Below, piece after piece: positions 1 to 64,000 of a stretch of 64,000 nucleotides of DNA. Positions within the stretch are counted from its first letter, which is position 1, and the number at the start of each line of letters is the position of its first letter. The notes under the pieces are model-generated. The model was not told where the DNA came from. It ran no database searches and saw nothing but the letters and a program-made list of their open reading frames with translations. A program made the translations under genes and the position numbers. Where the stretch lies: contig JAJDER010000038.1 of the NCBI GenBank assembly GCA_029259725.1, positions 5,784 through 69,783 of the forward strand, read 5' to 3'. The stretch is from Planctomycetota bacterium. GTDB taxonomy: Bacteria; Planctomycetota; B15-G4.

Positions 1-596
1 CGGAAGCGCAGGCGGAAGAGTTCCACGCCTTCCTCGGCGTCCCGCGCCTCGCGCACGCCGCGGAAGGTGGACAGGCGCAGGGCGTAGGTCTGCTCGCTGC
101 CGTCGCCGGTCAGGGTCATGGCCGAGGTGCGCTGTTCGGGGATGAACCGGTCGTGGGCGGCGCGCCACTCCACCGAGAGCGCATCGACGTTCCGGACGGA
201 CAGGCGCAGGACCAGGGTGTGGTGGATCTCGGGATCGACGGAGAAGTCGAAGGGGCCGCGCAGGAGCAGCGGGCCGGGGCCTGTCAGCACGAGGCGCCCG
301 TCGGCGACCTCCGCGGTGCAGGCGGCTCCCGGGCGCCACGGTCCGGCGGCGGTGTCTTCGTCGGCGAGGGGCTCGGGCGTCTCGAACGTCCAGGTGTGGG
401 CCAGGGGCGGCCGTTCCGCCGTCGCCACGGGCGCGGTCCAGGTCGGGCGGCGGGCCGCGACCTCGTAGCGCGTCGGGATGCCGTCGTCGCCGCAGGACCC
501 CAGCAGCAGCGCCCACGCCAGGGTCGCCCAGGCCAGGGTCAGCGGTGGCAGGCGGGGCGGGGCGGTGGGCTGCGATCGGGTGCGCTCGGACGGCAT
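1..596 (-). CDS. Putative lipoprotein, truncated by the window edge; not in the ORF track
   Basis: Manual translation from ATG at 596: MPSERTRSQPTAPPRLPPLTLAWATLAWALLLGSCGDDG. Hydrophobic stretch plus LLGSC lipobox, open to position 1. TATGAT -10 box lies 6 nt upstream of the ATG. Confidence 0.65.
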   Translation of the reverse strand, partial: MPSERTRSQPTAPPRLPPLTLAWATLAWALLLGSCGDDGIPTRYEVAARRPTWTAPVATAERPPLAHTWTFETPEPLADEDTAAGPWRPGAACTAEVADGRLVLTGPGPLLLRGPFDFSVDPEIHHTLVLRLSVRNVDALSVEWRAAHDRFIPEQRTSAMTLTGDGSEQTYALRLSTFRGVREARDAEEGVELFRLRF

Positions 597-694
597 CGCG
601 GGATCATAGCGGGGAGCGGGAGCCGGAGCCCCGGTCGACGAGGGGCCCGGGGCTTCGGCACAATGCGCCGCTTCCCCCGTGAGGAGTTCATCCC

Positions 695-1693
695 GTGAGT
701 CCTGCACCCGTCCGCGTCGCCGTCACCGGCGCCGCCGGCCAGATCGGCTACGCCCTGCTGCCCCGCATCGCCTCCGGCCAGATGTTCGGCCCGGACACGC
801 CGGTCATCCTCAACCTGATCGAGCTGCCCATCGAGGCCGCCATGTCGGCGCTCCAGGGTGTCGGCATGGAGCTGGAAGACGGCGCGTACCCGCTGCTGCA
901 CGACCTGGTCATGACCAGCGACCTCGCCGAGGGCTTCGGGGACTGCGACTGGGCGCTGCTGGTGGGCTCGAAGCCACGTGGGCCCGGGATGGAGCGCAAC
1001 GACCTGATCAAGGAGAACGGGCCGATCTTCGTCGGGCAGGGCAAGGCCATCAACGACCATGCGCACAAGTCCTGCCGTGTCGCCGTGGTGGGCAACCCGT
1101 GCAACACCAACGCGCTGATCGCGATGCACAACGCGCCCGACCTGCCGCGCGAGAACTTCAGCGCCATGACGCGCCTGGACGAGAACCGCGCCAAGGCCCA
1201 GCTGTCGTGCAAGGCCCAGGCCTTCCCGATCACCGCGGTGACCAACGTCACGATCTGGGGCAACCACTCGGCCACCCAGTTCCCCGACTTCGAGAACGCG
1301 CGCATCCAGGGCAAGCCCGGGCGCGAGGCGATCGACGACCCCGAGTGGCTCGAGAACGGCTTCATCAAGACGGTGCAGCAGCGCGGCGCGGCGATCATCA
1401 AGGCACGCGGCAGCAGCTCGGCCTTCTCGGCGGCGAGCGCGCTGATCGACCACGTGGTCTCGCTGACCACCAAGACCCCCGACGGCGACAGCCACTCGGT
1501 CGCCGTCTGCTCCGACGGCAGCTACGGCGTGCCCGAGGGCCTGATCTCCAGCTTCCCGATCCTCGCCGACGGCGCCGGCGGGTACTCGATCCGGCAGGGT
1601 CTGCCGATCTCGGACTTCGCGCGCGCCAAGATCGACGCGTCCGTCGCCGAGCTGCAGGCCGAACGTGACGTCATCAAGGAGCTCCTCGGCTGA
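695..1693 (+). CDS. mdh: Malate dehydrogenase (type 2 / cytosolic-like MDH)
   Basis: [15 protein letters not shown] nucleotide-binding motif, [37 protein letters not shown]. Confidence 0.96.
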
Positions 1694-4455
1694 TGTCGAA
1701 GGTCCTCGACGCGATCGCCCGCAGGGCGATGATCCAGACGGCGGTGATGATCGACATCGCCAACAACCGTCCGGACGCTCTCAAGACGGATCCCAAGGTC
1801 GGCGGTCACCCCGCCGCGTGCAGCAGTTCCGCGCACATCCTGACCGCGCTGCACTGCGAGGTGCGCAACGCCCAGGACTTCCTGTGCTGCAAGCCCCACG
1901 CGGCGCCGATCGACCACGTGATCCAGGGCATGCTCGGCCTGCACCGGCGCCAGCCCGGCGCGGACTGGTTCACGCCCGAGGAGACCGAGGCGGTCCTGCA
2001 CAACCTGCGCAAGTTCTCCGAGGACGGGGAGCCGGTGCTGCAGAGCTACCACGCGCGCACGGACCCGGATTCGTTCCACTGGTTCCCGTCGGGCAGCGTT
2101 GGCATCCCGCCGGTGGTCAGCGTCTACATGTCGCTCGCGTACCGCTACGCGAAGGACCACAGCATGGAGCTGCCCGCGGTCCCGGACGACATGCACTTCT
2201 GGAGCCTGATCGGCGACAGCGAGTTCCGTGAGGGCTCGCTCATGGAGGTCATGCCCGACGCCGCCGAGCGCGAGCTGGCCAACGTCACCTGGATCATCGA
2301 CTACAACCGGCAGAACCTCGACGGCGCGCGCATGCCGAACAAGAAGGGGCTGTCGGGGACCGACGCCGATCGCATCGAGGCCATGGCCCGCGCCAACGGC
2401 TGGGACGTGATCCAGGTGCGGCACGGGCGGCGGCGGCTGGAGACCTTCCGGCGCCCCGGCGGCAAGGCGCTGCGCGAGGTGCTCGAGGGCGGCTTCACGG
2501 ACTACGAGATCCAGATGCACCTACTCCATCGCAAGATGGACGAGATGCGCGGTGCGCTGCTCGCGGCGGACCCGGCCTGCAGCCAGATCCTCGGCACGCT
2601 CGACGACACCGAACTCGAGGCGGTCATCACCGACCTGGGCGGCCACGACACCGAGGTGTTGGTCGAGGCCCTGCTCAAGAGCAAGTACGACACGGACCGC
2701 CCGACGATCATCGTCGCGCACACCGTGAAGGGCTGGGGCATGGACATGTACGCCGCGCCCGGCAACCACTCCGACCTGCTCAAGCAGGAGGAGCTCGACC
2801 GCCTCATCGCCGAGGACGGGATGGACGCCGAACGGCCCTTCGAGAACTTCGCCGCGGACAGCGAGGAGGGGGTCTACCTCGCCAAGCAGGGTGCTGAGCT
2901 GCGCGGGGGTATCGAGGAACTGCTCGACTGGCGCAAGCAGAACCGCGAGTGGGTGCGCGATCGCGTGAACGCCGAGGGTGGCGTGCCCAGCAGTCTGGAC
3001 ATCGACACGCGGCTGTTCCCCAAGGCCCACACCCAGTGGATGTGGGGGCAGTTGGCGACCAAGCTCGTGCGCATCGGGACCTCGGCCGAGATGCGGCGCA
3101 CCGAGGGCGAGGGCGCACCCGACCTGACCGAGAAGGAGAAGCAGTGGGAGGCGCCCGCCGACTTCCTGCTGACCATGTCGCCGGACGTGGGCACGAGCAC
3201 GCAGCTCAACCCGGTCATGAACGCGCGCATCTACGGCTCCACGGACGAGAGCGCCGCCGAGGCCCACGAGGTCGAGGTCGTCACCGGCCAGACCAAGCGG
3301 CGCCCGTCGCTGCTGCCCACGGCGGAGCCCTGGACGCGGCACATCCGGTTCGAGATCGCCGAGGCCAACGCGATGTCCGCCGTCGGGGCCTTCGGGATGA
3401 TGGGGCACTACGCCGGCATCCCGTTCTTCCCGATCATGACGGTGTACGACTTCTTCATCAAAAGGGCGCTCGATCAGCTCTACTACAACCTCTACTGGGG
3501 CAGCGAGTTCGTGATCCTGGGCACGCCCTCGGGCGTGACACTTTCCAGCGAGGGCGCGCAGCACTCCTGGAAGAGCGACATCCAGATCCCGAACCTGATC
3601 ACCTGGGAACCGATCTTCGCGGTCGAGGTGGACTGGATCCTGTCCGAGTCGATCCGCCGTCACTTCGACGACGAGAACGAGGGTCGCAAGGGCATCCTGA
3701 TCCGCGCCGTCACCCGCGCCGTCGAGCAGAAGGAGCTGGTCACGCGGTTGCGTCGTCATCCGCGCTTCCGCACCAACCCGAACGATCTCGACTCGGCGCC
3801 GCTGGAAGACGAGCTGCTCTTCGAGCAGGCGCGCAAGGACTGTCTCTCCGGCGCCTACCACCTGGTGGATTTCCGCGGGCAGCCCGACTACGAGCCGGGC
3901 GTGAACGTGGTCAACCTCTTCTGCATGGGCGCGCTGGCCCCCGAAGCGCTCGAGGCCTCCGACAAGCTGCGCGAGCAGGGGCTCTACGCGAACGTGATCG
4001 CGGTCAGCTCGCCGGACCTGCTGCTCGGCAACCTCGCCGCCGAGAACGACTTCCACCACCTGCGTCGCGGCCTCGGCCTCGACGCCAACCTGCACCTCGC
4101 GCCCACGGGCGCCGTCGACAACCGCGCCGAGCTGGTCACCATGGCTGGCCGCCGCGTTCCGGTGGTGTCGGTGCACGACGGTGAGGTCGGGCTGCTCGAC
4201 AACATCGGCTCGGTGCTCGGTGTGCGCCAGGAGGCCCTCGGCGTGCGCAAGTTCAGCAAGTGTGGGCGGCCCGATCAGGTCTACGGCTACCAGGGCATCG
4301 ACGCGAAGGGCGTCATGGCGGCCTGCGCCAAGGTGTTGTCCGAGACCGCGGTGGAGACGGTCGAGGTGTCGCGGCGCGCGCTGGATGAGCTGGCTGGACG
4401 GCCGGCGCCGGCGGTGGCGGATTGGCGGGAGCTGGTGGACGTCGACGAGGGCTGA
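1693..4455 (+). CDS. aceE: Divergent homodimeric AceE-type 2-oxoacid (pyruvate-like) dehydrogenase E1, TPP-dependent
   Basis: KVGGHPAACSS, GSVGIPP, GDSEFREGS...DYNRQNLD TPP-binding region, IVAHTVKGWG, GIAE-like FEIAEANAMS, SSEGAQH. TGATG overlap with the mdh stop. Confidence 0.75.
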   Translation: MSKVLDAIARRAMIQTAVMIDIANNRPDALKTDPKVGGHPAACSSSAHILTALHCEVRNAQDFLCCKPHAAPIDHVIQGMLGLHRRQPGADWFTPEETEAVLHNLRKFSEDGEPVLQSYHARTDPDSFHWFPSGSVGIPPVVSVYMSLAYRYAKDHSMELPAVPDDMHFWSLIGDSEFREGSLMEVMPDAAERELANVTWIIDYNRQNLDGARMPNKKGLSGTDADRIEAMARANGWDVIQVRHGRRRLETFRRPGGKALREVLEGGFTDYEIQMHLLHRKMDEMRGALLAADPACSQILGTLDDTELEAVITDLGGHDTEVLVEALLKSKYDTDRPTIIVAHTVKGWGMDMYAAPGNHSDLLKQEELDRLIAEDGMDAERPFENFAADSEEGVYLAKQGAELRGGIEELLDWRKQNREWVRDRVNAEGGVPSSLDIDTRLFPKAHTQWMWGQLATKLVRIGTSAEMRRTEGEGAPDLTEKEKQWEAPADFLLTMSPDVGTSTQLNPVMNARIYGSTDESAAEAHEVEVVTGQTKRRPSLLPTAEPWTRHIRFEIAEANAMSAVGAFGMMGHYAGIPFFPIMTVYDFFIKRALDQLYYNLYWGSEFVILGTPSGVTLSSEGAQHSWKSDIQIPNLITWEPIFAVEVDWILSESIRRHFDDENEGRKGILIRAVTRAVEQKELVTRLRRHPRFRTNPNDLDSAPLEDELLFEQARKDCLSGAYHLVDFRGQPDYEPGVNVVNLFCMGALAPEALEASDKLREQGLYANVIAVSSPDLLLGNLAAENDFHHLRRGLGLDANLHLAPTGAVDNRAELVTMAGRRVPVVSVHDGEVGLLDNIGSVLGVRQEALGVRKFSKCGRPDQVYGYQGIDAKGVMAACAKVLSETAVETVEVSRRALDELAGRPAPAVADWRELVDVDEG

Positions 4456-4498
4456 GGTTCCAGTTCAGGCGTCCGCCGCTCCGCGAGACCTGGTGCAC

Positions 4499-4639
4499 GC
4501 GTCCGCCGCTCCGCGAGTGGGACCCTCCACCGTGCTCACGACCCTACTCGGGACGGGCTGCGCCCGTCCCTGCGAATGGTCGCTCCGCTCGGTGGTGCCT
4601 CCCACTCGCTGCGCGGCTGGGCGTTGAGGCCGGGGGCTC
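4499..4639. repeat. Palindromic intergenic element, copy 1 (REP/MITE-like)
   Basis: 141-bp direct repeat of 4700-4840 with one mismatch. Nested inverted repeats GCGAGTGGGA/TCCCACTCGC, CCACCG/CGGTGG, CGACC/GGTCG and GGGACGGGC-TGC-GCCCGTCCC. A partial 5' end also sits at 4462-4482. Confidence 0.9.
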
Positions 4640-4699
4640 AGCGGGGCGGCGGGTGGCTGGTGCTCGGGACCTCGTCGCCTTCGTGAGATCGGAGTTCAG

Positions 4700-4840
4700 G
4701 CGTCCGCCGCTCCGAGAGTGGGACCCTCCACCGTGCTCACGACCCTACTCGGGACGGGCTGCGCCCGTCCCTGCGAATGGTCGCTCCGCTCGGTGGTGCC
4801 TCCCACTCGCTGCGCGGCTGGGCGTTGAGGCCGGGGGCTC
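4700..4840. repeat. Palindromic intergenic element, copy 2
   Basis: Near-identical to 4499-4639 (offset 201 bp). Confidence 0.9.
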
Positions 4841-5025
4841 GGCGCGGGTGCGGGCGGCTGGGCTCGTTGGTACGGGTGGGCCTGTCGGACTCGGCGCTTC
4901 TCCGTGCCCATGGTCCGCGGCCGTAGGCCGGATCGGGGCGGGCGGCACCTGTCCCTGCGGCGGGCGGGGTCTCGCGAGGGGGTAGGATCGGGCTTGGCGA
5001 GTCGCGGGGGTGCAAGGAGGACGTC

Positions 5026-6321
5026 ATGTCGAGATGGATGCTGGTGAGTGTGGCTGCGTTGCTGCTGGCGATGCCGCGGGTCTCGGCGCAGGAGACGCTG
5101 CGGGTGCCGCAGGACTTCGGGACGATCCAGGCGGCGATCACGGCGGCCGAGGACGGGGACACGATCCTCGTGTCGAAGGGGACCTACGCGCCGTTTTCCA
5201 TGACGGCGATGAGCGACGTGGAGATCCGCGGCAAGGGCAAGCCGGTGATCGACGCGCTGGCGCCCGTGGACGGCGGCGGCATCGGCGCGCTGCTCACGGC
5301 CGTGAGCGGGATCACGCTCAAGGGGCTCGTGTTCGTCCCGGGCTCGGCGGGCGTGTCGGTCGACGGTGGCACCGACGTGCTGATCGAGAAGTGCACCTTC
5401 GAGGACGGCCCCGGCGACGGCGTGTTCGCCACGGACGGGTCGGGCCTGACGGTCAGCAAGTGCAGGTTCCTCGGCCTCGGCGGCCACGGCGTGCGCGTCA
5501 TCGAGACCGATACCGTCACCGTGAGTCGTTGCCGGTTCGAGGACGTCGGCGCCGCCGCGATGCGACTCTCCGGCGGCTTCACGGACGGCGCGACGTCGAC
5601 CAGCGACGGGTGCCTGGTCGAGAAGAACCGCATCAAGACGGCGGTCGGGGACGGCCTGTGGCTCAACGGGGACGACGCGATCGTCACGAAGAACCGCTTC
5701 CAGGACGTCAACGACGGGTTCCAGACCGACGGCGAGAGCACCAACTGCTGCTTCGAGAAGAACAGCGTCCTGCGCCCGGGCTTCGATGGGTTCTTCATCA
5801 ACGGGGACATGATCGAGCTGACGCGGAACAAGGTCACCGACGCCGACGACGACAGCTACGACATCCGCGCGCCGAGCACGCTCGTGAAGAACCGCTCGCT
5901 CCGCGGTGGAGGTGACGGCTTCAACGTCGGCGTCGCGGGCACCGGCACCACGGCCGAGCTCAACAAGGCCGTGCAGGCCGGCGACGACGGCTTCGAGTTC
6001 GATGCGAGCGACTGCGTGGTCACGAAGAACAAGGCCGTCAAGTCGTCCGACGACGGTTTCCGGGTCGACGCGAGCAACGGCGTCGTGACGGGCAACGTGT
6101 CCACCAAGGCCGGCAACGCCGGCTTCCGCGTCAACGGCACGCCCAACGAGCTGACCGACAACCGCGCGGTCGGCAGCGCGAACGACGGGTTCCTGCTCTT
6201 CACCTCGGGCAACACCCTGACCGGCAACACCGGCAAGGGGAGCGGCGGGTTCGATGTGAGCGACTTCGCCGGTGGGAACACCTACGTCGACAACAACTTC
6301 AAGACCGAGAACCTGCCGTAG
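5026..6321 (+). CDS. Secreted right-handed parallel beta-helix repeat protein (pectin lyase-like / NosD-like fold)
   Basis: Signal peptide; TLRVPQDFGTIQAAITAAEDGDTILVSKGTY start motif; many GF-x-[IV] ... N repeats. AAGGAGG SD before the ATG. Confidence 0.8.
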   Translation: MSRWMLVSVAALLLAMPRVSAQETLRVPQDFGTIQAAITAAEDGDTILVSKGTYAPFSMTAMSDVEIRGKGKPVIDALAPVDGGGIGALLTAVSGITLKGLVFVPGSAGVSVDGGTDVLIEKCTFEDGPGDGVFATDGSGLTVSKCRFLGLGGHGVRVIETDTVTVSRCRFEDVGAAAMRLSGGFTDGATSTSDGCLVEKNRIKTAVGDGLWLNGDDAIVTKNRFQDVNDGFQTDGESTNCCFEKNSVLRPGFDGFFINGDMIELTRNKVTDADDDSYDIRAPSTLVKNRSLRGGGDGFNVGVAGTGTTAELNKAVQAGDDGFEFDASDCVVTKNKAVKSSDDGFRVDASNGVVTGNVSTKAGNAGFRVNGTPNELTDNRAVGSANDGFLLFTSGNTLTGNTGKGSGGFDVSDFAGGNTYVDNNFKTENLP

Positions 6322-6357
6322 CGCCGGTAGGGCCCGGGTGGTGCCGGCTCTGGGTCC

Positions 6358-6480
6358 AGGTGTCCGCCGCCTGTCGCACGGGACCCTCCGCCGTGCTCAC
6401 GACCCTACTCGGGACGGGCTTTGCCCGTCCCTGCGAACGGTCGCTCGGCTCGGCGGCGCCTCCCGTGCGACTGGCGGCTC
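6358..6480. repeat. Palindromic intergenic element, copy 3 (diverged)
   Basis: Ungapped alignment to 4501-4620 with an identical core and compensatory changes in the outer stems. Confidence 0.85.
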
Positions 6481-6587
6481 CCGCCTCGACGACATCGGCC
6501 GCGAGGCGGGGGGAGAGAGGGGGGCGTGGGCATCCGGGCAGGGGCATGGGCGGGGAGGCGTATGCTCGGGGGGCGAAGGAGCTTGGG

Positions 6588-8378
6588 ATGCGCTTGGTGT
6601 GGCGACTTCTGGTTTCGGTGGGTGTCCTGCTGGGTGTGGCGGGGCTGATCGGGCTCTTGGCGTTCGGGGAGGACTCCGATGCGGGGGGCGCGCCGGGCGC
6701 GGTGACGGCGGTCGAGCGGCCTCCGGTCGTGTTCGTGAGCGGCACGGTGGCCTGGGAGCACGGCGAGCCCGTCTCCGGAGCCAGGCTCGAGTTCCAGCTG
6801 ACGTCTCCGGATGACCGCCACGCCGTTCCGCTGCCCGCCGTCGGTGCGGTGGAGACCGATGACGAGGGCGCGTTCGTCGTCGAGCTTCCCGCGGACACGA
6901 TGCTGTACGTGGGGATCACCTCGGACGCGTTGGAGCTGCGCGAGGACCGCCGGCTCAAGACGTTCACGTCGGCCACGCAGCGCGTCGAGTACGTGCTGCC
7001 GTCGGCCTGCGTCTTGCGGGTCGCGGGTCTGTTTCCGCTCGTGGACGGATGGCCCGACGCCAAGGTGATCCTGATGGCGAAGGGCGAGGAGACCCCGCTC
7101 GGCCGCATCCTCCTGAAGGACTGGCTCGGCCGGTTCAGCGGGATCGCGATGGGAACGGTGGTGGGTGTCGTGCTCGTCGTCGGGGATCGGGCACCGCAGG
7201 CGTTCGCGCTCGCGCAGGACGTCGAGATCGTGGAGCGCGACCAGAGGATCCGGGTCGAGCTCCCGGAATCACTCGCCTCTCGACTGTTCGGCGAGCAGGC
7301 CGGGGTCGTGGCGAACGAGGCGGCGGTCGAACCGTGGACGTTCAGCTGGTCGCTGGTGGACCCGTCGGGTGCCGCTGTGGACGGCAGGTCCCTGGTCAGC
7401 TCCGGAGTGCTGGCGGACTCCGGCTACGTCGATGTCCGGCTCGTCGCGGCGGATGGCACGGAGGCCTCGCAGGACCAGCATCTGAGCTACTGGAACGCGG
7501 ACCTCGAGGGTGAGGTGACCGTGTCCCTCGCCGCACCGGTGGAGGTCGAACTCCGGATCGCCGGGCGGACGTTCCGCGAGGTCGGCGTCATGCCGGGTGA
7601 GTGGATCCGATTCATCCTGCACGAGCCCTTCGAGGCGGACCATCCCGTCACCGTCATCTACGAACCCGAGTCCGTCCCGGTCCTGATCATGGCCTTCGGC
7701 GAGGACGGTTCGCGGTATCTGAACGTGTCCGAGTCCGGTTCGCTGGAGGGACGCTACGCCGATGGGCGGTATGCCTACCACGCGGCGAGCGGCGATCCGG
7801 GCGTCTCGACGACGGGGACGTTCGTGGTGGATGCGTCCGCGGGCCCGGTGAGGGTGCCCATCGTCTTCTCGGAGTCGGCCTCGCTCTCAGGTCACCTGTT
7901 CCCCGCTCCGCCGGAGGGCGAGACCGCCACCGTCCAGGTCATGCGGCGGGGGGCGGTGGGCTTCATGCCGGTCCTTCAGGGTGAGGCGTCCGGCCTGGAT
8001 GGTCTCTTCGAGATCGCGGGGTTGGGGACGGGCGAACACGTCGTCACCGTCGCGTCCCGGCGGAAGGACCAGGTTCGCGTGGCCCACGTGGGCGTGGATC
8101 TGAAGGCCGGCTCCAACCGGGTCGACGTCGACAGGCCCTCCGATGCCGCGAGCGAGAAGCTGACGCTCGTGCTGGAGGGAGCCGAGGCCGCCCATGTCCG
8201 CGCGTTCGATGCCGAGGGCCGCCAGGTGACGTTCCTGATGTCCGAGGGCAAGCCGGTCACGCTCATCACGCCGTCGCCGGCCGTGTCCTACGTGGCGGTG
8301 ACGGCGGGGGAGATGTGGCGGACGGGGGAGATGACGCACGGCGAGGTGACCGGGGCGAAGCTGGTCCTCTCGTTCTGA
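6588..8378 (+). CDS. Membrane-anchored protein with carboxypeptidase-regulatory-like beta-sandwich domains
   Basis: AAGGAG SD then MRLVWRLLVSVGVLLGVAGLIGLLAF TM; VSGTV..GEPVSGA..TDDEGAF and LSG..DGLFEIAGL..GEH motifs. Confidence 0.55.
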   Translation: MRLVWRLLVSVGVLLGVAGLIGLLAFGEDSDAGGAPGAVTAVERPPVVFVSGTVAWEHGEPVSGARLEFQLTSPDDRHAVPLPAVGAVETDDEGAFVVELPADTMLYVGITSDALELREDRRLKTFTSATQRVEYVLPSACVLRVAGLFPLVDGWPDAKVILMAKGEETPLGRILLKDWLGRFSGIAMGTVVGVVLVVGDRAPQAFALAQDVEIVERDQRIRVELPESLASRLFGEQAGVVANEAAVEPWTFSWSLVDPSGAAVDGRSLVSSGVLADSGYVDVRLVAADGTEASQDQHLSYWNADLEGEVTVSLAAPVEVELRIAGRTFREVGVMPGEWIRFILHEPFEADHPVTVIYEPESVPVLIMAFGEDGSRYLNVSESGSLEGRYADGRYAYHAASGDPGVSTTGTFVVDASAGPVRVPIVFSESASLSGHLFPAPPEGETATVQVMRRGAVGFMPVLQGEASGLDGLFEIAGLGTGEHVVTVASRRKDQVRVAHVGVDLKAGSNRVDVDRPSDAASEKLTLVLEGAEAAHVRAFDAEGRQVTFLMSEGKPVTLITPSPAVSYVAVTAGEMWRTGEMTHGEVTGAKLVLSF

Positions 8379-8498
8379 GGCACCCTGTCGGGCATCACCG
8401 ACGCGGCAGGCATGCCCTGCGGAGAGCGGTGGCGTGCGGCGAGTCACGCCGACGCTGCCTGCTATCATCGGGCGCCCTCCCGCCTCGCCTGGCCCCGC

Positions 8499-11690
<3,192 letters not shown>

Positions 11691-11694
11691 GCTG

Positions 11695-13194
11695 ATGGGA
11701 ACCCACACACAGGACGACGACGTGACCTCGGCCCTCGATCGCCGCGCGTTCCTCCAGGCCGGGGCCTCGGTGGCGGGACTCTCGCTCCTGTCCGGGCTCG
11801 ACGCGGCCGGGCTGTTCCTCGGACGCGGGGCCGTCCCGGCGGGTCCGCTACCGCCGCCGCCGTCGCTGGGGAAGGCCAAGGCCTGCATCTTCCTGTTCAT
11901 GTTCGGCGGCCCGTCGCAGATGGACCTGTTCGACTACAAGCCGGAGCTGGAGCGCCTCGACGGCAAGACCGTCGAGCACGAATGGCGACGTCACCGCATG
12001 CGCACCGGCACGATCCTCGGGTCGCGGCGCACCTTCGCCCGTCACGGGGAGACGGGGCAGTGGTGTTCGGATGCCCTGCCGCACCTGGCCGGGCACATGG
12101 ACAAGCTGGCCGTGATCAAGAGCCTGCACACCGACTCGTTCGCGCACGGATCCGCCGTGCTGCAGATGAACAGCGGGCAGGTGTTGCAGGGGCATCCCTG
12201 CGTGGGCTCGTGGGCCACCTTCGGCATGGGCTCGGGCAACGCCGACCTGCCGTCGTTCGTGGTCATGCAGGACCCGCGCGGCGGGCCCATCTCCGGTCCG
12301 GCCAACTGGAGCAGCGGCTACATGCCGGCCGAGTACCAGGGGACGCTGTTCCGTTCGGCCGGCGATCCGGTGCTGGACCTCTCGGCCTCGCCCCGTGCGC
12401 GGTCTCGGGCCGGCATGACGCGCGGGATGGAACGGGCCCAGCTCGATCTGATCGGCGCCCTGAACGCTGAGCACGCGCGTCTTCGCCCCGACTCCGGGGA
12501 CCTCTCCGCTCGCGCGGCCAGCTACGAGCTCGCCTACCGGATGCAGGCCGCGGCTCCCGACGCGCTCGACCTCTCCCAGGAGGATGCGCGCACGCAAGCG
12601 CTGTACGCCCTCGGCGACCCGAAGCCGGACCACAAGCTCGCCGTCGGGCCCGCGGTGTTCGGGCGTCAGTGCCTGATCGCCCGGCGCCTCGTGGAGCGCG
12701 GCGTGCGCTTCGTGCAGATCTACCACGGCGGCGGTCACCAGCAGCAGACCTGGGATGCGCACCAGGGCGTCGAGGAGAACCTCACGATCCACGCGCCGGA
12801 GATCGACCGTCCGATCGCCGGGCTGCTGACCGACCTCGCGCAGCGTGGACTGCTCGAGGAGACCCTCGTGGTCTGGGGCGGGGAGTTCGGCCGGCAGCCG
12901 GTTGGCCAGCTGTCGGGCGCGGACCAGGTCGCCAACGTCCAGGGGCGCGATCACAACCCCAAGGCATTGACGATGTGGCTGGCCGGCGCCGGCATCCGCC
13001 CGGGCAGCTACGGCGAGACCGACGAGCTGGGATTCGAGGCCGCCGTGAACGCCCATCATCTGCGCGACTTCCACGCGACGGTGCTGCATGCGCTGGGGCT
13101 CGACCACCGGGTGCTGACCTACCGTCACGCCGGTCTCGACCGGAAGCTCACCGGGGTCATCGAGGCCCATCCGATCGCCGGCGTCCTCGCCTGA
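11695..13194 (+). CDS. DUF1501 domain protein (Tat-exported; typical partner of PSD1/PSD3 genes)
   Basis: DRRAFLQ Tat motif, CIFLFMFGGPSQMDLFDYKP, CLIARRLVERGVRFVQ, WDAH, ETLVVWGGEFGR, GRDHNP. Confidence 0.93.
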   Translation: MGTHTQDDDVTSALDRRAFLQAGASVAGLSLLSGLDAAGLFLGRGAVPAGPLPPPPSLGKAKACIFLFMFGGPSQMDLFDYKPELERLDGKTVEHEWRRHRMRTGTILGSRRTFARHGETGQWCSDALPHLAGHMDKLAVIKSLHTDSFAHGSAVLQMNSGQVLQGHPCVGSWATFGMGSGNADLPSFVVMQDPRGGPISGPANWSSGYMPAEYQGTLFRSAGDPVLDLSASPRARSRAGMTRGMERAQLDLIGALNAEHARLRPDSGDLSARAASYELAYRMQAAAPDALDLSQEDARTQALYALGDPKPDHKLAVGPAVFGRQCLIARRLVERGVRFVQIYHGGGHQQQTWDAHQGVEENLTIHAPEIDRPIAGLLTDLAQRGLLEETLVVWGGEFGRQPVGQLSGADQVANVQGRDHNPKALTMWLAGAGIRPGSYGETDELGFEAAVNAHHLRDFHATVLHALGLDHRVLTYRHAGLDRKLTGVIEAHPIAGVLA

Positions 13195-13385
13195 CAGGGG
13201 AGACCCCTGCAACACGCTCCTGATCGCCGGGAGCCGGTTGATCGGCTTTGGTCACGACGGGAACGAGGGACCCCCGGGCCCGGAGGATGCGGCTGAGGAG
13301 TACAATCCCCCCTCAAGGAGGCGGGCACCGCGCCACGGGACTCGAGACCCGGGGGTCAGGCACCGCCGCTGCGGTTGGGGAACCG

Positions 13386-14834
13386 ATGCTCGAAACACTG
13401 TTGTCCGTCCTGTGCCTGGCGCTCGGCGCCACGGCCGGAGTCCTGTGGGCCCGCGCCCGCGCCGCCGAGCGAGAGGAGCGTCTGCGGGCGGACGCCGCCG
13501 CGCGCGAGGAATCCCTGCGCGGTGAACTCGACCAGGCTCGGGCGGCCGCAGGCGAGGCCCGCGAGGCCGTCGCCCGCGCCGTGGCCGAACGCGAGACGCT
13601 CAAGGCCGCCGCGCGCGACGAGGCCGAGCAGCGCAAGCAGATGGAGCAGGCCTTCGCCGCCCACGCCGCCAAGGCCGGCGATGACCTGATGAAGCGTTTC
13701 CTCGACGTGGCCGGCACGCGCTTCGCCTCCAGCGAGAAGTCGGCGGCCGAGGCGCTCGAGCAGCGCAAGCTCGCCATCGAGCAGCTGATGAAGCCGCTGA
13801 CCGAGAAGCTGGGCAAGCTCGACGTGCTCACCCGCGACATCGAAGGCAAGCGCGAGAAGGCCTACGGGCAACTCGGGGAGCAGCTGACCAACCTGATGGG
13901 CGCGGTGGGCGACGTCCACCAGTCGAGCCGGTCGCTCTCCGACGCGCTGCGCGGCAGCAGCCAGGCGCGCGGCGACTGGGGCGAGATGGCGCTGCGCAAC
14001 ATCGTCGAGATGGCGGGCATGACCCGCAACGTCGACTTCAACGAACAGAGCCAGGACAGCGCGGGGCGGAGGCCGGACATGGTCGTCCGGCTGCCCGGGG
14101 GCGATCTCATCCCGGTCGACGCGAAGACGCTCTGGAAGGACTTCGAGGCGGCCTGCTCGACCAGCGATCCGGGCGCGCGCGAGGCGTCGCTGGCCAGCCA
14201 TGTCGCCAGCGTCCGGGAGGTCGTGCGCGCCCTGAAGAAGAAGGACTACGCGTCGGCGGTGGAGGGCCGCGTCGACTTCACGGTCATGTTCGTCCCCAGC
14301 GAGGCCGTGGTGGCCGCGGCGTTCACGCACGACCCGAGGATCTTCGAGTGGGCCCTCGCCCAGTCGGTGCTGATCGCCACGCCGGCCACGCTCATGGCGC
14401 TGCTGCGCACGATCTACCTGTTCTGGCGCGAGGACGACCTGGCCGAGGACAGCCGCGCGGTGTGGAAGCTCGCGACCGAGTATCACAAGCGCACGGTGAC
14501 GCTCTTCGGGCACCTCAAGAAGGTGGGCGAGGGACTGGCGCGCACCCAGGACAGCTACAACGCCGTGGTGGGCAGCTTCAGCCGTCGGGTCCTGCCCGCC
14601 GGCCGCGAGCTGGAGCAGAAGGTCTCGCCGACGGATTCCTCCAAGCGACTCCCGGCGCTCGAGCTGCTCGACCAGCCCATCCGCGAGGCGTCGGGCTTCG
14701 GCGTGCCGGCGCTCCCGTCCGCCGCGGACATGCTGGAGGCCGACGTCGACATCCGGGTCGCCGAGGCGGGGCCGGGCTTCCGCTCGCGTATCGGCCCCGT
14801 GGTCGAGGACGACGAGTCGCCGCGGCCGGACTGA
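13386..14834 (+). CDS. rmuC: DNA recombination protein RmuC
   Basis: N-terminal TM, coiled coil, RGDWGEMAL, RPDMVVRLPG..IPVDAK, VDFTVMFVPSE, ATPATLMALL. Confidence 0.92.
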   Translation: MLETLLSVLCLALGATAGVLWARARAAEREERLRADAAAREESLRGELDQARAAAGEAREAVARAVAERETLKAAARDEAEQRKQMEQAFAAHAAKAGDDLMKRFLDVAGTRFASSEKSAAEALEQRKLAIEQLMKPLTEKLGKLDVLTRDIEGKREKAYGQLGEQLTNLMGAVGDVHQSSRSLSDALRGSSQARGDWGEMALRNIVEMAGMTRNVDFNEQSQDSAGRRPDMVVRLPGGDLIPVDAKTLWKDFEAACSTSDPGAREASLASHVASVREVVRALKKKDYASAVEGRVDFTVMFVPSEAVVAAAFTHDPRIFEWALAQSVLIATPATLMALLRTIYLFWREDDLAEDSRAVWKLATEYHKRTVTLFGHLKKVGEGLARTQDSYNAVVGSFSRRVLPAGRELEQKVSPTDSSKRLPALELLDQPIREASGFGVPALPSAADMLEADVDIRVAEAGPGFRSRIGPVVEDDESPRPD

Positions 14835-14877
14835 GCCCGCCGCAACACCCTCGCGGCCGACCTGTTACAACCGCCCC

Positions 14878-15720
14878 ATGAGCGACGGGCAGATCCTGGA
14901 GACCGACGGTCTCTACAAATTCTTCGGCGCCGCCTCGGCCAAGGTTCCGGTCGTGACGGACGTGTCGATCTCCGTGAAGGCGGGGCGCTTCGTGACCGTG
15001 ATGGGCCCCTCGGGCTCCGGCAAGTCGACCTTGCTGCACATGGTCTCGGGGCTCGAGCCGCCCTCGGGAGGCACGGTCCACCTCGACGGGCACGATCTCT
15101 ACGCGATCAGCGAGAAGCAACGCACGCTGCTGCGGCGCGACCTGGTCGGCTTCGTGTTCCAGTTCTACAACCTGATCCCGAACCTGACGGCCGAGGAGAA
15201 CATCCGGCTGCCGCTCATGATCGGTGCCCAGGCGCGGCCAGTGGCGGCGAGCGTGTCCAGGGCGGCGGGCGCTGGGGGCGCAGCGGACCGAGACGGGGGC
15301 TGCGCCGCGACGGGTGACTCGGATGGCGCCGACCGCGACGGCCTCGACTTCGACCGGCTGGTCGAGCTCTTCTCGCTGCGGGATCACCTCGAGCAGTACC
15401 CGCACCAGCTGAGTGGTGGCGAGATGCAGCGCGTCTCCATCGCGCGCGCGCTGATCAGCAAGCCGGCCGTGATCATGGCCGACGAACCCACGGGCAACAT
15501 CTCGACCAGTGCCGGCGAGGAGGTCATGCGCCTCTTCCGGCGCTGCTGCGACGAGTTCGGGCAGACGATCCTGCTGGTCACGCACAACCCCCGTGACGCC
15601 GCCTTCAGCGACGAGGTGCACTTCCTCAAGGACGGCGAGCTGCACGGGGACGTCGCCCTGCGCGACGAAGGCGTGACCGCCGAGGCCATCAACGCCTCCT
15701 TGAAGACGCTGGGCATCTGA
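14878..15720 (+). CDS. ABC transporter ATP-binding protein (LolD/MacB-type)
   Basis: Walker A GPSGSGKST, GFVFQFYNLIP, LSGGEMQRVSIARAL, DEPTGN, VTHN. Low-complexity insert before the signature motif. Confidence 0.93.
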   Translation: MSDGQILETDGLYKFFGAASAKVPVVTDVSISVKAGRFVTVMGPSGSGKSTLLHMVSGLEPPSGGTVHLDGHDLYAISEKQRTLLRRDLVGFVFQFYNLIPNLTAEENIRLPLMIGAQARPVAASVSRAAGAGGAADRDGGCAATGDSDGADRDGLDFDRLVELFSLRDHLEQYPHQLSGGEMQRVSIARALISKPAVIMADEPTGNISTSAGEEVMRLFRRCCDEFGQTILLVTHNPRDAAFSDEVHFLKDGELHGDVALRDEGVTAEAINASLKTLGI

Positions 15721-15783
15721 CGGCCGACCGCATCTGACCGCGGTCGACCGCGGACCGGGCGCGGCTGTCGGCCGCGTTGGAGA

Positions 15784-18462
15784 GTGATCTTGAAGCTGAT
15801 CCTGCTGCTCGCCTGGCGACACCTCGCCTTCCGGCCGGGGAAGACGCTGGCCTCGGTGCTGGGCATCGCGGTGGGCATCGCGACGGTGGTCTCGGTCATG
15901 ACCATCGACCACAACACGCTGCTGACCCAGTACAACCGTCGCGTCCCGAGTGATCCCGACACCGACCTGCTGCTCCAGCCGCACATGAACTTCGGCGCCG
16001 AGCTCGGCGGACCGTCGGTGCTGGACGTCGAGGCCGTGCGCCGCGATCTGCTCGATCAGCCGTTCCTCGACGGCGTCGCCGCCCACGTGAGCGGCAAGTA
16101 CGCGCTGCAGGTGAACGGCAAGACCGTCGCCGGCGTCGAGCTGATGGGGGTCGAGCAGGAGGCGGCGAGCTTCCACGGTGCCTACCTGGTCGATGCGGGC
16201 GAGGACCTGGACTACGACTCCGAAGCGCCCCAGCTCCTGATGACGTCCGCGCTGGCCGAAGAGCGCGGTCTCGTCGTGGGCGATCTGGTCGTGCTCACGC
16301 AGCCGCCTCGGCGACGAGCGCCGGTCACGCGTTGCGTGGGCGGCGAGTACGTCATCATCGAAGAGCGCGTGCCGAGCGGCGCGCGCGCCGGTGGGATGGG
16401 AGCCGGCGGGATGGGCGGCCGTGCGGCCGAACCGCCCCCGCCGCAACACCAGATGCAGGTCGTGGGGCTGCTCGCCGCCACCCAGCTCGGCTACAGCAAG
16501 AACCGCGTGATCACCACCTACCGCGGTGCGCTCGACATGCTCGGGCCCACCACGGTGCCCCTCTTCTGGGCCGACTTCGACCGCTCGCAGAAGGACTTCC
16601 TGGGCGTCGAGGCCGAGCTGCGCGACCGCTTCGTGGTGATCGAGCCCAAGCGCGCCCTGGCCGGCGAAGCGCCGGAGGAGATGGCCTTCCGCAGCGGCGT
16701 GCGCTTCTGCGGGTTCCTGGCCTTGTTCCTCGGGCTCTACATCATCTTCAACACCATGTCGATGTCGCTCGTCGAGCGCGTGCGGTACATCGGGTTGATG
16801 CGCGCGCTGGGCGTGACGCGCGGCCGCCTGCTGCTGATCTTCATGGCCGAGGGTGGGCTCTTGTCGATCGTCGGGGCCGGGGCCTCGCTGCTGCTGGCCG
16901 ACGGGATCGTCGGCGCGATGGCGTCCCGCGGCATCTCGACGCTCGGCGTGGGCAAGGGCATCACCGTGACCGAGTGGCCCTGGGGCGAGATCCTCGGTGT
17001 GCTCGTGCTGGGCGTGTGCTTCTGCCTGCTCGGCGTGCTCTACCCGTTCCTGCGCGCGGCGCGCCTGTCGGTCATCGATGCGCTGCGTCGAGGCGTGATC
17101 GAACTCTCCGCGGACCCCTTCACCGGCGCGCGCCGCACCGTGCTGCTGGGCATGCTCGCGCTGGTGCCCATCGCCTGGTTCGTGGGCACGCCGCCGGGCA
17201 CGGCCCTCCCCGAGCCGATGTTCGAGGCGATCCTGCAGGCGCTCGGCCTCGTCGGCGGGACCTTCGCGCTGCTGCTGTTGTTCCCCAAGGTGCTGCCGCG
17301 ACTGGCGGCGGCGATCACCTCGCCGTTCAAGGGGCCCGAGGCCAGGCTCGCGCGCTCGACCATGTCCAGCTCGCGCCACCGCGTGTTCGGTTCGGTGTCC
17401 GGGCTGATGCTCGTGTTCAGCGCCGTGTTCCTGATCGTCTCCGTGCTGGAGTCGCTCAAGTCCGAGACGCGGCAGTTCGGCGAGACGGCCCTGGCTCAAC
17501 GGCTGTTCATCAAGGTCTCGCCCGACGGCGCCGAGCGCATGGGCGAGCTCCGGCGCGCGCTTCCCGAGCTGGGCACGCTGGTGCCGCTCAACGTCGAGGT
17601 CTACAGCCCGTTCCTGGTGCGTGGCGTGGACAAGCGCATCCTCGGCATGGGCTCGCTCGCCGGCGACGAGAACCGACGCCTGCTCTTCGAGACGCGCCCG
17701 TCGATCGTCGTCTCGACGCGCTGCTCGGACGACTTCGGCTATGCGACCGGTGATTGGGTCACGCTCAACACCGCCGCCGAGGGCCCGGTGGCCTTCCGCG
17801 TGCTCGCGGTCACCGACGAGTACGGGTTCGCGCCCGACGACCGGGTCTTCGGCGTGATCTCGGCGGAGAACATGCGCCGCTACTGGTGCCTCGACGCCGA
17901 GGGGCTGGGCAACTATTTCTCGGCCTTCACGCCGAAGCTGTCGGGCGTCGACCTGACCGCGCTCGAGGTCCGCATCGCCGAGGTGCTCGGCGAGGACGCG
18001 GTGCTCGACATCCGGCGCGGCGAGGACATCGCGGAGGACTATGTGGGCGACCTCCAGCGGAGCTTCGCGATCTTCTACGTGATCCTGCTGCTGACCGTCG
18101 TGCTCGCGGCCGTGGGGATCCTGAACGCCATGGTCATCGCGGTCATGGAGCGGCGTCGCGAGATCGGTCTGCTGCGCTCGGTCGGGCTCACGGCCGGGCA
18201 GGTGGCCGGGATGCTGCTGCTCGAGTCGGGGACCTTCGGCGTGCTCGGTGGACTGCTCGGTGTCGCGCTCGGCGTGCCCCTGGCCGTGCTGACCACCGAC
18301 GCGCTCACGCAGATGAGCCATCTCGAGCTGAGCTTCCAGCTGTCGCCGCGCACGATGGGTGCGGTGCTCGGCGGCGCGGTCGTCGTGGCCGTCCTGGCGG
18401 TGATCCTGCCGGTGCTGCGGGCGAACCGCCTGAGGTTGTCCGAGGTCATGCGCTACGAGTGA
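15784..18462 (+). CDS. ABC transporter permease (FtsX/MacB-like, duplicated)
   Basis: LGIAVGIATVVSV, IFNTMSMSLVERVRYIGLMRALG, NAMVIAVMERRREIGLLRSVG; two periplasmic core + FtsX units. Confidence 0.9.
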   Translation: MILKLILLLAWRHLAFRPGKTLASVLGIAVGIATVVSVMTIDHNTLLTQYNRRVPSDPDTDLLLQPHMNFGAELGGPSVLDVEAVRRDLLDQPFLDGVAAHVSGKYALQVNGKTVAGVELMGVEQEAASFHGAYLVDAGEDLDYDSEAPQLLMTSALAEERGLVVGDLVVLTQPPRRRAPVTRCVGGEYVIIEERVPSGARAGGMGAGGMGGRAAEPPPPQHQMQVVGLLAATQLGYSKNRVITTYRGALDMLGPTTVPLFWADFDRSQKDFLGVEAELRDRFVVIEPKRALAGEAPEEMAFRSGVRFCGFLALFLGLYIIFNTMSMSLVERVRYIGLMRALGVTRGRLLLIFMAEGGLLSIVGAGASLLLADGIVGAMASRGISTLGVGKGITVTEWPWGEILGVLVLGVCFCLLGVLYPFLRAARLSVIDALRRGVIELSADPFTGARRTVLLGMLALVPIAWFVGTPPGTALPEPMFEAILQALGLVGGTFALLLLFPKVLPRLAAAITSPFKGPEARLARSTMSSSRHRVFGSVSGLMLVFSAVFLIVSVLESLKSETRQFGETALAQRLFIKVSPDGAERMGELRRALPELGTLVPLNVEVYSPFLVRGVDKRILGMGSLAGDENRRLLFETRPSIVVSTRCSDDFGYATGDWVTLNTAAEGPVAFRVLAVTDEYGFAPDDRVFGVISAENMRRYWCLDAEGLGNYFSAFTPKLSGVDLTALEVRIAEVLGEDAVLDIRRGEDIAEDYVGDLQRSFAIFYVILLLTVVLAAVGILNAMVIAVMERRREIGLLRSVGLTAGQVAGMLLLESGTFGVLGGLLGVALGVPLAVLTTDALTQMSHLELSFQLSPRTMGAVLGGAVVVAVLAVILPVLRANRLRLSEVMRYE

Positions 18463-18776
18463 CCGCGCGTGCGAGGCGACTCCGCCACGGGGCCCGCGGT
18501 GTGGGTGCTCTGTCCCATGATCGGAACGCCGTCCCGGACGAGCAGCAGTCATCTCGCGCGGACCACTCGCCGAAGGCCGCCTCCTCGCCACGGCTGGGGG
18601 CCTTGCGTGACCGTCGGAAGGTGACAGGCTAGGTGCACGCGTCACCGTCCGGTGGCGTCGGCCCGGCGCTCCTGCGGCAGGGGAGAGCCCATCGGGAACC
18701 GGGTCGACAACTCCTCCCCTCATCGACCCGACGAGGTGCCGGGGCCTCCCGACGCGAGGCTCTGGTCCACACCGCC

Positions 18777-19646
18777 ATGCATCCCACTCCTCGCGCGGAG
18801 TGCCGGCCCCGACCCGGTGCTCTCCTCGCGGCGCTCCTGGGCGTCGTCTGTCTCGGTCCAGCCGCCCTGGCCGGGCCCCCTCGCCCTCCGGACGAGGTCT
18901 GCGCCGTCGCGTCGCCGTCGCCGGCCGGACCCGTCGACGAGGCGCGGGGCCCGAAGGCCAGCGGCGTTTCGACGGAGGCGTCTGCCCTGCTCGACGCCTG
19001 CCGTGCGGCGTGCCGCGCGCTCGAGACCCTGCACGTCCGGGTCGAGTACCAGCGGCTCGATGCCGGCGCCACCGAACCCTACGCCCCGCGCCTCGCCCGC
19101 GTGCGCTTGCAGCGCCAGCTCGATGCCGCGCCGCGCCTGTCCGTGATCGCCGACGTGGAACCACTCACCCCCGAGGAGTTCGGCTGGGCCTACCATCTGG
19201 TTGCCGACGGGGTCGCCGCGGCGGCTCTCGACAGCCGCGGACCGCGACTGCGTCAGGCTCCGATCGATGCCGCCTCCGCGCTGTTCGAACCGGTGGACGG
19301 CCTGCTCCCGACCCTGCTCCTCGCCGGAAGGTTGCATGCTGGCCACGAGCCGGGGGCCCCCGCGCCGAAGTCGGTGCGCAGGCTGGGGCTGTCCGTCGTG
19401 CACGGCGTGCGCTGTGACGTGCTCGAGGTCCTCGGCGCCGAGGGCGTCCTGACGCGCCTTCACGTCGGCAGCAGCGACCAGCTTCCGCGCCGGATCGAGA
19501 GCCTCGGCCCCGACGGCGTGGAACACATCACCGTGCTGTGGGACCTGCGTCCCGGGGTGCCGCTGAGCGATCGCGACTTCGCCCTGCCCCTGCCGGCCGG
19601 CGTGGTGATCGAGCCGCCCGGTTCCCCGACGGCATCCGGGAACTGA
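18777..19646 (+). CDS. Exported LolA-like / lipoprotein-sorting-fold protein
   Basis: Signal-like N-terminus; C-terminal GVRCDVLEV...LPRRIE...LRPGVPLSDRDFALPLPAG resembles the LolA/DUF2092 ending. Start codon uncertain. Confidence 0.45.
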   Translation: MHPTPRAECRPRPGALLAALLGVVCLGPAALAGPPRPPDEVCAVASPSPAGPVDEARGPKASGVSTEASALLDACRAACRALETLHVRVEYQRLDAGATEPYAPRLARVRLQRQLDAAPRLSVIADVEPLTPEEFGWAYHLVADGVAAAALDSRGPRLRQAPIDAASALFEPVDGLLPTLLLAGRLHAGHEPGAPAPKSVRRLGLSVVHGVRCDVLEVLGAEGVLTRLHVGSSDQLPRRIESLGPDGVEHITVLWDLRPGVPLSDRDFALPLPAGVVIEPPGSPTASGN

Positions 19647-19664
19647 CGCGGGGTTCCCGCCGCC

Positions 19665-21341
19665 TCAGCCCGCCGGGCGCAGCACGAAGGCGAAGTCGAA
19701 CTCCATCGTGTCGTTGGCGGGGGCCGGCTCGTCCAGCGTGGTGATGCCGAAGGGATCCCGCAGCCGGATCTCGAACCACCCCGACACGACCACGCGCGGG
19801 GTCCCGTCCTCGTCGACGACGGGCTCGAACTCGCACAGCACGTCGAGCGGGATCGACAGGCCCTTCATCGTGAAGCGTCCGTGCGCCCGTGCGGGGAGCA
19901 GGCGTCCGAACGCGAGCGGACCGTCCGCCTCGATCGACTCGAGATCGAAACGTGCCGTGGGCCACCGCGACGAGGCCAGGAAGATCGATCCCTGCAGCGC
20001 CTCGTCGAGATCCGGCTCGCCCATGGTGAGCGACGCCACGGAGACCTCGACGGCACCGGTGGCGCCGGCCAGCGAGCGGCTCGGGGCGGCGACGGTGGTG
20101 GCGCTGGTGGTGGTGGCGGTGGTGGCGGCGACGGTGGCGGCGGCGGCGGCGCGCGGTGCGAGGGCCAGTTCGGCCGTGAGCTGCCGAGCCTCGCCGGCGT
20201 AGCTGTCCAGGGGCGCGGCCAGGTGGAACAGCAGGCGCGGCGGGTCGGTCGGCGTGGCCGCGGCCAGCACCCAGCGGTCAGGCAGGCTCACCGGCCGGGC
20301 CGCGAGCCCGCTTCCCGCAGGCGCCTCGGGCAGCGGCAGGCCGAGGTGGTCCCAGCTGCGGTCGGGCGTCGCGCTCGCGAGGGGCTCGAAGCCGTCGCCG
20401 GCGCCGTTCGTGATCGCCGCGGCGACGGCCAGCTCGAGTCGATGACCGGCCTCGGCGAACACCTCGGCCCGGTCGTCCCAGTCGCCCGAGACGGGCTCCT
20501 GCGAGATGAAGACCGGCTCCTTGCAGTGGAACTGGCTGAAGACGGCGAGGGACAGGTACAGCTCGCCGCCCTCGGAGCGCCAGGGATGCACGTCGAGGTA
20601 GAAGGCTCGGTCGGACGGGCCCTGGATGAAGACGTCTTCGGACTCGAAGCGTGACATGCCGACCAGCAGCGCCGCGCGGGCTTCGACGGTGAAGGCCTCG
20701 GCGTCGTGGCCGTCGGGCACGGCGCCGCCGAGGGCGGTGATCTTGATCGGCGCCACGACGTGGGTGCGTCCCAGGCGCCAGACCCCGACGTCGTCGCGCG
20801 AGAGGGCCTGACCGGAGGGGGGCACGTGGCGCGCGGTGCGCAGGAAGTTGCGGACCCGGCTCGGCGTGGTCGTGCGCCCCTGGTAGATCGAGCGGCCGCG
20901 GTGGTTCTGGAAGACGATCATCGGCGTCAGGCCGATCTCGGGCGGAGCACCGTGCGCGGTGGACCGCACGCTCACCGCCACGCCGAGGTCCTCGGCGCCC
21001 GCGCGGATCGCGGGCAGGTCGCGCGCCAGGAAGGTCTGCTCGGTGTCGGACACGAAGACGACCAGGCGGCCCAGGAGCGGATCGGTGAGCTCGGCGGGCA
21101 GCGGATCGGTGTCCACGTCGCGAGGGCTGTCGGTGCCGTCCGACACGGAGGCCGGCAAGGGATCGAGAGCGGTGCCCTCTTCGTCCGACTGGCAGCCGGG
21201 CAGCGTGCCGAGCAGACCGAGCAGACCGAGCAGGCCGAGCAGGCCGAGCCCGCCGAGCCCGCCGAGTCGACCGAAGCGGACGAGCTGGCTCGCGCGCGTC
21301 GGGCCAGGGCGTCGAGCGGCGGCGGGGGCGCGGCTGGGCAT
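19665..21341 (-). CDS. Lipoprotein with Cys-less thioredoxin-like N-domain and C-terminal YceI-like domain
   Basis: Start re-assigned to ATG 21341; GTLPGC lipobox; C-terminal GAVEVSVASLTMGEPDLDEAL..FLASSRWPTARF..GRFTMKG..LRDPFGI is YceI-like. Confidence 0.65.
   Translation of the reverse strand: MPSRAPAAARRPGPTRASQLVRFGRLGGLGGLGLLGLLGLLGLLGTLPGCQSDEEGTALDPLPASVSDGTDSPRDVDTDPLPAELTDPLLGRLVVFVSDTEQTFLARDLPAIRAGAEDLGVAVSVRSTAHGAPPEIGLTPMIVFQNHRGRSIYQGRTTTPSRVRNFLRTARHVPPSGQALSRDDVGVWRLGRTHVVAPIKITALGGAVPDGHDAEAFTVEARAALLVGMSRFESEDVFIQGPSDRAFYLDVHPWRSEGGELYLSLAVFSQFHCKEPVFISQEPVSGDWDDRAEVFAEAGHRLELAVAAAITNGAGDGFEPLASATPDRSWDHLGLPLPEAPAGSGLAARPVSLPDRWVLAAATPTDPPRLLFHLAAPLDSYAGEARQLTAELALAPRAAAAATVAATTATTTSATTVAAPSRSLAGATGAVEVSVASLTMGEPDLDEALQGSIFLASSRWPTARFDLESIEADGPLAFGRLLPARAHGRFTMKGLSIPLDVLCEFEPVVDEDGTPRVVVSGWFEIRLRDPFGITTLDEPAPANDTMEFDFAFVLRPAG
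21207..21278. repeat. 9-bp tandem repeat (8 degenerate units) encoding the GLL/GGL signal-peptide core
   Basis: gccgagcag accgagcag accgagcag gccgagcag gccgagccc gccgagccc gccgagtcg accgaagcg. Confidence 0.85.
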
Positions 21342-21373
21342 CGGTGTGGGCTCGGGGCAGGCAGGGGGGCGAT

Positions 21374-22138
21374 CTAGCGCGGCTCGCCGTCGTCGCCGGT
21401 CTGCGGGGCGGAGATCGGGTTGGAGGCGGCCTGCGGTGCGTCGTCGAGCGGCGGGTCCATGTCGCGGCGGTTGGCCAGGTGGCCGGTGTCGGTCTTGAGG
21501 CGGTCGATGCCCTCCTGGTCGCCACCGTACACACCGCGGATGCGGCTCTGGGTGTCGAGCAGGATGAACGTCGCCGCACGGCTCCCGGCCTGTTGCCGGA
21601 TGAGCTCGAGCTCCCGCCGGCCTTCGTCCAGCAGGTACACGTTCACCGGCTTGCGCGCGCGCTTGGCGTCCAGGAAGCGCGACAGGTCCTCGGCGGTCCC
21701 GCCGTGGCACAGCACGACGAAGTTCACGGCGAAGGACAATCCGCGCAGGTCCTTGCGCAACTCACGCATGGCGAGGAACGCCTCTTCGCGCGCCTTGGCG
21801 TCGGCGAGGGGCAGCTCGCTGATCACGGCCAGGTTGCCGCGCAGATCCACCAGCGAGACCTGTCGCCCGAACTCGTCGGGCAGGCTGAACATCACGGGCG
21901 GGCCGTCCGCGCCCGGGACCGGCGGCGGGAACTCCTTGTTGAGCGACTTGATCAGCGGGATCGACCAGAGCGCACCGACCAGCACGACCCAGAACAGCGG
22001 TCGTGTCAGCAGCGCCGTGCCGGCTCCGGGAGCGCCGTGGTCCGCGGCAGCGCTGTTCGGAGCACCAGTGTTCGGGGCGCCGCTGTTCGGTGCGCGGTCG
22101 CCCGAGGGACCGCCGCCGGACGCCGGCCCGGCGGTCAG
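21374..22138 (-). CDS. SCO1/SenC-like protein lacking CxxxC and the His ligand; probable CTG start
   Basis: TM anchor, FSLPDEFGRQVSLVDLRG, FILLDTQSRIRGVY match the SCO fold; no CxxxC. GAGGAG SD precedes CTG at 22138, which overlaps the upstream TGA. Confidence 0.7.
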   Translation of the reverse strand: MTAGPASGGGPSGDRAPNSGAPNTGAPNSAAADHGAPGAGTALLTRPLFWVVLVGALWSIPLIKSLNKEFPPPVPGADGPPVMFSLPDEFGRQVSLVDLRGNLAVISELPLADAKAREEAFLAMRELRKDLRGLSFAVNFVVLCHGGTAEDLSRFLDAKRARKPVNVYLLDEGRRELELIRQQAGSRAATFILLDTQSRIRGVYGGDQEGIDRLKTDTGHLANRRDMDPPLDDAPQAASNPISAPQTGDDGEPR

Positions 22139-22341
22139 ATCAGCTCCTCGCCCTCGGCGGCCAGGATGCGCTTGATCCAGATCCACGTGCCGCCGAACAG
22201 CACGTACGGGATGAGCATGAAGCCGAGGATGTAGAGGAAGGTGTCGAGCCCCTGGCTCACCGAGCACGAGGGGCAGGCGGCGGCCGGCGCGGCGAGCGCG
22301 GTCAGGGCGAGCAGCACGGCGAGAGCGCGCGACACACCCAC
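22135..22341 (-). CDS. Small membrane protein: signal peptide, CPSC motif, one TM helix
   Basis: 68 aa, AAA|CPSC...FMLIPYVLFGGTWIWI; tightly packed in the oxidase operon. Confidence 0.75.
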   Translation of the reverse strand: MGVSRALAVLLALTALAAPAAACPSCSVSQGLDTFLYILGFMLIPYVLFGGTWIWIKRILAAEGEELI

Positions 22342-22343
22342 GC

Positions 22344-22685
22344 TCAGGCGCCGACCTGCCGGTAGAGCGACTCGAGCATGAGCAGGATCGCGAAGAGTCC
22401 CATGTAGACGGGCGTGGCCGCGATGAACTTGACCCAGCCCTTCTCGTGATCGAGGTGCATGAAGAAGAGCGCGACCAGGATCGCCTTGCCGACGGCCAGG
22501 AAGATCAGCAGCAGCATCTTCAGGTTGTGGTCGTACTCGCTGGCATACACCGAGGGGACGAAGACCTCGACGATGGTCAGGAAGGTCAGCGTCAGGAAGA
22601 CGGTGATGTACTTGCCCTTGGTCGACGTCTTCTCGCGCTTCTCGTAGAACTGATCGGGGCTGATCGTGGGACCGGTGCCGGACAT
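22344..22685 (-). CDS. ctaF: Cytochrome c oxidase subunit IV (caa3-type)
   Basis: YITVFLTLTFLTIVEV, LAVGKAILVALFFMHL; start at ATG 22685. Confidence 0.85.
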   Translation of the reverse strand: MSGTGPTISPDQFYEKREKTSTKGKYITVFLTLTFLTIVEVFVPSVYASEYDHNLKMLLLIFLAVGKAILVALFFMHLDHEKGWVKFIAATPVYMGLFAILLMLESLYRQVGA

Positions 22686-22705
22686 GGATTCGGTTTCCGC
22701 GCGGG

Positions 22706-23356
22706 TCAGAGCAGGTAGATGAAGGTGAAGACCAGGATCCAGACCAGGTCGACGAAGTGCCAGAACAGGCCGACCAGTTCGACCGGGCTGTACGAGATCC
22801 CGCCCTGGGTGTACTTGCCCTTGAGCGAGTTGATCAGGATGCAGGTCAGGTAGACCACGCCGCTGAACACGTGCAGGCCGTGGAAGCCCGTGACCACGTA
22901 GAACGTGGAGCCGAACAGGTTGTTGATCGGGACCATCCCGGCGCCGTCGTTGTAGTCGAAGCTGCTCTCGGCGAACCCGATGCCGTGGTGGAGCAGCTGG
23001 CCGTACTCGTAGTACTGGATGCTCAGGAAGCCGATGCCCCCGAGGATCGTGAGCATCAGCCAGAAGACCAGGGCCTTCTGCTTGCCGGCCTTGGCCGCGT
23101 CGACACCGAGGACCATCGAGACGCTCGAGCAGATCAGCAGGAAGGTCGCGAAGGCGGTCAGGTTGATGCCGAGGATCGCGACCGGGCTGGGCCAGTCGAT
23201 CGCGGTGATCCGCAGGATCCCGTAGGCCAGGAGCAGGCCGCCGAAGGACATGCCGTCCTGGGCGATGAAGGTCCACATCCCGACCTTGCCACCGGTGGCT
23301 TCACCGAAGTGAGGGTCGTAGGGGACCTGTGCGGGAGCTGCGTGGGCATCCGACAT
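22706..23356 (-). CDS. ctaE: Cytochrome c oxidase subunit III
   Basis: KVGMWTFI, FYVVTGFHGLHV, GLFWHFVDLVWI. Confidence 0.93.
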   Translation of the reverse strand: MSDAHAAPAQVPYDPHFGEATGGKVGMWTFIAQDGMSFGGLLLAYGILRITAIDWPSPVAILGINLTAFATFLLICSSVSMVLGVDAAKAGKQKALVFWLMLTILGGIGFLSIQYYEYGQLLHHGIGFAESSFDYNDGAGMVPINNLFGSTFYVVTGFHGLHVFSGVVYLTCILINSLKGKYTQGGISYSPVELVGLFWHFVDLVWILVFTFIYLL

Positions 23357-23369
23357 CAGGGCTCGTTTC

Positions 23370-23957
23370 CTAGGGCACGAAGAAGCAGATGAACAGGACG
23401 ATCCAGACGACGTCCACGAAGTGCCAGAACACCGCGGCGTTCACGACGAACGCGCGACGCTGGTGACCGTACCGGCCGGTGGCCGCGCCGATGCGCGCCA
23501 GGAACAGCGCGCCCAGCCCGCACAGCACGTGCAGGCCGTGGAACCAGGTGAGTCCGTAGAACAGCGACTCGTACGTGCCACCGGTGAAGGTGGTGGTCCC
23601 CGCGGCCCAGAGGTCCGCCCACAGCCAGGTCTGCAGCACGGCGAAGACCAGGCCGCCCACGAGACCTGCGGTCCACCACGAGGTGAACGGCGCACCCCGG
23701 CGCAGGGCCGAGACGGACCGGTGCAACGCGAAGCTGCTGCCGAGCAACGTCAGCGTTGCCGCGACGGCCAGCGGAAGGCTGGGCAGCGTCACGCCGACCG
23801 GCGGCCACACCGCCTGCCGCTGGCGCAGGATCAGGAAGCTGATGAACAGCACCGCGAAGGCCATCGCCCACGACCCGATGAAGATGGCCATCCCGAGGGC
23901 CGCGTTGGTGCGGTCCCGGGTGTCCTCGACAGGGGCGTGGATGCTGGCGATGGTCAT
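23370..23957 (-). CDS. Second cytochrome c oxidase subunit III-like protein
   Basis: LGMAIFIGS, FYGLTWFHGLHV, FWHFVDVVWI; start re-assigned to ATG 23957. Confidence 0.88.
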   Translation of the reverse strand: MTIASIHAPVEDTRDRTNAALGMAIFIGSWAMAFAVLFISFLILRQRQAVWPPVGVTLPSLPLAVAATLTLLGSSFALHRSVSALRRGAPFTSWWTAGLVGGLVFAVLQTWLWADLWAAGTTTFTGGTYESLFYGLTWFHGLHVLCGLGALFLARIGAATGRYGHQRRAFVVNAAVFWHFVDVVWIVLFICFFVP

Positions 23958-23977
23958 GAGCGGCGCGGGGGCAGGCC

Positions 23978-25747
23978 TCAGTGACTGGCGGCGGGCTGCG
24001 CCGAGGGATCGGTCGGGGCCGCAGCACGGTCCGCGAGCGGTTCGGTCTGGAAGATCCAGTCCTTGCCGTCCGGGATGGCCGGATTGCTGAACTCGTGCGG
24101 CCCGGTGACGACCGTGGGGATGGTCTCGAAGTTGTAGTACGGGACCGGCGACGGTACGGCCATGTCGAGCGTGCCGACCTCCCACGGGTTGGTGGGTGCC
24201 TTCGCGCCCCACCAGCGTGACCGGATGAAGTTGAACGCGAAGATCAGCTGGGCCGCGCCCAGCAGGAACGCCGCGGCGCTGGTCAGCACGTTGAGGTGCT
24301 GGAGGTCGCGCAGGTACTCGAGGTAGGTGTGGTCGTAGTACCGACGCGGCATGCCCGCGTAGCCACTCCAGAACATCACGCAGAACACGATCGTCAGCGG
24401 GATGAACGTGGCCCAGAAGTGCAGCTTGCCGAGACGCTCGTCGAGCATCCGCCCGAACATCTTGGGCATCCAGAAGTAGATCGCGGCGAACGCTCCGAAG
24501 AGCGAGGAGGCCGCCATCGTCAGGTGGAAGTGCCCCACGACGAAGTAGGTGTCGTGCAGGAAGATGTCCGTGCTGATCGTGGCCAGGTAGAGCCCGGTCA
24601 GGCCGCCGAGGCCGAACACGAACACCGTGCCCAGCGAGAACAGCATGGGCGTGGTCAGTCGGAGCGAGCCGCGCCAGATCGTGTGCAGCCAGTTGAAGAA
24701 CAGGATCTCGCCCGGCACCGAGATGATCATGGTGAGCAGCATGAAGCTCTCACCGAGCATCGGGGACAGGCCGGTGGTGAACATGTGGTGGCCGTAGACC
24801 ACCGCGCTGAGCACCGTCACGGCCAACATCGCACCGACCGTCACGCGGTAGCCGAAGGCCGGCTTGCGCGCGAAGAACGAGAGGAAGTCGCTGATGAAGC
24901 CCCAGGCCGGCAGGATCAGGATGTAGACCTCGGGGTGACCGAAGATCCAGAACAGGTGCTGGTAGAGGATCGGGTCGCCGCCGCCGCCGTCGATCATGGT
25001 GGCCGGCACGTAGAACTGGGTGCCGAACGCACGGTCGAGCACCAGCAGGATCATGGCGGAGCCGATCACCGGCAGGAACAGCACGTTCAGGATGGCCGTG
25101 AAGAACATGCCCCAGATCGTGAGCGGCAGGCGGCTCCAGGTCATGCCCGGCGCCCGCAGCCGCACGATGGTCGTGATGTAGTTGATGCCGCCCATGATCG
25201 AGCTCGCGCCGATCAGGAACACCGCGAGGGCCCAGAGCGTCTCGCCGCTGCCCGGCGCGCCGACCGTGGTCGAGAGCGTCGGGTAGCCGGTCCATCCGGC
25301 CTCGGAGGCGCCGAGCGGGACGAGCAGGCTGTAGAAGCCCACCGCGCCGCCGAGCATCAGCGTCCAGAAGGACAGCATGTTCAGCAGCGGGACGATCATG
25401 TCCCGCGCGCCGATCAGCATCGGGATGCAGTAGTTGCCGAAGCAACCGATCAGCACGGGCGTGAGCCCGAGGAAGATCATGATCGTGCCGTGCATCGTGA
25501 ACAGCACGTTGTACGTGTCCGGCTGGATCACGCCGCCCGTCGACGGGAACAGCAGCGCGCCCAGCACCGGGAAGGGCTCACCCGGGTTGGCCAGCTGCCA
25601 ACGGATCATCATGGCCATCATCCCGCCGATGAGCAGCCAGACGAGACCGAACCAGAGGAACTGCTTGGCGATGACCTTGTGATCGACCGAGAAGACGTGC
25701 TTGCGCCAGAAGCTCGTGGGCTCGGGATGGATGCCGTCGTGGCTCAT
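23978..25747 (-). CDS. ctaD: Cytochrome c oxidase subunit I (A1 type)
   Basis: TMHGTIM, GARDM (D-channel), WIFGHPEVY, GHHMFT, VVGHFHLTM, GMPRRY. Confidence 0.97.
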   Translation of the reverse strand: MSHDGIHPEPTSFWRKHVFSVDHKVIAKQFLWFGLVWLLIGGMMAMMIRWQLANPGEPFPVLGALLFPSTGGVIQPDTYNVLFTMHGTIMIFLGLTPVLIGCFGNYCIPMLIGARDMIVPLLNMLSFWTLMLGGAVGFYSLLVPLGASEAGWTGYPTLSTTVGAPGSGETLWALAVFLIGASSIMGGINYITTIVRLRAPGMTWSRLPLTIWGMFFTAILNVLFLPVIGSAMILLVLDRAFGTQFYVPATMIDGGGGDPILYQHLFWIFGHPEVYILILPAWGFISDFLSFFARKPAFGYRVTVGAMLAVTVLSAVVYGHHMFTTGLSPMLGESFMLLTMIISVPGEILFFNWLHTIWRGSLRLTTPMLFSLGTVFVFGLGGLTGLYLATISTDIFLHDTYFVVGHFHLTMAASSLFGAFAAIYFWMPKMFGRMLDERLGKLHFWATFIPLTIVFCVMFWSGYAGMPRRYYDHTYLEYLRDLQHLNVLTSAAAFLLGAAQLIFAFNFIRSRWWGAKAPTNPWEVGTLDMAVPSPVPYYNFETIPTVVTGPHEFSNPAIPDGKDWIFQTEPLADRAAAPTDPSAQPAASH

Positions 25748-25751
25748 CGTC

Positions 25752-26618
25752 CTACTCCTTCCAATCCCAGGCCCACTGGGCCTCGGTGTCCTCGGGATCG
25801 AACCCGGCCACGGCGATCATGCTCGCGTCCTGCTCCCAGGCGCCGAAGTCCTCCGGCGAGAGCACGTGCAGCTGCGCGCCCATCTGGTAGTGGGCGAAGC
25901 CGCACAACTCGGCGCACAGGATGGCGAAGTCGCCCGCCGTGATCGGCTGGAACCAGGCCTGGTTCACGGCGCCGGGGTTGGCATCGCGCTTCATGCGCAT
26001 GTCGGGGACGTAGAGGCTGTGGATGACGTCCTTGCTGGTCAGGTTGAACACGACCGGACGATCCTGGGGCACGGTCAGGTCGTTGATCGTGATCACGTCG
26101 TCGGCCGTGCCGAACTCACCGTCGAGACCCGTGGCGCGGAAGTTCCACGACCACTGCTGGGCCAGGACCTCGACGCGGTAGGCACCCTCGAGCTCGGTCG
26201 GGATGTTCCAGTAGCCCTCGCGCAGATCCCTCACGGCGATGACCAGCACCCACGCGTCCAGCACGATGAACACGATCACGGACACGGTCGCCGTGAAGCG
26301 CTTGTCGAACAGGCTCGACCCGTGGTCGAAGCTGGCCTTGTGCCCCGCCCGCGCCCGGTCCCGGATCATCGGGAGCACGAGCAGGATGAGCATGATCGCG
26401 AAGCTGACCGAGATCAGGATCGTGATCAGCGTGAACAGTTCGTCGTAGCGCCATCCGTAGTCCGAGGCGCTGGGGTTCGGGCCCCAGCGGTTCGGCAGGT
26501 CCACGGCTTCCTGCAGCATCGCGGCGTCGGCGCAGGGCGACAGCATCAGGAGCAGGGCTCCGGTGCCGAGCCAGCGCCAGGTCGCGCGCGACCGCAGGGC
26601 GTCGAGCAGGGTCTTCAC
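25752..26618 (-). CDS. ctaC: Cytochrome c oxidase subunit II (no fused cytochrome c)
   Basis: VEVLAQQWSW, DVIHS...CAELCGFAHYQM CuA ligands; GTG start at 26618. Confidence 0.94.
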   Translation of the reverse strand: MKTLLDALRSRATWRWLGTGALLLMLSPCADAAMLQEAVDLPNRWGPNPSASDYGWRYDELFTLITILISVSFAIMLILLVLPMIRDRARAGHKASFDHGSSLFDKRFTATVSVIVFIVLDAWVLVIAVRDLREGYWNIPTELEGAYRVEVLAQQWSWNFRATGLDGEFGTADDVITINDLTVPQDRPVVFNLTSKDVIHSLYVPDMRMKRDANPGAVNQAWFQPITAGDFAILCAELCGFAHYQMGAQLHVLSPEDFGAWEQDASMIAVAGFDPEDTEAQWAWDWKE

Positions 26619-26647
26619 GGTTCTCTCGTCTCTCCTGGGTTCCGTGA

Positions 26648-27793
26648 TCAGTGCCCGGCGCGCACGTCCGCCATGAAGGCGGCGCGCTTCGCAGGCTGGC
26701 CGTGGTACTCGTCCGTCAGGTGGCGGACGTAGTGGGCGATGGCCCAGATGGTCTTGTCCGGGAACGTCTCCCAGGTCGGCATGCCGGCGCCCTGGATGCC
26801 CGCCTTGATGGTGCGGGCCACGTCCTGCGGGGTCCGACCGCGGCGCATCGTGTGCCAGGTGAAGTCCGGCACCATGATGTCGACCGACTCCCCGAGCACC
26901 TCGTAGCTGCTGTCCTCGACCCGCTTGGGGATGGTGATGTTCTCGCGGAAGGCGGTGTCCGCGGGCTTGTCCTGGATCGCGTTGATCGCCACGGCGCCGA
27001 GGTAGCCCGGGTGGCAGTTGTAGCAGCCGTTGGCGTGGTAGAGCCGCTCGCCCTCGGCGACGGCGGCCGGGATGTCGCCGACCCACGGGTCCTCGCCGAC
27101 GTCGATCGGATCGCCGAAGTCGTTGGTCGAGTCGCGCCAGCCTTCGTCTTCGGGCGACATGCTCTTGATGTACTGCACCACGTCGCGCAGGCGGGGCTCG
27201 GCCACGTCCCACGGGAACATGGGCGTGCCGTCGAGGCCTTCCTGGATCAGGTGCACGAGCGCGTCGTCGCTGGGCAGGTAGTCCGGGCTCACCTTGGTGA
27301 ACTTGAACAGGCCCTGGCTGAAGTCGCGCGGCGGCGGGCGCAGGGCCTGGGCCGAGCGGCCGTAGCCGTCCCCGTCCAGACCGTGGCAGCTCGCGCAGAA
27401 CTGGACGTAGTCCTGGCGACCGCGCGTCAGCGTCTCGGCCGACACGTTCTGCCAGTAGACCTCCTCGTCGTCGTCCCAGACGTACTCGCCGCGGTTGTCC
27501 GACCAGACCTCGGCGTCGTCGTCGAAGGAGAAGCGGCCGGGGAACTCGGCGTCGAGGCGGGGAAAGAGCACTTCGGCCCAATCCTCGCCGGCCGCGAGCA
27601 GGCGGTCGTCGTCCGTGATCTCGAAGGAGACGTCATGGGGCGCGCGCAGGTGCCGCTTGGCCGGGTCCAGCTCGCCGCCGTCCTCGTCGTCCACGAACGC
27701 GGACAGCGAACCGGCGGTGGCGAGCGGAGCGGCCAGGATCACGGCGACGGCGAGCGGCAGGAGACGCCCACGAGGGCGGCGGTGTCGCAGCAT
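26648..27793 (-). CDS. Exported di-heme cytochrome c heading the oxidase operon
   Basis: Signal peptide; CASCH and CYNCH heme motifs; RPPPRDF..G.FKF; GTPMFPW; GAGMPTW. Confidence 0.88.
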   Translation of the reverse strand: MLRHRRPRGRLLPLAVAVILAAPLATAGSLSAFVDDEDGGELDPAKRHLRAPHDVSFEITDDDRLLAAGEDWAEVLFPRLDAEFPGRFSFDDDAEVWSDNRGEYVWDDDEEVYWQNVSAETLTRGRQDYVQFCASCHGLDGDGYGRSAQALRPPPRDFSQGLFKFTKVSPDYLPSDDALVHLIQEGLDGTPMFPWDVAEPRLRDVVQYIKSMSPEDEGWRDSTNDFGDPIDVGEDPWVGDIPAAVAEGERLYHANGCYNCHPGYLGAVAINAIQDKPADTAFRENITIPKRVEDSSYEVLGESVDIMVPDFTWHTMRRGRTPQDVARTIKAGIQGAGMPTWETFPDKTIWAIAHYVRHLTDEYHGQPAKRAAFMADVRAGH

Positions 27794-27976
27794 CGGACGG
27801 GTCCCAGACCGGGGAGAAGAGGGGTCCAGTGGCCCCCCGGGTGACCGGCCTCCGACGGACGGAGGAGCGGTATTTCGTGGCCCCAGGGTGGACACGGGGC
27901 GGATCTTAGTCGGGCTGGGGGCGCGGACACAAGGTTGGATCAGCGGACGGGAGCGTCCGGGATCCGACCGGCGTGG

Positions 27977-29095
27977 TCAGCGCTCCGGCGCCCGGGTCGC
28001 CTGGCTGCCGTAGTGGTGGATGCTGCCGTCGGGGGCCTCGATCCGCAGGCCGCCGAGCACGCCGGGCGAGACCCACGGATAGTCGAGCGGGACCTTGCCG
28101 TGGCCGCCGGGGACGTCGAGCAGGTACCGGGGCAGGGCGTACCCCGGGACGGTGCCGCGCAGGCCCCGCATCAGGGCGTACCCGGCCTGCACGCTGGTGC
28201 GCAGGTGGGCGGTGCCCGGGACCAGGTCCGCGTGGTGCAGGGCGTAGGGCCGGACCCCGGTCCGCATCAGCGCCCAGATGAGCGCGCGATGGGTCTCGAC
28301 GTCGGTGTTGATGCCGGCCAGCAGGACCGACTGGTTGAGCACGTCGATGCCCTGGGAGCGCAGCCGCGCGCAGGCCACCGCGGCCTGCTCGCTGACCTCG
28401 GCCGCGTGGTTGAAGTGGGTCACGACCAGGGTGTTCGTCCGCAGGCGGCCGAGGGCCGTCGCCAGCGCGGAGGTCACCCGGAACGGGTTCACCACCGGCA
28501 TGCGTGTGTGCAGGCGCAGGGACCAGACGTGGTCGAGGACGTCGAGCCGACCGAGCAGCGCGAGCAGCTTGTCGTCCCCGAGGGTCAGCGGGTCGCCGCC
28601 GGTGAGGATCACCTCGTGGATCTCGGGTTCGGCGGCGATCCAGGCCACGGCGTCGTCGAGGTCCCCCGCGGTGACGGCGTACTCGGCGTTGCCGACCATG
28701 CGCTTCCTGAAACAGTGCCGGCAGTGCACCGAGCAGGTCGGCGTGGGAAACAGGAGCACGCGATCGCGGTAGCGGCGCGTGATCGCGGGCAAGGGGTGCA
28801 GGCCGGGTTCCTCGTCGCCGATGGGGTCGGCGCGCTCCTCGGGGGAGGTCACCAGCTCCCGCGGCGACGGCACCGCCAGGGCCCAGACCGGATCGTCCTC
28901 GCCCGCCCGCTCCGCCAGGCCCAGGTAGTACGGCGTGGCGCGCATGCCGTACAGGGCGATGGCGGCCTCGATGCCGGGGCGGTCCAGCCCGGACAGGTCG
29001 AAGCGGCCGGGGAACAGCGTCTCGACGTCGGCCAGGGAGGTGGCGGCGTGGCCGTGCTGCCAGCGCCAGTCGGGGTGCGAGGGGATCATCGCCAC
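27977..29095 (-). CDS. KamA family radical SAM enzyme (lysine 2,3-aminomutase / EpmB-like)
   Basis: ITRRYRDRVL, CSVHCRHCFRK, EVILTGGDPL, RLHTRMPVVNP, NQSVLLAGIN, PRYLLDVPGGHGKVP. Confidence 0.92.
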   Translation of the reverse strand: MAMIPSHPDWRWQHGHAATSLADVETLFPGRFDLSGLDRPGIEAAIALYGMRATPYYLGLAERAGEDDPVWALAVPSPRELVTSPEERADPIGDEEPGLHPLPAITRRYRDRVLLFPTPTCSVHCRHCFRKRMVGNAEYAVTAGDLDDAVAWIAAEPEIHEVILTGGDPLTLGDDKLLALLGRLDVLDHVWSLRLHTRMPVVNPFRVTSALATALGRLRTNTLVVTHFNHAAEVSEQAAVACARLRSQGIDVLNQSVLLAGINTDVETHRALIWALMRTGVRPYALHHADLVPGTAHLRTSVQAGYALMRGLRGTVPGYALPRYLLDVPGGHGKVPLDYPWVSPGVLGGLRIEAPDGSIHHYGSQATRAPER

Positions 29096-29140
29096 CAGCC
29101 TCGCTCAACGTCCGGTCAGGCGGCAAGCGGCCCGGTGCGG

Positions 29141-29206
29141 GACCCGCCGCGCGACCCGCCGGCTGACCCGCCGGCTGACCCGCCGCCTGACCCGCCGCGT
29201 GATCCG
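29141..29206. repeat. 12-bp tandem array (GACCCGCCGnnn x5 plus a degenerate sixth) in a divergent intergenic region
   Basis: Units start at 29141, 29153, 29165, 29177, 29189 and 29201. Confidence 0.85.
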
Positions 29207-29269
29207 TGGGACACTGGTCGCGGCGCCTTCGGGTCGGACCTCGTGACGCGGCGCCTCGGGAGAGACGCG

Positions 29270-31333
29270 ATGTCGACCACCTCTCGGGTCCACCTCGGAG
29301 GGCTGCTGCTCGCGGGTCTGGTGCAGCCGCTGGGCCCGGTCACGGCCCAGTGCACCGAGGATTGGCTGGCACCCCCGGTCTTCGAAGCGGGCGGGGCCTT
29401 CGGTCGCGGACTCGACCTGCAGGGCGACCTGCTCGTCGTCGGAGCCGACGGCGTGGGCACGCCCGGCGGCGGTGAGGGCGTCCTCTACGTGTTTCGGGAG
29501 GTCGGGGCGGAGTGGGCCCTGGAGGTGAATATCCAGGGCGGGCTGAACAACAACGGCTTCGGCGAGCCGGCCGTCGTCGATGGTGAGCTCTTCCTCTACG
29601 GCTGGGACCTCGGCAACGAGCTGCATGTCACCGCGTACTGGGACGAGGACGGCGGTGCCGGCGACTGGATCTGGCTCTTCGGGGACTCGTTCCCCGGCGG
29701 TGGCCATGGTCTCGCGATGGACATCCACGAAGGCCTGTTCGCCTACGGAAACGCCTCCGACGTGGTCAAGTCGATCCGCTGGGACGGGCAGTCGCTCTCC
29801 TCGCACTCCTTCGCCCAGTCTCCGCGACCGCCGGCCGAGCAGGGCGACTTCGGCGCCGCCGTCGGCATCACACGTCCCGGCCAGACCGAGCTGCTCATCG
29901 TGGGGGAGCCCGAGAGCACCTCGGACCCCACGGCGCCGGGTGCGGTCCACGTCTTCCGCGAGGGTTCGGGGTGGGTGTTCCGGCAGACGCTCGCACCGGC
30001 CGACGTGTCGATCGGCGACGGCTTCGGCCGCGCGCTTTCCGTGGACCGCGAGACACTCGTCGTGACCGCGCCGTTCCAGGTGGGCCCGCGCGGGGAGGTC
30101 GGCGCGCTGTACGTCTACTCCATGGACACGGTCCTGCTCGAGTGGGTCCTCGTGCAGAAGCTTGTCGTCGACGAAGAGGATGCGTTCCTGGGCTTCCCGG
30201 TCGTGGACGTCGACGGCGACGACCTGGTGGCCTCCGCATCGGCCCTGGGCGAGCTGGTGGCCTACTACCACTTCCGGCGCAACGCCTCGGGGTTGTTCGC
30301 CCTGGAAGACGTCATCGCGCCCGCCGGGCTCACCGACCAGGACGGGTTCGGGCTCGGGCTCGCCCTGGACGACGGGCGCGTGGCGGCCGGCGCCCCCCGG
30401 CTCGACGCGGGTCCGCTCGAGGACGTGGGGGGCGTGGTGATCCACGAGTTCCCACCGGGGTGCCTCGCCGTCACCGGTGTCGTGCCGGATGCGGGGCTCT
30501 TCCACCAGCAGACGTCCGCCGTCATCGGCGGCCTTGGCTTCGAGCCGGCCCCGACGGCGGTCAGCTTCGGCGGGGCGCCGGCGACCTCCGTGACGTGGCT
30601 GTCGGAGACCACTCTGCTGGCCGACGCCCCTCCCGGCGTGCAGGGCCAGGTCGTCGATGTCACCGTCACCCAGGGCAGCGAGGGCGACACGCTCGCCGGG
30701 GGCTTCACCTACGTCGGCACCGAGATCCAGGTGCTCCATCCCGCTGCGGGCAACGTGACCGGGGGCCAGTCGATCGTGGTCACGGTGAGCTTCCCGACGA
30801 CGCTCGCTGACAGCAGCGCCAGCGTGAACGGGGCTCCGGCAGCGGTTGTCGGGCAGTTGTCGGCGGACACCTTCGAGCTGGTCACGCCCGGCGAGGTGGC
30901 CGTGCCGGGCGGGCCGGTCGACGTCGTCTTCACGAACGCCAACGGAGTCGGCGTCGCCGTTGCGGGCTTCACCTACACGCCGGCCCTGTCGGTGTCGGTC
31001 ACGGGCCAGACCGGGACCGGCGGTACGCTCGACCTCTGGTGGATCGACGACCCCGCTTCGACACCGGGCCAGCTGGTCTGGCTGTGGATCGACGACCCGT
31101 CGGTGCCCGACCTGCCCACGACGCTGCCTGCCTTCGGGGGAACGCTCCAGTCGCAACCGCTCGTCATGGTGCTCTCGGCATTCCCCGTGGGGTTCACGCC
31201 GGTCGCGCTTCCGTTCTCACCCGTGCCGGCCAGTCTGGGCGGGGTGCCGCTCTCGGCCCAGGGAGTCGTGACGGGGGAGGGCGGTGCCAAGGGCAGCTTC
31301 ACGAACGTGGCGGGATTTCAGATCCTCCCGTAG
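29270..31333 (+). CDS. Secreted FG-GAP (integrin-alpha-like) propeller + two IPT/TIG domains + C-terminal domain
   Basis: Start re-assigned to ATG 29270 (signal peptide); FGRGLDLQGDLLVVGA, FGAAVGI, FGRALSVD, FGLGLALDDGRVAAGAP repeats; IPT motif TAVSFGGAPATSVTWLSETTL. Confidence 0.82.
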   Translation: MSTTSRVHLGGLLLAGLVQPLGPVTAQCTEDWLAPPVFEAGGAFGRGLDLQGDLLVVGADGVGTPGGGEGVLYVFREVGAEWALEVNIQGGLNNNGFGEPAVVDGELFLYGWDLGNELHVTAYWDEDGGAGDWIWLFGDSFPGGGHGLAMDIHEGLFAYGNASDVVKSIRWDGQSLSSHSFAQSPRPPAEQGDFGAAVGITRPGQTELLIVGEPESTSDPTAPGAVHVFREGSGWVFRQTLAPADVSIGDGFGRALSVDRETLVVTAPFQVGPRGEVGALYVYSMDTVLLEWVLVQKLVVDEEDAFLGFPVVDVDGDDLVASASALGELVAYYHFRRNASGLFALEDVIAPAGLTDQDGFGLGLALDDGRVAAGAPRLDAGPLEDVGGVVIHEFPPGCLAVTGVVPDAGLFHQQTSAVIGGLGFEPAPTAVSFGGAPATSVTWLSETTLLADAPPGVQGQVVDVTVTQGSEGDTLAGGFTYVGTEIQVLHPAAGNVTGGQSIVVTVSFPTTLADSSASVNGAPAAVVGQLSADTFELVTPGEVAVPGGPVDVVFTNANGVGVAVAGFTYTPALSVSVTGQTGTGGTLDLWWIDDPASTPGQLVWLWIDDPSVPDLPTTLPAFGGTLQSQPLVMVLSAFPVGFTPVALPFSPVPASLGGVPLSAQGVVTGEGGAKGSFTNVAGFQILP

Positions 31334-31367
31334 GGGAGGCCGACGGCGATGCCCCCGGCGTCGCGCC

Positions 31368-31772
31368 TCACGGCTCCTCGTCCCCGGGCTCGGCGTCGCC
31401 GTTCCCCCGCCGTTCCTTCACCGCGCGGCGCAGCAGGTACTCGATGTGGGCGTTGAGGCTGCGGAACTCGCCCGCGGCCCAGCCGCGCAACTCGGTCATG
31501 AGCTCGGGCGGGAGGCGCAGCAGGAAGCCCTTGCGAGGACCCTTGGACGGGCGCCCACCGCGAGGGGGCGGGGTCGCGTCGCCGTCGGCCGCGCCGCCGT
31601 CATCTGCGTCGTCGCCTGCCCCGCCACCCGCGCCGTCATCTGCGCCGTCACCCGCGCCGCCATCTGCGCCGCCGCCGTCGTCGGTGCCTCCGCCGTTCGC
31701 GGCGTCGTCGTCACCGCGGGCCTCGACGTCAGCGGCGTCGGGTCCGTCGTCGCGAGGCGGGTCGTCGACCAT
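31368..31772 (-). CDS. Arc/ribbon-helix-helix DNA-binding protein with a low-complexity Asp/Gly N-terminus
   Basis: RKGFLLRLPPELMTELRGWAAGEFRSLNAHIEYLL; directly downstream of the SPFH gene. Confidence 0.8.
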   Translation of the reverse strand: MVDDPPRDDGPDAADVEARGDDDAANGGGTDDGGGADGGAGDGADDGAGGGAGDDADDGGAADGDATPPPRGGRPSKGPRKGFLLRLPPELMTELRGWAAGEFRSLNAHIEYLLRRAVKERRGNGDAEPGDEEP

Positions 31773-31849
31773 CGGTCAGTTCCGCGGGCCGCCCCGGCCC
31801 CGGCATGCGGGGCGGGGCGGTCGGTCGGCGCGCGTGGGCGCCGCGCGCA

Positions 31850-32737
31850 TCAGTTGTAGAGGCTGCCCGTGTTGAGCACCGGCGTGACCGGCCCGTGGCC
31901 GCAGAGGACCACGAGCAGGTTGCCGACCAGGGTGGCCTTGCGCTCGTCGTCGAGCTCGAGCACGCCCTTCCGGGCGAGGTCGGCAAGGGCGTGTTCGACC
32001 ATGCCCACGGCGCCTTCGACGATCTTCTCGCGAGCCGCGATGATGGCCTGGGCCTGCTGACGCTGCAGCATGGCCGAGGCGATCTCCTGGGCGTAGGCCA
32101 GGTGGCTGATGCGCGCCTCGAGCACTTCCAGGCCGGCGCGGTCGAGCCGCTTGCCCAGCTCGACCTGCAACTCCTCGGTCACCACCTCGGTGTCGCCGCG
32201 CAGGGTGGGCACGCCGTCGGGGCCGGCGTTCTCGTCGTACGGGTGCGCCTTGGCCAGCTCGCGGATGGCGGACTCGATCTGCACGTCGACGTACTGGCGA
32301 TAGTCCTCGACGTCGAACAGCGCCTGGGCCGTGGAGTGCACCTGCCAGACCACGACGGCGCCGATCTCGATCGGGTTGCCGGCCAGGTCGTTCACCTTGA
32401 TCTTCTCGCTGGCCAGGTTGTGCGCGCGCAGCGAGACCTTGCTGCGGATCGTGAACGGGTTGGTCCAGTAGAACCCGTCCGTGCGCACGCTGCCCTTGTA
32501 CTTGCCGAACAGCACCAGCACGCGCGAGGTGTTCGGGTTCACGATGAAGAAGCCGAACAGGCAGATGATGGTCGGGATCTCGATCAGGATGATCGGGACG
32601 ATGCGTCCGGGGCCGTCCCAGCCCTGCGACGCGGCCAGGATCGGCAGGCCGAGGATGATCAGCGGCAGGAGGACGAGCATCGGCCAGCCGCTGATGGCGG
32701 CGAACAGCTTCTCCTGCGTCGGGGCACGGGTGGTCAT
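31850..32737 (-). CDS. SPFH/Band 7 domain membrane protein
   Basis: Two TMs, [60 protein letters not shown]. Confidence 0.92.
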
Positions 32738-32789
32738 GGCGGCGTTCTCCTTGCGGGCTCGGAGGCCCGGGCCTGTTGCCTGTGTGTCG

Positions 32790-32818
32790 GATATCAGAGT
32801 GATATCACTTTGATATTC
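32790..32818. promoter_or_regulatory. Putative RHH operator: three GATAT(C/T) boxes at an 11-bp period, the central one within the palindrome AGTGATATCACT
   Basis: Boxes at 32790, 32801 and 32812; AT-rich island in GC-rich DNA, about 55 bp upstream of the SPFH start. Confidence 0.7.
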
Positions 32819-32945
32819 AGGCAAGCGAGATTGCGCGCGGAGGGCACGAATTCGGCGTTGTCCGGTCGCAAGTGACTGCTGGCGAGCAGCTTGCGAACGG
32901 AGTGGCGCCCTCGTGGCAGGAGCCTGGCGCGGGCCTTGCGATCGG

Positions 32946-35699
32946 CTAGCGCGGGTCGGCGACCACGAGCGTCGGTGGGCTCACGCCCAGGGGCGGGCCG
33001 CCCTGCGGATCCAGGAGCAGCACCTGGACCCATTCGCGGATGCCCCGCGTGGCGTGGTCGATGCTGAAGCCGCGCTCGACCTGGCCCGTCGGACCCAGCG
33101 ACTGCGGCGGGCGCAGCGTCGCGTGATCGCGGTAGAGCTCCCACTCGTCGCCCCGCACGAGGCGTGCGTCACCGGGTCCCGCGCGCACCGGGATCGCGCT
33201 TCCCGTCGTGTACACCCGCACGATCCCGTCGGGCGGGCCGTGGAGCTCGTAGTCGATCGCGGCGGCCATCCCGGAGCGCCGCTGCCCGGTCTGCACCACG
33301 CGCACGGGCGCCGTGTCCGTCTCCGGCTCCAACACCGCCAGCACGCGCAGCCAGCTCATCGCGTAGCCGAGCCCGACCGGTTCGTCCTCGACCAGGCCCA
33401 TCACGTACTTCTCGGGCAGCTCGTACTGCTGCGCGACGTCCGGATCGAGTCCGCGCAGGTAACCGAACGGCCGGCGGAAGTCGGCCTCCGTCACGTCCCA
33501 CATCAGCGCCATGCGCGCCAGGATCTCGGGGCGCAGTCCGATCGGCGCGACGGCGTAGGCATGGCCTTGTGCTTCGAGCCCGGTGGTGGGCGGGCCGCCG
33601 AAGGTGTCGCCCACGTCGCCATGCCAGTAGTCCGCCGGGTGGTCGCGGCAGTCACCCTGATACGTTCCCTTGAAGCAGATGCAGACCATCTCCCAGTTCT
33701 TGAAGAACGACTCGGTGAACTGGGCGTTGGTGAGCTGGCGTCCCTTGAAATCGTTGCCGGCCAGCTCCAGGATCGCGGCGCGGCGCAGCTGCATGTCGTG
33801 CAGCGGTTCATGGATGTTGCGAGGCAGCGCCATGAGGTCCAGCACGCCCTTGAACGCGCGCGGGCTGTCGCCGGCGCAGGCCGTGCCGAGACGGATGGCC
33901 TGGATCCAGAGCGTGTCGTCGACGGTGCCCTCGAGCGACAGCCGGTGGTCGGTGGCCTCCTCGACCAGTTCTCGCGCGCGCGGATGGGGATCGCTGCTCA
34001 CGCGCAGCAGCTCGGTCAGGTCCTTGGCCAGATACCCGTAGTGGTCGTCGGTGTCGTTCTCGAGGTCGTAGCGCGCGGCGTCCCAGTCGCGGTGGTAGAG
34101 CGAGAGCACCCTGTCGATGGCTGCGACGTCGGCCTCCTCGGGCATGAGCTCGTGCACGCGAGCGACGATCACGGCCGACTGGAAGACGTGGTACCAGAAG
34201 GTGCGCTGCTTCACGATCGCCCAGGCGGTGTTGTAGCGACGCGGGGTGTCGAGCTTTCCGGTCGGCGTGAGCTTGGGCGGCATGTGCCCGAACCAGTTGG
34301 GCGCCTCGCCTTCGAAGATGCCGGTGGCCGGGTCCAGCAGGCACTTGTCGTTGGGCTTCTCGGGGCCGAGGTCGTGGGTGCGCTGGAGCCACACCAGCGC
34401 CGTGGCCGCCTTGCGCGACTGCTCGATGCAGCGTCGTCGCAGGACCTGATCGGCCACCAGCTCGGCGGCGTCCAGCAGGAAGCCGACGTACTGGGCAACA
34501 TCGACGGACTCGTCCACCAGCGGCACGAGCCCGTTGCGTCGGACCACCTGCGGAAGCCCGCGCTCGTGGAAGTTGAAACGCAGCAGCGAGCGCGTGAACG
34601 TCTCCAGTCGCGGCGTCCAGCGCGCGATCTCGTCGCTCCAGCCGCGCTCGTGCGCGACGGCGAGCCAGTCCACGAGCAGCGTATGAGCGGTGTGCAGGCG
34701 CAAGAGACGCTCCGGTTGGCTGGGCTCGCCCGTGTTCACGTCGATGGCGTTGTAGAGCGTGTAGCCGGTGGCCGGCTCGACCAGCCCGAGTCCGCCCTCG
34801 TCGCGCGGCACGTGCCACAGGTCGAGCTGCTCGCGCACGAGCCGCTCGATGCGGTCTTCCATCTCCGCGGCCGTCACGCGAGGGAGGTGCACTGCCGCGA
34901 GGACCTCGTCGACGTACGCCACGGCATCGGGACCGCCCTCGCAGCGCACGTGGACGTTGAGGCGCGGCGTGGGCGGAGAGCCGTGCTCGACGACGAAACG
35001 CGTACCGACATCGACGCGCACTTTCGCCCAACGCACCTCACCACGCGATGACTCTCCGTTCCCGCTCGCCCAGGTCCCCTCGTTGCCGCCCAGCACGGCG
35101 CCTTCCGGTGTCCGCCATCCCGCGCGCAGCTCTCCGCCGTCCGCCATGTCGGCCGCAACGACCGCCGTCGTCCGGCGCCCCGTCCCGTCCTCGAGCTGGA
35201 TGACCAGGCGCGCGTCACCGAGCAAAGCGACCGCGAGCGAGACCTCGGTGCGATCGCTGAGCCGCGGATCCGCCACCACCTTCTGGAGCACCGCATCGCC
35301 CGGGTGCAGGACCAGACTGCGCTCGCCACGGAACGCCACCTCGTCAGTGACGCGGTCGGTCGGGTCACCCTCGACCGGCACGAAGGCCCCGACCCAGTAG
35401 GCGCCGTACTTGGGCGGCGTGGTGGTCCCGTCCGCGATGAGCTCGAAGCCGCCGTTCAGCAGACCATCGAGCCAGATCGTCTCGAACCCCGCGTTCGAGC
35501 TCGGTTCTCCACCGTCCTCCACCAGTTCTCCACCAGCGGGCGCAGCCCCGATGGATGCCTCATCATCCCGCAGGGACGAGGCTGCCTCGGCCAGATCCAC
35601 CGCTCCCGGCGCCGGCGGGTCCTGGGCTCCCCCGGGTTCTCCACAAGCCAGCAGGGCGGCCAGCGACAGCGCGATGGCGAGACGAGGGGAGCGGGGCAC
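32946..35699 (-). CDS. Large hypothetical lipoprotein (CBM-like N-domain, long helical core)
   Basis: LAALLAC lipobox after GTG 35699; GLLNGGFE motif; no family recognised. Confidence 0.6.
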   Translation of the reverse strand: MPRSPRLAIALSLAALLACGEPGGAQDPPAPGAVDLAEAASSLRDDEASIGAAPAGGELVEDGGEPSSNAGFETIWLDGLLNGGFELIADGTTTPPKYGAYWVGAFVPVEGDPTDRVTDEVAFRGERSLVLHPGDAVLQKVVADPRLSDRTEVSLAVALLGDARLVIQLEDGTGRRTTAVVAADMADGGELRAGWRTPEGAVLGGNEGTWASGNGESSRGEVRWAKVRVDVGTRFVVEHGSPPTPRLNVHVRCEGGPDAVAYVDEVLAAVHLPRVTAAEMEDRIERLVREQLDLWHVPRDEGGLGLVEPATGYTLYNAIDVNTGEPSQPERLLRLHTAHTLLVDWLAVAHERGWSDEIARWTPRLETFTRSLLRFNFHERGLPQVVRRNGLVPLVDESVDVAQYVGFLLDAAELVADQVLRRRCIEQSRKAATALVWLQRTHDLGPEKPNDKCLLDPATGIFEGEAPNWFGHMPPKLTPTGKLDTPRRYNTAWAIVKQRTFWYHVFQSAVIVARVHELMPEEADVAAIDRVLSLYHRDWDAARYDLENDTDDHYGYLAKDLTELLRVSSDPHPRARELVEEATDHRLSLEGTVDDTLWIQAIRLGTACAGDSPRAFKGVLDLMALPRNIHEPLHDMQLRRAAILELAGNDFKGRQLTNAQFTESFFKNWEMVCICFKGTYQGDCRDHPADYWHGDVGDTFGGPPTTGLEAQGHAYAVAPIGLRPEILARMALMWDVTEADFRRPFGYLRGLDPDVAQQYELPEKYVMGLVEDEPVGLGYAMSWLRVLAVLEPETDTAPVRVVQTGQRRSGMAAAIDYELHGPPDGIVRVYTTGSAIPVRAGPGDARLVRGDEWELYRDHATLRPPQSLGPTGQVERGFSIDHATRGIREWVQVLLLDPQGGPPLGVSPPTLVVADPR

Positions 35700-35811
35700 G
35701 AGGGTGGTGGCTTCCGGCGGGCGGGGCTGGATGTGCAGACTGGGCGCACGTGGCGGAAGCACAACCCGGCCGCGTGGATCGTGTTGTTTCCCCACCTTAG
35801 AATCCGGCCCC

Positions 35812-36651
35812 GTGAACGCCTACCTGGATCTCATCCGCCACGTCCTCGAGACGGGTGTCCGCAAGCCCAGCCGCACGGGCGTGGACACGATCTCCGCCTT
35901 CAGCGTCGGCTACCGGGTGGATCTCGCGCAGGGCTTCCCACTCCTGACCACCAAGAAGATGCTCTGGAAGAGCGTGCTGCACGAGCTGCTGTGGTACCTG
36001 TCCGGCGACGACCACATCCGCAACCTGCGCGAACACACCAAGATCTGGGACGCGTGGGCCGACGCCGACGGCAACCTGGACACCGCCTACGGCTACTACT
36101 GGCGGCGGTTTCCGAGCGCCGAGCGCGCCGAGAACGGCGAGTGGCGCGTGCGCGAGGTGGACCAGATCCGCAACGTCATCGACGCGCTGCGCAACCAGCC
36201 CGACAGCCGGCGCCTGGTGGTGACCGCCTGGGAACCCGGCAACGCCTGGTCCAGCAAGCTGCCGCCGTGCCACTACACGTACTGCTTCCAGGTGCTCGAC
36301 GGGAAGCTCAACTGCCACCTCACGCAGCGCTCCGGCGACGTGGCCCTGGGCATCCCCTTCAACCTCGCGGCCTACGCGGCGCTGACCCAGGTGCTCGCGC
36401 AACAGGCCGGCCTCGGGCTCGGCACCTTGGCGCACACCATCGTCGACGCGCACATCTACACCTCGAAGCCCGATGGCTCGATGAGCGAGTACGACCACGT
36501 GCCCGGCCTGCTCGAGCAGCTCGAGCGCAAGCCCGGCCCCTTGCCGACGCTGACCATCGCCGACAAGCCCCTCGACGTACTGACCTTCGACGACTTCGAG
36601 CTGACGGGCTACGAGTGCCAGCCGTTCCTCTCCTTCAAGGTTGCCGTGTGA
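35812..36651 (+). CDS. thyA: Thymidylate synthase
   Basis: YLDLIRHVLETG, FPLLTTKK, ELLWYLSG, DSRRLVVTAW, LPPCH, QRSGDVALGIPFN, DAHIY. Confidence 0.97.
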   Translation: MNAYLDLIRHVLETGVRKPSRTGVDTISAFSVGYRVDLAQGFPLLTTKKMLWKSVLHELLWYLSGDDHIRNLREHTKIWDAWADADGNLDTAYGYYWRRFPSAERAENGEWRVREVDQIRNVIDALRNQPDSRRLVVTAWEPGNAWSSKLPPCHYTYCFQVLDGKLNCHLTQRSGDVALGIPFNLAAYAALTQVLAQQAGLGLGTLAHTIVDAHIYTSKPDGSMSEYDHVPGLLEQLERKPGPLPTLTIADKPLDVLTFDDFELTGYECQPFLSFKVAV

Positions 36652-36685
36652 TGGACATCGCCCGCGCGCAGCAGGAGTGCCCGCG

Positions 36686-37267
36686 ATGGTGAGGATCTCC
36701 GCCATCGTCGCCATGACCGCGGACCGGCTCATCGGCCGCGGCAACGACCTGCCCTGGCACTGGCCCGAGGACATGCGCCACTTCAAGCACTTCACCAAGG
36801 GACACACCGTGGTGATGGGGCGGCGCAGCTGGGAGTCCATGCCCGGCGGCCTGCCCGACCGCACCAACGTGGTCATCTCCACCAGCAAGGCGGCCGGCGC
36901 GCCCCCCGACGGCCTCGAACTCGAGGGCGCGCTGTGGTTCCCGTCGCTGGGCGCGACCTTCGACTGGGCCGCGCGACGGACCGATGCCGGGACCAAGCTG
37001 GGCGAGATCTTCATCCTCGGTGGCGGCGCGCTGTTCAAGGGCGTGCTCGAACCGCTCGACACCGTGCCTGCCGCCGGCAAGCTGCCCGTCTACGTACCCG
37101 AGCGCCTGGTCGTGACCTGGGTCCCCGACGTGCCCATCAAGGACGACGACGTCCTGTTCCCGTACGACCGCGCTTGGCTGCTGAAGCACTTCCAGGTGAA
37201 GCAGTCCTGGAACAGCGAGAGCGGCGAGCTGCAGTTCGAGGTCTTCGAGCGGACGCCGGCGCGCTGA
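36686..37267 (+). CDS. folA: Dihydrofolate reductase
   Basis: IVAMTADRLIGRGNDLPWHWPEDMRHFK, VVMGRRSWES, LPDRTNVVIS, IFILGGG; AGGAG SD. Confidence 0.93.
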   Translation: MVRISAIVAMTADRLIGRGNDLPWHWPEDMRHFKHFTKGHTVVMGRRSWESMPGGLPDRTNVVISTSKAAGAPPDGLELEGALWFPSLGATFDWAARRTDAGTKLGEIFILGGGALFKGVLEPLDTVPAAGKLPVYVPERLVVTWVPDVPIKDDDVLFPYDRAWLLKHFQVKQSWNSESGELQFEVFERTPAR

Positions 37268-39012
37268 GTCCCTCGGACGGTATCGGTCACGCGGGGCTGA
37301 TCGCGGACGCGGACCCTCTGCTGGTCCTCGCGGTCGTGGTCGTGGGCGGCCTCGGCGCGGGCTGGCTGGCGCGCAAGGTCAAGATCGCCGGGGTCACCGG
37401 CCAGATCCTGATCGGCGTGCTCATCGGTCGCTCGGGGCTCGAGCTGTTCAACGAGGCGGACGTCGAGGCGCTCGCGCCGATGACCCACTTCGCCCTGGGG
37501 CTGATCGCGGTCACCGTCGGCGGGCACCTCAACCTGCGCCGGCTGCACGGCGCGCACAGGCGGCTCGGGTTGCTGGTCCTGGCCGAGCTGATCATCACGC
37601 CGCTGCTGGTCTACACCGCCGTGGTCGGCGTGCTCGGCGCCGACTGGCGCACGGGCCTGTTGCTCTCGGCCCTGGCCATCTCCACGGCCCCGGCCACGAT
37701 CGTCGCGCTGATCCACGAGATGCGCGCGCGCGGCGTGTTCACCAAGACGCTGGTCGGCGCGGTCGCGCTCAACAACATCGCCTGCATCGCCGCCTTCGAG
37801 GTGGCGCACATGGCGGCGCGGGTCGGGCTCACCGTGGGCGGTGGCGTCGATGGCGGAGCGGTGGCCGAGCCGACGGTCCTGGACTACCTGCTCGCCCCGG
37901 TCCAGGAGCTGGTGCTCTCAGGTGGCCTGGGCTTCGCCGTGGGCGCGGCGCTGGTGGCGCTGACACGCAAGGTGGTACGGGCCGAGCAGCTGGCCACGGC
38001 GTCGGTGGTCTGCGTGCTGCTCACGGCCGGCATGGCGGACCAGCTCGGCCTGTCGCCGCTGCTGACCTGCCTGTTCCTGGGCATGACGCTGGCCAACCTG
38101 ACGCCCGACAAGGACGAGATCGTCGAGTCGGCCTTCGTCAACGCGCGGCAGGCGCTGTTCGCGGTGTTCTTCACCCTGGCCGGCATGCACCTCGACATGG
38201 GTGCGCTGGTCGCCGCCAGCGGGCTCGTGGCGGCGGCGTTCCTGGGGCGGCTGCTGGGCAAGGTCACCGCCGGGCACATCGCGCTGGGCATCGCCGGAGC
38301 CACCGAGAACGTGCGTCGACACATCGGCCCGGCGCTGGTTCCCCAGGCCGGTGTGGCCGTCGGTCTGCTCATGACGGTCACGGCCGACCCCGCCATGGCG
38401 CCCCTGGCGGACGCGCTGCTCGCGGTCGGGCTCGCCGTCGTGACGGCCAACGAACTGCTCGGCCCGTTCCTCGTGCGCAACGCGCTGGTGAAGACCGGGG
38501 AGGCCGGCGCCGACCGCGACCGCATCCTCGAGTTCCTGCACGAGGAGAACATCGTCGTCGACCTCCAGGCCGACACGAAGGAGGAGGCCATCGAACGTCT
38601 GGTCGACGTGTTGATCCGCACCAACCACCTCGATGCCGACCGCGAGCGCATGCTCAAGAGCGTGCTCGACCGCGAGGCGGACATGTCGACCTGCTTCGGC
38701 GAGGGCCTGGCCGTGCCGCACGGCATCTTCGAGGGCGGCGAGAGCATCGTCGGTGCCATGGGCCTCTCGGCGCGCGGCCTGCGCTTCGACACGCCCGACG
38801 GCATCCCGGTGCACTGCATGGTCGTGCTGGCCACGCCGGCGACCGAGCGCGACCGGCACCTGCAGGTCCTCGCCGCGCTGGCCAAGGCCATCGGCACCGA
38901 TCCCAACCGGCAGCGCCAGTTGTTCGCGTCGGTGTCCCCGGCGCACGCCTACGAACTGCTGCACGCCGAGGAAGGCACCGAGGACTTCAACTGGTACCTC
39001 GACGAGGACTGA
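37264..39012 (+). CDS. Cation:proton antiporter (CPA) fused to a PTS EIIA (Ntr/Fru-type) domain; start uncertain, possibly CTG
   Basis: About 12 TMs, TAPATI, PQAGVAVG; C-terminal TKEEAI...READMSTCFGEGLAVPH...HLQVLAALAK. Confidence 0.85.
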   Translation: MSPSDGIGHAGLIADADPLLVLAVVVVGGLGAGWLARKVKIAGVTGQILIGVLIGRSGLELFNEADVEALAPMTHFALGLIAVTVGGHLNLRRLHGAHRRLGLLVLAELIITPLLVYTAVVGVLGADWRTGLLLSALAISTAPATIVALIHEMRARGVFTKTLVGAVALNNIACIAAFEVAHMAARVGLTVGGGVDGGAVAEPTVLDYLLAPVQELVLSGGLGFAVGAALVALTRKVVRAEQLATASVVCVLLTAGMADQLGLSPLLTCLFLGMTLANLTPDKDEIVESAFVNARQALFAVFFTLAGMHLDMGALVAASGLVAAAFLGRLLGKVTAGHIALGIAGATENVRRHIGPALVPQAGVAVGLLMTVTADPAMAPLADALLAVGLAVVTANELLGPFLVRNALVKTGEAGADRDRILEFLHEENIVVDLQADTKEEAIERLVDVLIRTNHLDADRERMLKSVLDREADMSTCFGEGLAVPHGIFEGGESIVGAMGLSARGLRFDTPDGIPVHCMVVLATPATERDRHLQVLAALAKAIGTDPNRQRQLFASVSPAHAYELLHAEEGTEDFNWYLDED

Positions 39013-39146
39013 GCGAAGAGGACTGAGCGCTTCGGTACCCGGCGTTGCCTTCGCGCGCTGCCTTCCCCCGGATCCGGGCGTACTCGACTAGACTGGGCGC
39101 TGTCCGTCGCCGGGGCAGTGCGATCGGTCCACTGAGGGAGAGAGCC

Positions 39147-40622
39147 ATGCGTTGCGTCCAGCTCGTCGGAATCGCCGCCGCGGTCGTGCTGCTCGGCAGC
39201 GCACCGGCCGCCGCCCAGATCGTGTTCGCGGCTCCCGAAGTCCAGGACACGCCCGACGTCTTCCCCCTCGCGGTACTCGCCGCCGACTTCACCGGCGACG
39301 GCCACACCGATCTCATCGGGTCCACCCTCTTCGGTGGATACGTGTTCGTGCAGGGCGGTGCGGACGGGCCCGGTCTCCCGACGCAGATGGCGTCGCCCGG
39401 CTTCCTCGCCGGTGCCGTGATCCTGGATGACGACCTCGACGGCGTGCTCGACCTGGCGACGCGGGCCTCGACCGCCGTGCAGATCCTCCTCGGTGACGGC
39501 GACGGGACGTTCAGCACCGGCGCGAAGCACGAGTTGTCCTTGTCCGTCCAGGGCCTGGCGCTCGGCGAGCTGACCGGCGACGGGGTGCCGGATCTGGCCG
39601 TGGCGAGCCAGGCGATCTTCGCCGGCGGCTCGCTCGACCTGCTGCCCGGGGAAGCCGGCGGCGGCTTCGGAGCAAAGCTCCAGATCGCCGACGTCTCCGA
39701 GACGTCGTACTCGGGCCTCTCGCTCGGTGACGTGGATGGCGACGGACTCGACGATGTCGTGGCCAGCGGCGGGTTCGGCGCACCGATCGTCGTGCGTTCC
39801 CAGGGTGGCGGAGTGTTCGGTCCGCCGCAGGCTCTGGGGGAACCCAACGGCGTAGGAGTGCTCGTCCACGAGTTGACGGGGGACGGCCTCGCCGACATCG
39901 TCGTCCACGGAGGCAACGCCAAGGTCCGCGAGAGCCTCGGTGGCGGGGACTTCGGCGCGCCGGTCACGCTCGCGCCGACGCTCGGCGCCACCGGCGGCTT
40001 CGAGGTGGTCAGCGGGGATCTGGATGGTGACGGGCGCGCCGACCTCGCCGTGGGGACCGGCAGCTCGATCTGGTCAGGTGTCACCGCGATCCACAACGCC
40101 GGTGCGCTGGCCTTCACCGAGATGGGCACCGTCAAGCTCCCGGCCGCCAGTCCGAACGCCCTGACCCTGGCGGACATGGACGGCAACGGTCAGGTCGACC
40201 TCGCGCTGACCGGCAACATGCTCGTGGGCACGGTGATCAATCACTCCTACGGGCCGGGCGCGCCCTGGGTGGACCTCGGGAACGCCCTCGACCCGATCGC
40301 CGGTCCGCCGATCCTGTTCGCCACCGGAGACTTGCTCCCCGACAGCGACGTGTCGCTCACCGTGCAGCTCGCTCCGCCCGGACTGCTCTGGCTGGTGGTC
40401 GGCTTCGACGCCGGCTTCGCGCGGTTCCAGGGCGGCACGCTGGTGCCCACGCCCGATCGACTGTGGGGGCCGTTCGCCACCGATGGCATGACCGACATGG
40501 TCCTCGAGACCAGTTGGCCCGCCGGCCTCGCGTCGGGGCTCGAGCTCTGGATGCAGGCCTGGATCGCAGCGGCCGGCGACGAGGTCGCGGGGAGCAACGC
40601 GCTCCAGGCGACCGTGCCTTGA
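39147..40622 (+). CDS. Secreted FG-GAP/VCBS repeat protein with C-terminal domain
   Basis: Signal peptide; ADFTGDGHTDL, GELTGDGVPDLAVA, GDVDGDGLDDVV, GDLDGDGRADLAV, ADMDGNGQVDL. Confidence 0.9.
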   Translation: MRCVQLVGIAAAVVLLGSAPAAAQIVFAAPEVQDTPDVFPLAVLAADFTGDGHTDLIGSTLFGGYVFVQGGADGPGLPTQMASPGFLAGAVILDDDLDGVLDLATRASTAVQILLGDGDGTFSTGAKHELSLSVQGLALGELTGDGVPDLAVASQAIFAGGSLDLLPGEAGGGFGAKLQIADVSETSYSGLSLGDVDGDGLDDVVASGGFGAPIVVRSQGGGVFGPPQALGEPNGVGVLVHELTGDGLADIVVHGGNAKVRESLGGGDFGAPVTLAPTLGATGGFEVVSGDLDGDGRADLAVGTGSSIWSGVTAIHNAGALAFTEMGTVKLPAASPNALTLADMDGNGQVDLALTGNMLVGTVINHSYGPGAPWVDLGNALDPIAGPPILFATGDLLPDSDVSLTVQLAPPGLLWLVVGFDAGFARFQGGTLVPTPDRLWGPFATDGMTDMVLETSWPAGLASGLELWMQAWIAAAGDEVAGSNALQATVP

Positions 40623-40697
40623 TCCGACCTGTCCACCTGGCGCGGCTCGTCGGTGCGCAGTGGCTCGCGGCACCCTCTGCGGCGCGGCGGTCCTGCC

Positions 40698-41969
40698 CTA
40701 CGCCTTCACCAGCACCAGCTCCGTCTGCCGGCCATCCACGTAGCGCACCGCGCTGCCGTCGTAGACCGCCTCTTCCTCGAGCATGATGTGCACGTCGAGG
40801 TCGCCCCACTCGGGGATGGCCATGGTGTTGTCGAGCTCGATTGCGTGCAGCGTGTCGGCCTCCAGCACGGCCTGCTCGCCCCAGCCGGGGACGCCGTCCT
40901 GTCGGTCCCACAGGCCGATGGTCGGGCCGGCGCCGTGGACCACGTGGTCCACCGGGTGCGTGTAGATGCGTGGACGCAGGCCCTCGGCCTCGCACTGCGC
41001 GCGCGTGGCGGCCAGGATCGAGTCGCCGTTGGCGCCGACCTCGAAGTGGTCGCAGAGGATGTCCTGCACGCGGTTGGCGGCGGCCAGCGCGGCGACCAGG
41101 CCCGCCGGCGCCGCGGTCTCGCCGGGTTTCAGCACGTAGGCGTGGCGCTGCGCGTCGGTGGCGAAGCCCAGGTAGTCGACGCCGACGTCGATGTGCAGCA
41201 GGTCGCCGGGGCGGATCACGTCGCCGCCGTCACGGTCCGCGAAGGACCCGTCGTGCACCGCCGAGGGACGCTGCACCGTGGCCGAAGGTTGGAACGACGG
41301 CGTGAGCGTGGCCTCGGCGATGCGCTGGCGGTACCACCACGCGAGGTCGGTGGTGGTCGTCTTGCCCGGCGCCAGCGCCGGGCGCTCCAGCCCCTCGGCC
41401 ATGATCGCGTGGGCGATGCGGCAGCCCGCGGCGAACCCCTCGACCTCCGTGGGCAACCGTCGCGAGAGCCAGCTCAGCGCGAGCTGCCCGGCGGGCACCA
41501 CGCGCTCGCGCAGCGCCGGCGACAGCGCGGCGAGGAACGCGTCGCGCTCCGACGCGGTGAGTCCGTCGGCCAGGCCGTAGACCGGCGAGGTGTTGACGGC
41601 GATGCGCGACGGACCGCGCGCGGCGATGAGTTCGGTCGTGCGCGCCCACTGGTCGGGATGGGTGTCGGGGTCCCAGGAGGCGGTGAACGCATCGCCCACC
41701 GCGTAGCGCGCGACGGCCAGGGTCTCGACGCCGTCGCTCCCGCCGCGGTCGAAGAGCAGCAGCGTCGTGCGCCGCGGCGCCTGCAGCCAGGAACTCGGCA
41801 GCATCGAGCGCAGCACCGGGTCCTCGTTGAACGATCGCCCGCTGATCATCCAGCAGTCGACGCCGGCGGCGCGCAGCATGCCCGGACCGAAGCGCTGCAG
41901 ACGCTCGGCCAGCCATCGGTCGCGCTGCTCACCCTGCTCACGCAGGGTCAGGATGGGGGGGACGGGCAT
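40698..41969 (-). CDS. M24 family (Xaa-Pro aminopeptidase-like) metallopeptidase
   Basis: VIRPGDLLHIDVG..YLGFATDAQR, HPVDHVVHGAGPTIG, ELD..EE; start re-assigned to ATG 41969. Confidence 0.85.
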   Translation of the reverse strand: MPVPPILTLREQGEQRDRWLAERLQRFGPGMLRAAGVDCWMISGRSFNEDPVLRSMLPSSWLQAPRRTTLLLFDRGGSDGVETLAVARYAVGDAFTASWDPDTHPDQWARTTELIAARGPSRIAVNTSPVYGLADGLTASERDAFLAALSPALRERVVPAGQLALSWLSRRLPTEVEGFAAGCRIAHAIMAEGLERPALAPGKTTTTDLAWWYRQRIAEATLTPSFQPSATVQRPSAVHDGSFADRDGGDVIRPGDLLHIDVGVDYLGFATDAQRHAYVLKPGETAAPAGLVAALAAANRVQDILCDHFEVGANGDSILAATRAQCEAEGLRPRIYTHPVDHVVHGAGPTIGLWDRQDGVPGWGEQAVLEADTLHAIELDNTMAIPEWGDLDVHIMLEEEAVYDGSAVRYVDGRQTELVLVKA

Positions 41970-42059
41970 TGCGGCTCCTCCGTCGACGGGTGGGATATCG
42001 TACCGCGAGCGAACTGGGGGATGCGCAACGCCGCGACCTGCGGCATGTTCTTGGAGGCC

Positions 42060-42995
42060 ATGACCGAGATCCTCCCGACCGCCCCGCGCTGGCGCCGACC
42101 GCTCGTCCTGGTCACGCTGCTGCTGCTGGCCTACGGCCTGCTGAGCTGGAGCGTGGCTGGCATCGTGATCGGTGCGCACCACCGGCCCGAGGTCACAACG
42201 CCCGCGGACTTCGGGCTGGAGTATGAGTCGATCACGCTGACCTCCGAGGACGGTGTCGAGCTCCAGGCCTGGCTGGTGGAGCCGGTGGAGGGGCCGGGGC
42301 CCGAGAGCTGGATGCGCTGGGACGGGGGTGCGCCGCGCGGCACCGTGCTCGTCTTCCACGGCATCGGCGGCGACCGGCCGGCGCACTACCAGTACCTGCT
42401 CGCGCACGCCGGCTACCGCGCGATCGCCGTGGACCACCGCGCGCACGGGCGCAGCGGCGGGGAGATCTGCTCCTTCGGCTGGTACGAGCGCCTGGACGTC
42501 GAGGCCGGCGTCACGTACGCGCGCGAGCGCTGGCCCGGAGAGCCGCTGGGCGCGCTGGGCCTCTCCATGGGCGCCGCGGCCATCGCCTGCGCTCCGTCCG
42601 CGCGAGACTTCGACGCGATCGTGCTGGAGTCCGTCTACGCCGACGTCGACAGCGCCTACCGCACGCGCATGGATCTCTACTTCCCGGCCTGGGTCCACCC
42701 CCTCGCCTGGCTGTCGCGGCAGTTCGTCGAGGTGCGCCTCGACGCGAGCGCCGAGGACCTGAGCCCGGTGGACCGCCTGTCGGAGATCGACCCGTCCCGC
42801 CTGCTCATGGTGCGCGGCGCCGACGACGAGCTGGTGTCCGAGGGCGAGTACCAGCGCCTGCGCGCCGCGGTCCCCGACGCGGAGTGGATCGTGCTCGAGG
42901 GCCGCGGCCACGAGTCCTTCGTGCCGGGCGCGGGCCAGCCGTACCGGCAGCGGGTCGTCTCGTTCCTGTGGAAGCGGATGGACGGGCCGCGCTGA
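42060..42995 (+). CDS. Membrane-anchored alpha/beta hydrolase
   Basis: GGAGG SD, N-terminal TM, VLVFHG, DHRAHGRSGG, GLSMGAA nucleophile elbow, GADD, GRGH. Confidence 0.9.
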   Translation: MTEILPTAPRWRRPLVLVTLLLLAYGLLSWSVAGIVIGAHHRPEVTTPADFGLEYESITLTSEDGVELQAWLVEPVEGPGPESWMRWDGGAPRGTVLVFHGIGGDRPAHYQYLLAHAGYRAIAVDHRAHGRSGGEICSFGWYERLDVEAGVTYARERWPGEPLGALGLSMGAAAIACAPSARDFDAIVLESVYADVDSAYRTRMDLYFPAWVHPLAWLSRQFVEVRLDASAEDLSPVDRLSEIDPSRLLMVRGADDELVSEGEYQRLRAAVPDAEWIVLEGRGHESFVPGAGQPYRQRVVSFLWKRMDGPR

Positions 42996-43004
42996 AGGAG
43001 CAGC

Positions 43005-44831
43005 TCAGCGCGTGGTCAGCTCCAGCGTGTTCGAGGCGCACCAGCCGAAGACGGCGCCGGCATCCACGATCCAGTGCTGGATCCAGACCTCGGTGCCGGC
43101 CGGCACGCCCGGGGGCACCTCGAACAGGGTGAGGTTGTCGCCGGTGGGGGTCAGCGGCACCGCCACGAGGAGGTCGGGCGACGGTCCCAGCACACCGCCC
43201 TTGAACGGCGCGTCGATCGCCGAGAATCCGGCGATGAGCAGGCTGGTGCCGGCGTCGGGCGCGTCGACCAGGCACAGCTCGTTGAAGACTTCCTCCCCGG
43301 CGACGGCGGCGCCGCAGCCGCGCAGCAGCGGAACGGCCATCGCGTTGACGGCCAGACCCCGGAACTCATCGTGCACGTCTCCGAGCTTCGTCACCCCGCC
43401 CGTCGTCGTGATCGTGCACAGCGTCCGGGCCAGATCCGTGACCAGCAGCAGGCCGTCGTCCCGCACGGCCATGCCCAGGATCTCGTCGTAGTTGTGGCCC
43501 GACAGCGGGACGTTGACCACGGGCGCGCCGCTCGGGTGCACCGTCTCCAGGATCTCCGCGGTGTTGGGCGTCCCGATGCCCGAGGCGTGGTAGAGCAGGC
43601 CTTCGCCCGGGTGATAGACGATCTGCTCGCCGTCGGTGCCGTTGCCCAGGGGCGCCAGCAGCGTCGGCGTGCCGTCGGTCAGGTCGACCGTGTAGAGCGT
43701 CTCGGGCGTGTTCGCTCCGTCGCCCGTGACCGCGTAGAGGGTGCCGTCCGCGGCGAAGGTCAGGCCCGAGAACCGGTCACCCAGCCCGCCGATGTCGACC
43801 GTGTCGCCCGTCAGCAGATCCACCTTGACGAGGCGGCGGATCTCGTCACCCGGGACGATGGCGTAGGACTCACCGGTCTGGGGGTGGCGGGACAGTCCGT
43901 AGCACTTGCTGACGCCCAGGGACAGGGTCGAGTGGGTGATGAACTCCCCCGTGTGCGCGTTCAGGCGCTCGATCCTCCCGCCCTTGGTGATGGCCCAGAT
44001 CTGGTTCGGGTTCGGCCCGGTGAGCAGGCCCGGCCCGTGCAGGCGGAACGCATTGGGCGCGCCGACGAGCGACAGGCCGCTCGTGAGGGGCAGGTGGCCG
44101 ACTTCGGTCACCACGCCGCTGGTCGTGACCTCGAACAGGCGGCCGTCCTGCTCGTCCACCAGCAGCAGGATGTCCTCGGTGAGGTGGATGACGTCGGACA
44201 CGCCGCCGAAGTCGTCGCCCGAGAGCGGGATCGGCACGATCGGTGAGCCGCTGGGGTCGACGACCTCCAGGACCTCGTCCACGTTGGGCATGCCGTCGCC
44301 GGACACGTGGTAGAGCAGGCCGTCGATCGGGTTGAAGGCGATCGCCTCGCCCTGGGTGCCGGCGCCGAGCGGCGTGATGAGCGTGGGCGTGCCGTCGGTC
44401 GTGTCGATCAGGTAGAGCGCCTCGGGGACGCCCGCATCGTCGGCGGTCACGGCGTAGAGCGTGCCGTCGCGGCCGAAGGTGAGCCGCTCGAACGAGTCGC
44501 CGGTGTTGCCGACGTCGGTGCCGGAGCCGGTCTCGGGATCCACCGCGATGAGGTGTCGCCCGCTGACCATCAACACGTCCATGAAGGTGTACAGCTGCCC
44601 GGTCTGCGGATGGAGGGCGAGGCCGTGCGCCCCCTGGATGTCCAGCCCCGGGACATCCAGGAACGCGGCGTCCAGGGTCCAGCCTCCCGACAGATCCACC
44701 GTGCGCAGGATGAGCCCCTCCACGGACCAGGCGCTGTTCTGCGGGCAGAGCGGGTCCTCCAAGGCCTCGGCCGGAGACGGGCCCGGCATCAAGATGACCA
44801 GCAGCGTGAAGGCAAGGGTTCTCGCGCGCAT
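43005..44831 (-). CDS. Secreted beta-propeller repeat protein (internally duplicated) with C-terminal domain
   Basis: Signal peptide; two copies of LTF..DGTLYAVT...LY..D.TDGTPTL..PLG.GT.GE.I...P..GLLYH.SG. Confidence 0.75.
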   Translation of the reverse strand: MRARTLAFTLLVILMPGPSPAEALEDPLCPQNSAWSVEGLILRTVDLSGGWTLDAAFLDVPGLDIQGAHGLALHPQTGQLYTFMDVLMVSGRHLIAVDPETGSGTDVGNTGDSFERLTFGRDGTLYAVTADDAGVPEALYLIDTTDGTPTLITPLGAGTQGEAIAFNPIDGLLYHVSGDGMPNVDEVLEVVDPSGSPIVPIPLSGDDFGGVSDVIHLTEDILLLVDEQDGRLFEVTTSGVVTEVGHLPLTSGLSLVGAPNAFRLHGPGLLTGPNPNQIWAITKGGRIERLNAHTGEFITHSTLSLGVSKCYGLSRHPQTGESYAIVPGDEIRRLVKVDLLTGDTVDIGGLGDRFSGLTFAADGTLYAVTGDGANTPETLYTVDLTDGTPTLLAPLGNGTDGEQIVYHPGEGLLYHASGIGTPNTAEILETVHPSGAPVVNVPLSGHNYDEILGMAVRDDGLLLVTDLARTLCTITTTGGVTKLGDVHDEFRGLAVNAMAVPLLRGCGAAVAGEEVFNELCLVDAPDAGTSLLIAGFSAIDAPFKGGVLGPSPDLLVAVPLTPTGDNLTLFEVPPGVPAGTEVWIQHWIVDAGAVFGWCASNTLELTTR

Positions 44832-44885
44832 GGGGCTCCTCTCCGCGACGTGTCCGTCTTCCCAAGCCCCGAGGATACCGCACCG

Positions 44886-46031
44886 CTACGAACCCGGCAG
44901 CAGGTCGGCCAGCGCCTCGCCGATCGCCTGCGTCGCCAGTGCGTGGCCGATCTCGTTCGGGTGGTGATCGGTGGGGTGCACCCACAGCGACGCGGCGTCG
45001 TGTCCGCGGAAGGCCGGCAGCAGGTCCACGTAGCGCACGCCGAACTCGTCCAGCAAGCGGTGCAGCTGCTCGTGCAGTGCCGCGTAGGGATAGTCGCCGT
45101 CGAGGTTCACGAGCACCGGGAAGATGACCACCACGAAGTCCATGTCGCGCTTGGTCATGACGCGCCACTCGTCGGTGGCCTCGACCATCTTGCGCAGGTA
45201 GCGGCGACCCGTCTCCCAGGCCTCGCCCTGCTCGTCGTAGGCGTCGAAGTACTGCTGCGCCGTCATCGCCGAGAGCTTCGTCTGGGCCGCGCCGCGCCGG
45301 TACATGTCATAGAGCACCGAGACGGCGGCCAGGCCCTCGGACGGGCCGTTCGCCGCCTGGTAGGCGTCGCCGAGCTGGCGGTCCTCGCCCGTGCCCTGGA
45401 AGAAGAAGTCGTTGAGGAAGAGGCCGTACAGCAGCAGGTCCGGGTCGTAGGCGAGGCCCTTGTGCTTCATGTAGGTGTGCACGTCCTTGATCGTGTAGCC
45501 GGGCACGCCCAGGTTGACCGAGTCGGCGCGCGTGGGCGCGTCGCGCGTGCCGTCGAGTCGCGCCTGCACCAGCTGCTGCAACTGATGCACCCAGGTCACC
45601 TCGTAGGGCACGCCGTCGCCGAAGGTGAAGCTGTCGCCCACCGCGGCGATGCGATAGGTGCCCTCGGGCTTGGGCACCGGGACCAGCGGGCCGCGCAGGT
45701 GTTCCGCGTTGATCTGGATCTCGACACAGCCGTTGTCGTCCATGTAGGGCCGAGCGAAACCGAACGAGACGTCGTAGCAGAGCTTGAAGTGGATGCCGGG
45801 CAGGAACTCGCCGCGCACCTCGCGCAGCGGGCCCTCGGGGCTCCGCTTCATGAGCACGTCGGTGCCCCATTGCTGCAGGAACACGTCCTTCTTGCCTTGG
45901 ACTCCGAAGACGCCGCGCAGCTGATGCGCGGGCGGGCGCGTGTCGGTGAGGCGGGCGGCACCCTCGGCGAGCAGCAACGCCACCGTCGTGGCCAGCACCA
46001 GCAGCGCCATCTTCGCGAGCGTGCGCTTCAT
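44886..46031 (-). CDS. Membrane-anchored SGNH/GDSL hydrolase
   Basis: IAAVGDSFTFG, NLGVPGY, LNDF, DHHPN. Confidence 0.88.
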   Translation of the reverse strand: MKRTLAKMALLVLATTVALLLAEGAARLTDTRPPAHQLRGVFGVQGKKDVFLQQWGTDVLMKRSPEGPLREVRGEFLPGIHFKLCYDVSFGFARPYMDDNGCVEIQINAEHLRGPLVPVPKPEGTYRIAAVGDSFTFGDGVPYEVTWVHQLQQLVQARLDGTRDAPTRADSVNLGVPGYTIKDVHTYMKHKGLAYDPDLLLYGLFLNDFFFQGTGEDRQLGDAYQAANGPSEGLAAVSVLYDMYRRGAAQTKLSAMTAQQYFDAYDEQGEAWETGRRYLRKMVEATDEWRVMTKRDMDFVVVIFPVLVNLDGDYPYAALHEQLHRLLDEFGVRYVDLLPAFRGHDAASLWVHPTDHHPNEIGHALATQAIGEALADLLPGS

Positions 46032-46208
46032 CGGTGGCGAGGGCGCGAGGACGGGATCACCGCGTGACCGTAGCAGGGGGCGTGGTGGCCCGGAAGCCGC
46101 AAGCGTCCCGGTGGACGGGAGTGGACCGCGCTCTTACCCTTGGCCGACATGCGTGCGGCGGGAGACGCGCGCGATTCCAGCGCACGGCGGCCGGAAAGGG
46201 GATCGCAG

Positions 46209-47162
46209 ATGGCTTCAGAGTGGTACGTCCGCACGAAGGCGGGAGAGCAGGGTCCGTACTCGGCGGGCAAGCTCAAGGCTCTCGCCGCGGCCGGCAGGAT
46301 CAGGGCGACCACGCCGATCCGCCGCGACGACGCCGACCAGTTCGTGCCCGCCGGCAAGTTGAAGGGGCTCTTCCCGGACGAGGTGGAGGGCGCCGCCGAC
46401 GCCGCGGCTCCCGAGCGTCCGGCCGCACACGAGGCGGCGCGCCCGAGCGGCAGTCGACGCAGCGGAAGGCGTGGCGGCGGCAAGCGGGCGCCGCGCAGTG
46501 CCGGCTCCGCGGGGGGCCGCTGGCAGCCCGTTGTCACGCTCGGTTGGATCGTCGTGTCGTCCCTGGTCGTCTTCGCCGTCTGCGACGCCCACCAGGCTCT
46601 CCGGATGCAGGCGCAGCTCGACTATCTTGAGGGCGTCGCGGAGACCGGTGGATACGTCGAAGCCGAGGCCCTGGAGGTCGACGACGCCGCTCGACTCGCG
46701 ACCCTGGTCACCCTGGGCGCGCTGTTCGTCACGGGGCTCCTCTTCATCATCTGGTTCCACCGCAGCTACAGGAACCTGGGCGCCCTCGGCGCCCGCCGGG
46801 CGCGCGGCACCGGCTGGGCCATCGGCGCCTGGTTCGTGCCCTTCCTGAATCTCTGGTGGCCGTTCCAGATGGCGGCGGAGATCCAGCGACGGGTCGACGC
46901 GCCGGCCAAGGCCCTGCTGATCGCGTGGTGGATCGCCTGGGTGATGCCCGCGACCGTAGGCAACGTTGCGGAGGTCGTCTGGGGTTCGGAAGCGGCGGTG
47001 CCGGGGCTGCAGGGCCAGGCCTTGCTGGCCGCGATGGCAAACGATCACACGATCGCGATGGGGACCATCGGCATGCGCATGCTGGCCGCGGTCCTCGCCA
47101 TCGTGGTCGTGGTGCACATGTCGAAGGCTCAACAGGCCTGCGCTTCCGAGGCCGCGCTCTAG
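46209..47162 (+). CDS. GYF_2 (DUF4339) + DUF4328 membrane protein
   Basis: WYVRTKAGEQGPYSAGKLKAL; FIIWFHRSYRNL, GWAIGAWFVPFLNLWWPFQM. Alternative in-frame start at 46149. Confidence 0.75.
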   Translation: MASEWYVRTKAGEQGPYSAGKLKALAAAGRIRATTPIRRDDADQFVPAGKLKGLFPDEVEGAADAAAPERPAAHEAARPSGSRRSGRRGGGKRAPRSAGSAGGRWQPVVTLGWIVVSSLVVFAVCDAHQALRMQAQLDYLEGVAETGGYVEAEALEVDDAARLATLVTLGALFVTGLLFIIWFHRSYRNLGALGARRARGTGWAIGAWFVPFLNLWWPFQMAAEIQRRVDAPAKALLIAWWIAWVMPATVGNVAEVVWGSEAAVPGLQGQALLAAMANDHTIAMGTIGMRMLAAVLAIVVVVHMSKAQQACASEAAL

Positions 47163-47195
47163 GAGCGCTTGCAGGCGGGTCCACGCCGGCGGTCC

Positions 47196-48500
47196 CTACG
47201 CCGGCAGCCCCTCGTCCGCGACCTGCTCCATCGCGCTGCAGAAGCGATCGAGTTCCTCGCGCGTGGTGTACACGCTGCCCGACACGCGCGCGCCGCTGAA
47301 GTCCTCATGCGTGATCCCCGTGACCAGGATGCGGTGCACGTTCCAGAGGTGCCGGACCAGCGCGCCGGTGTCGACACCATCGATGGCGACGTTGCCGATA
47401 CCGCACGAGAAGCGCGGATCGAGACTGGTGTTGAGCCGGATGCGCGGATGCTCGAGCAGGCGCTCGGCCCACACGTCACGCAGGTAGCGCAGGCGGGCCT
47501 CCTTGCGCGCGCCCCCGAGCGCCTGATGGAAGGTGAGCGCCTCGCCGATGGCGAGGTAGGGCGCGATGGGGTGCGTGCCGATCTGCTCGAACTTGCGGAT
47601 GTCGCCGCGCTCGTCTTCGGACGCGGCCATGAGCGGCCAGGTCGACTCGATGTATTCCTTCCGCACCCACAGGAAGCCCGTGCCGATGGGCGCGAAGAGC
47701 CACTTGTGCAGGCTGGCGCTGTAGTTGTCGCAGCCGAGTTCGGGCAGCGTGAAGTCCAGCTGCGCGAGGGCGTGCGCGCCGTCCACGATGACCGGGATGC
47801 CGTGTCGACGCGCCATGGCGCAGACCGCCTTCACCGGGAGCACCTGCCCGGTGAGGTTGATCATGTGGCACATCAGGATCAGCCGGGTGCGCTCGGTGAT
47901 CGCGTTCTCGAAGCGGCGCACGATCTCGTCCTCGTCCTCGGCCGGGACCGGCAGCTTGATCAGGTCGAGCACCAGGTCGTCCCGCGCGACCCGCTGGCGG
48001 AAGGTGTTGAGCATGCGCGGATAGTCCTGGTCGGTGGTCAGGACGTGGTCGCCGGCGCTGAGGTCGGCGCCGAACTGCAGGATCTGCAGGGACTCCGACG
48101 CATTGCGCGTGATCGCGACTTCCTCGGTGTCCGCCGCCCACTGGAGCGCCATGCGCTGGCGGATGGCCTCGACCTGGGGGCGCAGCACGCGCCACATGGC
48201 GTAGGGCGGCGCGTTGTTGCTGAAGTCCAGGTGGCGCTTCTGCGCGTCGAGCGCCGGCTGGACCGTCGGACTCACGCCGCCGTTGTTGAGGTTGACCAGG
48301 CTGCGATCGACGGTGAAGGCCTGGCCGACCTCGAACCAGAAGTCCTCGTCGCGCGCCACGTCCTCGGCGGACGGGCCGCCGGGTCCGAGGGGCGGCAGCT
48401 GGCCCAGCACGGCCAGGGCGCGGACCGGGTCGAACACGCCGGCCGCCACGGCCGCCACGGGCGCGCCGAGAGCACCGAGGAATCGTCGTCGGTCGAGCAT
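47196..48500 (-). CDS. Tat-exported class V PLP enzyme (isopenicillin-N-epimerase / cysteine-desulfurase-like)
   Basis: DRRRFLG Tat motif, NLNNGGVSP, ITRNASE, VDGAHA, SLHKWL. Confidence 0.9.
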   Translation of the reverse strand: MLDRRRFLGALGAPVAAVAAGVFDPVRALAVLGQLPPLGPGGPSAEDVARDEDFWFEVGQAFTVDRSLVNLNNGGVSPTVQPALDAQKRHLDFSNNAPPYAMWRVLRPQVEAIRQRMALQWAADTEEVAITRNASESLQILQFGADLSAGDHVLTTDQDYPRMLNTFRQRVARDDLVLDLIKLPVPAEDEDEIVRRFENAITERTRLILMCHMINLTGQVLPVKAVCAMARRHGIPVIVDGAHALAQLDFTLPELGCDNYSASLHKWLFAPIGTGFLWVRKEYIESTWPLMAASEDERGDIRKFEQIGTHPIAPYLAIGEALTFHQALGGARKEARLRYLRDVWAERLLEHPRIRLNTSLDPRFSCGIGNVAIDGVDTGALVRHLWNVHRILVTGITHEDFSGARVSGSVYTTREELDRFCSAMEQVADEGLPA

Positions 48501-48621
48501 GGCCGCTTCCCTGGGAGCGTGGCGTGCCCTCGCGGGCCGGGGGGGACGCCCCCGTCACTGTCCCATGATATCGGCGCATGCCAACCCGCCTCGCGGACGA
48601 GTTTGTGGTTGGATTGGGGCG

Positions 48622-50937
48622 ATGTGTGTCTCGATCCGACGTCGAACCGCCCTGGCCGTTTCCGGCACGATCCTCGCCGGCGCGCTGATCGGCTGCGGAG
48701 ATGCTGGCGAGCCCCGGACCCGCGTCGCGCTCGGCCCGGGCGTGAGCCTGCTCGATGCGCTGGGCTCGGCCCGCCTGCGCGGGGTGCCCGGCAGCAACCT
48801 CACGCCGGCCGTCGCCCGGTGGTTGGGACGTGCGCCCAGGACGACGATCGAGGCCGGGGCCTGGGGCCCGGGCAAGACCCTCGACGCCGAGTCCTTCGAC
48901 CAGAAGTGGTACCCGATGATGATGGGCCTGGCGGGCAAGACCCTGCAGCGCTGGCGCGCGGTGCCCGCGCTGCGGCCGGACATGCCCCTCGGTTCGGTGG
49001 AGCTGCGTCACGAGGAGCGCCTGATCACGACCATCGGCTGGCACGGCACCGAGGTCGATCCGGATCGCGATCGCGTGTGGTGGGATGCGGATGCGCGCCT
49101 CGCGTTCTGGTGGGACGCGGCGGGCGGCGGGTTGCTCGCGTTCGGCGAACGCGCACCGGGCGACGTGGAGCTCGCCTACGTCGGCGAGCGCGACCTGCTC
49201 TCGCGCTACGAGCGCGCGGCGGACGTGGAGGCCGTCGGGCGCGTCGGGCGCTTCCTGCTCGACGATGTGTCGCGCCCCGCCCTGCTGCTGCCGGCTCCCG
49301 GGAGCCTGGAGCTGGACCTGCCCGCGGGGGGCGGCCCCGGCGGCGAGGCGAGCGACGGGTTGAGGCTCGCCGTCGGACTGCCGGACCACGGCTTCGCGGA
49401 GGTCGACGGTGCGCTGCTCGCGGCCCCGGGGGCCAGCGACGGCGTGACCTTCGTGGTGGAAGTCGAGGATGACGCCGGAACGCACGAGCTCTGGCGTCGC
49501 CACCTGTCGCCGGGCGAGGGCTGGGTCCGCGCGCACGTCGCCTGGCCCGAGCCGTGGGCCGGCTCCGCCACCGTGCGCCTGCGCAGTGAACCGGGTCCCG
49601 CCGCCGACGCTGCCTTCGACTACGCGCTGTGGGCCGACCTGCGCCTCACCGGCCCGGTGGGCGCCGATCCCCGTCCGCACCTGCTGCTGATCGACATCGA
49701 CACGCTGCGCGCGGATCGCATCGGCCCGGCCGGCGCCGCGCGCGACACGACGCCGCGCCTCGACGCCTGGGCTCGACAGCACGCCGTGGTCTACACCGAT
49801 GCGCTGGCGACCGCGCCTTGGACCGTGCCCTCGACACTCTCGATCCTGACCGGCCTCGACGTGCTCCAGCACGGCGTCACGCACCGCAAATCGATGCGCA
49901 CGGACCTGGTCTCCGTCGCCGCGCGCCTGCGGGCCGCCGGCTACGAGACGGTGGCCGAGACCGGCGGCGGGTACCTGGTCCCGACCTTCGGGTTCGACGC
50001 CGGTTTCGACAGCTTCCGCTGGCGCGTCGACATGGACGGCAGCCTGGACGGCGCAGCGCTGCTGGAGGCGCTGGACGAGCGCCGCGGCCCACAGCCGGTG
50101 TTCGCCTTCCTGCACACCTACATGGTCCACGCGCCGTACCTCGCCGACGCGCGCTTCGACGATCCGGCGGAGCCCTACACCGGCCCCTGGGCCGGGCAGC
50201 CGGTGGACTTCTCGAACCTGATCGATCCGCACAAGCGCGGGCTGATCGACCTCGGCGATGCGGACCGGGCCTACGTGGAGCGCATGTACGACGCCGGTGT
50301 CGCGCGCATGGACGCGGCCCTCGGCGCCTTCCTGGACGGGTGGTTCGCGCGGGTGCCGCACGGCAGCACGGCGGTGGTGCTGACCTCGGACCACGGCGAG
50401 GAGCTCTTCGAGCACGGGCTGCTCAACCACGGGCACTCCCTGCACGGAGAACTGCTGCGTGTGCCGCTGGTGGTGGAGTGGCCGCGGCTCGCCCAGGGGG
50501 AGACCGCGCGCCCGCCGGGCATCGAGTCGCGGCCGGTGTCCACCCTGGACGTCGTGCCGACGCTGCTCCAGCTGGCCGGCGTGGCGGTGCCCGCGGACCT
50601 GCCCGGGCACTCCCTGCTGGCCGAACTCCCGGACGAGCGCGTGCGCATCGCGGTGCTGGGCGGCACCGACGGGGACGACGTGGCGGCGGTGACGTTCCGC
50701 GACGGCAAGCTCATCCAGGACGGCCGCGGCCCCCGGCTGTACAGGCTCTCGGACGACCCCGGTGAGCTACGCGACATCGCCGAGCGCAACCCGTCCCGGG
50801 TGCGCGACCTCGAGAGCCTGCTCGAGCAGTACCGGGCCCGCTATCCGCCGCTCGAGGGCACGGGCGAGGGTCTGCAACTCGACGCCGAGACGGAGGCCTC
50901 ACTGCGCGCGCTGGGCTACCTCGGCGGGGACGGCTGA
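48622..50937 (+). CDS. Lipoprotein with C-terminal sulfatase/alkaline-phosphatase-fold domain
   Basis: LIGC lipobox; LLLIDIDTLRAD, APWTVPSTLSILTG, FLHTYMVHAPY, TSDHGEEL.EHG...HG. Confidence 0.85.
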   Translation: MCVSIRRRTALAVSGTILAGALIGCGDAGEPRTRVALGPGVSLLDALGSARLRGVPGSNLTPAVARWLGRAPRTTIEAGAWGPGKTLDAESFDQKWYPMMMGLAGKTLQRWRAVPALRPDMPLGSVELRHEERLITTIGWHGTEVDPDRDRVWWDADARLAFWWDAAGGGLLAFGERAPGDVELAYVGERDLLSRYERAADVEAVGRVGRFLLDDVSRPALLLPAPGSLELDLPAGGGPGGEASDGLRLAVGLPDHGFAEVDGALLAAPGASDGVTFVVEVEDDAGTHELWRRHLSPGEGWVRAHVAWPEPWAGSATVRLRSEPGPAADAAFDYALWADLRLTGPVGADPRPHLLLIDIDTLRADRIGPAGAARDTTPRLDAWARQHAVVYTDALATAPWTVPSTLSILTGLDVLQHGVTHRKSMRTDLVSVAARLRAAGYETVAETGGGYLVPTFGFDAGFDSFRWRVDMDGSLDGAALLEALDERRGPQPVFAFLHTYMVHAPYLADARFDDPAEPYTGPWAGQPVDFSNLIDPHKRGLIDLGDADRAYVERMYDAGVARMDAALGAFLDGWFARVPHGSTAVVLTSDHGEELFEHGLLNHGHSLHGELLRVPLVVEWPRLAQGETARPPGIESRPVSTLDVVPTLLQLAGVAVPADLPGHSLLAELPDERVRIAVLGGTDGDDVAAVTFRDGKLIQDGRGPRLYRLSDDPGELRDIAERNPSRVRDLESLLEQYRARYPPLEGTGEGLQLDAETEASLRALGYLGGDG

Positions 50938-50947
50938 GCTTCGGCGC

Positions 50948-50986
50948 TTGACAGTGGACTCCATATTTCGATAGATATCGATCTAT
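50948..50986 (+). promoter_or_regulatory. arsR promoter/operator
   Basis: TTGACA at 50948 and inverted repeat TCGAT-N4-ATCGA (50968-50981) abutting the ATG, in an AT-rich patch. Confidence 0.65.
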
Positions 50987-51293
50987 GAAGAAGATCCGCC
51001 CCGTCGCCCTGTCCCGACTCGAGGCCGAGGAACGCCACGCCGAGGCCTTCGCGGCCCTGGGCCATGCCTCGCGTCTGCAGGTCTTCTTCCTGCTCGTGCG
51101 GGCCCGGGGCGAGGTGGCGGTGGGGGAGATCGCCGAGGCCACCGGCATCCCGGGCCCGACGCTCAACCACCATGTCGACAGGCTCAAGCGCGTCGGCCTG
51201 GTCAGCACCCGCCGCGACGGTCGCTACGTGCTCTGCGCCGCCCGCCGCGAACTCGTCAACGAACTCGTGAGGCTGCTCACCGCCTGCTGCTGA
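50985..51293 (+). CDS. arsR: ArsR/SmtB family repressor with C-terminal CC pair
   Basis: AFAALGHASRLQVFFLL, TLNHHVDRLKRVGLV, terminal TACC. Confidence 0.88.
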   Translation: MKKIRPVALSRLEAEERHAEAFAALGHASRLQVFFLLVRARGEVAVGEIAEATGIPGPTLNHHVDRLKRVGLVSTRRDGRYVLCAARRELVNELVRLLTACC

Positions 51294-51328
51294 GGCCGCC
51301 GCCCACCCCGAACGCACGGAGTCCCGCC

Positions 51329-51820
51329 ATGCATCCCCGCGTCCACGTGCACCTGCCCGTGTCCGACCTCGATGCCAGCCGCGCCTTCTACGCGGCGTTC
51401 CTCGGGGCCGAACCGGTCAAGGACCGCCCCGGCTACGTGAAGTTCCTGCCCGCCGTCGCGCCGTTGAACCTCGCCCTCAGCGTCGGTCCCGTCGGCCCGA
51501 TGCTGGGCGACGTACACGCCGGTCTGGAACTGGCCAGCAGCGAAGCCGTCTCGGCGCAGCTGGAGCGCGTGCAGGCGGAAGGCCTGCCCGTGCGCGTCGA
51601 GTGGGGCACCGACTGCTGCCACGCCAACCAGGACAAGTTCTGGGTGGCGGATCCCGACGGCCGGAACTGGGAGGTCTACCACCTCAACCACGACCTGTCC
51701 GACGCGAGCGACGGCGTGCCGGTCTCGCTGCCGGTCTCGGGTGACGCCTCCGTGGACGGCGGCTCGTGTTGCGCCCCCGGCGCATGCGTGCCCCCGCCGA
51801 CGGTCATCGGACCTGGGTGA
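51329..51820 (+). CDS. VOC-fold ArsI/CadI-like metalloenzyme (C-As lyase family)
   Basis: RVHVHLPVSDLDAS..FY..PVK.RPGYVKF, PLNLAL, TDCCHANQDKFWV.DPDG..WEVY. Confidence 0.88.
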   Translation: MHPRVHVHLPVSDLDASRAFYAAFLGAEPVKDRPGYVKFLPAVAPLNLALSVGPVGPMLGDVHAGLELASSEAVSAQLERVQAEGLPVRVEWGTDCCHANQDKFWVADPDGRNWEVYHLNHDLSDASDGVPVSLPVSGDASVDGGSCCAPGACVPPPTVIGPG

Positions 51821-52008
51821 CCCTGGGTGACCGGCCCCGGCGATGCGCGGGAGGGTCGCCGGTCCCGCGAGCGCCACGTCCCTGCCGCAAGCCTCGTCAT
51901 GGACGCCACGGGCGGCCGCGGCTTACCCTGACCCGGCTTCGGTGCCTCGACGCCGCCCCGCGTCGGCACCCACTCGGCACCCCTTCGCTACGCCCCGGGA
52001 GACACCCC

Positions 52009-54045
52009 ATGCGTTCCTCCGCCCTGTTCGCGCTGCTCTTGTCGGCGCCGGCCGTCGCCGCGACCGGTGACGAGTGGAAGGCCCAGTGGGCCCTCGACAA
52101 GACCCCGCTGAACCGTTCCGGGCAGCAGCTCACGGACGACACCAACGCGCATCTCGCCGCCGCGCGCGAGCTGATGGCCGAGATCATCGCCGTCGAGGGT
52201 CCGCGCACGCTGGACAACACGCTCGAGCTGTACAACCGACTGCTCATGCACCTCGACGCGACGTCGAACGAGAACAGCCTGCTGGCCCAGGTGCACCCGG
52301 ACAAGAGCGTGGTCGAAGCGGCCCAGCTCAACCGGCAGGAGGTCTCGAAGATGTTCACCGAGCTCTCCCTGTCCCGGGAACTCTACGAGGCCGTCGCCGC
52401 CGTGGACCTCTCCAGCGCCGACGAGGCCACGGTGTTCTTCGTGGAGAAGGAGCTCGACGATTTCCGTCGCGGCGGCGTGGACAAGCCCGAGGACGTGCGC
52501 GCACGCATCACCGAGCTGAACGAGACGCTCACGAAGCTGGGCCAGGACTTCTCGCAGAACATCGCCGAGGACACCAAGGAGGTGAAGCTGGACCCCGAGG
52601 ACCTGGCCGGCCTGCCCGAGGACTGGATCGCCGGGCACCCCGTCGGCGAGGACGGCAAGGTCATCGTCAACACCAGCTATCCGGACTACGTGCCCTTCAT
52701 CCGCTACGCGGAGAGCGCCGACGCCCGCGAGGCGATGTACAAGGCCTACCAGACCCGCGCCTACCCCGTGAACGTGGAGGTGTTGCGCAACGTCCTGGAG
52801 GCCCGCTACGAGTACGCCACGCTGCTCGGCTTCGAGGACTACGCCGACTACGTCACCGCGGACAAGATGATCGGGACGGCGCAGAACGCACAGGACTTCA
52901 TCGACCGCATCTCGGCCGCGGCAGCGCGCCCGGTGGTCGCCGAGCAGCGCGACCTGCTGCGCTACAAGCAGAAGGACCAGCCCCTGGCCGACACGATCGA
53001 GGACTACGAGAAGGCCTACTACGGCAACCTCGTGCGCAAGGAGCGCTTCGACTTCGACAGCAAGTCCGTGCGCCCGTACTTCGACTTCGACACGGTGCAG
53101 GCCGGGCTGTTCGAGTTGACCGGCAGCCTGTTCGGCGTCGAGTACCGGCGCGTGGACGGCCTGGATCTCTGGCACGAGGACGTCAGCGCCTGGGACCTCT
53201 ACGAGGGCGACCGCCACATCGGCCGCTTCTTCCTCGACCTGCATCCGCGCCCCGACAAGTACAACCACGCCGCGTGCTTCGGGTACCGCGACGGGATCGC
53301 GGGCGTGCGCCTGCCCCAGGCCACGCTGGTCTGCAACTTCCCCAACCCGCGGGCGAGCGAGGACGGGCACGCGCTCATGGAGCACGGTGACGTCACCACG
53401 TTCTTCCACGAGTTCGGCCACCTGCTGCACAACCTGTTCGCCGGTCACCGGCGCTGGGCGGGCAACACGGGCATCTCGACCGAGTGGGACTTCGTCGAGG
53501 CGCCCAGCCAGTTGCTCGAGGAGTGGTGCTACGACCCGGGTGCGCTGGCGGTCTTCGCCAAGCACTACCAGACGGGCGAGGTGATCCCGCCGGAGCTGGT
53601 CGGCAAGCTGCGCGAGGCCGCCGACTTCGGCAAGGCCAGCAATGTCGCCCATCAGATGTTCTACGCGGCGCTGTCGCTGAACTACTACGACCACGCTCCC
53701 GGTGACGTCGACATGGAGGCGATGAAGAAGGAGCTGCAGGCGCGCTACACGCCGTACCCGTACGTCGAGGGCACGCACATGCAGTGCAGCTTCGGTCACC
53801 TGTACGGCTACTCGGCGATCTACTACACCTACATGTGGTCGCAGGTCATCGCCAAGGACCTGTTCAGTCGCTTCGAGGCCGAAGGCGTGCTCAACCCCGA
53901 GGTCGCGCTGTCGTACCGCCGGCAGGTGCTCGACCCGGGCGGCAGCAAGCCGGCCGGCGAGCTGGTCGAGCAGTTCCTGGGACGGCCCTACAGCTTCGAG
54001 GCCTTCGAGCGCTGGCTGGGCGAGGGGCCGGACGCAGACGACTAG
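52009..54045 (+). CDS. Secreted M3 family oligopeptidase (thimet / oligopeptidase A-like)
   Basis: Signal peptide; FFLDLHPRPDKYNHAA, TTFFHEFGHLLH, DFVEAPSQLLEEW, FGHLYGYSAIYYTYMWS. Confidence 0.93.
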   Translation: MRSSALFALLLSAPAVAATGDEWKAQWALDKTPLNRSGQQLTDDTNAHLAAARELMAEIIAVEGPRTLDNTLELYNRLLMHLDATSNENSLLAQVHPDKSVVEAAQLNRQEVSKMFTELSLSRELYEAVAAVDLSSADEATVFFVEKELDDFRRGGVDKPEDVRARITELNETLTKLGQDFSQNIAEDTKEVKLDPEDLAGLPEDWIAGHPVGEDGKVIVNTSYPDYVPFIRYAESADAREAMYKAYQTRAYPVNVEVLRNVLEARYEYATLLGFEDYADYVTADKMIGTAQNAQDFIDRISAAAARPVVAEQRDLLRYKQKDQPLADTIEDYEKAYYGNLVRKERFDFDSKSVRPYFDFDTVQAGLFELTGSLFGVEYRRVDGLDLWHEDVSAWDLYEGDRHIGRFFLDLHPRPDKYNHAACFGYRDGIAGVRLPQATLVCNFPNPRASEDGHALMEHGDVTTFFHEFGHLLHNLFAGHRRWAGNTGISTEWDFVEAPSQLLEEWCYDPGALAVFAKHYQTGEVIPPELVGKLREAADFGKASNVAHQMFYAALSLNYYDHAPGDVDMEAMKKELQARYTPYPYVEGTHMQCSFGHLYGYSAIYYTYMWSQVIAKDLFSRFEAEGVLNPEVALSYRRQVLDPGGSKPAGELVEQFLGRPYSFEAFERWLGEGPDADD

Positions 54046-54073
54046 CAGCCCCCTCGCGCCGGGTGCACGCGAC

Positions 54074-54229
54074 GTGGCCCGGACGGGGTGCGCCCCGCCC
54101 GTGGAGTGCAAGCAGGTGTTCATGGACGAAGGGACCTCGGAGCTCGATCCGCCGCGCCACGCCGCGTTGCGCCGTGACCTCGCGAACACGCTCCCAGGAC
54201 TGCGCGAGAGCCTGGCGGACCTGCTGTGA
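54074..54229 (+). pseudogene. C-terminal remnant of an N-formylglutamate amidohydrolase-family gene
   Basis: Manual translation VARTGCAPPVECKQVFMDEGTSELDPPRHAALRRDLANTLPGLRESLADLL*. Resembles the recalled FGase C-terminus (TGCALAIEFKKFFMDEWTG...); its stop overlaps the next gene's GTG (GTGA). Confidence 0.6.
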
Positions 54230-56130
54230 CCCGCGCCCCCGTCATCGACGACGCCTTCCTGGCGGACGTGAGCGCGCGGCTGCGTGCCGGGAACCGCGTG
54301 CGCCGGGCCCTCGACGAGGGTGGCAGGCTGCACGTCGAGCGGCAGCTCCCGTTCCTGGTCGTGCACCGCCGGATCGCGGACCGCGAGGCGCCCGGGACGG
54401 AGGCCCTGGTGACCGCGACGGCGTCCTGGATGCAGGCGTCCGGCGAGCGCCGCCACCATCGCCGCCTCAAGGCCCTGGTGACGTCGTGGGCGGACGTGAT
54501 GGCCGAGGCCTTCGGGTCGACCATCCTGCTCGAGATCTGGTCCGGCCCGGTGGAGGCGAACGCCGACGAGGAGCCTCCCGACGACCTCGCCGCGCCGGCC
54601 TTTCGCATCCTCGCCCCCCGGCGTGGGCCCTCCGGTCTCGCCGTGCGCGTGCTGGCCGAGTCCCTGGGCGCGTTGCGCGTGCGACGTCGCCGGGCGCGGG
54701 TGCGTATCGCCTACACGGCCCGCCGACGCCCGCCCGGCATGCCCGCGCTGTTGAGCACGGCCGAGGCCGATGCGCGCGGCTGCACCGTCCTCGGGCTGGA
54801 GGTCCGTCCGGTGCACGCCGACGCCGGCGAGTCCGAGCTGTTCCCGCTCGTCCTGCGGACCCTCAGGCGGCGCCTCGGCTCGGCGCTGCACGAGGGCTTC
54901 TTCGCCTTCGCTCACGACCAGACCACGCATCGTCCCGCGCACTATCACGAGCTGGGGCGTCGTGTGCTGTCGCGCGCTGCGCGCGAGGTGGACGGCCGTC
55001 TGGCCGCGATCAGCGAGTCCTTCGACTTCCTGCTGGCCTGCACCCCCGTCGACACGGACCCGGCCTGGGAACGGTTCCGCCGGCGCGGGATGTCGACGCC
55101 GCCGACGCTCCACTACCGACCGCTGAGCTTCGACCCGGCCCGGCTCAAGCGCGAGCTGTACGCCGCCCCGATCGAGAAGGTGGAGGACCCGGCGCTGTCG
55201 GCACTGTTCCGCGGCAAGCAACTCGAGCTGGACCGCCAGCTCACGCTGCTGCTGGACCGTCAGACGCGCCGCTTCCTCCCCGGGGGCCTGGCGCTCTACG
55301 GCCCGGTCGAGCCACCGCTGCGCCGGCTGGCCGGGCGCGTGCTCCGAGCGATTCCGCCGGGCCGCTCCGAGAGCGGTCGCGGCACCGTCGACGCGCTCGG
55401 GTTCGCCGCCGCCGCGGAGCGCGAGCTGGCCTTGCTGCGCACCCAGTGGCCGGAGATGCCGGGGGGCGTCGTGGTGCGGAAGGACCTCCCCGCCGGCCTC
55501 ATGGTCTCGCACGGCCGGCTGCTGATCGGGGCCGGGTTCCGCGTGCCCCGCTCCCGGGTCGACGCCCTGCTCCAGCATGAGGTCGGGACCCACGTGCTCA
55601 CCTACGCCAACGGCCGCGCCCAGCCCTTCCAGCAGCTCTCGGTCGGGCTCGACGGCTACGACGCGCTGCAGGAGGGGCTCGCGGTGCTGGCCGAGCACCT
55701 GGTGGGCGGGCTTCCGGGCAGCCGGCTGCGCCTGCTCGCCGGGCGGGTCCTGGCCGCCGCATCCGTCGAGGACGGCGCCGACTTCGTGGAGACCTTCGCG
55801 CTGCTGACCGCCAAGGGCTTCGAGCACCGGGTGGCCTTCGGCGTGACCATGCGCGTCCACCGCGCCGGCGGCCTGATCAAGGACGCGGTCTACCTGCGCG
55901 GCCTGGCGGAGGTGCTGGGCCTGCTCGCGGACGGCGTCGAGATCGACGATCTCTATGTCGGCAAGATCGCCGCCGTGCATCTGGGCACGGTCCGGGAACT
56001 CCGCCGGCGGCGCATCCTGATCGAGCCTCCGTTGCGCCCGCGCTTCCTCACGGATCCCGACGCTGCGGGGAGGTTGCGCGCCGTGCGTGCGGGTGTCACC
56101 GTCATCGACCTGGCCAAGGAGGCACGATGA
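54226..56130 (+). CDS. QEGLA-motif (DUF1704, MATCAP-like) zinc metallopeptidase
   Basis: LLQHEVGTHVLTYANG (HExxxH) and YDALQEGLAVLAE; RGGG-like RAGGLIKDAVYLRG, LYVGKI. Confidence 0.9.
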   Translation: MTRAPVIDDAFLADVSARLRAGNRVRRALDEGGRLHVERQLPFLVVHRRIADREAPGTEALVTATASWMQASGERRHHRRLKALVTSWADVMAEAFGSTILLEIWSGPVEANADEEPPDDLAAPAFRILAPRRGPSGLAVRVLAESLGALRVRRRRARVRIAYTARRRPPGMPALLSTAEADARGCTVLGLEVRPVHADAGESELFPLVLRTLRRRLGSALHEGFFAFAHDQTTHRPAHYHELGRRVLSRAAREVDGRLAAISESFDFLLACTPVDTDPAWERFRRRGMSTPPTLHYRPLSFDPARLKRELYAAPIEKVEDPALSALFRGKQLELDRQLTLLLDRQTRRFLPGGLALYGPVEPPLRRLAGRVLRAIPPGRSESGRGTVDALGFAAAAERELALLRTQWPEMPGGVVVRKDLPAGLMVSHGRLLIGAGFRVPRSRVDALLQHEVGTHVLTYANGRAQPFQQLSVGLDGYDALQEGLAVLAEHLVGGLPGSRLRLLAGRVLAAASVEDGADFVETFALLTAKGFEHRVAFGVTMRVHRAGGLIKDAVYLRGLAEVLGLLADGVEIDDLYVGKIAAVHLGTVRELRRRRILIEPPLRPRFLTDPDAAGRLRAVRAGVTVIDLAKEAR

Positions 56131-57176
56131 ACGTCGGTTTCGTTGTCAACGACGTCCGCACCGAGGAGGCGAGCTACACGACGGTGCGCATGGCGATGGC
56201 GGCCCACAACCTGGGTCATCGCGCGTGGGTCATCGGCGTGGGGGACTTCGCGCTCGACGCGGACGATCGCGTCCGCGCTCGCGCCGTCACGGTGCCGGCG
56301 AACAAGAAGGGCTACAAGACCGGCGCCACCTTCCTGTCGGACCTCCTCGGCGGCAAGGCGGTGCGCGAGCGCATCACGGTCGACGACCTCGACGTGCTGC
56401 TGCTGCGCAACGACCCGGCCGGCGACGCCCATCGACCGTGGGCCCAGGGCGCCGGGATCATGTTCGGCCGCGCCGCCGTGCGCAGCGGTGTGATCGTGCT
56501 CAACGATCCCAACGGCCTGGCCAAGGCGATGAACAAGTCGTACTTCCAGCTCTTCCCGGAAGAGGTGCGCCCGCCGACGCTGATCACGCGCGACGCCGGC
56601 GAGATCAAGGTCTTCGCCAAGGAGCACGGCAACCACATCGTGCTCAAGCCGCTCCAGGGCAGCGGCGGGCAGAGCGTGTTCCTGGTGCGGCCCGACGAGG
56701 TCGCCAACATCAACCAGATGATCGACGCCGTGGCGCGCGACGGCTACGTGATCGCGCAGCAGTACCTGCCCGCGGCGGAGGCCGGCGACATGCGCCTGTT
56801 CGTCGTGAACGGCGAGCCGCTGCGGCACAAGGGCAAGTACGCGGCCTTCCGGCGGGTGCGCCGCGGCGGCGACCTGCGCAGCAACATCCATGCGGGCGGC
56901 AGCCTGGCGCCCGCCGAAGTCGACGACGTGGCGCTGCAGGTGGCCGAGATCGTGCGTCCCAAGCTGGTGCAGGACGGCATGTACATCGTCGGTCTCGACA
57001 TCGTCGGCGACAAGCTCATGGAGATCAACGTGTTCAGCCCGGGCGGGCTGGGCAGCGCGCAGAAGTTCACCGGTGTCAACTTCGCGCGCGTGGTCATCCG
57101 CGACCTGGAGCGCAAGGTGCGGTACATGAACTACTACCGCCGCAACTTCGACAACGTCGAGCTGGCCGCGCTCTGA
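56127..57176 (+). CDS. Glutathione synthetase-like ATP-grasp ligase
   Basis: LLRNDP, LNDPNGL..NK.Y, IVLKPLQGSGG..VF, QQYLP..GDMRL, GLDIVGDKLMEINVFSPGG; ATGA overlap with the QEGLA gene. Confidence 0.85.
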   Translation: MNVGFVVNDVRTEEASYTTVRMAMAAHNLGHRAWVIGVGDFALDADDRVRARAVTVPANKKGYKTGATFLSDLLGGKAVRERITVDDLDVLLLRNDPAGDAHRPWAQGAGIMFGRAAVRSGVIVLNDPNGLAKAMNKSYFQLFPEEVRPPTLITRDAGEIKVFAKEHGNHIVLKPLQGSGGQSVFLVRPDEVANINQMIDAVARDGYVIAQQYLPAAEAGDMRLFVVNGEPLRHKGKYAAFRRVRRGGDLRSNIHAGGSLAPAEVDDVALQVAEIVRPKLVQDGMYIVGLDIVGDKLMEINVFSPGGLGSAQKFTGVNFARVVIRDLERKVRYMNYYRRNFDNVELAAL

Positions 57177-57198
57177 GCCGACGCGCGCTGCAGGCGCG

Positions 57199-58041
57199 TC
57201 AGCGCACGGGACCCGGCCGCCAGGCGATGACGGTCAGGTCATCGGGCTTGCCGGGCGCGGCGTCGCCGGTCATGCGCGCGCGGGCGCCGTGCACGAGGCG
57301 CTCCACGGCGCGGAGCAGCGGTCCGCGGCGCACGATCTCGACGATCTCGTCCAGCGGGAGGTTGTCGAAGAGCCCGTCGCTGGCGAGCAGGATCGTGTCG
57401 CGCGGCGCGAGCGGGATCGGCGAGCCGATCTCGATGTGCATGTCGGCGGCGCCGAGGGCGTTGCTGACCAGGTGCCGGTCCTCGTGGACCATGGCGGCCT
57501 CCTCGTCGAGCAGGCCGGCCTCCACGGCGTAGCCCACCGGCGAGTGGGGCGTGGTCTGGTGCTTCACGCGGCCGCGCTGCCCGGTGACCAGCGCCTGGCT
57601 GTCCCCGGCGTGGTGGATGCGCACGCTGCCGTCGCGCAGCTCGGCGACCAGCAGGGTGGTGGCCGCGCCGCCCGGGAGCGCGGAGACGGCGGCGTTGGCC
57701 AGCTCGAAACCGTCCAGCACGACGTCGCGCAGGTCGCGCCGGGCGTCGGTCTCGGCCGCGCCGGCCTCGGTGATGGCGGTGCACAGGGCCTGCGTGGCGC
57801 CGGCCGAGGCCTGGTCGCCCACCGCATGGCCGCCGACCCCGTCGGCCACGATGAGCGCGCCCGCTTCGTCGCCGTACGCGAGAGCCGCGGCGGCGTCCTC
57901 GTTGCCGGCGTCGCCGCCCTTGAGCGGGGAGCGATGGGTGTAGAGCACCGCCGTGCCGCCGGCCACGCGGACCACGTGCGGGGCGTCGAGGTCGTCGCCC
58001 AGGAGCACGAGGGGCAGCTCGGGGCCTCGATCAGCGCCCAC
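57199..58041 (-). CDS. PP2C-family Ser/Thr phosphatase
   Basis: NEDAA, IVADGVGGHAVGDQAS, HAGDS, LLASDGLFDN, DDLTVI; GGAGG SD before GTG 58041. Confidence 0.9.
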   Translation of the reverse strand: MGADRGPELPLVLLGDDLDAPHVVRVAGGTAVLYTHRSPLKGGDAGNEDAAAALAYGDEAGALIVADGVGGHAVGDQASAGATQALCTAITEAGAAETDARRDLRDVVLDGFELANAAVSALPGGAATTLLVAELRDGSVRIHHAGDSQALVTGQRGRVKHQTTPHSPVGYAVEAGLLDEEAAMVHEDRHLVSNALGAADMHIEIGSPIPLAPRDTILLASDGLFDNLPLDEIVEIVRRGPLLRAVERLVHGARARMTGDAAPGKPDDLTVIAWRPGPVR

Positions 58042-59347
58042 GGGTCCTCCTGGCTTCGAGGTCTCTTCCGCACCAGGCACAGTGCGCCCAGAAGCCGCCG
58101 GCCACGCCCCACGAGCAGCGCGGGCACTTCGCCTTCGAGCCGGTCAGGAGCCAGCGTCGCTGCACCTTGCGGCGACACCACGGGCAGTAGCGCGAGAAGG
58201 GCATCAGGTCGCCGCGGCAGTGGGCGCAGTGGCCGGTGTAGCGTCGGTCGGTGAAGCTGCGCGTGGACAGCGGGCCGATCGCCGCGCCGTGGCACCAGGC
58301 GCAGGAAGGCCAGTCCAGCTTCACGCCGCGGCGGCAGCGCGGGCACTGCGCCGGGCAGTCCACCGCGCCGCGGTGCCGCTTGCGGTCGTTGCCGCACCAG
58401 GGGCAGGTGGTCATGGCCTCGCTCACGGGGCCGTGGCAGCGACCGCACTCCCCGAACGGGCCGAGCGTCTTGCCGAAGTCGCGCCGGAACTGGGTGTGGC
58501 GGATGGCCTTCCAGTCGGCGCGCTTGCCCGGGGCCTGGGAGCCGTTGCGCTGGCGCAGGGTCTTGCGGCGGGAGTCGTCGCCCAGGATGCGCGGGCGCAG
58601 CTTGCGGAAGGCCATCAGCAGGGCGGTGGCGTCGCGCGGGCGCTGCCTCTCGTTGACACTCAGGGTCCGCTCGAGCAGCGCGGCCAGCTCCGGATGCAGG
58701 CGCCGGAGCCGGTCGGCCCCGGGCAGCGGCGCGCGATAGGGCCACTCGGGCAGGCGCCGCGTGAGCAGCCGCCAGATGACCAGGCCGGCGGAGAACACGT
58801 CCGAGCGCAGACTGGGCTTGCCCATGGCCTGCTCGGGGGCGATGTAGCCGACCGTCCCGGTCCCTCCGGCCGCCAGCGTGCGCTGGGCGACCTTGGAGAT
58901 GCCGAAGTCGGTGAGCCGCAGCCGGTCGTTGAAGAGCAGCAGGTTGTCGGGCTTCACGTCACAGTGGATCACGCGCTCCTGGTGGGCGTACGACAGGGCC
59001 TCGAGCAGCTGCTGCGACCAATCGAGTGCGGTGCGCAGCGCGACGGCGCGCTCCATGCGCTCGGCGAGGGTGCGGTCACCGAGGGGCTGCACGATGACGA
59101 AGTGCCCGTCGATGAACCCGGCCGTCTTGACCGGCACGATGCCCGGATGGTCCAGGCGGGCGGTCAGGCGGACCTCGCGCCGGAAGTCCTCCAGGGTGGC
59201 CTTCGTGACCAGGTGGCGGTGGGGGACCTTGAGGGCCACGCGGATGCCCTCGACGGTGTCCTGCGCCTCGTAGACCTCGGCGAAACCGCCCTTGGCGAGG
59301 CGGCGCACCACGCGGTACTTGTCGAGACGTTGTCGCGCCTTCAGCAC
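58031..59347 (-). CDS. Hanks-type Ser/Thr kinase with four C-terminal zinc-ribbon CxxC pairs
   Basis: VALK, HCDVKPDN, TDFG, GTVGYIAPE, SDVFS; eight CxxC motifs (CGRC, CPWC, CPRC, CAWC, CAHC, CPWC, CPRC, CAWC). Confidence 0.92.
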   Translation of the reverse strand: MLKARQRLDKYRVVRRLAKGGFAEVYEAQDTVEGIRVALKVPHRHLVTKATLEDFRREVRLTARLDHPGIVPVKTAGFIDGHFVIVQPLGDRTLAERMERAVALRTALDWSQQLLEALSYAHQERVIHCDVKPDNLLLFNDRLRLTDFGISKVAQRTLAAGGTGTVGYIAPEQAMGKPSLRSDVFSAGLVIWRLLTRRLPEWPYRAPLPGADRLRRLHPELAALLERTLSVNERQRPRDATALLMAFRKLRPRILGDDSRRKTLRQRNGSQAPGKRADWKAIRHTQFRRDFGKTLGPFGECGRCHGPVSEAMTTCPWCGNDRKRHRGAVDCPAQCPRCRRGVKLDWPSCAWCHGAAIGPLSTRSFTDRRYTGHCAHCRGDLMPFSRYCPWCRRKVQRRWLLTGSKAKCPRCSWGVAGGFWAHCAWCGRDLEARRTRGR

Positions 59348-59454
59348 ACCCGGTCCCCGGCGCCGGTCGTCGGTGCCGGCGGCGAGACAGGTTAGACCTC
59401 GGCGGGCCCTTCGGCCACGATGGCGCGGCACTTCTCGACGCGAGCTGCCGCCCC

Positions 59455-60078
59455 ATGAACCGACCGGACTTCGACCCGCGACCGCTGGTCCTCGCCGGGC
59501 GCCACGTGCGCCTGGAGCCGATGACCACGGCCCACGCCGAGGACCTCTTCGCCGTGGGCGCCGACCCCGACCTGTGGCACTGGTTCCCGTACCGCCCGTG
59601 TGAGTCGCTCGAAGGGGCGCGAGCCGCTTGTGCCGAGGTGGAGGCCGAGGCCGCGGCGGGGCTCAGTGTGCCCTTCGCGGTGATCGAGGTGGCCTCGGAC
59701 CGGGCCGTGGGCAGCACGCGCTTCTTCGACATCCGGCGCGAGCACCGGTCGTTCGAGATCGGACACACCTGGTACGGCAAGGCGTCGCAGGGCACGGTCG
59801 TGAACACCGAGGCCAAGCTGCTGCTGCTGACCTGCGCCTTCGACCGCTGGGGCGCCATCCGCGTGCAGTTCAAGACCGACGCGCGCAACCAGCGCAGCCG
59901 ATCGGCGCTGGAGCGCTTCGGCGCCCGGTACGAGGGCGCGCTGCGCAACCACCTGATCATGCCGGACGGCCATTTCCGGACGTCGGTGTTCTACAGCGTC
60001 ACGGAGGACGAGTGGCCGACGGTGAAGGACCGTCTGCGGCGCCTGTTGGCCGAGCGCGAGGCCCGGTCGGGGAGTTGA
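59455..60078 (+). CDS. GNAT acetyltransferase (RimJ/RimL family)
   Basis: LAGRHVRLEP, VGSTRF, EIGHTW, NTEAKLLLL, RVQFKTDARN.RS..A.ERFGA.YEG. Confidence 0.9.
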   Translation: MNRPDFDPRPLVLAGRHVRLEPMTTAHAEDLFAVGADPDLWHWFPYRPCESLEGARAACAEVEAEAAAGLSVPFAVIEVASDRAVGSTRFFDIRREHRSFEIGHTWYGKASQGTVVNTEAKLLLLTCAFDRWGAIRVQFKTDARNQRSRSALERFGARYEGALRNHLIMPDGHFRTSVFYSVTEDEWPTVKDRLRRLLAEREARSGS

Positions 60079-60190
60079 CATCGAGTTCGGCGCGCCGCCT
60101 CGTACGACGGTGATCCCCGGGTGGTCGGGAGATCGAAACCGCCGAACCCCACGGCGGAACCGGCCCGACCGCTTTGGTAGCTTCGACCCC

Positions 60191-60976
60191 ATGGTCGTCG
60201 GACGTGTGAACTACCTGCTGCGCACCCTCGTGCTCGGGGCCTTCGCCGTGCTGGCGTGGTTCGGCTACGACGAGGCGCGCGGCATCCTGCGCGCCCACGA
60301 GGACGAGCTGGCCGGGAAGCAGCAGGTGATCGAGACGCTGACCGGCGAGGTCGCGGGCCTGGAGCAGGAGGTCGGCACGCTGACCGGACAGGTCGAGGTG
60401 TTGGAGCAGGAAGTCGTCGTGCTCGAGCGCGAGGTCTTCGACCTGCAGGCGGCGTTGACCCTGCTCAAGGTGGATCACCGCCTGGCCACGCTCGAAGTGA
60501 TCGAGCAGGTCGAGTACGACGACGGCCACGTGGAGACCTCGGTCGTGTTCCAGGAACTCGACGGGTCGGGCCAGCCGCTGGGACGTCCGCGCCTCTTCCG
60601 TCTGCCCGGCCGCCAGTGCTACGTGGACGGCCTGGTGGTCAAGTTCGACGACGACTTCGTCCAGGCCGGCGATGCCCTGCGTGGGACGTCGATCTGCTTG
60701 TTCCGCCGCATCTTCGGCGAGGACCAGGCGCCCAGCACGGGCTTCGAACTGGACCCCGTCGGTCTCGGCCCGCTGCCCTACGGCGGCGACGACGGTTCCC
60801 CGGCCCTGCGTGCGCTCTGGACGCGTTTCTGGGACTTCGCCAACGACCCCGACCTCGCCCGGCAGGCGGGCGTGCGTGCGATCCACGGCGAGGCGCCCTT
60901 CATCGAGACCCGCCCGGGCGCGCGCTACGTGATCGAGCTGCGCGCGTCCGGTGGTTTGAGCCTGCGCGCCGAGTGA
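60191..60976 (+). CDS. Hypothetical membrane-anchored coiled-coil protein
   Basis: N-terminal TM, heptad-like LTGEVAGLEQEVGTLTGQVEVLEQE, globular C-domain. Confidence 0.7.
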   Translation: MVVGRVNYLLRTLVLGAFAVLAWFGYDEARGILRAHEDELAGKQQVIETLTGEVAGLEQEVGTLTGQVEVLEQEVVVLEREVFDLQAALTLLKVDHRLATLEVIEQVEYDDGHVETSVVFQELDGSGQPLGRPRLFRLPGRQCYVDGLVVKFDDDFVQAGDALRGTSICLFRRIFGEDQAPSTGFELDPVGLGPLPYGGDDGSPALRALWTRFWDFANDPDLARQAGVRAIHGEAPFIETRPGARYVIELRASGGLSLRAE

Positions 60977-60986
60977 GGAGCATGGG

Positions 60987-61844
60987 ATGCCCGACAGCCT
61001 GAAGGACCTGCTGGCCGGCTTCACGCCCCTCGAGCAGAGCGCGATCGTCGTGGGCGCGATGATCGCGGCGTTCCTCGTGTTTCGCGTCGTCGTGCTGGCC
61101 GGCATGGAGCGGGTCGCGCGGGCGACCGACAACGACCTCGACGACCGACTGGTCCACTTCGCGCGCCGCTTCGGCGGGTTCGGGATCCTGTTCCTCGGGA
61201 TCGTCGGGATCCTGAAGGTGCACGAAGTCGAGGTCTCGCCGCTGCTCGCCGGCGCGGGCATCGCCGGCGCAGCGCTGGCCTTCGCGGCCAAGGAGACCAT
61301 CGCCGACGTGCTCGCCGGAGTGTTCCTGATCGCCGATCGTCCCATGCGCGTGGGCGACCGCGTGAAGATCGAGGACATCGGCCGCCACTGGGGCGCCTGG
61401 GGTGACGTGATCGACATCGGCTTGCGCCGCACGACGATCCGCAACACCGACGGCGTCGTGGTCAACTATCCGAACGCGGTGCTGGCCCACTCGGTGATCA
61501 CCAACTTCTCGCACGAGCCCGAGCCCGTGCGCGTGCGTGTGCGCTTCGCGGTCGACTACGATGCGGACCTGCAGCGCGTGCGCGAGGTGGCAGCCGGCGC
61601 GGCCACCTCGTCGGCGGGCGTGCGGCCCGACTCGGTCGACGTCGTCATCCGCTCGCTCTGGGACGACACGCGCGGCAATCTGCTCGCCGGCGTGTTGGTG
61701 GAGGTGCGCTACCGCATCGACGAGGTGCGCCAGCGCACCCGCATCCGCTCCGAGGTGCTCGCCGCGATCCACGCCGGCCTGCGGGAAGCGGGGATTCCGC
61801 TCCCGGCGTCCCGCCTGCAGCTGTCGGGGCGTGGGGCGGACTGA
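60987..61844 (+). CDS. mscS: Small-conductance mechanosensitive channel
   Basis: LLAGAGIAGAALAFAAKETIAD..AG, RVGDRVKI, DIGLRRTTIR..DG..V.YPN. Confidence 0.92.
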   Translation: MPDSLKDLLAGFTPLEQSAIVVGAMIAAFLVFRVVVLAGMERVARATDNDLDDRLVHFARRFGGFGILFLGIVGILKVHEVEVSPLLAGAGIAGAALAFAAKETIADVLAGVFLIADRPMRVGDRVKIEDIGRHWGAWGDVIDIGLRRTTIRNTDGVVVNYPNAVLAHSVITNFSHEPEPVRVRVRFAVDYDADLQRVREVAAGAATSSAGVRPDSVDVVIRSLWDDTRGNLLAGVLVEVRYRIDEVRQRTRIRSEVLAAIHAGLREAGIPLPASRLQLSGRGAD

Positions 61845-62018
61845 TCGGTCGGGCTCCATGTCCTGGACATCCGACGTCCAGGGCGCCGATCGGGGAAGCG
61901 AGGTGCCCGTTCACGGACGCGCAGGCGGGATTCACGATTTCTATCGGTGCCGGGAGTTCACTTGGGCGCCCGGAAGACCGAAACTCCCGATCACGGAGCC
62001 CGGGGCACGGAGCCCGTC

Positions 62019-62189
62019 ATGAACGCACAGCCATCCGAATCCACCGTGGAAGTCGCTGACCGAGCCTCGCCGGACCTCGCTCCGCCACCGCTCCACCCCC
62101 GCGCGGCCGACGTGCCGACGTCCGTCTGGACCGCCCTCTGGGTGATCCTGGCATTCCTGGTCGTCAGCGCCGGGGTGCTCGGGTCCTGA
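62019..62189 (+). CDS. Membrane microprotein A (56 aa)
   Basis: MNAQPSES...DVPTSVWTALWVILAFLVVSAGVLGS; GGAG SD; paralogous to 62258-62410. Confidence 0.6.
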   Translation: MNAQPSESTVEVADRASPDLAPPPLHPRAADVPTSVWTALWVILAFLVVSAGVLGS

Positions 62190-62257
62190 AGGTCCCGCGC
62201 AGGTCCTCCGGCGCGTCGGGCTCAAGTCGCGGCCCGCGTTCGCCCGATGGTGGCTCG

Positions 62258-62410
62258 ATGGACCTGCCCTCCATCATCGACGAGTTGCCCGAGCTGCTGC
62301 CGTCCCGGCCCACCCAGCTGGGTTCCTCGGTCGACGTGCCCGGTTCGGTCTGGATCACGATCTGGGTCTGTCTCGCGATCGTCGTGCTGACGGCCGGCGT
62401 CGTGCGCTGA
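62258..62410 (+). CDS. Membrane microprotein B (50 aa; below the ORF-track cutoff)
   Basis: MDLPSIIDELPELLPSRPTQLGSSVDVPGSVWITIWVCLAIVVLTAGVVR; shares a C-terminal motif with microprotein A. Confidence 0.6.
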   Translation: MDLPSIIDELPELLPSRPTQLGSSVDVPGSVWITIWVCLAIVVLTAGVVR

Positions 62411-62414
62411 ATCC

Positions 62415-62439
62415 GACGACCCGGGTCGTCTGCTATTCT
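62415..62439 (+). promoter_or_regulatory. Perfect 16-bp palindrome GACGACCCGGGTCGTC followed by an extended -10 (TGcTATTCT) of the ECF sigma gene
   Basis: Palindrome at 62415-62430; TATTCT at 62434-62439, 7 nt before ATG 62447. Confidence 0.55.
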
Positions 62440-62446
62440 CGGCGCC

Positions 62447-63067
62447 ATGAGTCCCGGTGACGGCACACGCGAACTCCCCTCGGAGACGACGCTGGTCCGG
62501 AACCTCAAGGAGGGCGAAGCCGGTGCCTTCGAGGTCCTGGTGCGGGAGAATTCCCCGCGCCTGCTGGCGGTGGCCCGGCGCTACCTGCCCAAGGAGGCCG
62601 ACGCGCAGGATGCCGTGCAGGACGCGTTCCTCTCGGCGTTTCGCGGCATGGCGGGATTCACCGGCGCGAGCAAGCTCTCGACCTGGCTGCACCGCATCGT
62701 GGTCAACGCTTCGCTGATGAAGCTGCGCACGCGGCGTCGCAAGCCCGAGGTGGCCATCGACGACCTGCTGCCGCGCTTCGAGAACGACGCCTCGGCGCAC
62801 CACCTCGACGTCATCGCGGCCTGGCGCGAGACCGCGCCCGACGAGCTCACCCGCGACGAGAACCGGGTCCTGGTGCGCGCGGCCATCGAACGCCTGCCGG
62901 ACTCCTACCGCGAAGTGCTCGCGCTGCGCGACATCGAACAGCTGGACACGGCCGACGTGGCCGAACTGCTCGGTGTGAGCAAGGGCGTGGTCAAGACGCG
63001 CCTGCACCGGGCGCGGCAGGCACTGCGTGCGCTGCTCGATCCGCACTTCCGAGAGGGCGCACCGTGA
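62447..63067 (+). CDS. ECF sigma-70 factor
   Basis: AQDAVQDAFLSAF, LSTWLHRIVVN..L, REVLALRDIEQL..VAELLG..GVVKTRLHRAR. Confidence 0.94.
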   Translation: MSPGDGTRELPSETTLVRNLKEGEAGAFEVLVRENSPRLLAVARRYLPKEADAQDAVQDAFLSAFRGMAGFTGASKLSTWLHRIVVNASLMKLRTRRRKPEVAIDDLLPRFENDASAHHLDVIAAWRETAPDELTRDENRVLVRAAIERLPDSYREVLALRDIEQLDTADVAELLGVSKGVVKTRLHRARQALRALLDPHFREGAP

Positions 63068-63324
63068 ATTGCCGGGAGTTCACGAGTTTCATCGCGGACT
63101 GGCTCGACGGCGAGTTGCCGGTCGGTCAGGCCCAGGTCTTCCAGGCGCACATCGCCATGTGTCCGCCGTGCGAGATGTATCTGCTGCAGTACCAGTCCAC
63201 CGTCGAGCTGGCGCGCCTGTGCCAGCCTGAGGACGCCGTCCCGGGCGAGGTTCCCGAGGCGTTGATCCAGGCGATCCTCGCCGCGCGCCCAACCGGCGAC
63301 GGGAGCGACCCGACGCAGCCCTAG
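63064..63324 (+). CDS. Soluble zinc-binding anti-sigma factor (zf-HC2 / ZAS)
   Basis: MNCREF...HIAMCPPC (HxxxCxxC); GTGA overlap with the sigma gene; no TM. Confidence 0.9.
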   Translation: MNCREFTSFIADWLDGELPVGQAQVFQAHIAMCPPCEMYLLQYQSTVELARLCQPEDAVPGEVPEALIQAILAARPTGDGSDPTQP

Positions 63325-63363
63325 TGTCGGGCCCGCGTCGTCCCCGCGCCCTGCGCGATCCCG

Positions 63364-63891
63364 TCACGAGCCCAGGTGCCGCTCGAACCAGGCCACGTCC
63401 CAGTAGCGGTCGAACTTGCGGCCGACCTCGTGGTACAGCGCGACCTGCGTGAAGCCCAGCTTCTCGTGCAGCGCCGTCGACGCCGGGTTGGGCTGGGCGA
63501 TCCCCGCGTAGGCCCGGTGCAGGTCCTCGCCGCGCAGGGCTTCGAAGAGCGCCGCATAGAGACGCGTGCCCACGCCGCGGCCGACCGCCGTCGGGTCCAG
63601 GTAGATGGTCGTCTCGATCGACGTGTCGTACGCCGCCTTGACGCGGAACGCGTGGCTGCTCACGAAGCCCAGGAGCTGTCCGGCCTGCCCGACACCCGCG
63701 GGACGCTCGGCGACGATCAGCCGGTGGGGTCCGGACTCGGAGAACTGCTCGAGCCAGGCGCGCCGCTCCTCGGTCGCGAAGGGTCGCGTGTCGAAGGTGA
63801 ACGGCGTCTCGACCACGTAGTGGTTGTAGAGGTCGGTCAGGGCCGCCAGGTCGGCCGGCCCGCCGGGGCGCAGGACGACGTCATCTTCCAT
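63364..63891 (-). CDS. GNAT N-acetyltransferase (phosphinothricin acetyltransferase / YncA-like)
   Basis: YNHYVVET..TF, AYDTSIETTIYL, GRGVGTRLY, NPASTALHEKLGF, VGRKFDRYWDV. Confidence 0.92.
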   Translation of the reverse strand: MEDDVVLRPGGPADLAALTDLYNHYVVETPFTFDTRPFATEERRAWLEQFSESGPHRLIVAERPAGVGQAGQLLGFVSSHAFRVKAAYDTSIETTIYLDPTAVGRGVGTRLYAALFEALRGEDLHRAYAGIAQPNPASTALHEKLGFTQVALYHEVGRKFDRYWDVAWFERHLGS

Positions 63892-63976
63892 GCGCCCAGG
63901 CTAGCAAGCCGTCCGCGAGGGTGGCAGGCCGCGCCGTGCCCGGCTGTATCATCCGGTCTCCCCTGGGAGAGGACCC

Positions 63977-64000
63977 ATGGCTGCATCGATCCGCTGCCGG
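63977..64000 (+). CDS. Start of a CDS running off the window
   Basis: GAGAGG SD then ATG at 63977; TATCAT at about 63947. Confidence 0.4.

Follow-up and report, generated by a model that had tools for sequence, protein, structure and literature searches.

The hairpin array and its flanking genes

The window (the whole stretch of 64,000 nucleotides analysed) contains an array of hairpin-forming repeats that starts at the stop codon of one gene and a further copy that follows the next gene. All features of this locus lie on the plus strand. Core limits run from one closing G-C pair to the other.

1693..4455, plus strand: upstream gene, a 920-aa thiamine-diphosphate enzyme (ORF list; Pfam Transketolase_N and PDH_E1_M)
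4453..4487, plus strand: partial duplicate of the left flank and arm, TGAGGTTCCAGTTCAGGCGTCCGCCGCTCCGCGAG, beginning at the stop codon (repeat family D4)
4493..4660, plus strand: tandem unit 1 (repeat unit), with hairpin 4499-4625, core 4534-4588 and apical stem-loop 4550-4570
4694..4861, plus strand: tandem unit 2, 201 nt after unit 1, with hairpin 4700-4826 and core 4735-4789
~4862-5010, plus strand: decayed third tandem unit (repeat family D3, 3-mismatch pattern match and alignment)
5026..6321, plus strand: bracketed gene, a secreted right-handed beta-helix protein of 431 aa (ORF list, Pfam)
6354..6521, plus strand: copy 3, with hairpin 6358-6486 and core 6395-6449 (81.3 bits with covariance model R1)
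6588..8378, plus strand: downstream gene, a 596-aa protein with a weak CarboxypepD_reg-like Pfam match

The 920-aa protein resembles transketolase or pyruvate dehydrogenase E1 by its Pfam matches, and its TGA stop codon (4453-4455) is immediately 5' of the array. Partial left halves similar to the one at 4453-4487 also precede full copies on contigs C82 and C41. Units 1 and 2 (copies 1 and 2) are 95-98% identical, and unit 1 matched model R1 with 88.3 bits (C127:10300-10390, which is window 4517-4607). The decayed third unit, which was not scored by the covariance model, contains a P3-like stretch, TCGGGGCGGGCGGCACCTGTCCCTGCG, at 4933-4959 and stops ~16 nt short of the beta-helix start codon. 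No close homologue of the beta-helix protein was found in a collection of 5.8 billion proteins, where the best match had 36% identity. Copy 3 begins 36 nt past the TAG stop codon (6319-6321) of this gene. Its arms are of the type found in units 1 and 2, and it is ~85% identical to them over the hairpin. The only relative of the downstream gene was found on a contig that starts exactly at the gene start, which fits an assembly break at a repeat located upstream.

The first-pass annotation had described three hairpin copies just 3' of stop codons. All three are true repeats at the hairpin positions given above, but the window also holds the decayed third unit and the partial left-arm duplicate. 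The placement after a stop codon applies to copies 1 and 3, and not to copy 2, which is the second tandem unit and has no real stop codon before it. The gapless alignment of copies 1 and 3 over the hairpin was reproduced, as were the five compensated changes reported between them. Four of these convert the outer stem GCGAGTGGGA/TCCCACTCGC into TCGCACGGGA/TCCCGTGCGA, and the fifth converts CCACCG/CGGTGG into CCGCCG/CGGCGG, while the apical stem is constant and its loop changes from TGC to TTT, all as first claimed. The window hairpins fold at -79 to -89 kcal/mol per 131 nt (z = -5.7 to -9.7), and none of 200 shuffles gave an equally stable fold.

A conserved core within variable arms

Copies of the element are ~110-215 nt long and consist of a core and arms; subfamilies A and B additionally have conserved tails outside the arms. 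The core is a conserved, strand-asymmetric unit of 55 nt. The closing G-C pairs are followed inwards by a 3x4 internal loop (UCA/CUCC) and then by helix P2. Next comes an irregular helix that contains a U·C mismatch as well as a conserved bulged U, and at the apex is helix P3 with its 3-nt loop. The apical stem GGGACG/CGTCCC is paired, and CGTC occurs nowhere else in the element. The arms have ~20-30 paired bases that match their own partner and are unrelated between subfamilies. Identity between subfamilies falls to the background level directly outside the closing G-C pairs. D-type copies have arms for which the genome contains no other copy. The ends of the element are fuzzy, and an automated motif search at the foot of the hairpin was too noisy in this 71% GC sequence.

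Covariation in the core withstood the larger alignment that the first-pass annotation had called for. Among 27 distinct cores, nine pairs change on both sides and 88.6% of cells are paired, sliding the partners gives no more than 49%, and none of 500 shuffles matched the observed covariation score. The core contains two covarying helices. P2 and P3 are 98-99% paired, and one pair (23-54) is U-A in 17 copies, C-G in 10 and unpaired in none. G·U pairs in the core occur on the sense strand only (13 cells, representing ~4-5 independent events), with no A·C cells.

Arm pairs are 97% Watson-Crick and 2.9% G·U, and in some A-type copies the sense-strand arms contain an A·C mismatch. Each arm is matched to its own partner, with a mean duplex energy of -52.7 kcal/mol versus -24.0 ± 5.7 kcal/mol for arms of other subfamilies, and in 17 of 18 copies no arm paired better than the own partner. 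The sense strand was not found to fold more strongly: the overall fold energy is equal between strands, the sense strand being more stable in 10 of 23 copies.

Distribution, placement and turnover

The family is larger than three copies, the number to which the first-pass annotation had allowed it might be limited, and has at least 26 members in this genome. Blastn recovered ~19 copies in the same genome, and model R1 found 26 sense-strand copies on ~20 contigs of the 4.8-Mb draft assembly. These scored 60-96 bits, compared to 27-36 bits on the antisense strand. Outside this genome, copies at 82-93% identity are carried by metagenome contigs of close relatives. The covariance model found no copy among 400 other genomes of the phylum, none of 185,579 species genomes yielded a credible copy in a loose pattern scan, and a pattern scan of viral contigs gave no match. 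Three single pattern-scan matches in unrelated taxa were all rejected by the covariance model. A search of the window and 11 loci against Rfam release 15 at permissive thresholds revealed no family near its gathering score; the sub-threshold matches were at noise level and to microRNA-precursor models, which represent generic long hairpins, and no described family was matched. The repeat family is uncatalogued, and it is probably restricted to this genus or lineage. Many copies lie near contig ends: 13 of ~28 are within 1 kb of a contig end, where ~8% would be expected, and contigs of relatives end inside the element.

Placement relative to genes is narrow. All 19 first-position copies are in sense orientation, 15-85 nt past a stop codon, and the relatives' loci L046, L047 and L048, which were read directly, also have the element in sense after a stop codon. 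The upstream genes are unrelated housekeeping genes, including ileS, aconitase (acnA), tatC, trkH and pepA. Exceptions to the sense rule are two antisense copies between co-directional genes (C41:14082 and C85:5485) and one copy between divergent gene starts (C57). Six contigs have both orientations within 400 bp of each other, each copy being sense to its own convergent gene where this could be checked, which rejects the replication strand as the determinant of orientation. These convergent pairs are not a composite transposon either, since their spacers share element tails and no common interior. A merely stable hairpin would work either way, so the orientation rule needs an explanation specific to the core.

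The elements are also prominent among the structures at gene ends. When the 160-nt stretches after 1597 stop codons were ranked by stability, elements made up five of the top 10 and seven of the top 20. Structure is not a general property of gene ends in this genome, with a mean z of ~0; 4% of them have z < -3, versus 1% inside genes. U-tract terminators are not enriched, with four found versus 3.9 expected in 20 kb of the window. We rejected the canonical intrinsic terminator as an identity for the element because no T-run follows any copy and a consensus scan found no such terminator at the copies. A SECIS, PYLIS or read-through signal was likewise rejected, as both TGA and TAG stops precede copies and the genes are ordinary and complete.

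Copies come and go between close relatives. An empty-site comparison, as the first-pass annotation had proposed, revealed presence and absence at three loci. The relatives' L046 and L048 carry the element and their counterparts in this genome, C81 and C84, do not; at C84, a plain 15-bp hairpin stands where the relative has the element. The copy at C55 is common to a relative with 93% protein identity, and the same site in an outgroup (71% identity) has a 16-nt spacer versus ~330 nt here. Orthologous sites with and without the element have diverged too far for an alignment through the junction, and neither a target-site duplication nor a motif for terminal cleavage was identified. Compensated changes were seen between orthologous copies. 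Loci that are not orthologous, here and in relatives, have hairpins that are nearly identical over their entire length including the arms. Local tandem and inverted duplication was observed, and partial copies abut full ones.

As first noted, no transposase lies near the window copies. The search for a mobilising enzyme covered PF01797, PF00078 and PF07282. The RAYT or IS200 transposase that had been suggested did not turn up: the 84%-complete genome contains no Y1_Tnp gene (PF01797), while the same search was positive in 6 of 14 control genomes, and no transposase-like ORF in the genome is flanked by a pair of copies. Reverse transcriptase (PF00078) and TnpB (PF07282) genes were also absent from the assembled genome.

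Relationship to known repeats and possible role

The element is probably a genus-restricted palindromic intergenic repeat of the REP/BIME, ERIC or MITE kind, with a placement like that of the TRIT motif and a likely existence as a hairpin at the 3' end of mRNA. This agrees with the general reading of the first-pass annotation, a dispersed, non-autonomous, structure-conserving palindromic repeat. Like REP, BIME and REPIN sequences, the copies are GC-rich palindromes that are mostly downstream of coding regions and plausibly transcribed, form tandem and inverted-pair clusters, are lineage-restricted and differ between related genomes. REPs, however, measure 20-40 bp, have stems of 8-9 bp, leave a GTAG or CGTC tag unpaired and are mobilised by RAYT, a Y1 HUH enzyme (Bertels and Rainey 2011, PMC3116915; Di Nocera et al. 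2013, PMC3733652). The 110-215-nt element has no terminal GTAG or CGTC tag, and by the definition in PMC3733652 it is not a REP. It also differs in its 55-nt asymmetric core, its copy-specific arms and its gene-following orientation, and the genome has no RAYT gene with which it could form a REPIN-RAYT system.

ERIC (IRU) sequences of Enterobacteriaceae are ~127-bp imperfect palindromes, and Correia (NEMIS) elements are bacterial MITEs; some copies overlap or supply stop codons, and they fold in mRNA and can alter its stability (PMC3184786, PMC2229807). The element is comparable in size and is likewise a long imperfect palindrome in transcribed intergenic regions, but it has no sequence relationship to them. 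Copies of those families share their whole sequence, including the inverted ends, whereas the subfamilies described here share only the centre. ERIC occurs in both orientations. A MITE has terminal inverted repeats common to all copies and a parent insertion sequence; here the arms are subfamily-specific, and neither a target-site duplication nor a parent insertion sequence was found.

The closest analogy in placement is the "Tuberculosis Rho-independent terminator" motif (TRIT), with 147 copies in Mycobacterium (Gardner et al. 2011, PMC3152330). Both are genus-restricted conserved hairpins of a high-GC bacterium poor in U-tract terminators, both have a very narrow position relative to stop codons, and both supply a large fraction of the most stable structures at gene ends. 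By its 19 of 19 placement and its five of the ten most stable gene ends, the element qualifies as a TRIT-like gene-end hairpin; the analogy is one of function and not of family membership, and the element is a candidate terminator. TRIT is a shorter hairpin that is largely symmetric (bidirectional) and reaches into the end of the coding sequence, whereas the element is asymmetric and orientation-specific, has ~26 assembled copies with variable arms and shows no sequence similarity to TRIT. The authors of the TRIT study likewise inferred an unknown binding factor (PMC3152330).

Core and arms point in different directions on the question of RNA or DNA. The core, with nine covarying pairs and sense-only G·U pairs, has features of a structured RNA, and the sense orientation after stop codons together with the sense-only G·U pairs favours an RNA or transcription-linked role. 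The near-pure Watson-Crick arms favour upkeep at the DNA level: with only 2.9% G·U, some sense-strand A·C mismatches and equal strand stability, they look DNA-maintained rather than RNA-selected. The element would probably be co-transcribed with the upstream gene, form the 3' end of its mRNA and fold into a rod of -80 to -117 kcal/mol. This rod may mark or protect the 3' end, either by blocking 3' exonucleases or by acting as a terminator that is assisted by a factor and lacks a U-tract, and its irregular conserved core is a putative binding site for a lineage-specific protein. New copies would arise through a hairpin-specific copy mechanism, and perfect Watson-Crick pairing of the arms could be kept up at the DNA level, with one arm serving as the template for the other.

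The same observations can be read without any RNA function, which we regard as possible though rather unlikely. The repeat would be a purely selfish DNA element whose core folds in single-stranded DNA and is then acted on by a hairpin-specific enzyme encoded elsewhere, for instance an HUH or tyrosine transposase, and its position at gene ends would result from target choice and purifying selection. The rod-like core with its bulged base and mismatch does resemble a substrate of hairpin-binding transposases and integrases. IS608 TnpA, RAYTs and the attC/IntI system are examples of enzymes that read hairpins with such features. The almost purely Watson-Crick arms, the presence and absence of copies between relatives, the partial copies abutting full ones and the accumulation of copies at contig ends also suit a selfish element. 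However, the assembly contains no Y1/RAYT, TnpB or reverse transcriptase gene, strand-specific insertion into single-stranded DNA does not predict the gene-oriented placement of all 19 first-position copies, and the G·U pairs of the core are found on the sense strand only.

A further reading, which we consider doubtful, treats the core as the mobile part: the 55-nt core would home to, or flip within, the tip of a palindromic arm pair by means of a hairpin-specific enzyme, with the arms built or perfected locally by DNA-level templating. It is suggested by the sharp drop of identity to background right outside the closing G-C pairs and by mixed combinations of arms and cores. C-type arms enclose a CUAC/GAAC core in the window and UGUU/AAAG in L048, three core variants are found within B-type arms, and C90 has cores in opposite orientations between an identical left arm (24 of 24 positions) and an identical right-arm start (9 of 9). 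Identical arms around a flipped core, together with the mixed combinations, give a hint of the core being a module of its own, as do the D-type arms that occur once in the genome. Against this, empty targets are rare: the genome has only 20 perfect stems of at least 14 bp and none above 19 bp, so that insertion into pre-existing long terminator hairpins is not supported, although cores may have entered ordinary short hairpins whose stems then grew. Subfamilies A, B and C move with their arms, as the B-type arms of L046 and C-type arms of L048 at non-orthologous sites illustrate, and core-limited ectopic gene conversion combined with arm recombination could produce both the mosaics and the flip. 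D-type copies, which are common to relatives at 91-93% identity, are old, and their arms may thus have drifted with compensation.

It is improbable that the element is a non-mobile RNA motif encoded by the host, for example a terminator that depends on a factor, or a processing site, spread by local duplication and vertical descent only. Strict sense placement past stop codons, the conserved core, the TRIT analogy (PMC3152330) and the plain hairpin at the orthologous place in C84 are consistent with such a motif. It conflicts with the near-identical whole hairpins, arms included, at non-orthologous loci, the differences in copy presence between close relatives, the 16-nt outgroup spacer where this genome has ~330 nt, and the zero copies in 400 other genomes of the phylum.

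Finally, attC sites of integrons are recognised through extrahelical bases on one folded strand, and they share with the element a structured imperfect palindrome in sense orientation right after genes; the bracketed beta-helix gene without a close homologue could have been one cassette, but anatomy and gene context effectively refute this, as attC has conserved ends (RYYYAAC/GTTRRRY) and a variable centre, the reverse of the element, which lacks R'/R'' core sites and is dispersed on ~20 contigs behind housekeeping genes such as ileS, acnA and tatC with no cassette array beside an integrase.

The lineage is uncultured and GC-rich, and U-tract terminators were not enriched in the 20 kb of the window scanned. 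Many of its strongest gene-end structures are elements, which makes the element a candidate for setting or protecting some mRNA 3' ends. The element also breaks metagenome assemblies of this group. Its architecture, with an asymmetric core, private Watson-Crick arms, sense orientation, mosaics and one flip, does not fit the predictions of the REP or MITE models. Should the core turn out to be the mobile unit, this would indicate a copying mechanism directed to hairpin tips for which no enzyme is known.

Hairpin copies in the window and across the genome

Repeat and sequence comparison of the window placed three copies of the gene-end hairpin repeat, in which a conserved core is enclosed by paired 5' and 3' arms, at the positions reported by the first-pass annotation. 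Together with two partial units, they surround a gene for a beta-helix protein:

4453-4487, partial left-arm duplicate, beginning at the upstream gene's stop codon
4493-4660, unit 1
4694-4861, unit 2
About 4862-5010, decayed third tandem unit, ending 16 nt upstream of the beta-helix start
5026-6321, gene for a secreted right-handed beta-helix protein
6354-6521, copy 3

Units 1 and 2 are in tandem, offset by 201 nt and 95-98% identical, and copy 3 follows a further 1660 nt along with roughly 85% identity over the hairpin. Across the hairpin copy 3 aligns without gaps. All five annotated compensatory pairs were confirmed exactly, as was the replacement of loop TGC by TTT. Each window copy folds into a single long hairpin (-79 to -89 kcal/mol per 131 nt, z = -5.7 to -9.7). 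The claim that the copies lie just 3' of stop codons fails for copy 2 which, given the extra tandem and partial units, follows copy 1 and no real stop codon. The best match of the beta-helix protein has 36% identity over 70% of the protein, and no close homologue was found in a collection of 5.8 billion proteins. The gene may be a recent acquisition or fast-evolving.

The family is larger than the three window copies. In the draft genome G000 (4.79 Mb, 195 contigs, 70.9% GC, 84% completeness; the window is C127:5784-69783), blastn recovered about 19 copies, to which a relaxed motif search added more diverged ones. The closest named homologues of one G000 protein belong to Planctomycetota MAGs. 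A covariance model built from 19 copies, R1, yielded 26 sense-strand matches of 60-96 bits on about 20 contigs, while the same loci reached only 27-36 bits on the reverse strand. Of about 28 copies, full or partial, 13 are no more than 1 kb from a contig end, and contigs of relatives stop inside the element, so the true copy number in G000 is probably higher than that assembled.

R1 found no match in 40 relatives from the same family and order, nor in 400 genomes representing 288 genera across the phylum, with only 10-105 candidates scored per genome. A strict pattern scan of 185,579 species genomes was also negative, as was a pattern scan of viral contigs, and a looser scan of the species genomes returned three single matches, all rejected by R1. 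Copies were found on metagenome contigs from sample Ga0315338 and two other assemblies, which derive from relatives of G000 (82-92% nucleotide or 93% protein identity).

G000 also carries other repeats. A second dispersed, non-coding family of about 140-150 nt (GCGCGAAGTGCTCTGCAGGCGAGGGCGTC...CGTCCTCGACGCGGATGAC) occurs at C5:1-152, C6:18967-19108, C16:13999-14141, C24:1-139 and C28:1-100, with several copies at contig ends. A third family, of about 140-185 nt and lower GC, begins GCCTAGCCTGGACTTCTCACCAGC and occurs at C11:18862-19046, C11:58961-59102, C24:14047-14227, C27:14047-14128 and near position 32748 of C190. One of its copies lies directly past a stop codon, inside a very stable gene-end structure.

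Placement at gene ends

All 19 copies that come first after a gene are in sense orientation. Their R1 matches begin 15-85 nt past the stop codon, with the hairpin foot nearer still, and in some copies the stop codon falls within the element's own leader. Upstream lie housekeeping genes unrelated to one another, including ileS, aconitase, tatC, trkH, leucyl aminopeptidase and the thiamine-diphosphate enzyme of the window. Two additional copies each form the second unit of a tandem array. Convergent pairs occur at six loci with a spacing of 270-400 nt; at two of these (C41 and C85) the second member lies antisense between genes transcribed in the same direction. A degenerate copy on C57 lies between divergent gene starts. 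Opposite orientations occur near each other, each matching its adjacent gene, so the orientation rule tracks transcription, and replication strand is ruled out as its basis.

Among 1597 gene ends ranked by the stability of the 160 nt past the stop codon, the elements supply five of the top ten and seven of the top 20; gene ends in G000 are generally unstructured. Within window positions 1-20000, U-tract terminators were not enriched, and matches to these and to sigma-70-type promoters were at or below shuffle expectation. This organism is likely to rely on other signals. Plain GC-rich hairpins of 13-15 bp without a U-tract were seen directly past some stop codons (C84:14485-14540; C121 downstream of 23566).

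Core and arms

A core of about 55 nt is common to every copy; its parts are listed here from the outside inward:

Outermost layer, closing G-C pairs
Internal loop, 3x4, UCA/CUCC
Helix P2, variants CGACC/GGUCG, GGACC/GGUCU and GGGCC/GGCCC
Irregular helix inside P2, interrupted by a conserved bulged U and a U·C mismatch
Apical helix P3, GGGACG.../...CGUCCC, 8-11 bp, capped by a 3-nt loop

The covariation survives in a larger alignment of 27 distinct cores, where 88.6% of cells are paired versus 32-49% with slid partners, nine core pairs show both-sided changes, and none of 500 shuffles reached the observed covariation score. One pair within the apparent internal loop is U-A in 17 copies, C-G in ten and unpaired in none. 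On the sense strand, G·U occupies 13 core cells (about 4-5 independent events), while A·C, the expected appearance of G·U on the opposite strand, occupies none.

[quoted passage not shown] The family divides into four groups:

Subfamily A, nine copies
Subfamily B, six copies
Subfamily C, three copies, those of the window
Subfamily D, about nine copies, with arms mostly private to each copy

Pairing of a 5' arm with its own 3' arm averages -52.7 kcal/mol, versus -24.0 ± 5.7 with foreign arms; in 17 of 18 copies no other arm is a better partner. The private D-type arms are perfect stems of 21-28 bp found nowhere else in G000. Arm pairs are 97% Watson-Crick (G·U in 13 of 453), and the two strands are equal in element folding energy. 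Leaders and tails are conserved among A-type and B-type copies, extending the repeat to about 215 nt. Next to a B-type copy, a 65-nt stretch (C82:60-134) shares its full sequence with the tail plus 3' arm of A-type copy C82:365-418 and breaks exactly at the arm/core boundary; it represents either a genuine truncated copy or a chimera introduced by assembly close to the contig start.

Arm types and core variants occur in mixed combinations, and a duplicated unit on C90 has an identical left arm (24/24) and right-arm start (9/9) around a reverse-complemented core. These features hint at a modular core. That the core is in itself the mobile module we consider unlikely; core-limited gene conversion together with inter-arm recombination could also explain the mosaics and the C90 flip. 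Empty long hairpins are scarce, with 20 perfect stems of at least 14 bp in the whole of G000 and none above 19 bp. The C90 duplication (C90:22230-22689) comprises the last ~20 nt of the leucyl-aminopeptidase gene and the element arms, repeated about 320 nt downstream, and the contig ends 9 nt past the second core.

Turnover and likely role

Comparison with relatives revealed copies of types B and C, complete with their arms, behind genes with element-free orthologues on C81 and C84 of G000; the C84 site has a plain 15-bp hairpin where the relative carries the element. Relatives have orthologues of the C55 and C73 copies, with compensated changes from GUCUGC/GCAGAC to GCCUGC/GCAGG and, in P3, from GGGACGG/CCGUCCC to GGGACAGGCC/GGCCUGUCCC. 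The C55 arm is about 85% identical to that of the relative while the adjoining leader is barely alignable, so the arms are constrained. At the C55 site, the spacer of an outgroup (71% protein identity) is only 16 nt long, versus about 330 nt in G000.

The element matches no Rfam family and has no U-tract, attC-type ends, or GTAG or CGTC tag. A search of the G000 draft, at 84% completeness, turned up no RAYT transposase, TnpB or reverse transcriptase gene. The suggested REP/MITE-like nature is apt for the element's behaviour, that of a palindromic intergenic repeat, but the element belongs to no REP, ERIC or MITE family. Its placement resembles that of TRIT, the gene-end hairpin motif of Mycobacterium, of which it is not a member.

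The family, its fold, covariation, placement and turnover are observed. We favour, as reasonably likely, a repeat confined to this lineage, subject to gain and loss, and borne on mRNA 3' ends. It would be transcribed as part of the 3' end, forming a very stable hairpin there and possibly affecting that end, while a putative binding protein would read the asymmetric core. The arms would be upheld at the DNA level, and some copying mechanism would carry the element to new sites.

Follow-up and report, generated by a model that had tools for sequence, protein, structure and literature searches.

A large uncatalogued all-beta domain on predicted exported proteins of Planctomycetota, a candidate module for docking at the cell envelope

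Searches with sequence profiles indicate that a domain of about 122 amino acids (aa), first seen at the C termini of two predicted exported proteins of a planctomycete, represents a real, very large and uncatalogued family. Though unannotated, the domain is found on about 1 gene in 25 throughout a planctomycete class and on thousands of proteins from metagenomes. We propose, with a probability of roughly 40%, that it is a position-tolerant docking or retention module for exported proteins at the envelope, a reading that rests on comparisons of sequences and predicted structure. The two proteins are encoded in the window, the 64,000-nucleotide stretch of DNA analyzed here (positions 5784 to 69783 of contig C127), which belongs to a genome of 4.79 Mb in 195 contigs. 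The Saltatorellus clade has a high GC content (bioRxiv 10.1101/817700; bioRxiv 10.64898/2026.10.26.761892), and the GC content here, about 70%, is consistent with this.

The initial annotation held that four proteins of the window share a C-terminal domain of about 100 aa. This was confirmed for an FG-GAP repeat protein and a propeller protein (Table 1), whose tails are 39% identical over 77 aa by BLASTP (E = 2e-8). A profile from which both window tails had been left out matched the FG-GAP tail at E = 1.7e-29 and the propeller tail at E = 6.8e-30. The domain proved longer than first estimated, with conservation reaching further upstream. The interval originally given for the FG-GAP copy, 40250 to 40622, agrees with the HMM envelope plus the stop codon at 40620 to 40622, which directly follows the domain.

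The open reading frame (ORF) of the FG-GAP protein spans 39045 to 40622 of the plus strand, with a likely start at 39147 and a signal-like N terminus, MRCVQLVGIAAAVVLLGSAPAAAQ. The protein matches the Pfam families FG-GAP_3 (1.2e-26) and FG-GAP (3.6e-16), and its copy of the domain is slightly atypical in that Q replaces K60 and D107 is missing. The propeller protein is a two-lobed, beta-propeller-like protein that is predicted to be exported (N terminus, MRARTLAFTLLVILMPGPSPAEA); Pfam returned DUF4394 at 7.2e-10, with DUF6923 and Tachylectin under the cut-off. Its domain copy shows the typical motifs APFKGGVLGPSPD and QHWIVD...ASNTL. The N-terminal export signals reported earlier are plausible for both proteins by our heuristic reading.

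Table 1. Members of the domain family in the window, and two tails that fall outside it
Feature	Position	Strand	Basis and remarks
FG-GAP repeat protein gene (cargo 1, P0001)	39147..40622	+	Signal peptide, FG-GAP propeller, terminal domain; translation, Pfam
Predicted Sec signal peptide, cargo 1	39147..39218	+	Read from sequence, heuristic
Complete terminal domain (~122 aa), C terminus of the FG-GAP protein	40254..40619	+	HMM envelope, ORF residues 410-531
Propeller protein gene (cargo 2, P0002)	43005..44831	-	Signal peptide, DUF4394/DUF6923/tachylectin-like repeats, terminal domain; translation, Pfam
Complete terminal domain, C terminus of the propeller protein	43008..43394	-	HMM envelope; stop codon 43005-43007
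C-terminal ~120 aa of the FG-GAP_2/TIG (FG-GAP/IPT) protein (P0003), non-member	30971..31333	+	hhalign; gene 27935-31333
C-terminal ~118 aa of the 949-aa protein (P0004), non-member	32946..33299	-	hhalign; gene 32946-35795

The other two proteins, the FG-GAP_2/TIG protein and a 949-aa protein, had to be removed from the set. Their tails showed no similarity to the member tails by BLASTP or iterated HMM searches, and remote homology to the family was rejected when hhalign was also negative. Against the family profile, the FG-GAP_2/TIG tail reached a probability of 5% (1.4% when used as a four-sequence profile), and the tail of the 949-aa protein reached 0.4%. The FG-GAP_2/TIG tail has one paralogue in the genome (C182) and three relatives among 5.8 billion proteins, and its AlphaFold2 model was unusable (pLDDT 46). 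By these comparisons, it is a separate, rare tail that is undetectable as a member of the family. The tail of the 949-aa protein has no paralogue in the genome, and the whole protein matched no Pfam or NCBIfam family.

Trained on only the two window tails, an HMM picked up over 100 additional six-frame ORFs in the genome. With a profile from a 66-sequence alignment (A1), we counted 150 copies of the domain genome-wide. The genes for tailed proteins account for 125 of the 3098 gene-like ORFs (about 4% of genes) and 5.5% of the DNA, and they occur in clusters that reach 7 within 19 kb. Every one of the 41 other class genomes carried the domain (here, the class equals the order; 42 genomes including that of the window). 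Copies per genome ranged from about 70 to more than 107 in families f1 and f2, and copies were fewer and more divergent in f4 and f5. The low-copy genomes of f5 seemed a possible way to find linked machinery, an approach that we abandoned since their copies are merely divergent, at 20 to 70 bits. Of 251 Planctomycetota genomes sampled evenly across the phylum, 45 were positive, and 8308 matches at E ≤ 1e-3 were found among 1.84 billion cluster representatives (50%-identity clusters). The named records with the domain are uncultured Planctomycetota metagenome-assembled genomes, except one labeled Pseudohongiellaceae, which is probably mis-binned. No Pfam or NCBIfam family matched any of the 66 tails, even at E ≤ 1, no PDB sequence matched the domain, and we found no description of it in the literature searched. 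These results bear out the original proposal of a lineage-specific module on unrelated exported proteins.

The domain opens with the motif W-x-D-L-G-x-x-L-x-G-x-x-G-x-P-x-L-x-G-x-G-x-L, and its C-terminal end is conserved as ...ASNGLxxTTP followed by the stop codon; 91 of the 138 C-terminal copies finish in Pro. The tails are uniformly acidic (median pI, 4.07; net charge, -5), with few Lys or Arg residues and with His making up 0.6% of residues. Structure prediction with AlphaFold2, a check proposed with the initial annotation, gave a confident all-beta model with 11 strands (pLDDT 91.3, pTM 0.85). Overall pairwise identity among the tails is only 42%. Across 468 distinct sequences, conservation was 100% at Q102 and S/T117, 99% at G62, 98.7% at D107, 92% at N118, and 82% at K60.

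Mean-field DCA (Meff 445) paired strands 9 and 11 (positions 104-116 and 98-121), 6 and 11 (65-119), and 4 and 9 (46-103), and further coupled 62 with 102 and 7 with 118. The covariation sets strands 9, 11, 6 and 1, the bearers of the conserved polar residues, beside one another. These residues therefore probably form one patch, a clustering that is drawn from DCA and not from the model coordinates, with DCA evidence being weak for invariant columns. Foldseek searches against the PDB gave no match under E = 1e-3. The best neighbors were generic sandwiches with TM scores of 0.36 to 0.51, namely, FN3, the beta-GRP N-domain/CBM39, CBM21, LPMO, and the ML domains MD-1 and NPC2, and the ester-bond adhesin domains 8dj2 and 8fha were among the weak matches at a TM of about 0.3. 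Since these matches are generic, the fold offers no functional lead. The possibility that the tails are an already characterized Ig or CBM domain was raised at the outset and was not borne out, as the Pfam search of the tails returned no CBM family.

The position of the domain within its proteins is strongly biased. In the genome, 138 of the 150 copies (about 92%) end no more than 8 residues from the stop codon, and among the best 150 of the 8308 representatives, the domain lies no more than 12 residues from the C terminus in all 150. The strictly C-terminal placement expected at first holds for this large majority and fails for the other 12 copies, which are N-terminal, internal or fragments. 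Internal occurrence, which the initial annotation had named as evidence against its proposal, is found in a conserved minority that includes MBL and FG-GAP proteins and two sulfatases. One protein (C165) consists of a signal peptide, then the domain, then an MBL hydrolase; in three others (C135, C39 and C86), the signal peptide and the domain precede other domains, which are FG-GAP repeats in C39. In the two sulfatases (C116 and C21), the domain interrupts the SGSH_C subdomain, and about 72 residues of sulfatase follow it. The order signal peptide-domain-MBL recurs in 78 of the best 120 homologues, including one from the cultured Engelhardtia mirabilis, and in 15 genomes of the class, which argues that this architecture is not an assembly artifact.

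Orthologous MBL hydrolases of other lineages (55 to 59% identical) carry other modules in the same N-terminal slot. Three of them (P0258, P0267 and P0276) have a Dockerin_1 domain there, another (P0272) has a lipobox and a Ser/Thr-rich tether, and in further orthologues the slot is empty. The finding of three different anchoring devices in one slot points to docking rather than translocation as the likely role of the domain.

The cargo proteins are diverse. Pfam analysis of 57 full-length members found FG-GAP types (10 to 14 members per FG-GAP family), PKD (6 members), sulfatase (3), GSDH (3), and Peptidase_C25 (2), as well as ASPIC/UnbV, spondin_N, endonuclease I, reprolysin, metallophosphatase, EEP, MBL, LTD, C-type lectin and kelch. 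Of the 30 Pfam families matched in these 57 proteins, 25 were listed, and none of the 25 is a glycoside hydrolase family. The expected co-occurrence with signal peptides was observed as an enrichment of signal-peptide-like N termini in the family over control ORFs (91% versus 52% by a loose rule and 47% versus 22% by a strict rule), both rules being crude heuristics of our own. A lipobox-like motif was present in only 2 of 55 strict-rule signal peptides, and most of the cargo therefore appears to have no other anchor. The junction between cargo and domain has no flexible linker, in contrast to many anchoring modules.

The initial annotation had likened the tails to the CTD of the T9SS and to PEP-CTERM. 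The T9SS CTDs (type A, PF18962/TIGR04183; type B, TIGR04131) are likewise small C-terminal beta-sandwiches found on tens to hundreds of unrelated Sec-exported proteins, and gingipain-type C25 peptidases are among the cargo here. The T9SS CTD is a seven-strand sandwich. The domain described here differs in its size of about 122 aa with 11 predicted strands (the type A CTD has about 75 profile positions), in its conserved N-terminal and internal copies, and in showing no sign of cleavage or of lipid or LPS attachment. The profiles for both CTD types matched neither the window proteins nor the 66 tails at E ≤ 1. PorV (PF19572) was found in 0 of 13 genomes and was detected in the positive control, B. 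thetaiotaomicron. SprA (TIGR04189) was also found in 0 of 13, with the control silent too, and a search of the 42 class genomes for Por_Secre_tail (PF18962), whose control was likewise silent, gave three marginal matches and nothing more. By this search, type A T9SS tails appear to be all but missing from the class. The tail ends, in ...ASNGLxxTTP, carry no hydrophobic segment of the kind that a PEP-CTERM- or LPXTG-type signal would have.

We also looked for machinery that travels with the domain. Peptidase_C25 is absent from five tail-rich genomes (G001, G004, G008, G016 and G023), is present in 140 of the 251 genomes of the phylum sample, and is common in those that have no tails. We rejected the C25 peptidase as a PorU-like sortase, as it is itself cargo in two proteins and its phyletic pattern does not track the tail. 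Among 331 non-tail ORFs around approximately 170 tail genes, the largest cluster of recurrent neighbors had 6 members. A Pfam tally of neighbors, in a survey of about 130 loci in about 20 genomes, turned up no machinery; the sole families to stand out were ECF sigma factors (5 of 131) and GDSL lipases (4). Of the new secretion or attachment route first envisaged, attachment at the surface is the likelier part; a strict sorting signal is less likely, because a signal of the T9SS-CTD or PEP-CTERM type needs a C-terminal position.

The type I dockerin (PF00404) of dockerin/cohesin pairs is another parallel in that it, too, is a small, position-tolerant and mostly C-terminal add-on of many secreted enzymes and occupies the same N-terminal slot in the orthologous MBL hydrolases. 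However, it is a Ca2+-binding helical pair, whereas the domain is all-beta in the model and twice as large, PF00404 did not match the tails, and no candidate partner resembling a cohesin was identified. In the 251-genome sample, dockerin-rich genomes (n = 25, at least 12 PF00404 matches) and tail-bearing genomes (n = 45) had zero overlap. The hypergeometric P value for this was about 0.005 at the level of genomes and about 0.1, not significant, at the level of families (about 13 and 15 families), and the mutual exclusion is suggestive of a weak ecological pattern. The SLH, CWB2 and LysM modules offer a further parallel, since they sit at either end of exported proteins and hold them on the envelope via a common polymer. 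They differ in having no sequence or fold kinship to the domain, and the organism studied here is a diderm.

In the reading we prefer, high-GC Planctomycetota of the Saltatorellus/Engelhardtia type would equip some 150 Sec-exported proteins in each genome with the 11-strand sandwich of about 122 residues. Once exported through Sec and folded, the domain would bind noncovalently to one common, conserved ligand of the envelope, for which a surface glycan (LPS or capsule) or a receptor protein is a candidate. Propellers, sulfatases, peptidases, nucleases and phosphatases that have no other anchor would in this way be kept on the cell surface. The putative binding site is the invariant polar patch of Q102, D107, S/T117 and N118, usually joined by K60 and D7, beside conserved Trp residues. 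We infer that the proteins are exported, that the domain binds, what it binds, and that it is retained instead of being cleaved off.

Docking is favored by the scale of the family (150 copies) and the diversity of its cargo, by its tolerance of position, and by the equivalence of devices in the MBL slot. It is also favored by the rarity of lipoboxes, the absence of PorV and the apparent absence of type A tails, the small conserved site, and the lack of overlap between dockerin-rich and tail-bearing genomes (0 of 25 versus 45 of 251). The relationships of the tails across genomes add to this. When 122 tails were compared with those of other genomes, of which just 100 were sampled, 46 had their best match in another genome, and concerted evolution of the tails within a genome was not seen. 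The absence of homogenization is more in keeping with a conserved ligand than with a private receptor that coevolves rapidly. Several observations count against docking. Neither a partner or ligand nor a recurrent neighbor was found among the loci examined, the C-terminal bias (92% of copies and every one of the 150 best representatives) and the Pro end are what a C-terminal signal would show, and the flexible linker of many anchoring modules is missing. In addition, the acidity of the domain (pI of about 4.1) makes a simple electrostatic attraction to anionic polymers of the envelope less likely, its fold neighbors are generic (TM of 0.4 to 0.5), and the dockerin pattern is not significant for families.

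A C-terminal sorting signal is a somewhat unlikely alternative. In such a scheme, the domain would fold in the periplasm and be recognized by a lineage-specific outer membrane translocon or shuttle, a nonhomologous analogue of the T9SS, and would be cleaved or covalently attached. The placement of 138 of 150 genomic copies and of all 150 best representatives, the retained terminal motif before the stop codon, and a copy number and cargo variety that resemble T9SS cargo sets all agree with this, as does the presence of the domain here on gingipain-like C25 peptidases, a group that in Bacteroidota bears T9SS tails. The scheme accommodates the conserved N-terminal and internal copies poorly, PorV is absent, and type A tails appear to be absent as well. 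Moreover, C25 peptidases are missing from the five tail-rich genomes and common in tail-less Planctomycetota, and no recurrent machinery gene lies near the 170 tail genes.

Two other explanations place the function of the domain elsewhere. An outward-facing lectin- or CBM-like adhesin module, which would bind particles, polysaccharides, or prey or partner cells and so give many secreted enzymes and integrin-like propellers a shared role in substrate targeting or adhesion instead of self-attachment, is unlikely in our view. Its invariant Gln, Asp, Asn and Ser residues with Trp are typical sugar-binding chemistry, its best (if weak) fold neighbors include the carbohydrate- or lipid-binding sandwiches CBM39, CBM21, LPMO, MD-1 and NPC2, and CBMs tolerate changes of position in a similar way. 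However, these neighbors lack sequence similarity to the domain and gave no match below 1e-3, Pfam gave no significant CBM match, the cargo is not dominated by CAZymes and included no glycoside hydrolase among the families listed, and a single uniform module on about 4% of genes would be unusual for a CBM. Quite improbable is a structural or self-associating cap that would stabilize or oligomerize exported proteins, for instance through a buried cross-link or a Ca2+ site at Q102, D107 and S/T117, or build a surface lattice by tail-tail contacts with no separate receptor. The near-invariance of these three residues on neighboring strands, the weak likeness to the ester-bond adhesins 8dj2 and 8fha, and the failure to find a partner gene near the tail genes would suit a cap, and a terminal Pro could protect against carboxypeptidases. 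Cross-linked adhesin domains of this kind have a buried Thr/Ser-Gln or Lys-Asn pair together with a catalytic acid. Known ester-bond domains also need a conserved His, however, which the tails lack, His being scarce in them; K60, at 82%, makes a Lys isopeptide nonobligatory. A mere stabilizer would also be unexpected on so many unrelated folds, and the fold matches are too weak to count.

Returning to docking, a more specific and doubtful version is that the domain is the address tag of a surface-display system in the shapeshifting Saltatorellus/Engelhardtia clade. Proteins from about 4% of genes, including many integrin-like FG-GAP propellers, would then dock via one Q/D/S-T/N site onto a single ligand or receptor encoded elsewhere and form a coat for adhesion, cell-cell contact and fusion. 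If docking is correct and its target were known, the domain would identify the set of surface proteins in the Saltatorellus clade, the cells of which change shape and fuse. Knowledge of its role would also give a route to annotate thousands of "hypothetical" exoproteins and possibly a new display tag. We tentatively place the source genome in the Saltatorellus/Engelhardtia-type clade by its GC content and by an E. mirabilis orthologue: a genome of the same family (G014) encodes a protein that is 74% identical to its E. mirabilis counterpart, E. mirabilis itself lying outside the 42 class genomes. The occurrence of the domain in this cultured species makes its function testable at the bench.

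The domain also occurs at positions other than the C terminus. In two sulfatases of the window genome (L135 and L136), a divergent copy is inserted about 72 residues upstream of the C terminus. At locus L062, a thrombospondin-C/LamG-like N-terminal domain is followed by the domain and then by a C-terminal domain of about 170 aa.

Genes discussed in this section, with coordinates and strand
Feature	Location	Strand	Remark
FG-GAP_2 + TIG protein	window 27935-31333	+	tail ~30971-31333
949-aa protein	window 32946-35795	-	lipoprotein-like N terminus (...LSLAALLACGEPGG)
Na+/H+ exchanger membrane domain fused to C-terminal PTS EIIA-2 regulatory domain	window 36934-39012	+	Pfam
780-aa protein with alpha/beta-hydrolase (Hydrolase_4/S33) domain	window 40653-42995	+	between the two tail genes
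Sulfatase, L135	G000:C116:3604-5475	-	copy within SGSH_C subdomain
Sulfatase, L136	G000:C21:283-4092	-	copy within SGSH_C subdomain
Internal domain copy	L062:566-2224	+	MAG Co_metawrap_1940

Tail genes are concentrated by region on G014:C2, a 5.29-Mb contig from a same-family genome that represents a near-complete chromosome. Among the 70 copies listed, about 30 fall in 4.19 to 5.13 Mb and 19 in 1.99 to 2.94 Mb; the first 1.4 Mb hold hardly any. Typical members of the planctomycete domain family were also found on two contigs of a MAG labeled Pseudohongiellaceae (Gammaproteobacteria), which encodes a tail gene and a tail-MBL hydrolase (L076, JBLIMM010000067.1, and protein P0165). This MAG probably holds mis-binned planctomycete contigs.

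The FG-GAP_2 + TIG protein closes with a rare tail of about 120 aa that is different from the domain family (...VTGEGGAKGSFTNV...P-stop). This tail is unassigned, and AF2 gave a low-confidence model for it. Besides one paralogue (C182:23497-25863), only three metagenomic proteins with the same architecture share it.

Among the other window genes, the 949-aa protein matched zero families in Pfam or NCBIfam. In the 780-aa protein, the Hydrolase_4/S33 domain is confined to the last third, and the N-terminal 550 aa have no assigned domain. The fusion protein matched the Na+/H+ exchanger (4.8e-21) and PTS EIIA-2 (7e-24) families of Pfam.

Follow-up and report, generated by a model that had tools for sequence, protein, structure and literature searches.

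A gene for a QEGLA-type metallopeptidase that overlaps a gene for a GshB-like ATP-grasp ligase raises the question of whether the two products serve glutathione metabolism or add and remove amino acids on a peptide or protein. The question is posed here for a stretch of 64,000 nucleotides of planctomycete DNA (the window), in which the initial annotation had read the pair as a possible writer/eraser cycle and had associated with it a secreted M3 oligopeptidase encoded upstream. The genes concerned are designated M (MATCAP-family peptidase), L (PRK12458-type ligase) and F (FGase-like, that is, N-formylglutamate-amidohydrolase-like, hydrolase). The window contains an intact, translationally coupled M-L pair, which is a partial copy of an F-M-L cytoplasmic module. 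The earlier reading holds in that the pair is coupled and forms a cross-phylum unit, the ligase is not GshB and the peptidase belongs to the MATCAP family; the link to the M3 peptidase falls away.

The coupled pair and the trace of a third gene

The two open reading frames, their ATGA overlap and the motifs HEVGTH, QEGLA, LLRNDP (L residues 92-97) and EINVFSPGG (L residues 299-307) are all present in the sequence as first reported (Table 1). Ahead of M lies what is left of an F gene. A profile of 59 F proteins, run with hmmsearch against the six-frame translation of the window, detected it at E 6.9e-6 over positions 218-264 of 266, and tblastn gave 42% identity over 45 aa. Its stop codon overlaps the GTG start of M, as in the GTGA of intact F-M junctions. 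In the closest relative, the syntenic locus (L125) has the order F-M-L-PP2C-kinase, is colinear with window positions 54253-59351 and retains an intact F of 266 aa; synteny with it breaks inside F. The window copy lost F by a lineage-specific deletion, and next to its M stands this remnant only, not an intact FGase-like gene (PF05013).

Table 1. Position of the module genes, their parts and neighbouring genes within the window
Feature	Position	Strand	Description
M3 peptidase ORF	51766-54045	+	PF01432, E 1.7e-105; upstream of the pair
F remnant	54080-54228	+	last 47 codons (54080-54220) and stop TGA (54226-54228)
M gene	54226-56130	+	634 aa, GTG start; long-form MATCAP-family (DUF1704, QEGLA) zinc metallopeptidase, two domains
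M N-terminal alpha/beta domain	54226-54960	+	residues 1-245; conserved throughout the long form
M catalytic core	55576-55683	+	HEVGTH 55576-55593 (residues 451-456), QEGLA 55669-55683 (residues 482-486)
M stop / L start overlap	56127-56130		four bases, ATGA
L gene	56127-57176	+	349 aa, ATG start; ATP-grasp ligase, PRK12458 subfamily
L C-terminal extension	57084-57173	+	about 30 aa, ends in ...YYRRNFDNVELAAL-COOH
MscS gene	60987-61844		

The M3 peptidase, which has a signal-peptide-like stretch, MRSSALFALLLSAPAVAA, from residue 82, abuts the scar of this deletion. Its predicted export sets it apart from the ATP-dependent ligase, which must be cytoplasmic, and it recurs in none of the 80 related loci; for these reasons we regard it as having no functional link to the pair. 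The M3 association is corrected accordingly, and the window offers a naturally occurring form of the module that lacks F.

Kinship of the peptidase and the ligase

M matches the Pfam MATCAP family PF08014 over residues 282-613 with 261 bits (gathering cut-off 27; E 2.2e-77) and scores 297.5 bits against TIGR02421, under the cut-off of 338.65; it is a member of a long-form subfamily with an additional N-terminal domain. Its HEVGTH and QEGLA motifs align with HEIGTH and EEGLA of human KIAA0895L/MATCAP, and among 81 family members conservation reaches at least 97% at residues H451, E452, H456, Q482, E483, G484 and E490; M retains its zinc site. Human TMCP1 loses its catalytic activity on mutation E281A (PMC10499314). 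M has more than 2000 homologues, the best 120 of which are 608-666 aa long, cover 94-100% of the query and share 45-52% identity with it, with one exception at 69%. Sequence identity with human MATCAP is only about 16%; the profile match reaches E 2.4e-7, and in the AF2 model of M (pLDDT 86.6) the catalytic domain has human MATCAP (7z6s_C) as its best PDB match in Foldseek (E 8.9e-8, prob 1.00, target-normalised TM 0.69). M is a genuine member of the MATCAP family in sequence and in predicted fold alike.

The N-terminal domain of M has no Pfam match. Its AF2 model (pLDDT 87.7, pTM 0.88) retrieved in Foldseek the FGase 2q7s_A (prob 1.00, TM 0.42), the Amidase_3 protein AmiP 7b3n (target TM 0.51) and PNP/MTAN folds, all at E of about 1e-3; the match of the modelled fold to FGase is weak (TM 0.4-0.5). 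An hhalign comparison of the domain with the F family is likewise weak (P 0.0095), yet collinear across 134 columns. Residues R26, G33, R39, P42, R48, E103 and G190 of the domain are invariant. Neither M nor L matched any family among the PADLOC anti-phage defence models at E <= 0.001. The initial annotation had recorded neither this conserved 245-residue domain nor the 47-codon remnant, nor the trio as the usual form of the module.

L has the GSH-S_N plus GSH-S_ATP architecture of GshB (PF02951, E 1.1e-10; PF02955, E 2.1e-48), and among solved structures E. coli GshB (1GSA) comes closest (E 1.5e-37). The ATP/Mg-binding and catalytic Arg, Lys, Asp, Glu and Asn are common to both: K137, K174, GSGG 178-181, D221, R223, R243, R251, N253, D291, E299 and N301 of L correspond to K125, K160, 164-167, D208, R210, R225, R233, N235, D273, E281 and N283 of E. 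coli GshB, and L retains the full set of ATP-grasp catalytic residues. Along residues 1-348 of 349, L also reaches 446.4 bits against NF009110 (PRK12458), above the cut-off of 408, and it is this subfamily that NCBIfam/PGAP names "glutathione synthetase". Taken with the closeness of the E. coli structure and with two weak GCS2-family carboxylate-amine ligases in the genome that could make a gamma-glutamyl donor, the name would fit a reading in which L, in organisms without the canonical enzyme, produces glutathione proper or an analogue of it, and M and F turn over that thiol peptide. We consider this very unlikely. L scores under both GshB equivalog cut-offs (193 against 299.05 for TIGR01380; 205.3 against 272 for NF003573), as do all four L paralogues of the host genome, a number beyond what housekeeping glutathione synthesis explains. 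In the tree, seven canonical GshB proteins group together (SH-aLRT 99), separated by a branch of 4.64 from the 84 L proteins, and canonical GshB differs at 24-28 of the 67 L-invariant columns. L further differs by insertions of 8 and 5 residues, by its 30-residue C-terminal extension and by the replacement of the GshB-specific KKDSS and SPTCIRE.

The genomic setting points the same way. A gshA gene was found neither in the window nor in the 84%-complete genome, where PF04262 had no match and the two GCS2 matches, on other contigs, reached 30-51 bits against gshA/YbdK cut-offs of 176-409. Canonical gshB is absent from all 41 genomes examined of the host lineage, and in six of six gammaproteobacterial carriers a separate GshB (405-452 bits) exists beside L (187-201 bits). 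The failed GshB models, the separate clade, a lineage devoid of gshA and gshB and the coexistence with true GshB in Gammaproteobacteria together set L apart from canonical GshB, as had been surmised from its motifs: its architecture is GshB-like, but it is not the glutathione synthetase of the host organism. The subfamily name is misleading and would wrongly predict glutathione synthesis, for instance in the host lineage.

At the active site L resembles RimK in two motifs, GGDLRSNIHAGG and SPGGLGS, which in RimK read EGDFRSNLHRGG and SP-GLEG and in GshB GGETRGNLAAGG and SPTCIRE; the shared elements are a D-[FL]-RSN-[IL]-H-x-GG loop and an SPG motif. The resemblance is confined to these two motifs, since L reaches 74.7 bits against rimK_fam TIGR00768 (cut-off 143.4) and has a GshB-type N-terminal domain. 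The C-terminal extension, with the consensus YYRRNFDNxEMATL, is conserved to the final residue across more than 12 phyla, whereas canonical GshB and RimK terminate before it.

The unit across bacteria and the state of the window copy

The recurrence of the pair across genomes, on which the initial annotation had staked its reading, is extensive. Of 80 related loci, 76 carry a full-length L homologue (49-73% identity), which in 69 follows M on the same strand; two of the four loci lacking L end directly past M. Among the 78 informative loci, which span more than 12 phyla, L thus lies beside M in 76. Sixty-eight of the 80 loci contain F, and 53 have the order F-M-L; the unit is normally a trio led by the FGase-like amidohydrolase. 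The loci come from Planctomycetota, Chloroflexota, Acidobacteriota, Calditrichota, Bacteroidota, Campylobacterota, Gammaproteobacteria, Actinomycetota, Myxococcota and others, and carriers of F-M-L amount to thousands of bacterial genomes. Closer to the host the distribution is sparse and joint: among 41 relatives only two genomes have M, and the same two alone have L, while L at 407 bits or more occurs in only four of 151 genomes of the phylum, always adjoining a long-form M or within about 2 kb of one. The searchable literature yielded no biochemical study of any module member.

The host genome holds further copies, namely one intact F (C14:64307-65086, on another contig), a second M and three additional L paralogues, and the C14 copy is flanked by MgtE and CNNM with a sigma-54 activator ahead. 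The window copy could accordingly be a decaying remnant, its M and L unexpressed or useless after the deletion of F and the loss of the upstream region, with the C14 module as the functional one. The reduction of F to 47 codons, the synteny break inside it and the lack of a promoter-like site upstream of the pair would fit such decay, as would a dN/dS of 0.41 for M, which evolves faster than L, and an end branch of 0.42 for L against a median of 0.15 in the tree. We nevertheless hold decay to be quite unlikely: both reading frames are full length and free of stops, the deviations at family-invariant columns (2 of 62 in M, 1 of 67 in L) lie within the family range, dN/dS for L against its closest orthologue is 0.16, the window M resembles the family as closely as the C14 M does, and the GTGA and ATGA coupling junctions are kept. 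By these measures the window copy is still constrained.

A candidate cycle of acidic peptides or tails

Of 49 long loci, 20 (about 40%) contain genes for MscS, MgtE, CorA, CNNM or a putative SLC13/TrkA_C-type permease, and an MscS gene lies in the window itself. In Photobacterium damselae, 1% as compared with 3% NaCl raised expression of an overlapping "glutathione synthase" (342 aa) 38-fold and of a QEGLA protein (660 aa) 27-fold, a pair that the authors read as GshB (PMC10308900); from its length and the overlap between its gene and that of the QEGLA protein, this ligase may be of the PRK12458 type. The transporters, the MscS channels and the induction at low salinity suggest a cycle of ionic or osmotic stress in which an acidic peptide or tail is built up and cut back, although the association with ion transporters could stem from shared regulation and not from shared function.

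We think it moderately probable that the three enzymes of F-M-L adjust how much of an acidic peptide or tail is present, or how long it is, according to the ionic or osmotic state, the window being an F-less partial copy. L would use ATP to form an acyl-phosphate on the carboxylate of an acidic acceptor, candidates for which are small peptides, N-acyl amino acids and protein C-terminal tails, and would next add an amino acid, perhaps a glutamate-like one, as its two RimK-like active-site motifs hint. M would take off alpha-linked C-terminal residues, in the manner of the MATCAP family, whose members cleave Tyr and Glu from C-termini and trim polyglutamate chains (PMC10499314), and F would hydrolyse the leftover N-acyl or isopeptide amide. 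TMCPs spare the branch-point residue (PMC10499314), which invites a like division of labour between M and F. For the window pair, the F step might be supplied in trans from the C14 gene or be dispensable. The acceptor, the added amino acid and the activities of all three enzymes are those that homology would predict.

Animal metabolism of NAAG and beta-citrylglutamate, with the ligases RIMKLA and RIMKLB, glutamate carboxypeptidases II and III and aspartoacylase, offers an analogy, and only that. There, too, three such activities meet on a small acidic molecule: ligation of Glu to an N-acyl or acidic acid by an ATP-grasp enzyme, removal of the C-terminal Glu by a metallocarboxypeptidase and cleavage of the remainder by an N-acyl-amino-acid amidohydrolase; the hydrolases, however, are M28 enzymes and aspartoacylase in place of MATCAP and FGase. 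If an acidic peptide or tail is indeed built and trimmed according to salinity or Mg2+, the module would represent a new pathway of stress physiology, as well as the bacterial setting in which the tubulin-modifying MATCAP originated.

A writer/eraser tagging cycle is plausible, and the substrate is no more likely to be a protein than a small acidic metabolite. The narrower version, a bacterial counterpart of tubulin tyrosination or glutamylation in which L extends the C-terminal tail of a protein encoded elsewhere (a ribosomal one, as for RimK) or its own tail and M and F reverse the step, seems to us rather unlikely. It draws on M being a true MATCAP-family member in sequence and fold, from a family that acts on protein tails (PMC10499314), on the two motifs common to L and RimK, a modifier of protein C-termini, on the conservation of L to its last residue, and on the co-induction of rimK with the pair at low salt in Photobacterium (PMC10308900). 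The 80 loci, however, hold no conserved small ORF, acidic-tailed protein or co-encoded substrate peptide near the module; L retains the N-terminal domain that serves a small substrate in GshB, the FGase family is known for its action on small N-acyl amino acids, and the host's orphan LysW-like acidic protein has homologues in relatives that lack the module.

Known systems that act on tails resemble F-M-L in part. The tubulin tail cycle (TTL/TTLL against MATCAP1/2, i.e., KIAA0895L/KIAA0895 or TMCP1/2) likewise opposes an ATP-grasp amino-acid ligase to an HExxxH MATCAP-family zinc carboxypeptidase, but L is GshB-like and not TTL-like, the bacteria concerned have no tubulin tail, M carries the extra 245-residue domain, and the bacterial genes stand in one operon with a third enzyme, F. 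RimK acts with RimB and RimA in Pseudomonas and E. coli, where two reports describe poly-alpha-glutamylation of ribosomal protein S6 and an antagonist peptidase (PMC4741518, PMC11957791); the likeness lies in a bacterial, environment-responsive ATP-grasp ligase whose gene shares a transcript with that of a peptidase undoing the ligation. The peptidase partners are unrelated, a retropepsin there and MATCAP with FGase here. In the LysX/LysW/LysK system a small protein receives an amino acid on its acidic C-terminal tail from a RimK-family ATP-grasp ligase, and a metallohydrolase frees the product; this system has its own LysW and LysX genes, present in the host genome at C14:82068-82909, whereas F-M-L loci have neither a carrier gene nor pathway enzymes.

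It is tempting, if doubtful, to extend the favoured reading of an ion-responsive acidic peptide or tail further: F-M-L might be an ancient and widespread bacterial "tail code" or peptide buffer to which the eukaryotic MATCAP fold traces back. In it L would load glutamate-type residues at low osmolarity or ionic strength and M and F would release them, coupling the pool of free acidic osmolytes and Mg2+/K+ counter-ions to mechanosensitive channels and Mg2+ transporters. The acceptor could in that case be a protein C-terminus, possibly the invariant ...NFDNxEMATL tail of L itself, or a free oligopeptide.

Ligase L and its separation from the glutathione synthetases

The gene pair formed by the MATCAP-family zinc peptidase M and the ATP-grasp ligase L lies in a region of ~72% G+C, and its two ORFs share an ATGA overlap. 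M carries the motifs HEVGTH (451-456) and QEGLA (482-486), and L shows the domain architecture of GshB (Pfam PF02951 and PF02955). ORFs, motifs, Pfam and NCBI model results bear out what the initial annotation had observed of the pair. The database names of the module proteins are misleading. The top model for L is NF009110, the PRK12458 “glutathione synthetase” subfamily (446 bits vs a cut-off of 408), and L falls below both GshB equivalog cut-offs (193 vs 299 and 205 vs 272) as well as that of the RimK family model (75 vs 143). The GshB models are failed by all four L paralogues of the source genome. A survey of 41 genomes from the same family or order turns up no canonical GshB, and L-type matches only in the two that have M. 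No gshA is detectable in the source genome, a Planctomycetota assembly of 4.8 Mb that is 84% complete. Six gammaproteobacterial carriers show bimodal scores, with canonical GshB at 405-452 bits elsewhere in the genome and L at 187-201 bits beside M. In a maximum-likelihood tree, seven canonical GshB proteins form a single clade (support 99) that a long branch sets apart from 84 L proteins; the tree also resolves a subclade, L2, of ligases directly 3' of M in multi-ligase loci. Model scores, the survey of relatives, gammaproteobacterial coexistence and the tree rule out the assignment of L to canonical GshB; on sequence grounds L is not a glutathione synthetase, in agreement with the initial annotation.

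Every ATP-grasp catalytic residue is kept in L, and 24-28 of the 67 L-invariant positions differ in GshB, the substrate-pocket changes being judged from family-specific conservation only. L is also set off from GshB by insertions at two sites and by 30 additional residues at its C-terminus. Two active-site motifs are closer to RimK than to GshB, a hint that the amino acid it adds may be glutamate-like.

Coordinates of the features discussed (window positions unless a contig or locus is named)
Feature	Location	Strand	Remarks
M3 peptidase ORF	51766-54045	+	start probably Met82 (~52009)
Other genes upstream of the module			sulfatase, glyoxalase-family protein
F remnant	54080-54220	+	profile positions 218-264 of 266
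M ORF	54226-56130	+	634 aa, GTG start, high GC3
L ORF	56127-57176	+	349 aa, ATG start, high GC3
L C-terminal extension	57084-57173	+	L residues 320-349; absent from canonical GshB
PP2C phosphatase	57199-58080	-	convergent to L
Ser/Thr kinase	58031-59431	-	C-terminal double zinc ribbons; convergent to L
MscS-type mechanosensitive channel	60987-61844	+	PF00924, PF21088; 3.8 kb downstream of L
Second module copy (L119)	C14:59705-66156 (both halves)	-	MgtE, then L2, M, sigma-54 activator
Second module copy (L119), divergent half	C14	+	F, L1, CNNM/CorC transporter
LysW-like gene and adjoining LysX-like ATP-grasp gene	C14:82068-82909		16 kb from C14 module
Fourth ligase paralogue, very divergent	C131:21682-22700 (L120:5731-6687)		no M or F nearby
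48-aa ORF of the closest relative	L125:1043-1189		between membrane protein and F
PP2C and kinase of the closest relative	L125:5037-7209		syntenic with the window
Higher-scoring MATCAP examples	G151:C166:85203-86327; G074:C96:25772-26860		phylum sample

The two-domain peptidase M and its partners across phyla

M matches Pfam MATCAP (PF08014, residues 282-613, E 2.2e-77) and reaches 297.5 bits, under the cut-off of 338.65, on the NCBI “QEGLA” equivalog TIGR02421, whose name reportedly goes back to a Pseudomonas fhp-promoter screen. The relationship to MATCAP claimed from the sequence is borne out by structure prediction: the AlphaFold model of M (pLDDT 86.6, with 25 homologues) has human MATCAP on the microtubule (7z6s_C, E 8.9e-8, target TM 0.69) as its sole strong PDB match. 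The M-family profile also detects KIAA0895L (E 2.4e-7) and brings HExxxH and EEGLA into register. More than 2000 relatives came up in a database search, of which the best 120 are 608-666 aa long, cover 94-100% of the query and share 45-52% identity with it, with one exception at 69%. Because these best 120 are near-full-length, the 245-280 N-terminal residues of M, which have no Pfam match, are real and conserved. Modelled alone (pLDDT 87.7), this N-domain takes an alpha/beta phosphorylase/hydrolase-like fold, the best-probability matches being N-formylglutamate amidohydrolase 2q7s (TM 0.42) and Amidase_3 7b3n (target TM 0.51); its hhalign alignment with the FGase-like family F is collinear but weak (probability 4%, P 0.0095), with Foldseek TM values of 0.4-0.5. 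The predicted FGase/amidase-like character of the N-domain is a resemblance in fold only.

A scan with one genome per species yielded 80 loci with long-form M, that is, with the extra N-domain, in Planctomycetota, Chloroflexota, Acidobacteriota, Calditrichota, Bacteroidota/Ignavibacteria, Campylobacterota, Gammaproteobacteria, Actinomycetota, Myxococcota, Gemmatimonadota, Verrucomicrobiota-related groups and others. A full-length L homologue (49-73% identity) is present in 76 loci, and two of the four loci lacking it stop right behind M. All-against-all ORF clustering of the 80 loci brought out a third gene of ~267 aa in 68 of them, namely F, a member of the FGase family (PF05013, E 2e-20). 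The same-strand order F-M-L is found in 53 loci, usually with overlapping stops and starts; variants have ligases in tandem (two or three) or an additional M. As for a co-encoded precursor or carrier peptide, clustering the 25-110 aa ORFs up to 1.5 kb from the module gave no cluster present in more than three of the 80 loci. A role as a defence system was also considered and was rejected, there being no PADLOC match for the module.

Across the phylum, four of 151 genomes have a ligase of at least 407 bits, each time beside long-form M or at most ~2 kb from it. Higher Pfam MATCAP scores (217-430 bits), mostly in frames of ~410-550 aa, occur in 20 of the 151 Planctomycetota genomes, and in none of these does a PRK12458 ligase reach the cut-off; weaker ligase-like matches are present in two genomes (G178 and G151), and one of the 20 has such a neighbour.

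Loss of F in the window and other module copies

No intact F lies 5' of M in the window. Searching all six reading frames of the whole window with a profile built from 59 F proteins gives a single significant match (E 6.9e-6), a remnant whose frame ends in a TGA that overlaps M's GTG start codon exactly as at intact-module junctions. In the closest known relative, the metagenomic contig locus L125 (M 69% identical in amino acids, L ~90%), the order is membrane protein, 48-aa ORF, intact F (266 aa), M, L, PP2C phosphatase and Ser/Thr kinase. Window 54253-59351 aligns colinearly with L125 (74-78% nucleotide identity), and upstream of 54253 similarity is absent. The synteny break and the F remnant indicate that the sulfatase, glyoxalase-family and M3 peptidase genes came to adjoin the module through a lineage-specific event, which, judging from this comparison, took away ~80% of F. 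Family-invariant columns deviate at 2 of 62 positions in M and 1 of 67 in L, the window M and the second M of the genome resemble the family equally closely, and a rough dN/dS comparison with the orthologous contig gives L 0.16, M 0.41 and the flanking genes 0.44-0.70; both M and L look functional despite the loss of F. A promoter and terminator scan of 51000-57600 gave nothing above shuffled expectation. The 48-aa ORF of L125 is not conserved in other loci.

The initial annotation had further pointed to the secreted M3 oligopeptidase upstream on the same strand. A partnership with it did not hold up: an M3 peptidase is present in 0 of the 80 loci, the colinearity with L125 ends before reaching the gene, and the product is predicted to be exported. 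The M3 protein probably begins at Met82 with the signal-peptide-like MRSSALFALLLSAPAVAA, and the 81 preceding codons are Arg/Pro-rich and resemble a high-GC ORF extension.

The genome totals one F, two M and four L. On contig C14, F is directly followed by L1 with no M between, so the genome has an F-L unit there, against M-L in the window. The divergent ligase on C131 scores 276 bits on NF009110, has an end branch of 2.58 and deviates in 17 of 67 invariant columns; its 463-aa upstream neighbour is without Pfam match. A same-family relative (G010) carries M-L2, F-M-L1 and a lone L1. LysW-like proteins were weighed as the module's substrate and set aside: the true LysW on C14 (50.9 bits, slightly under the TIGR01206 cut-off) stands beside its own LysX-like ligase, with which it appears to form an ordinary amino-group carrier pair, and an orphan LysW-like gene on C135 has homologues in seven relatives without F-M-L.

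Ionic context and a possible reaction

MscS-type channels, MgtE, CorA, CNNM/CorC, sigma-54 activators and a putative SLC13/TrkA_C-type permease are recurrent neighbours in the 80 loci, and 20 of the 49 loci of at least 15 kb have at least one ion-related cluster. In RNA-seq of Photobacterium damselae at 1% vs 3% NaCl, a 342-aa “glutathione synthase”, read as GshB by the authors, was up 38-fold; a 660-aa QEGLA protein, whose gene shares a 17-nt overlap with it, rose 27-fold and rimK 52-fold (PMC10308900). Size and gene overlap alone suggest that this is an M-L pair.

MATCAP-family enzymes cut off C-terminal Tyr or Glu and shorten polyglutamate chains, sparing the branch residue (PMC10499314). 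No published functional or biochemical study of DUF1704/QEGLA (PF08014) bacterial proteins or of PA3697 was found. The initial annotation regarded L and M as a candidate writer and eraser of amino acids; that the module serves to tag proteins is, in our estimate, unlikely. The best-supported reading is a self-contained cytoplasmic ligase with two hydrolases acting on one acidic substrate, whether a metabolite or a protein tail. L would add an amino acid to a carboxylate, M would trim alpha-linked C-terminal residues, and F would cleave the remaining N-acyl or isopeptide bond, the activity of the trio possibly being tied to ionic or osmotic state. What the genes are, how widely they are conserved, that L is distinct from GshB, that F was deleted and that M and L are intact in sequence is established; reaction chemistry, class of substrate and physiological role are inferred. 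Beyond the initial annotation, the present analysis contributes the F remnant together with proof from synteny that F was deleted, the test for coexistence with GshB, the distinction of long and short forms, the RimK-like motifs, the invariant L tail and the link to published low-salinity induction.

The MscS gene of the window echoes the MscS, MgtE, CorA and CNNM genes near the module in other phyla. The PP2C and kinase genes, shared with L125, are not among the recurrent clusters of the 80 distant loci. The extreme C-terminus of L (...YYRRNFDNxEMATL-COOH) is kept to the very last residue in more than 12 phyla (L proteins of loci L010-L089), and this tail may serve to dock M or F, may act as an autoinhibitory plug, or may be a substrate in its own right.
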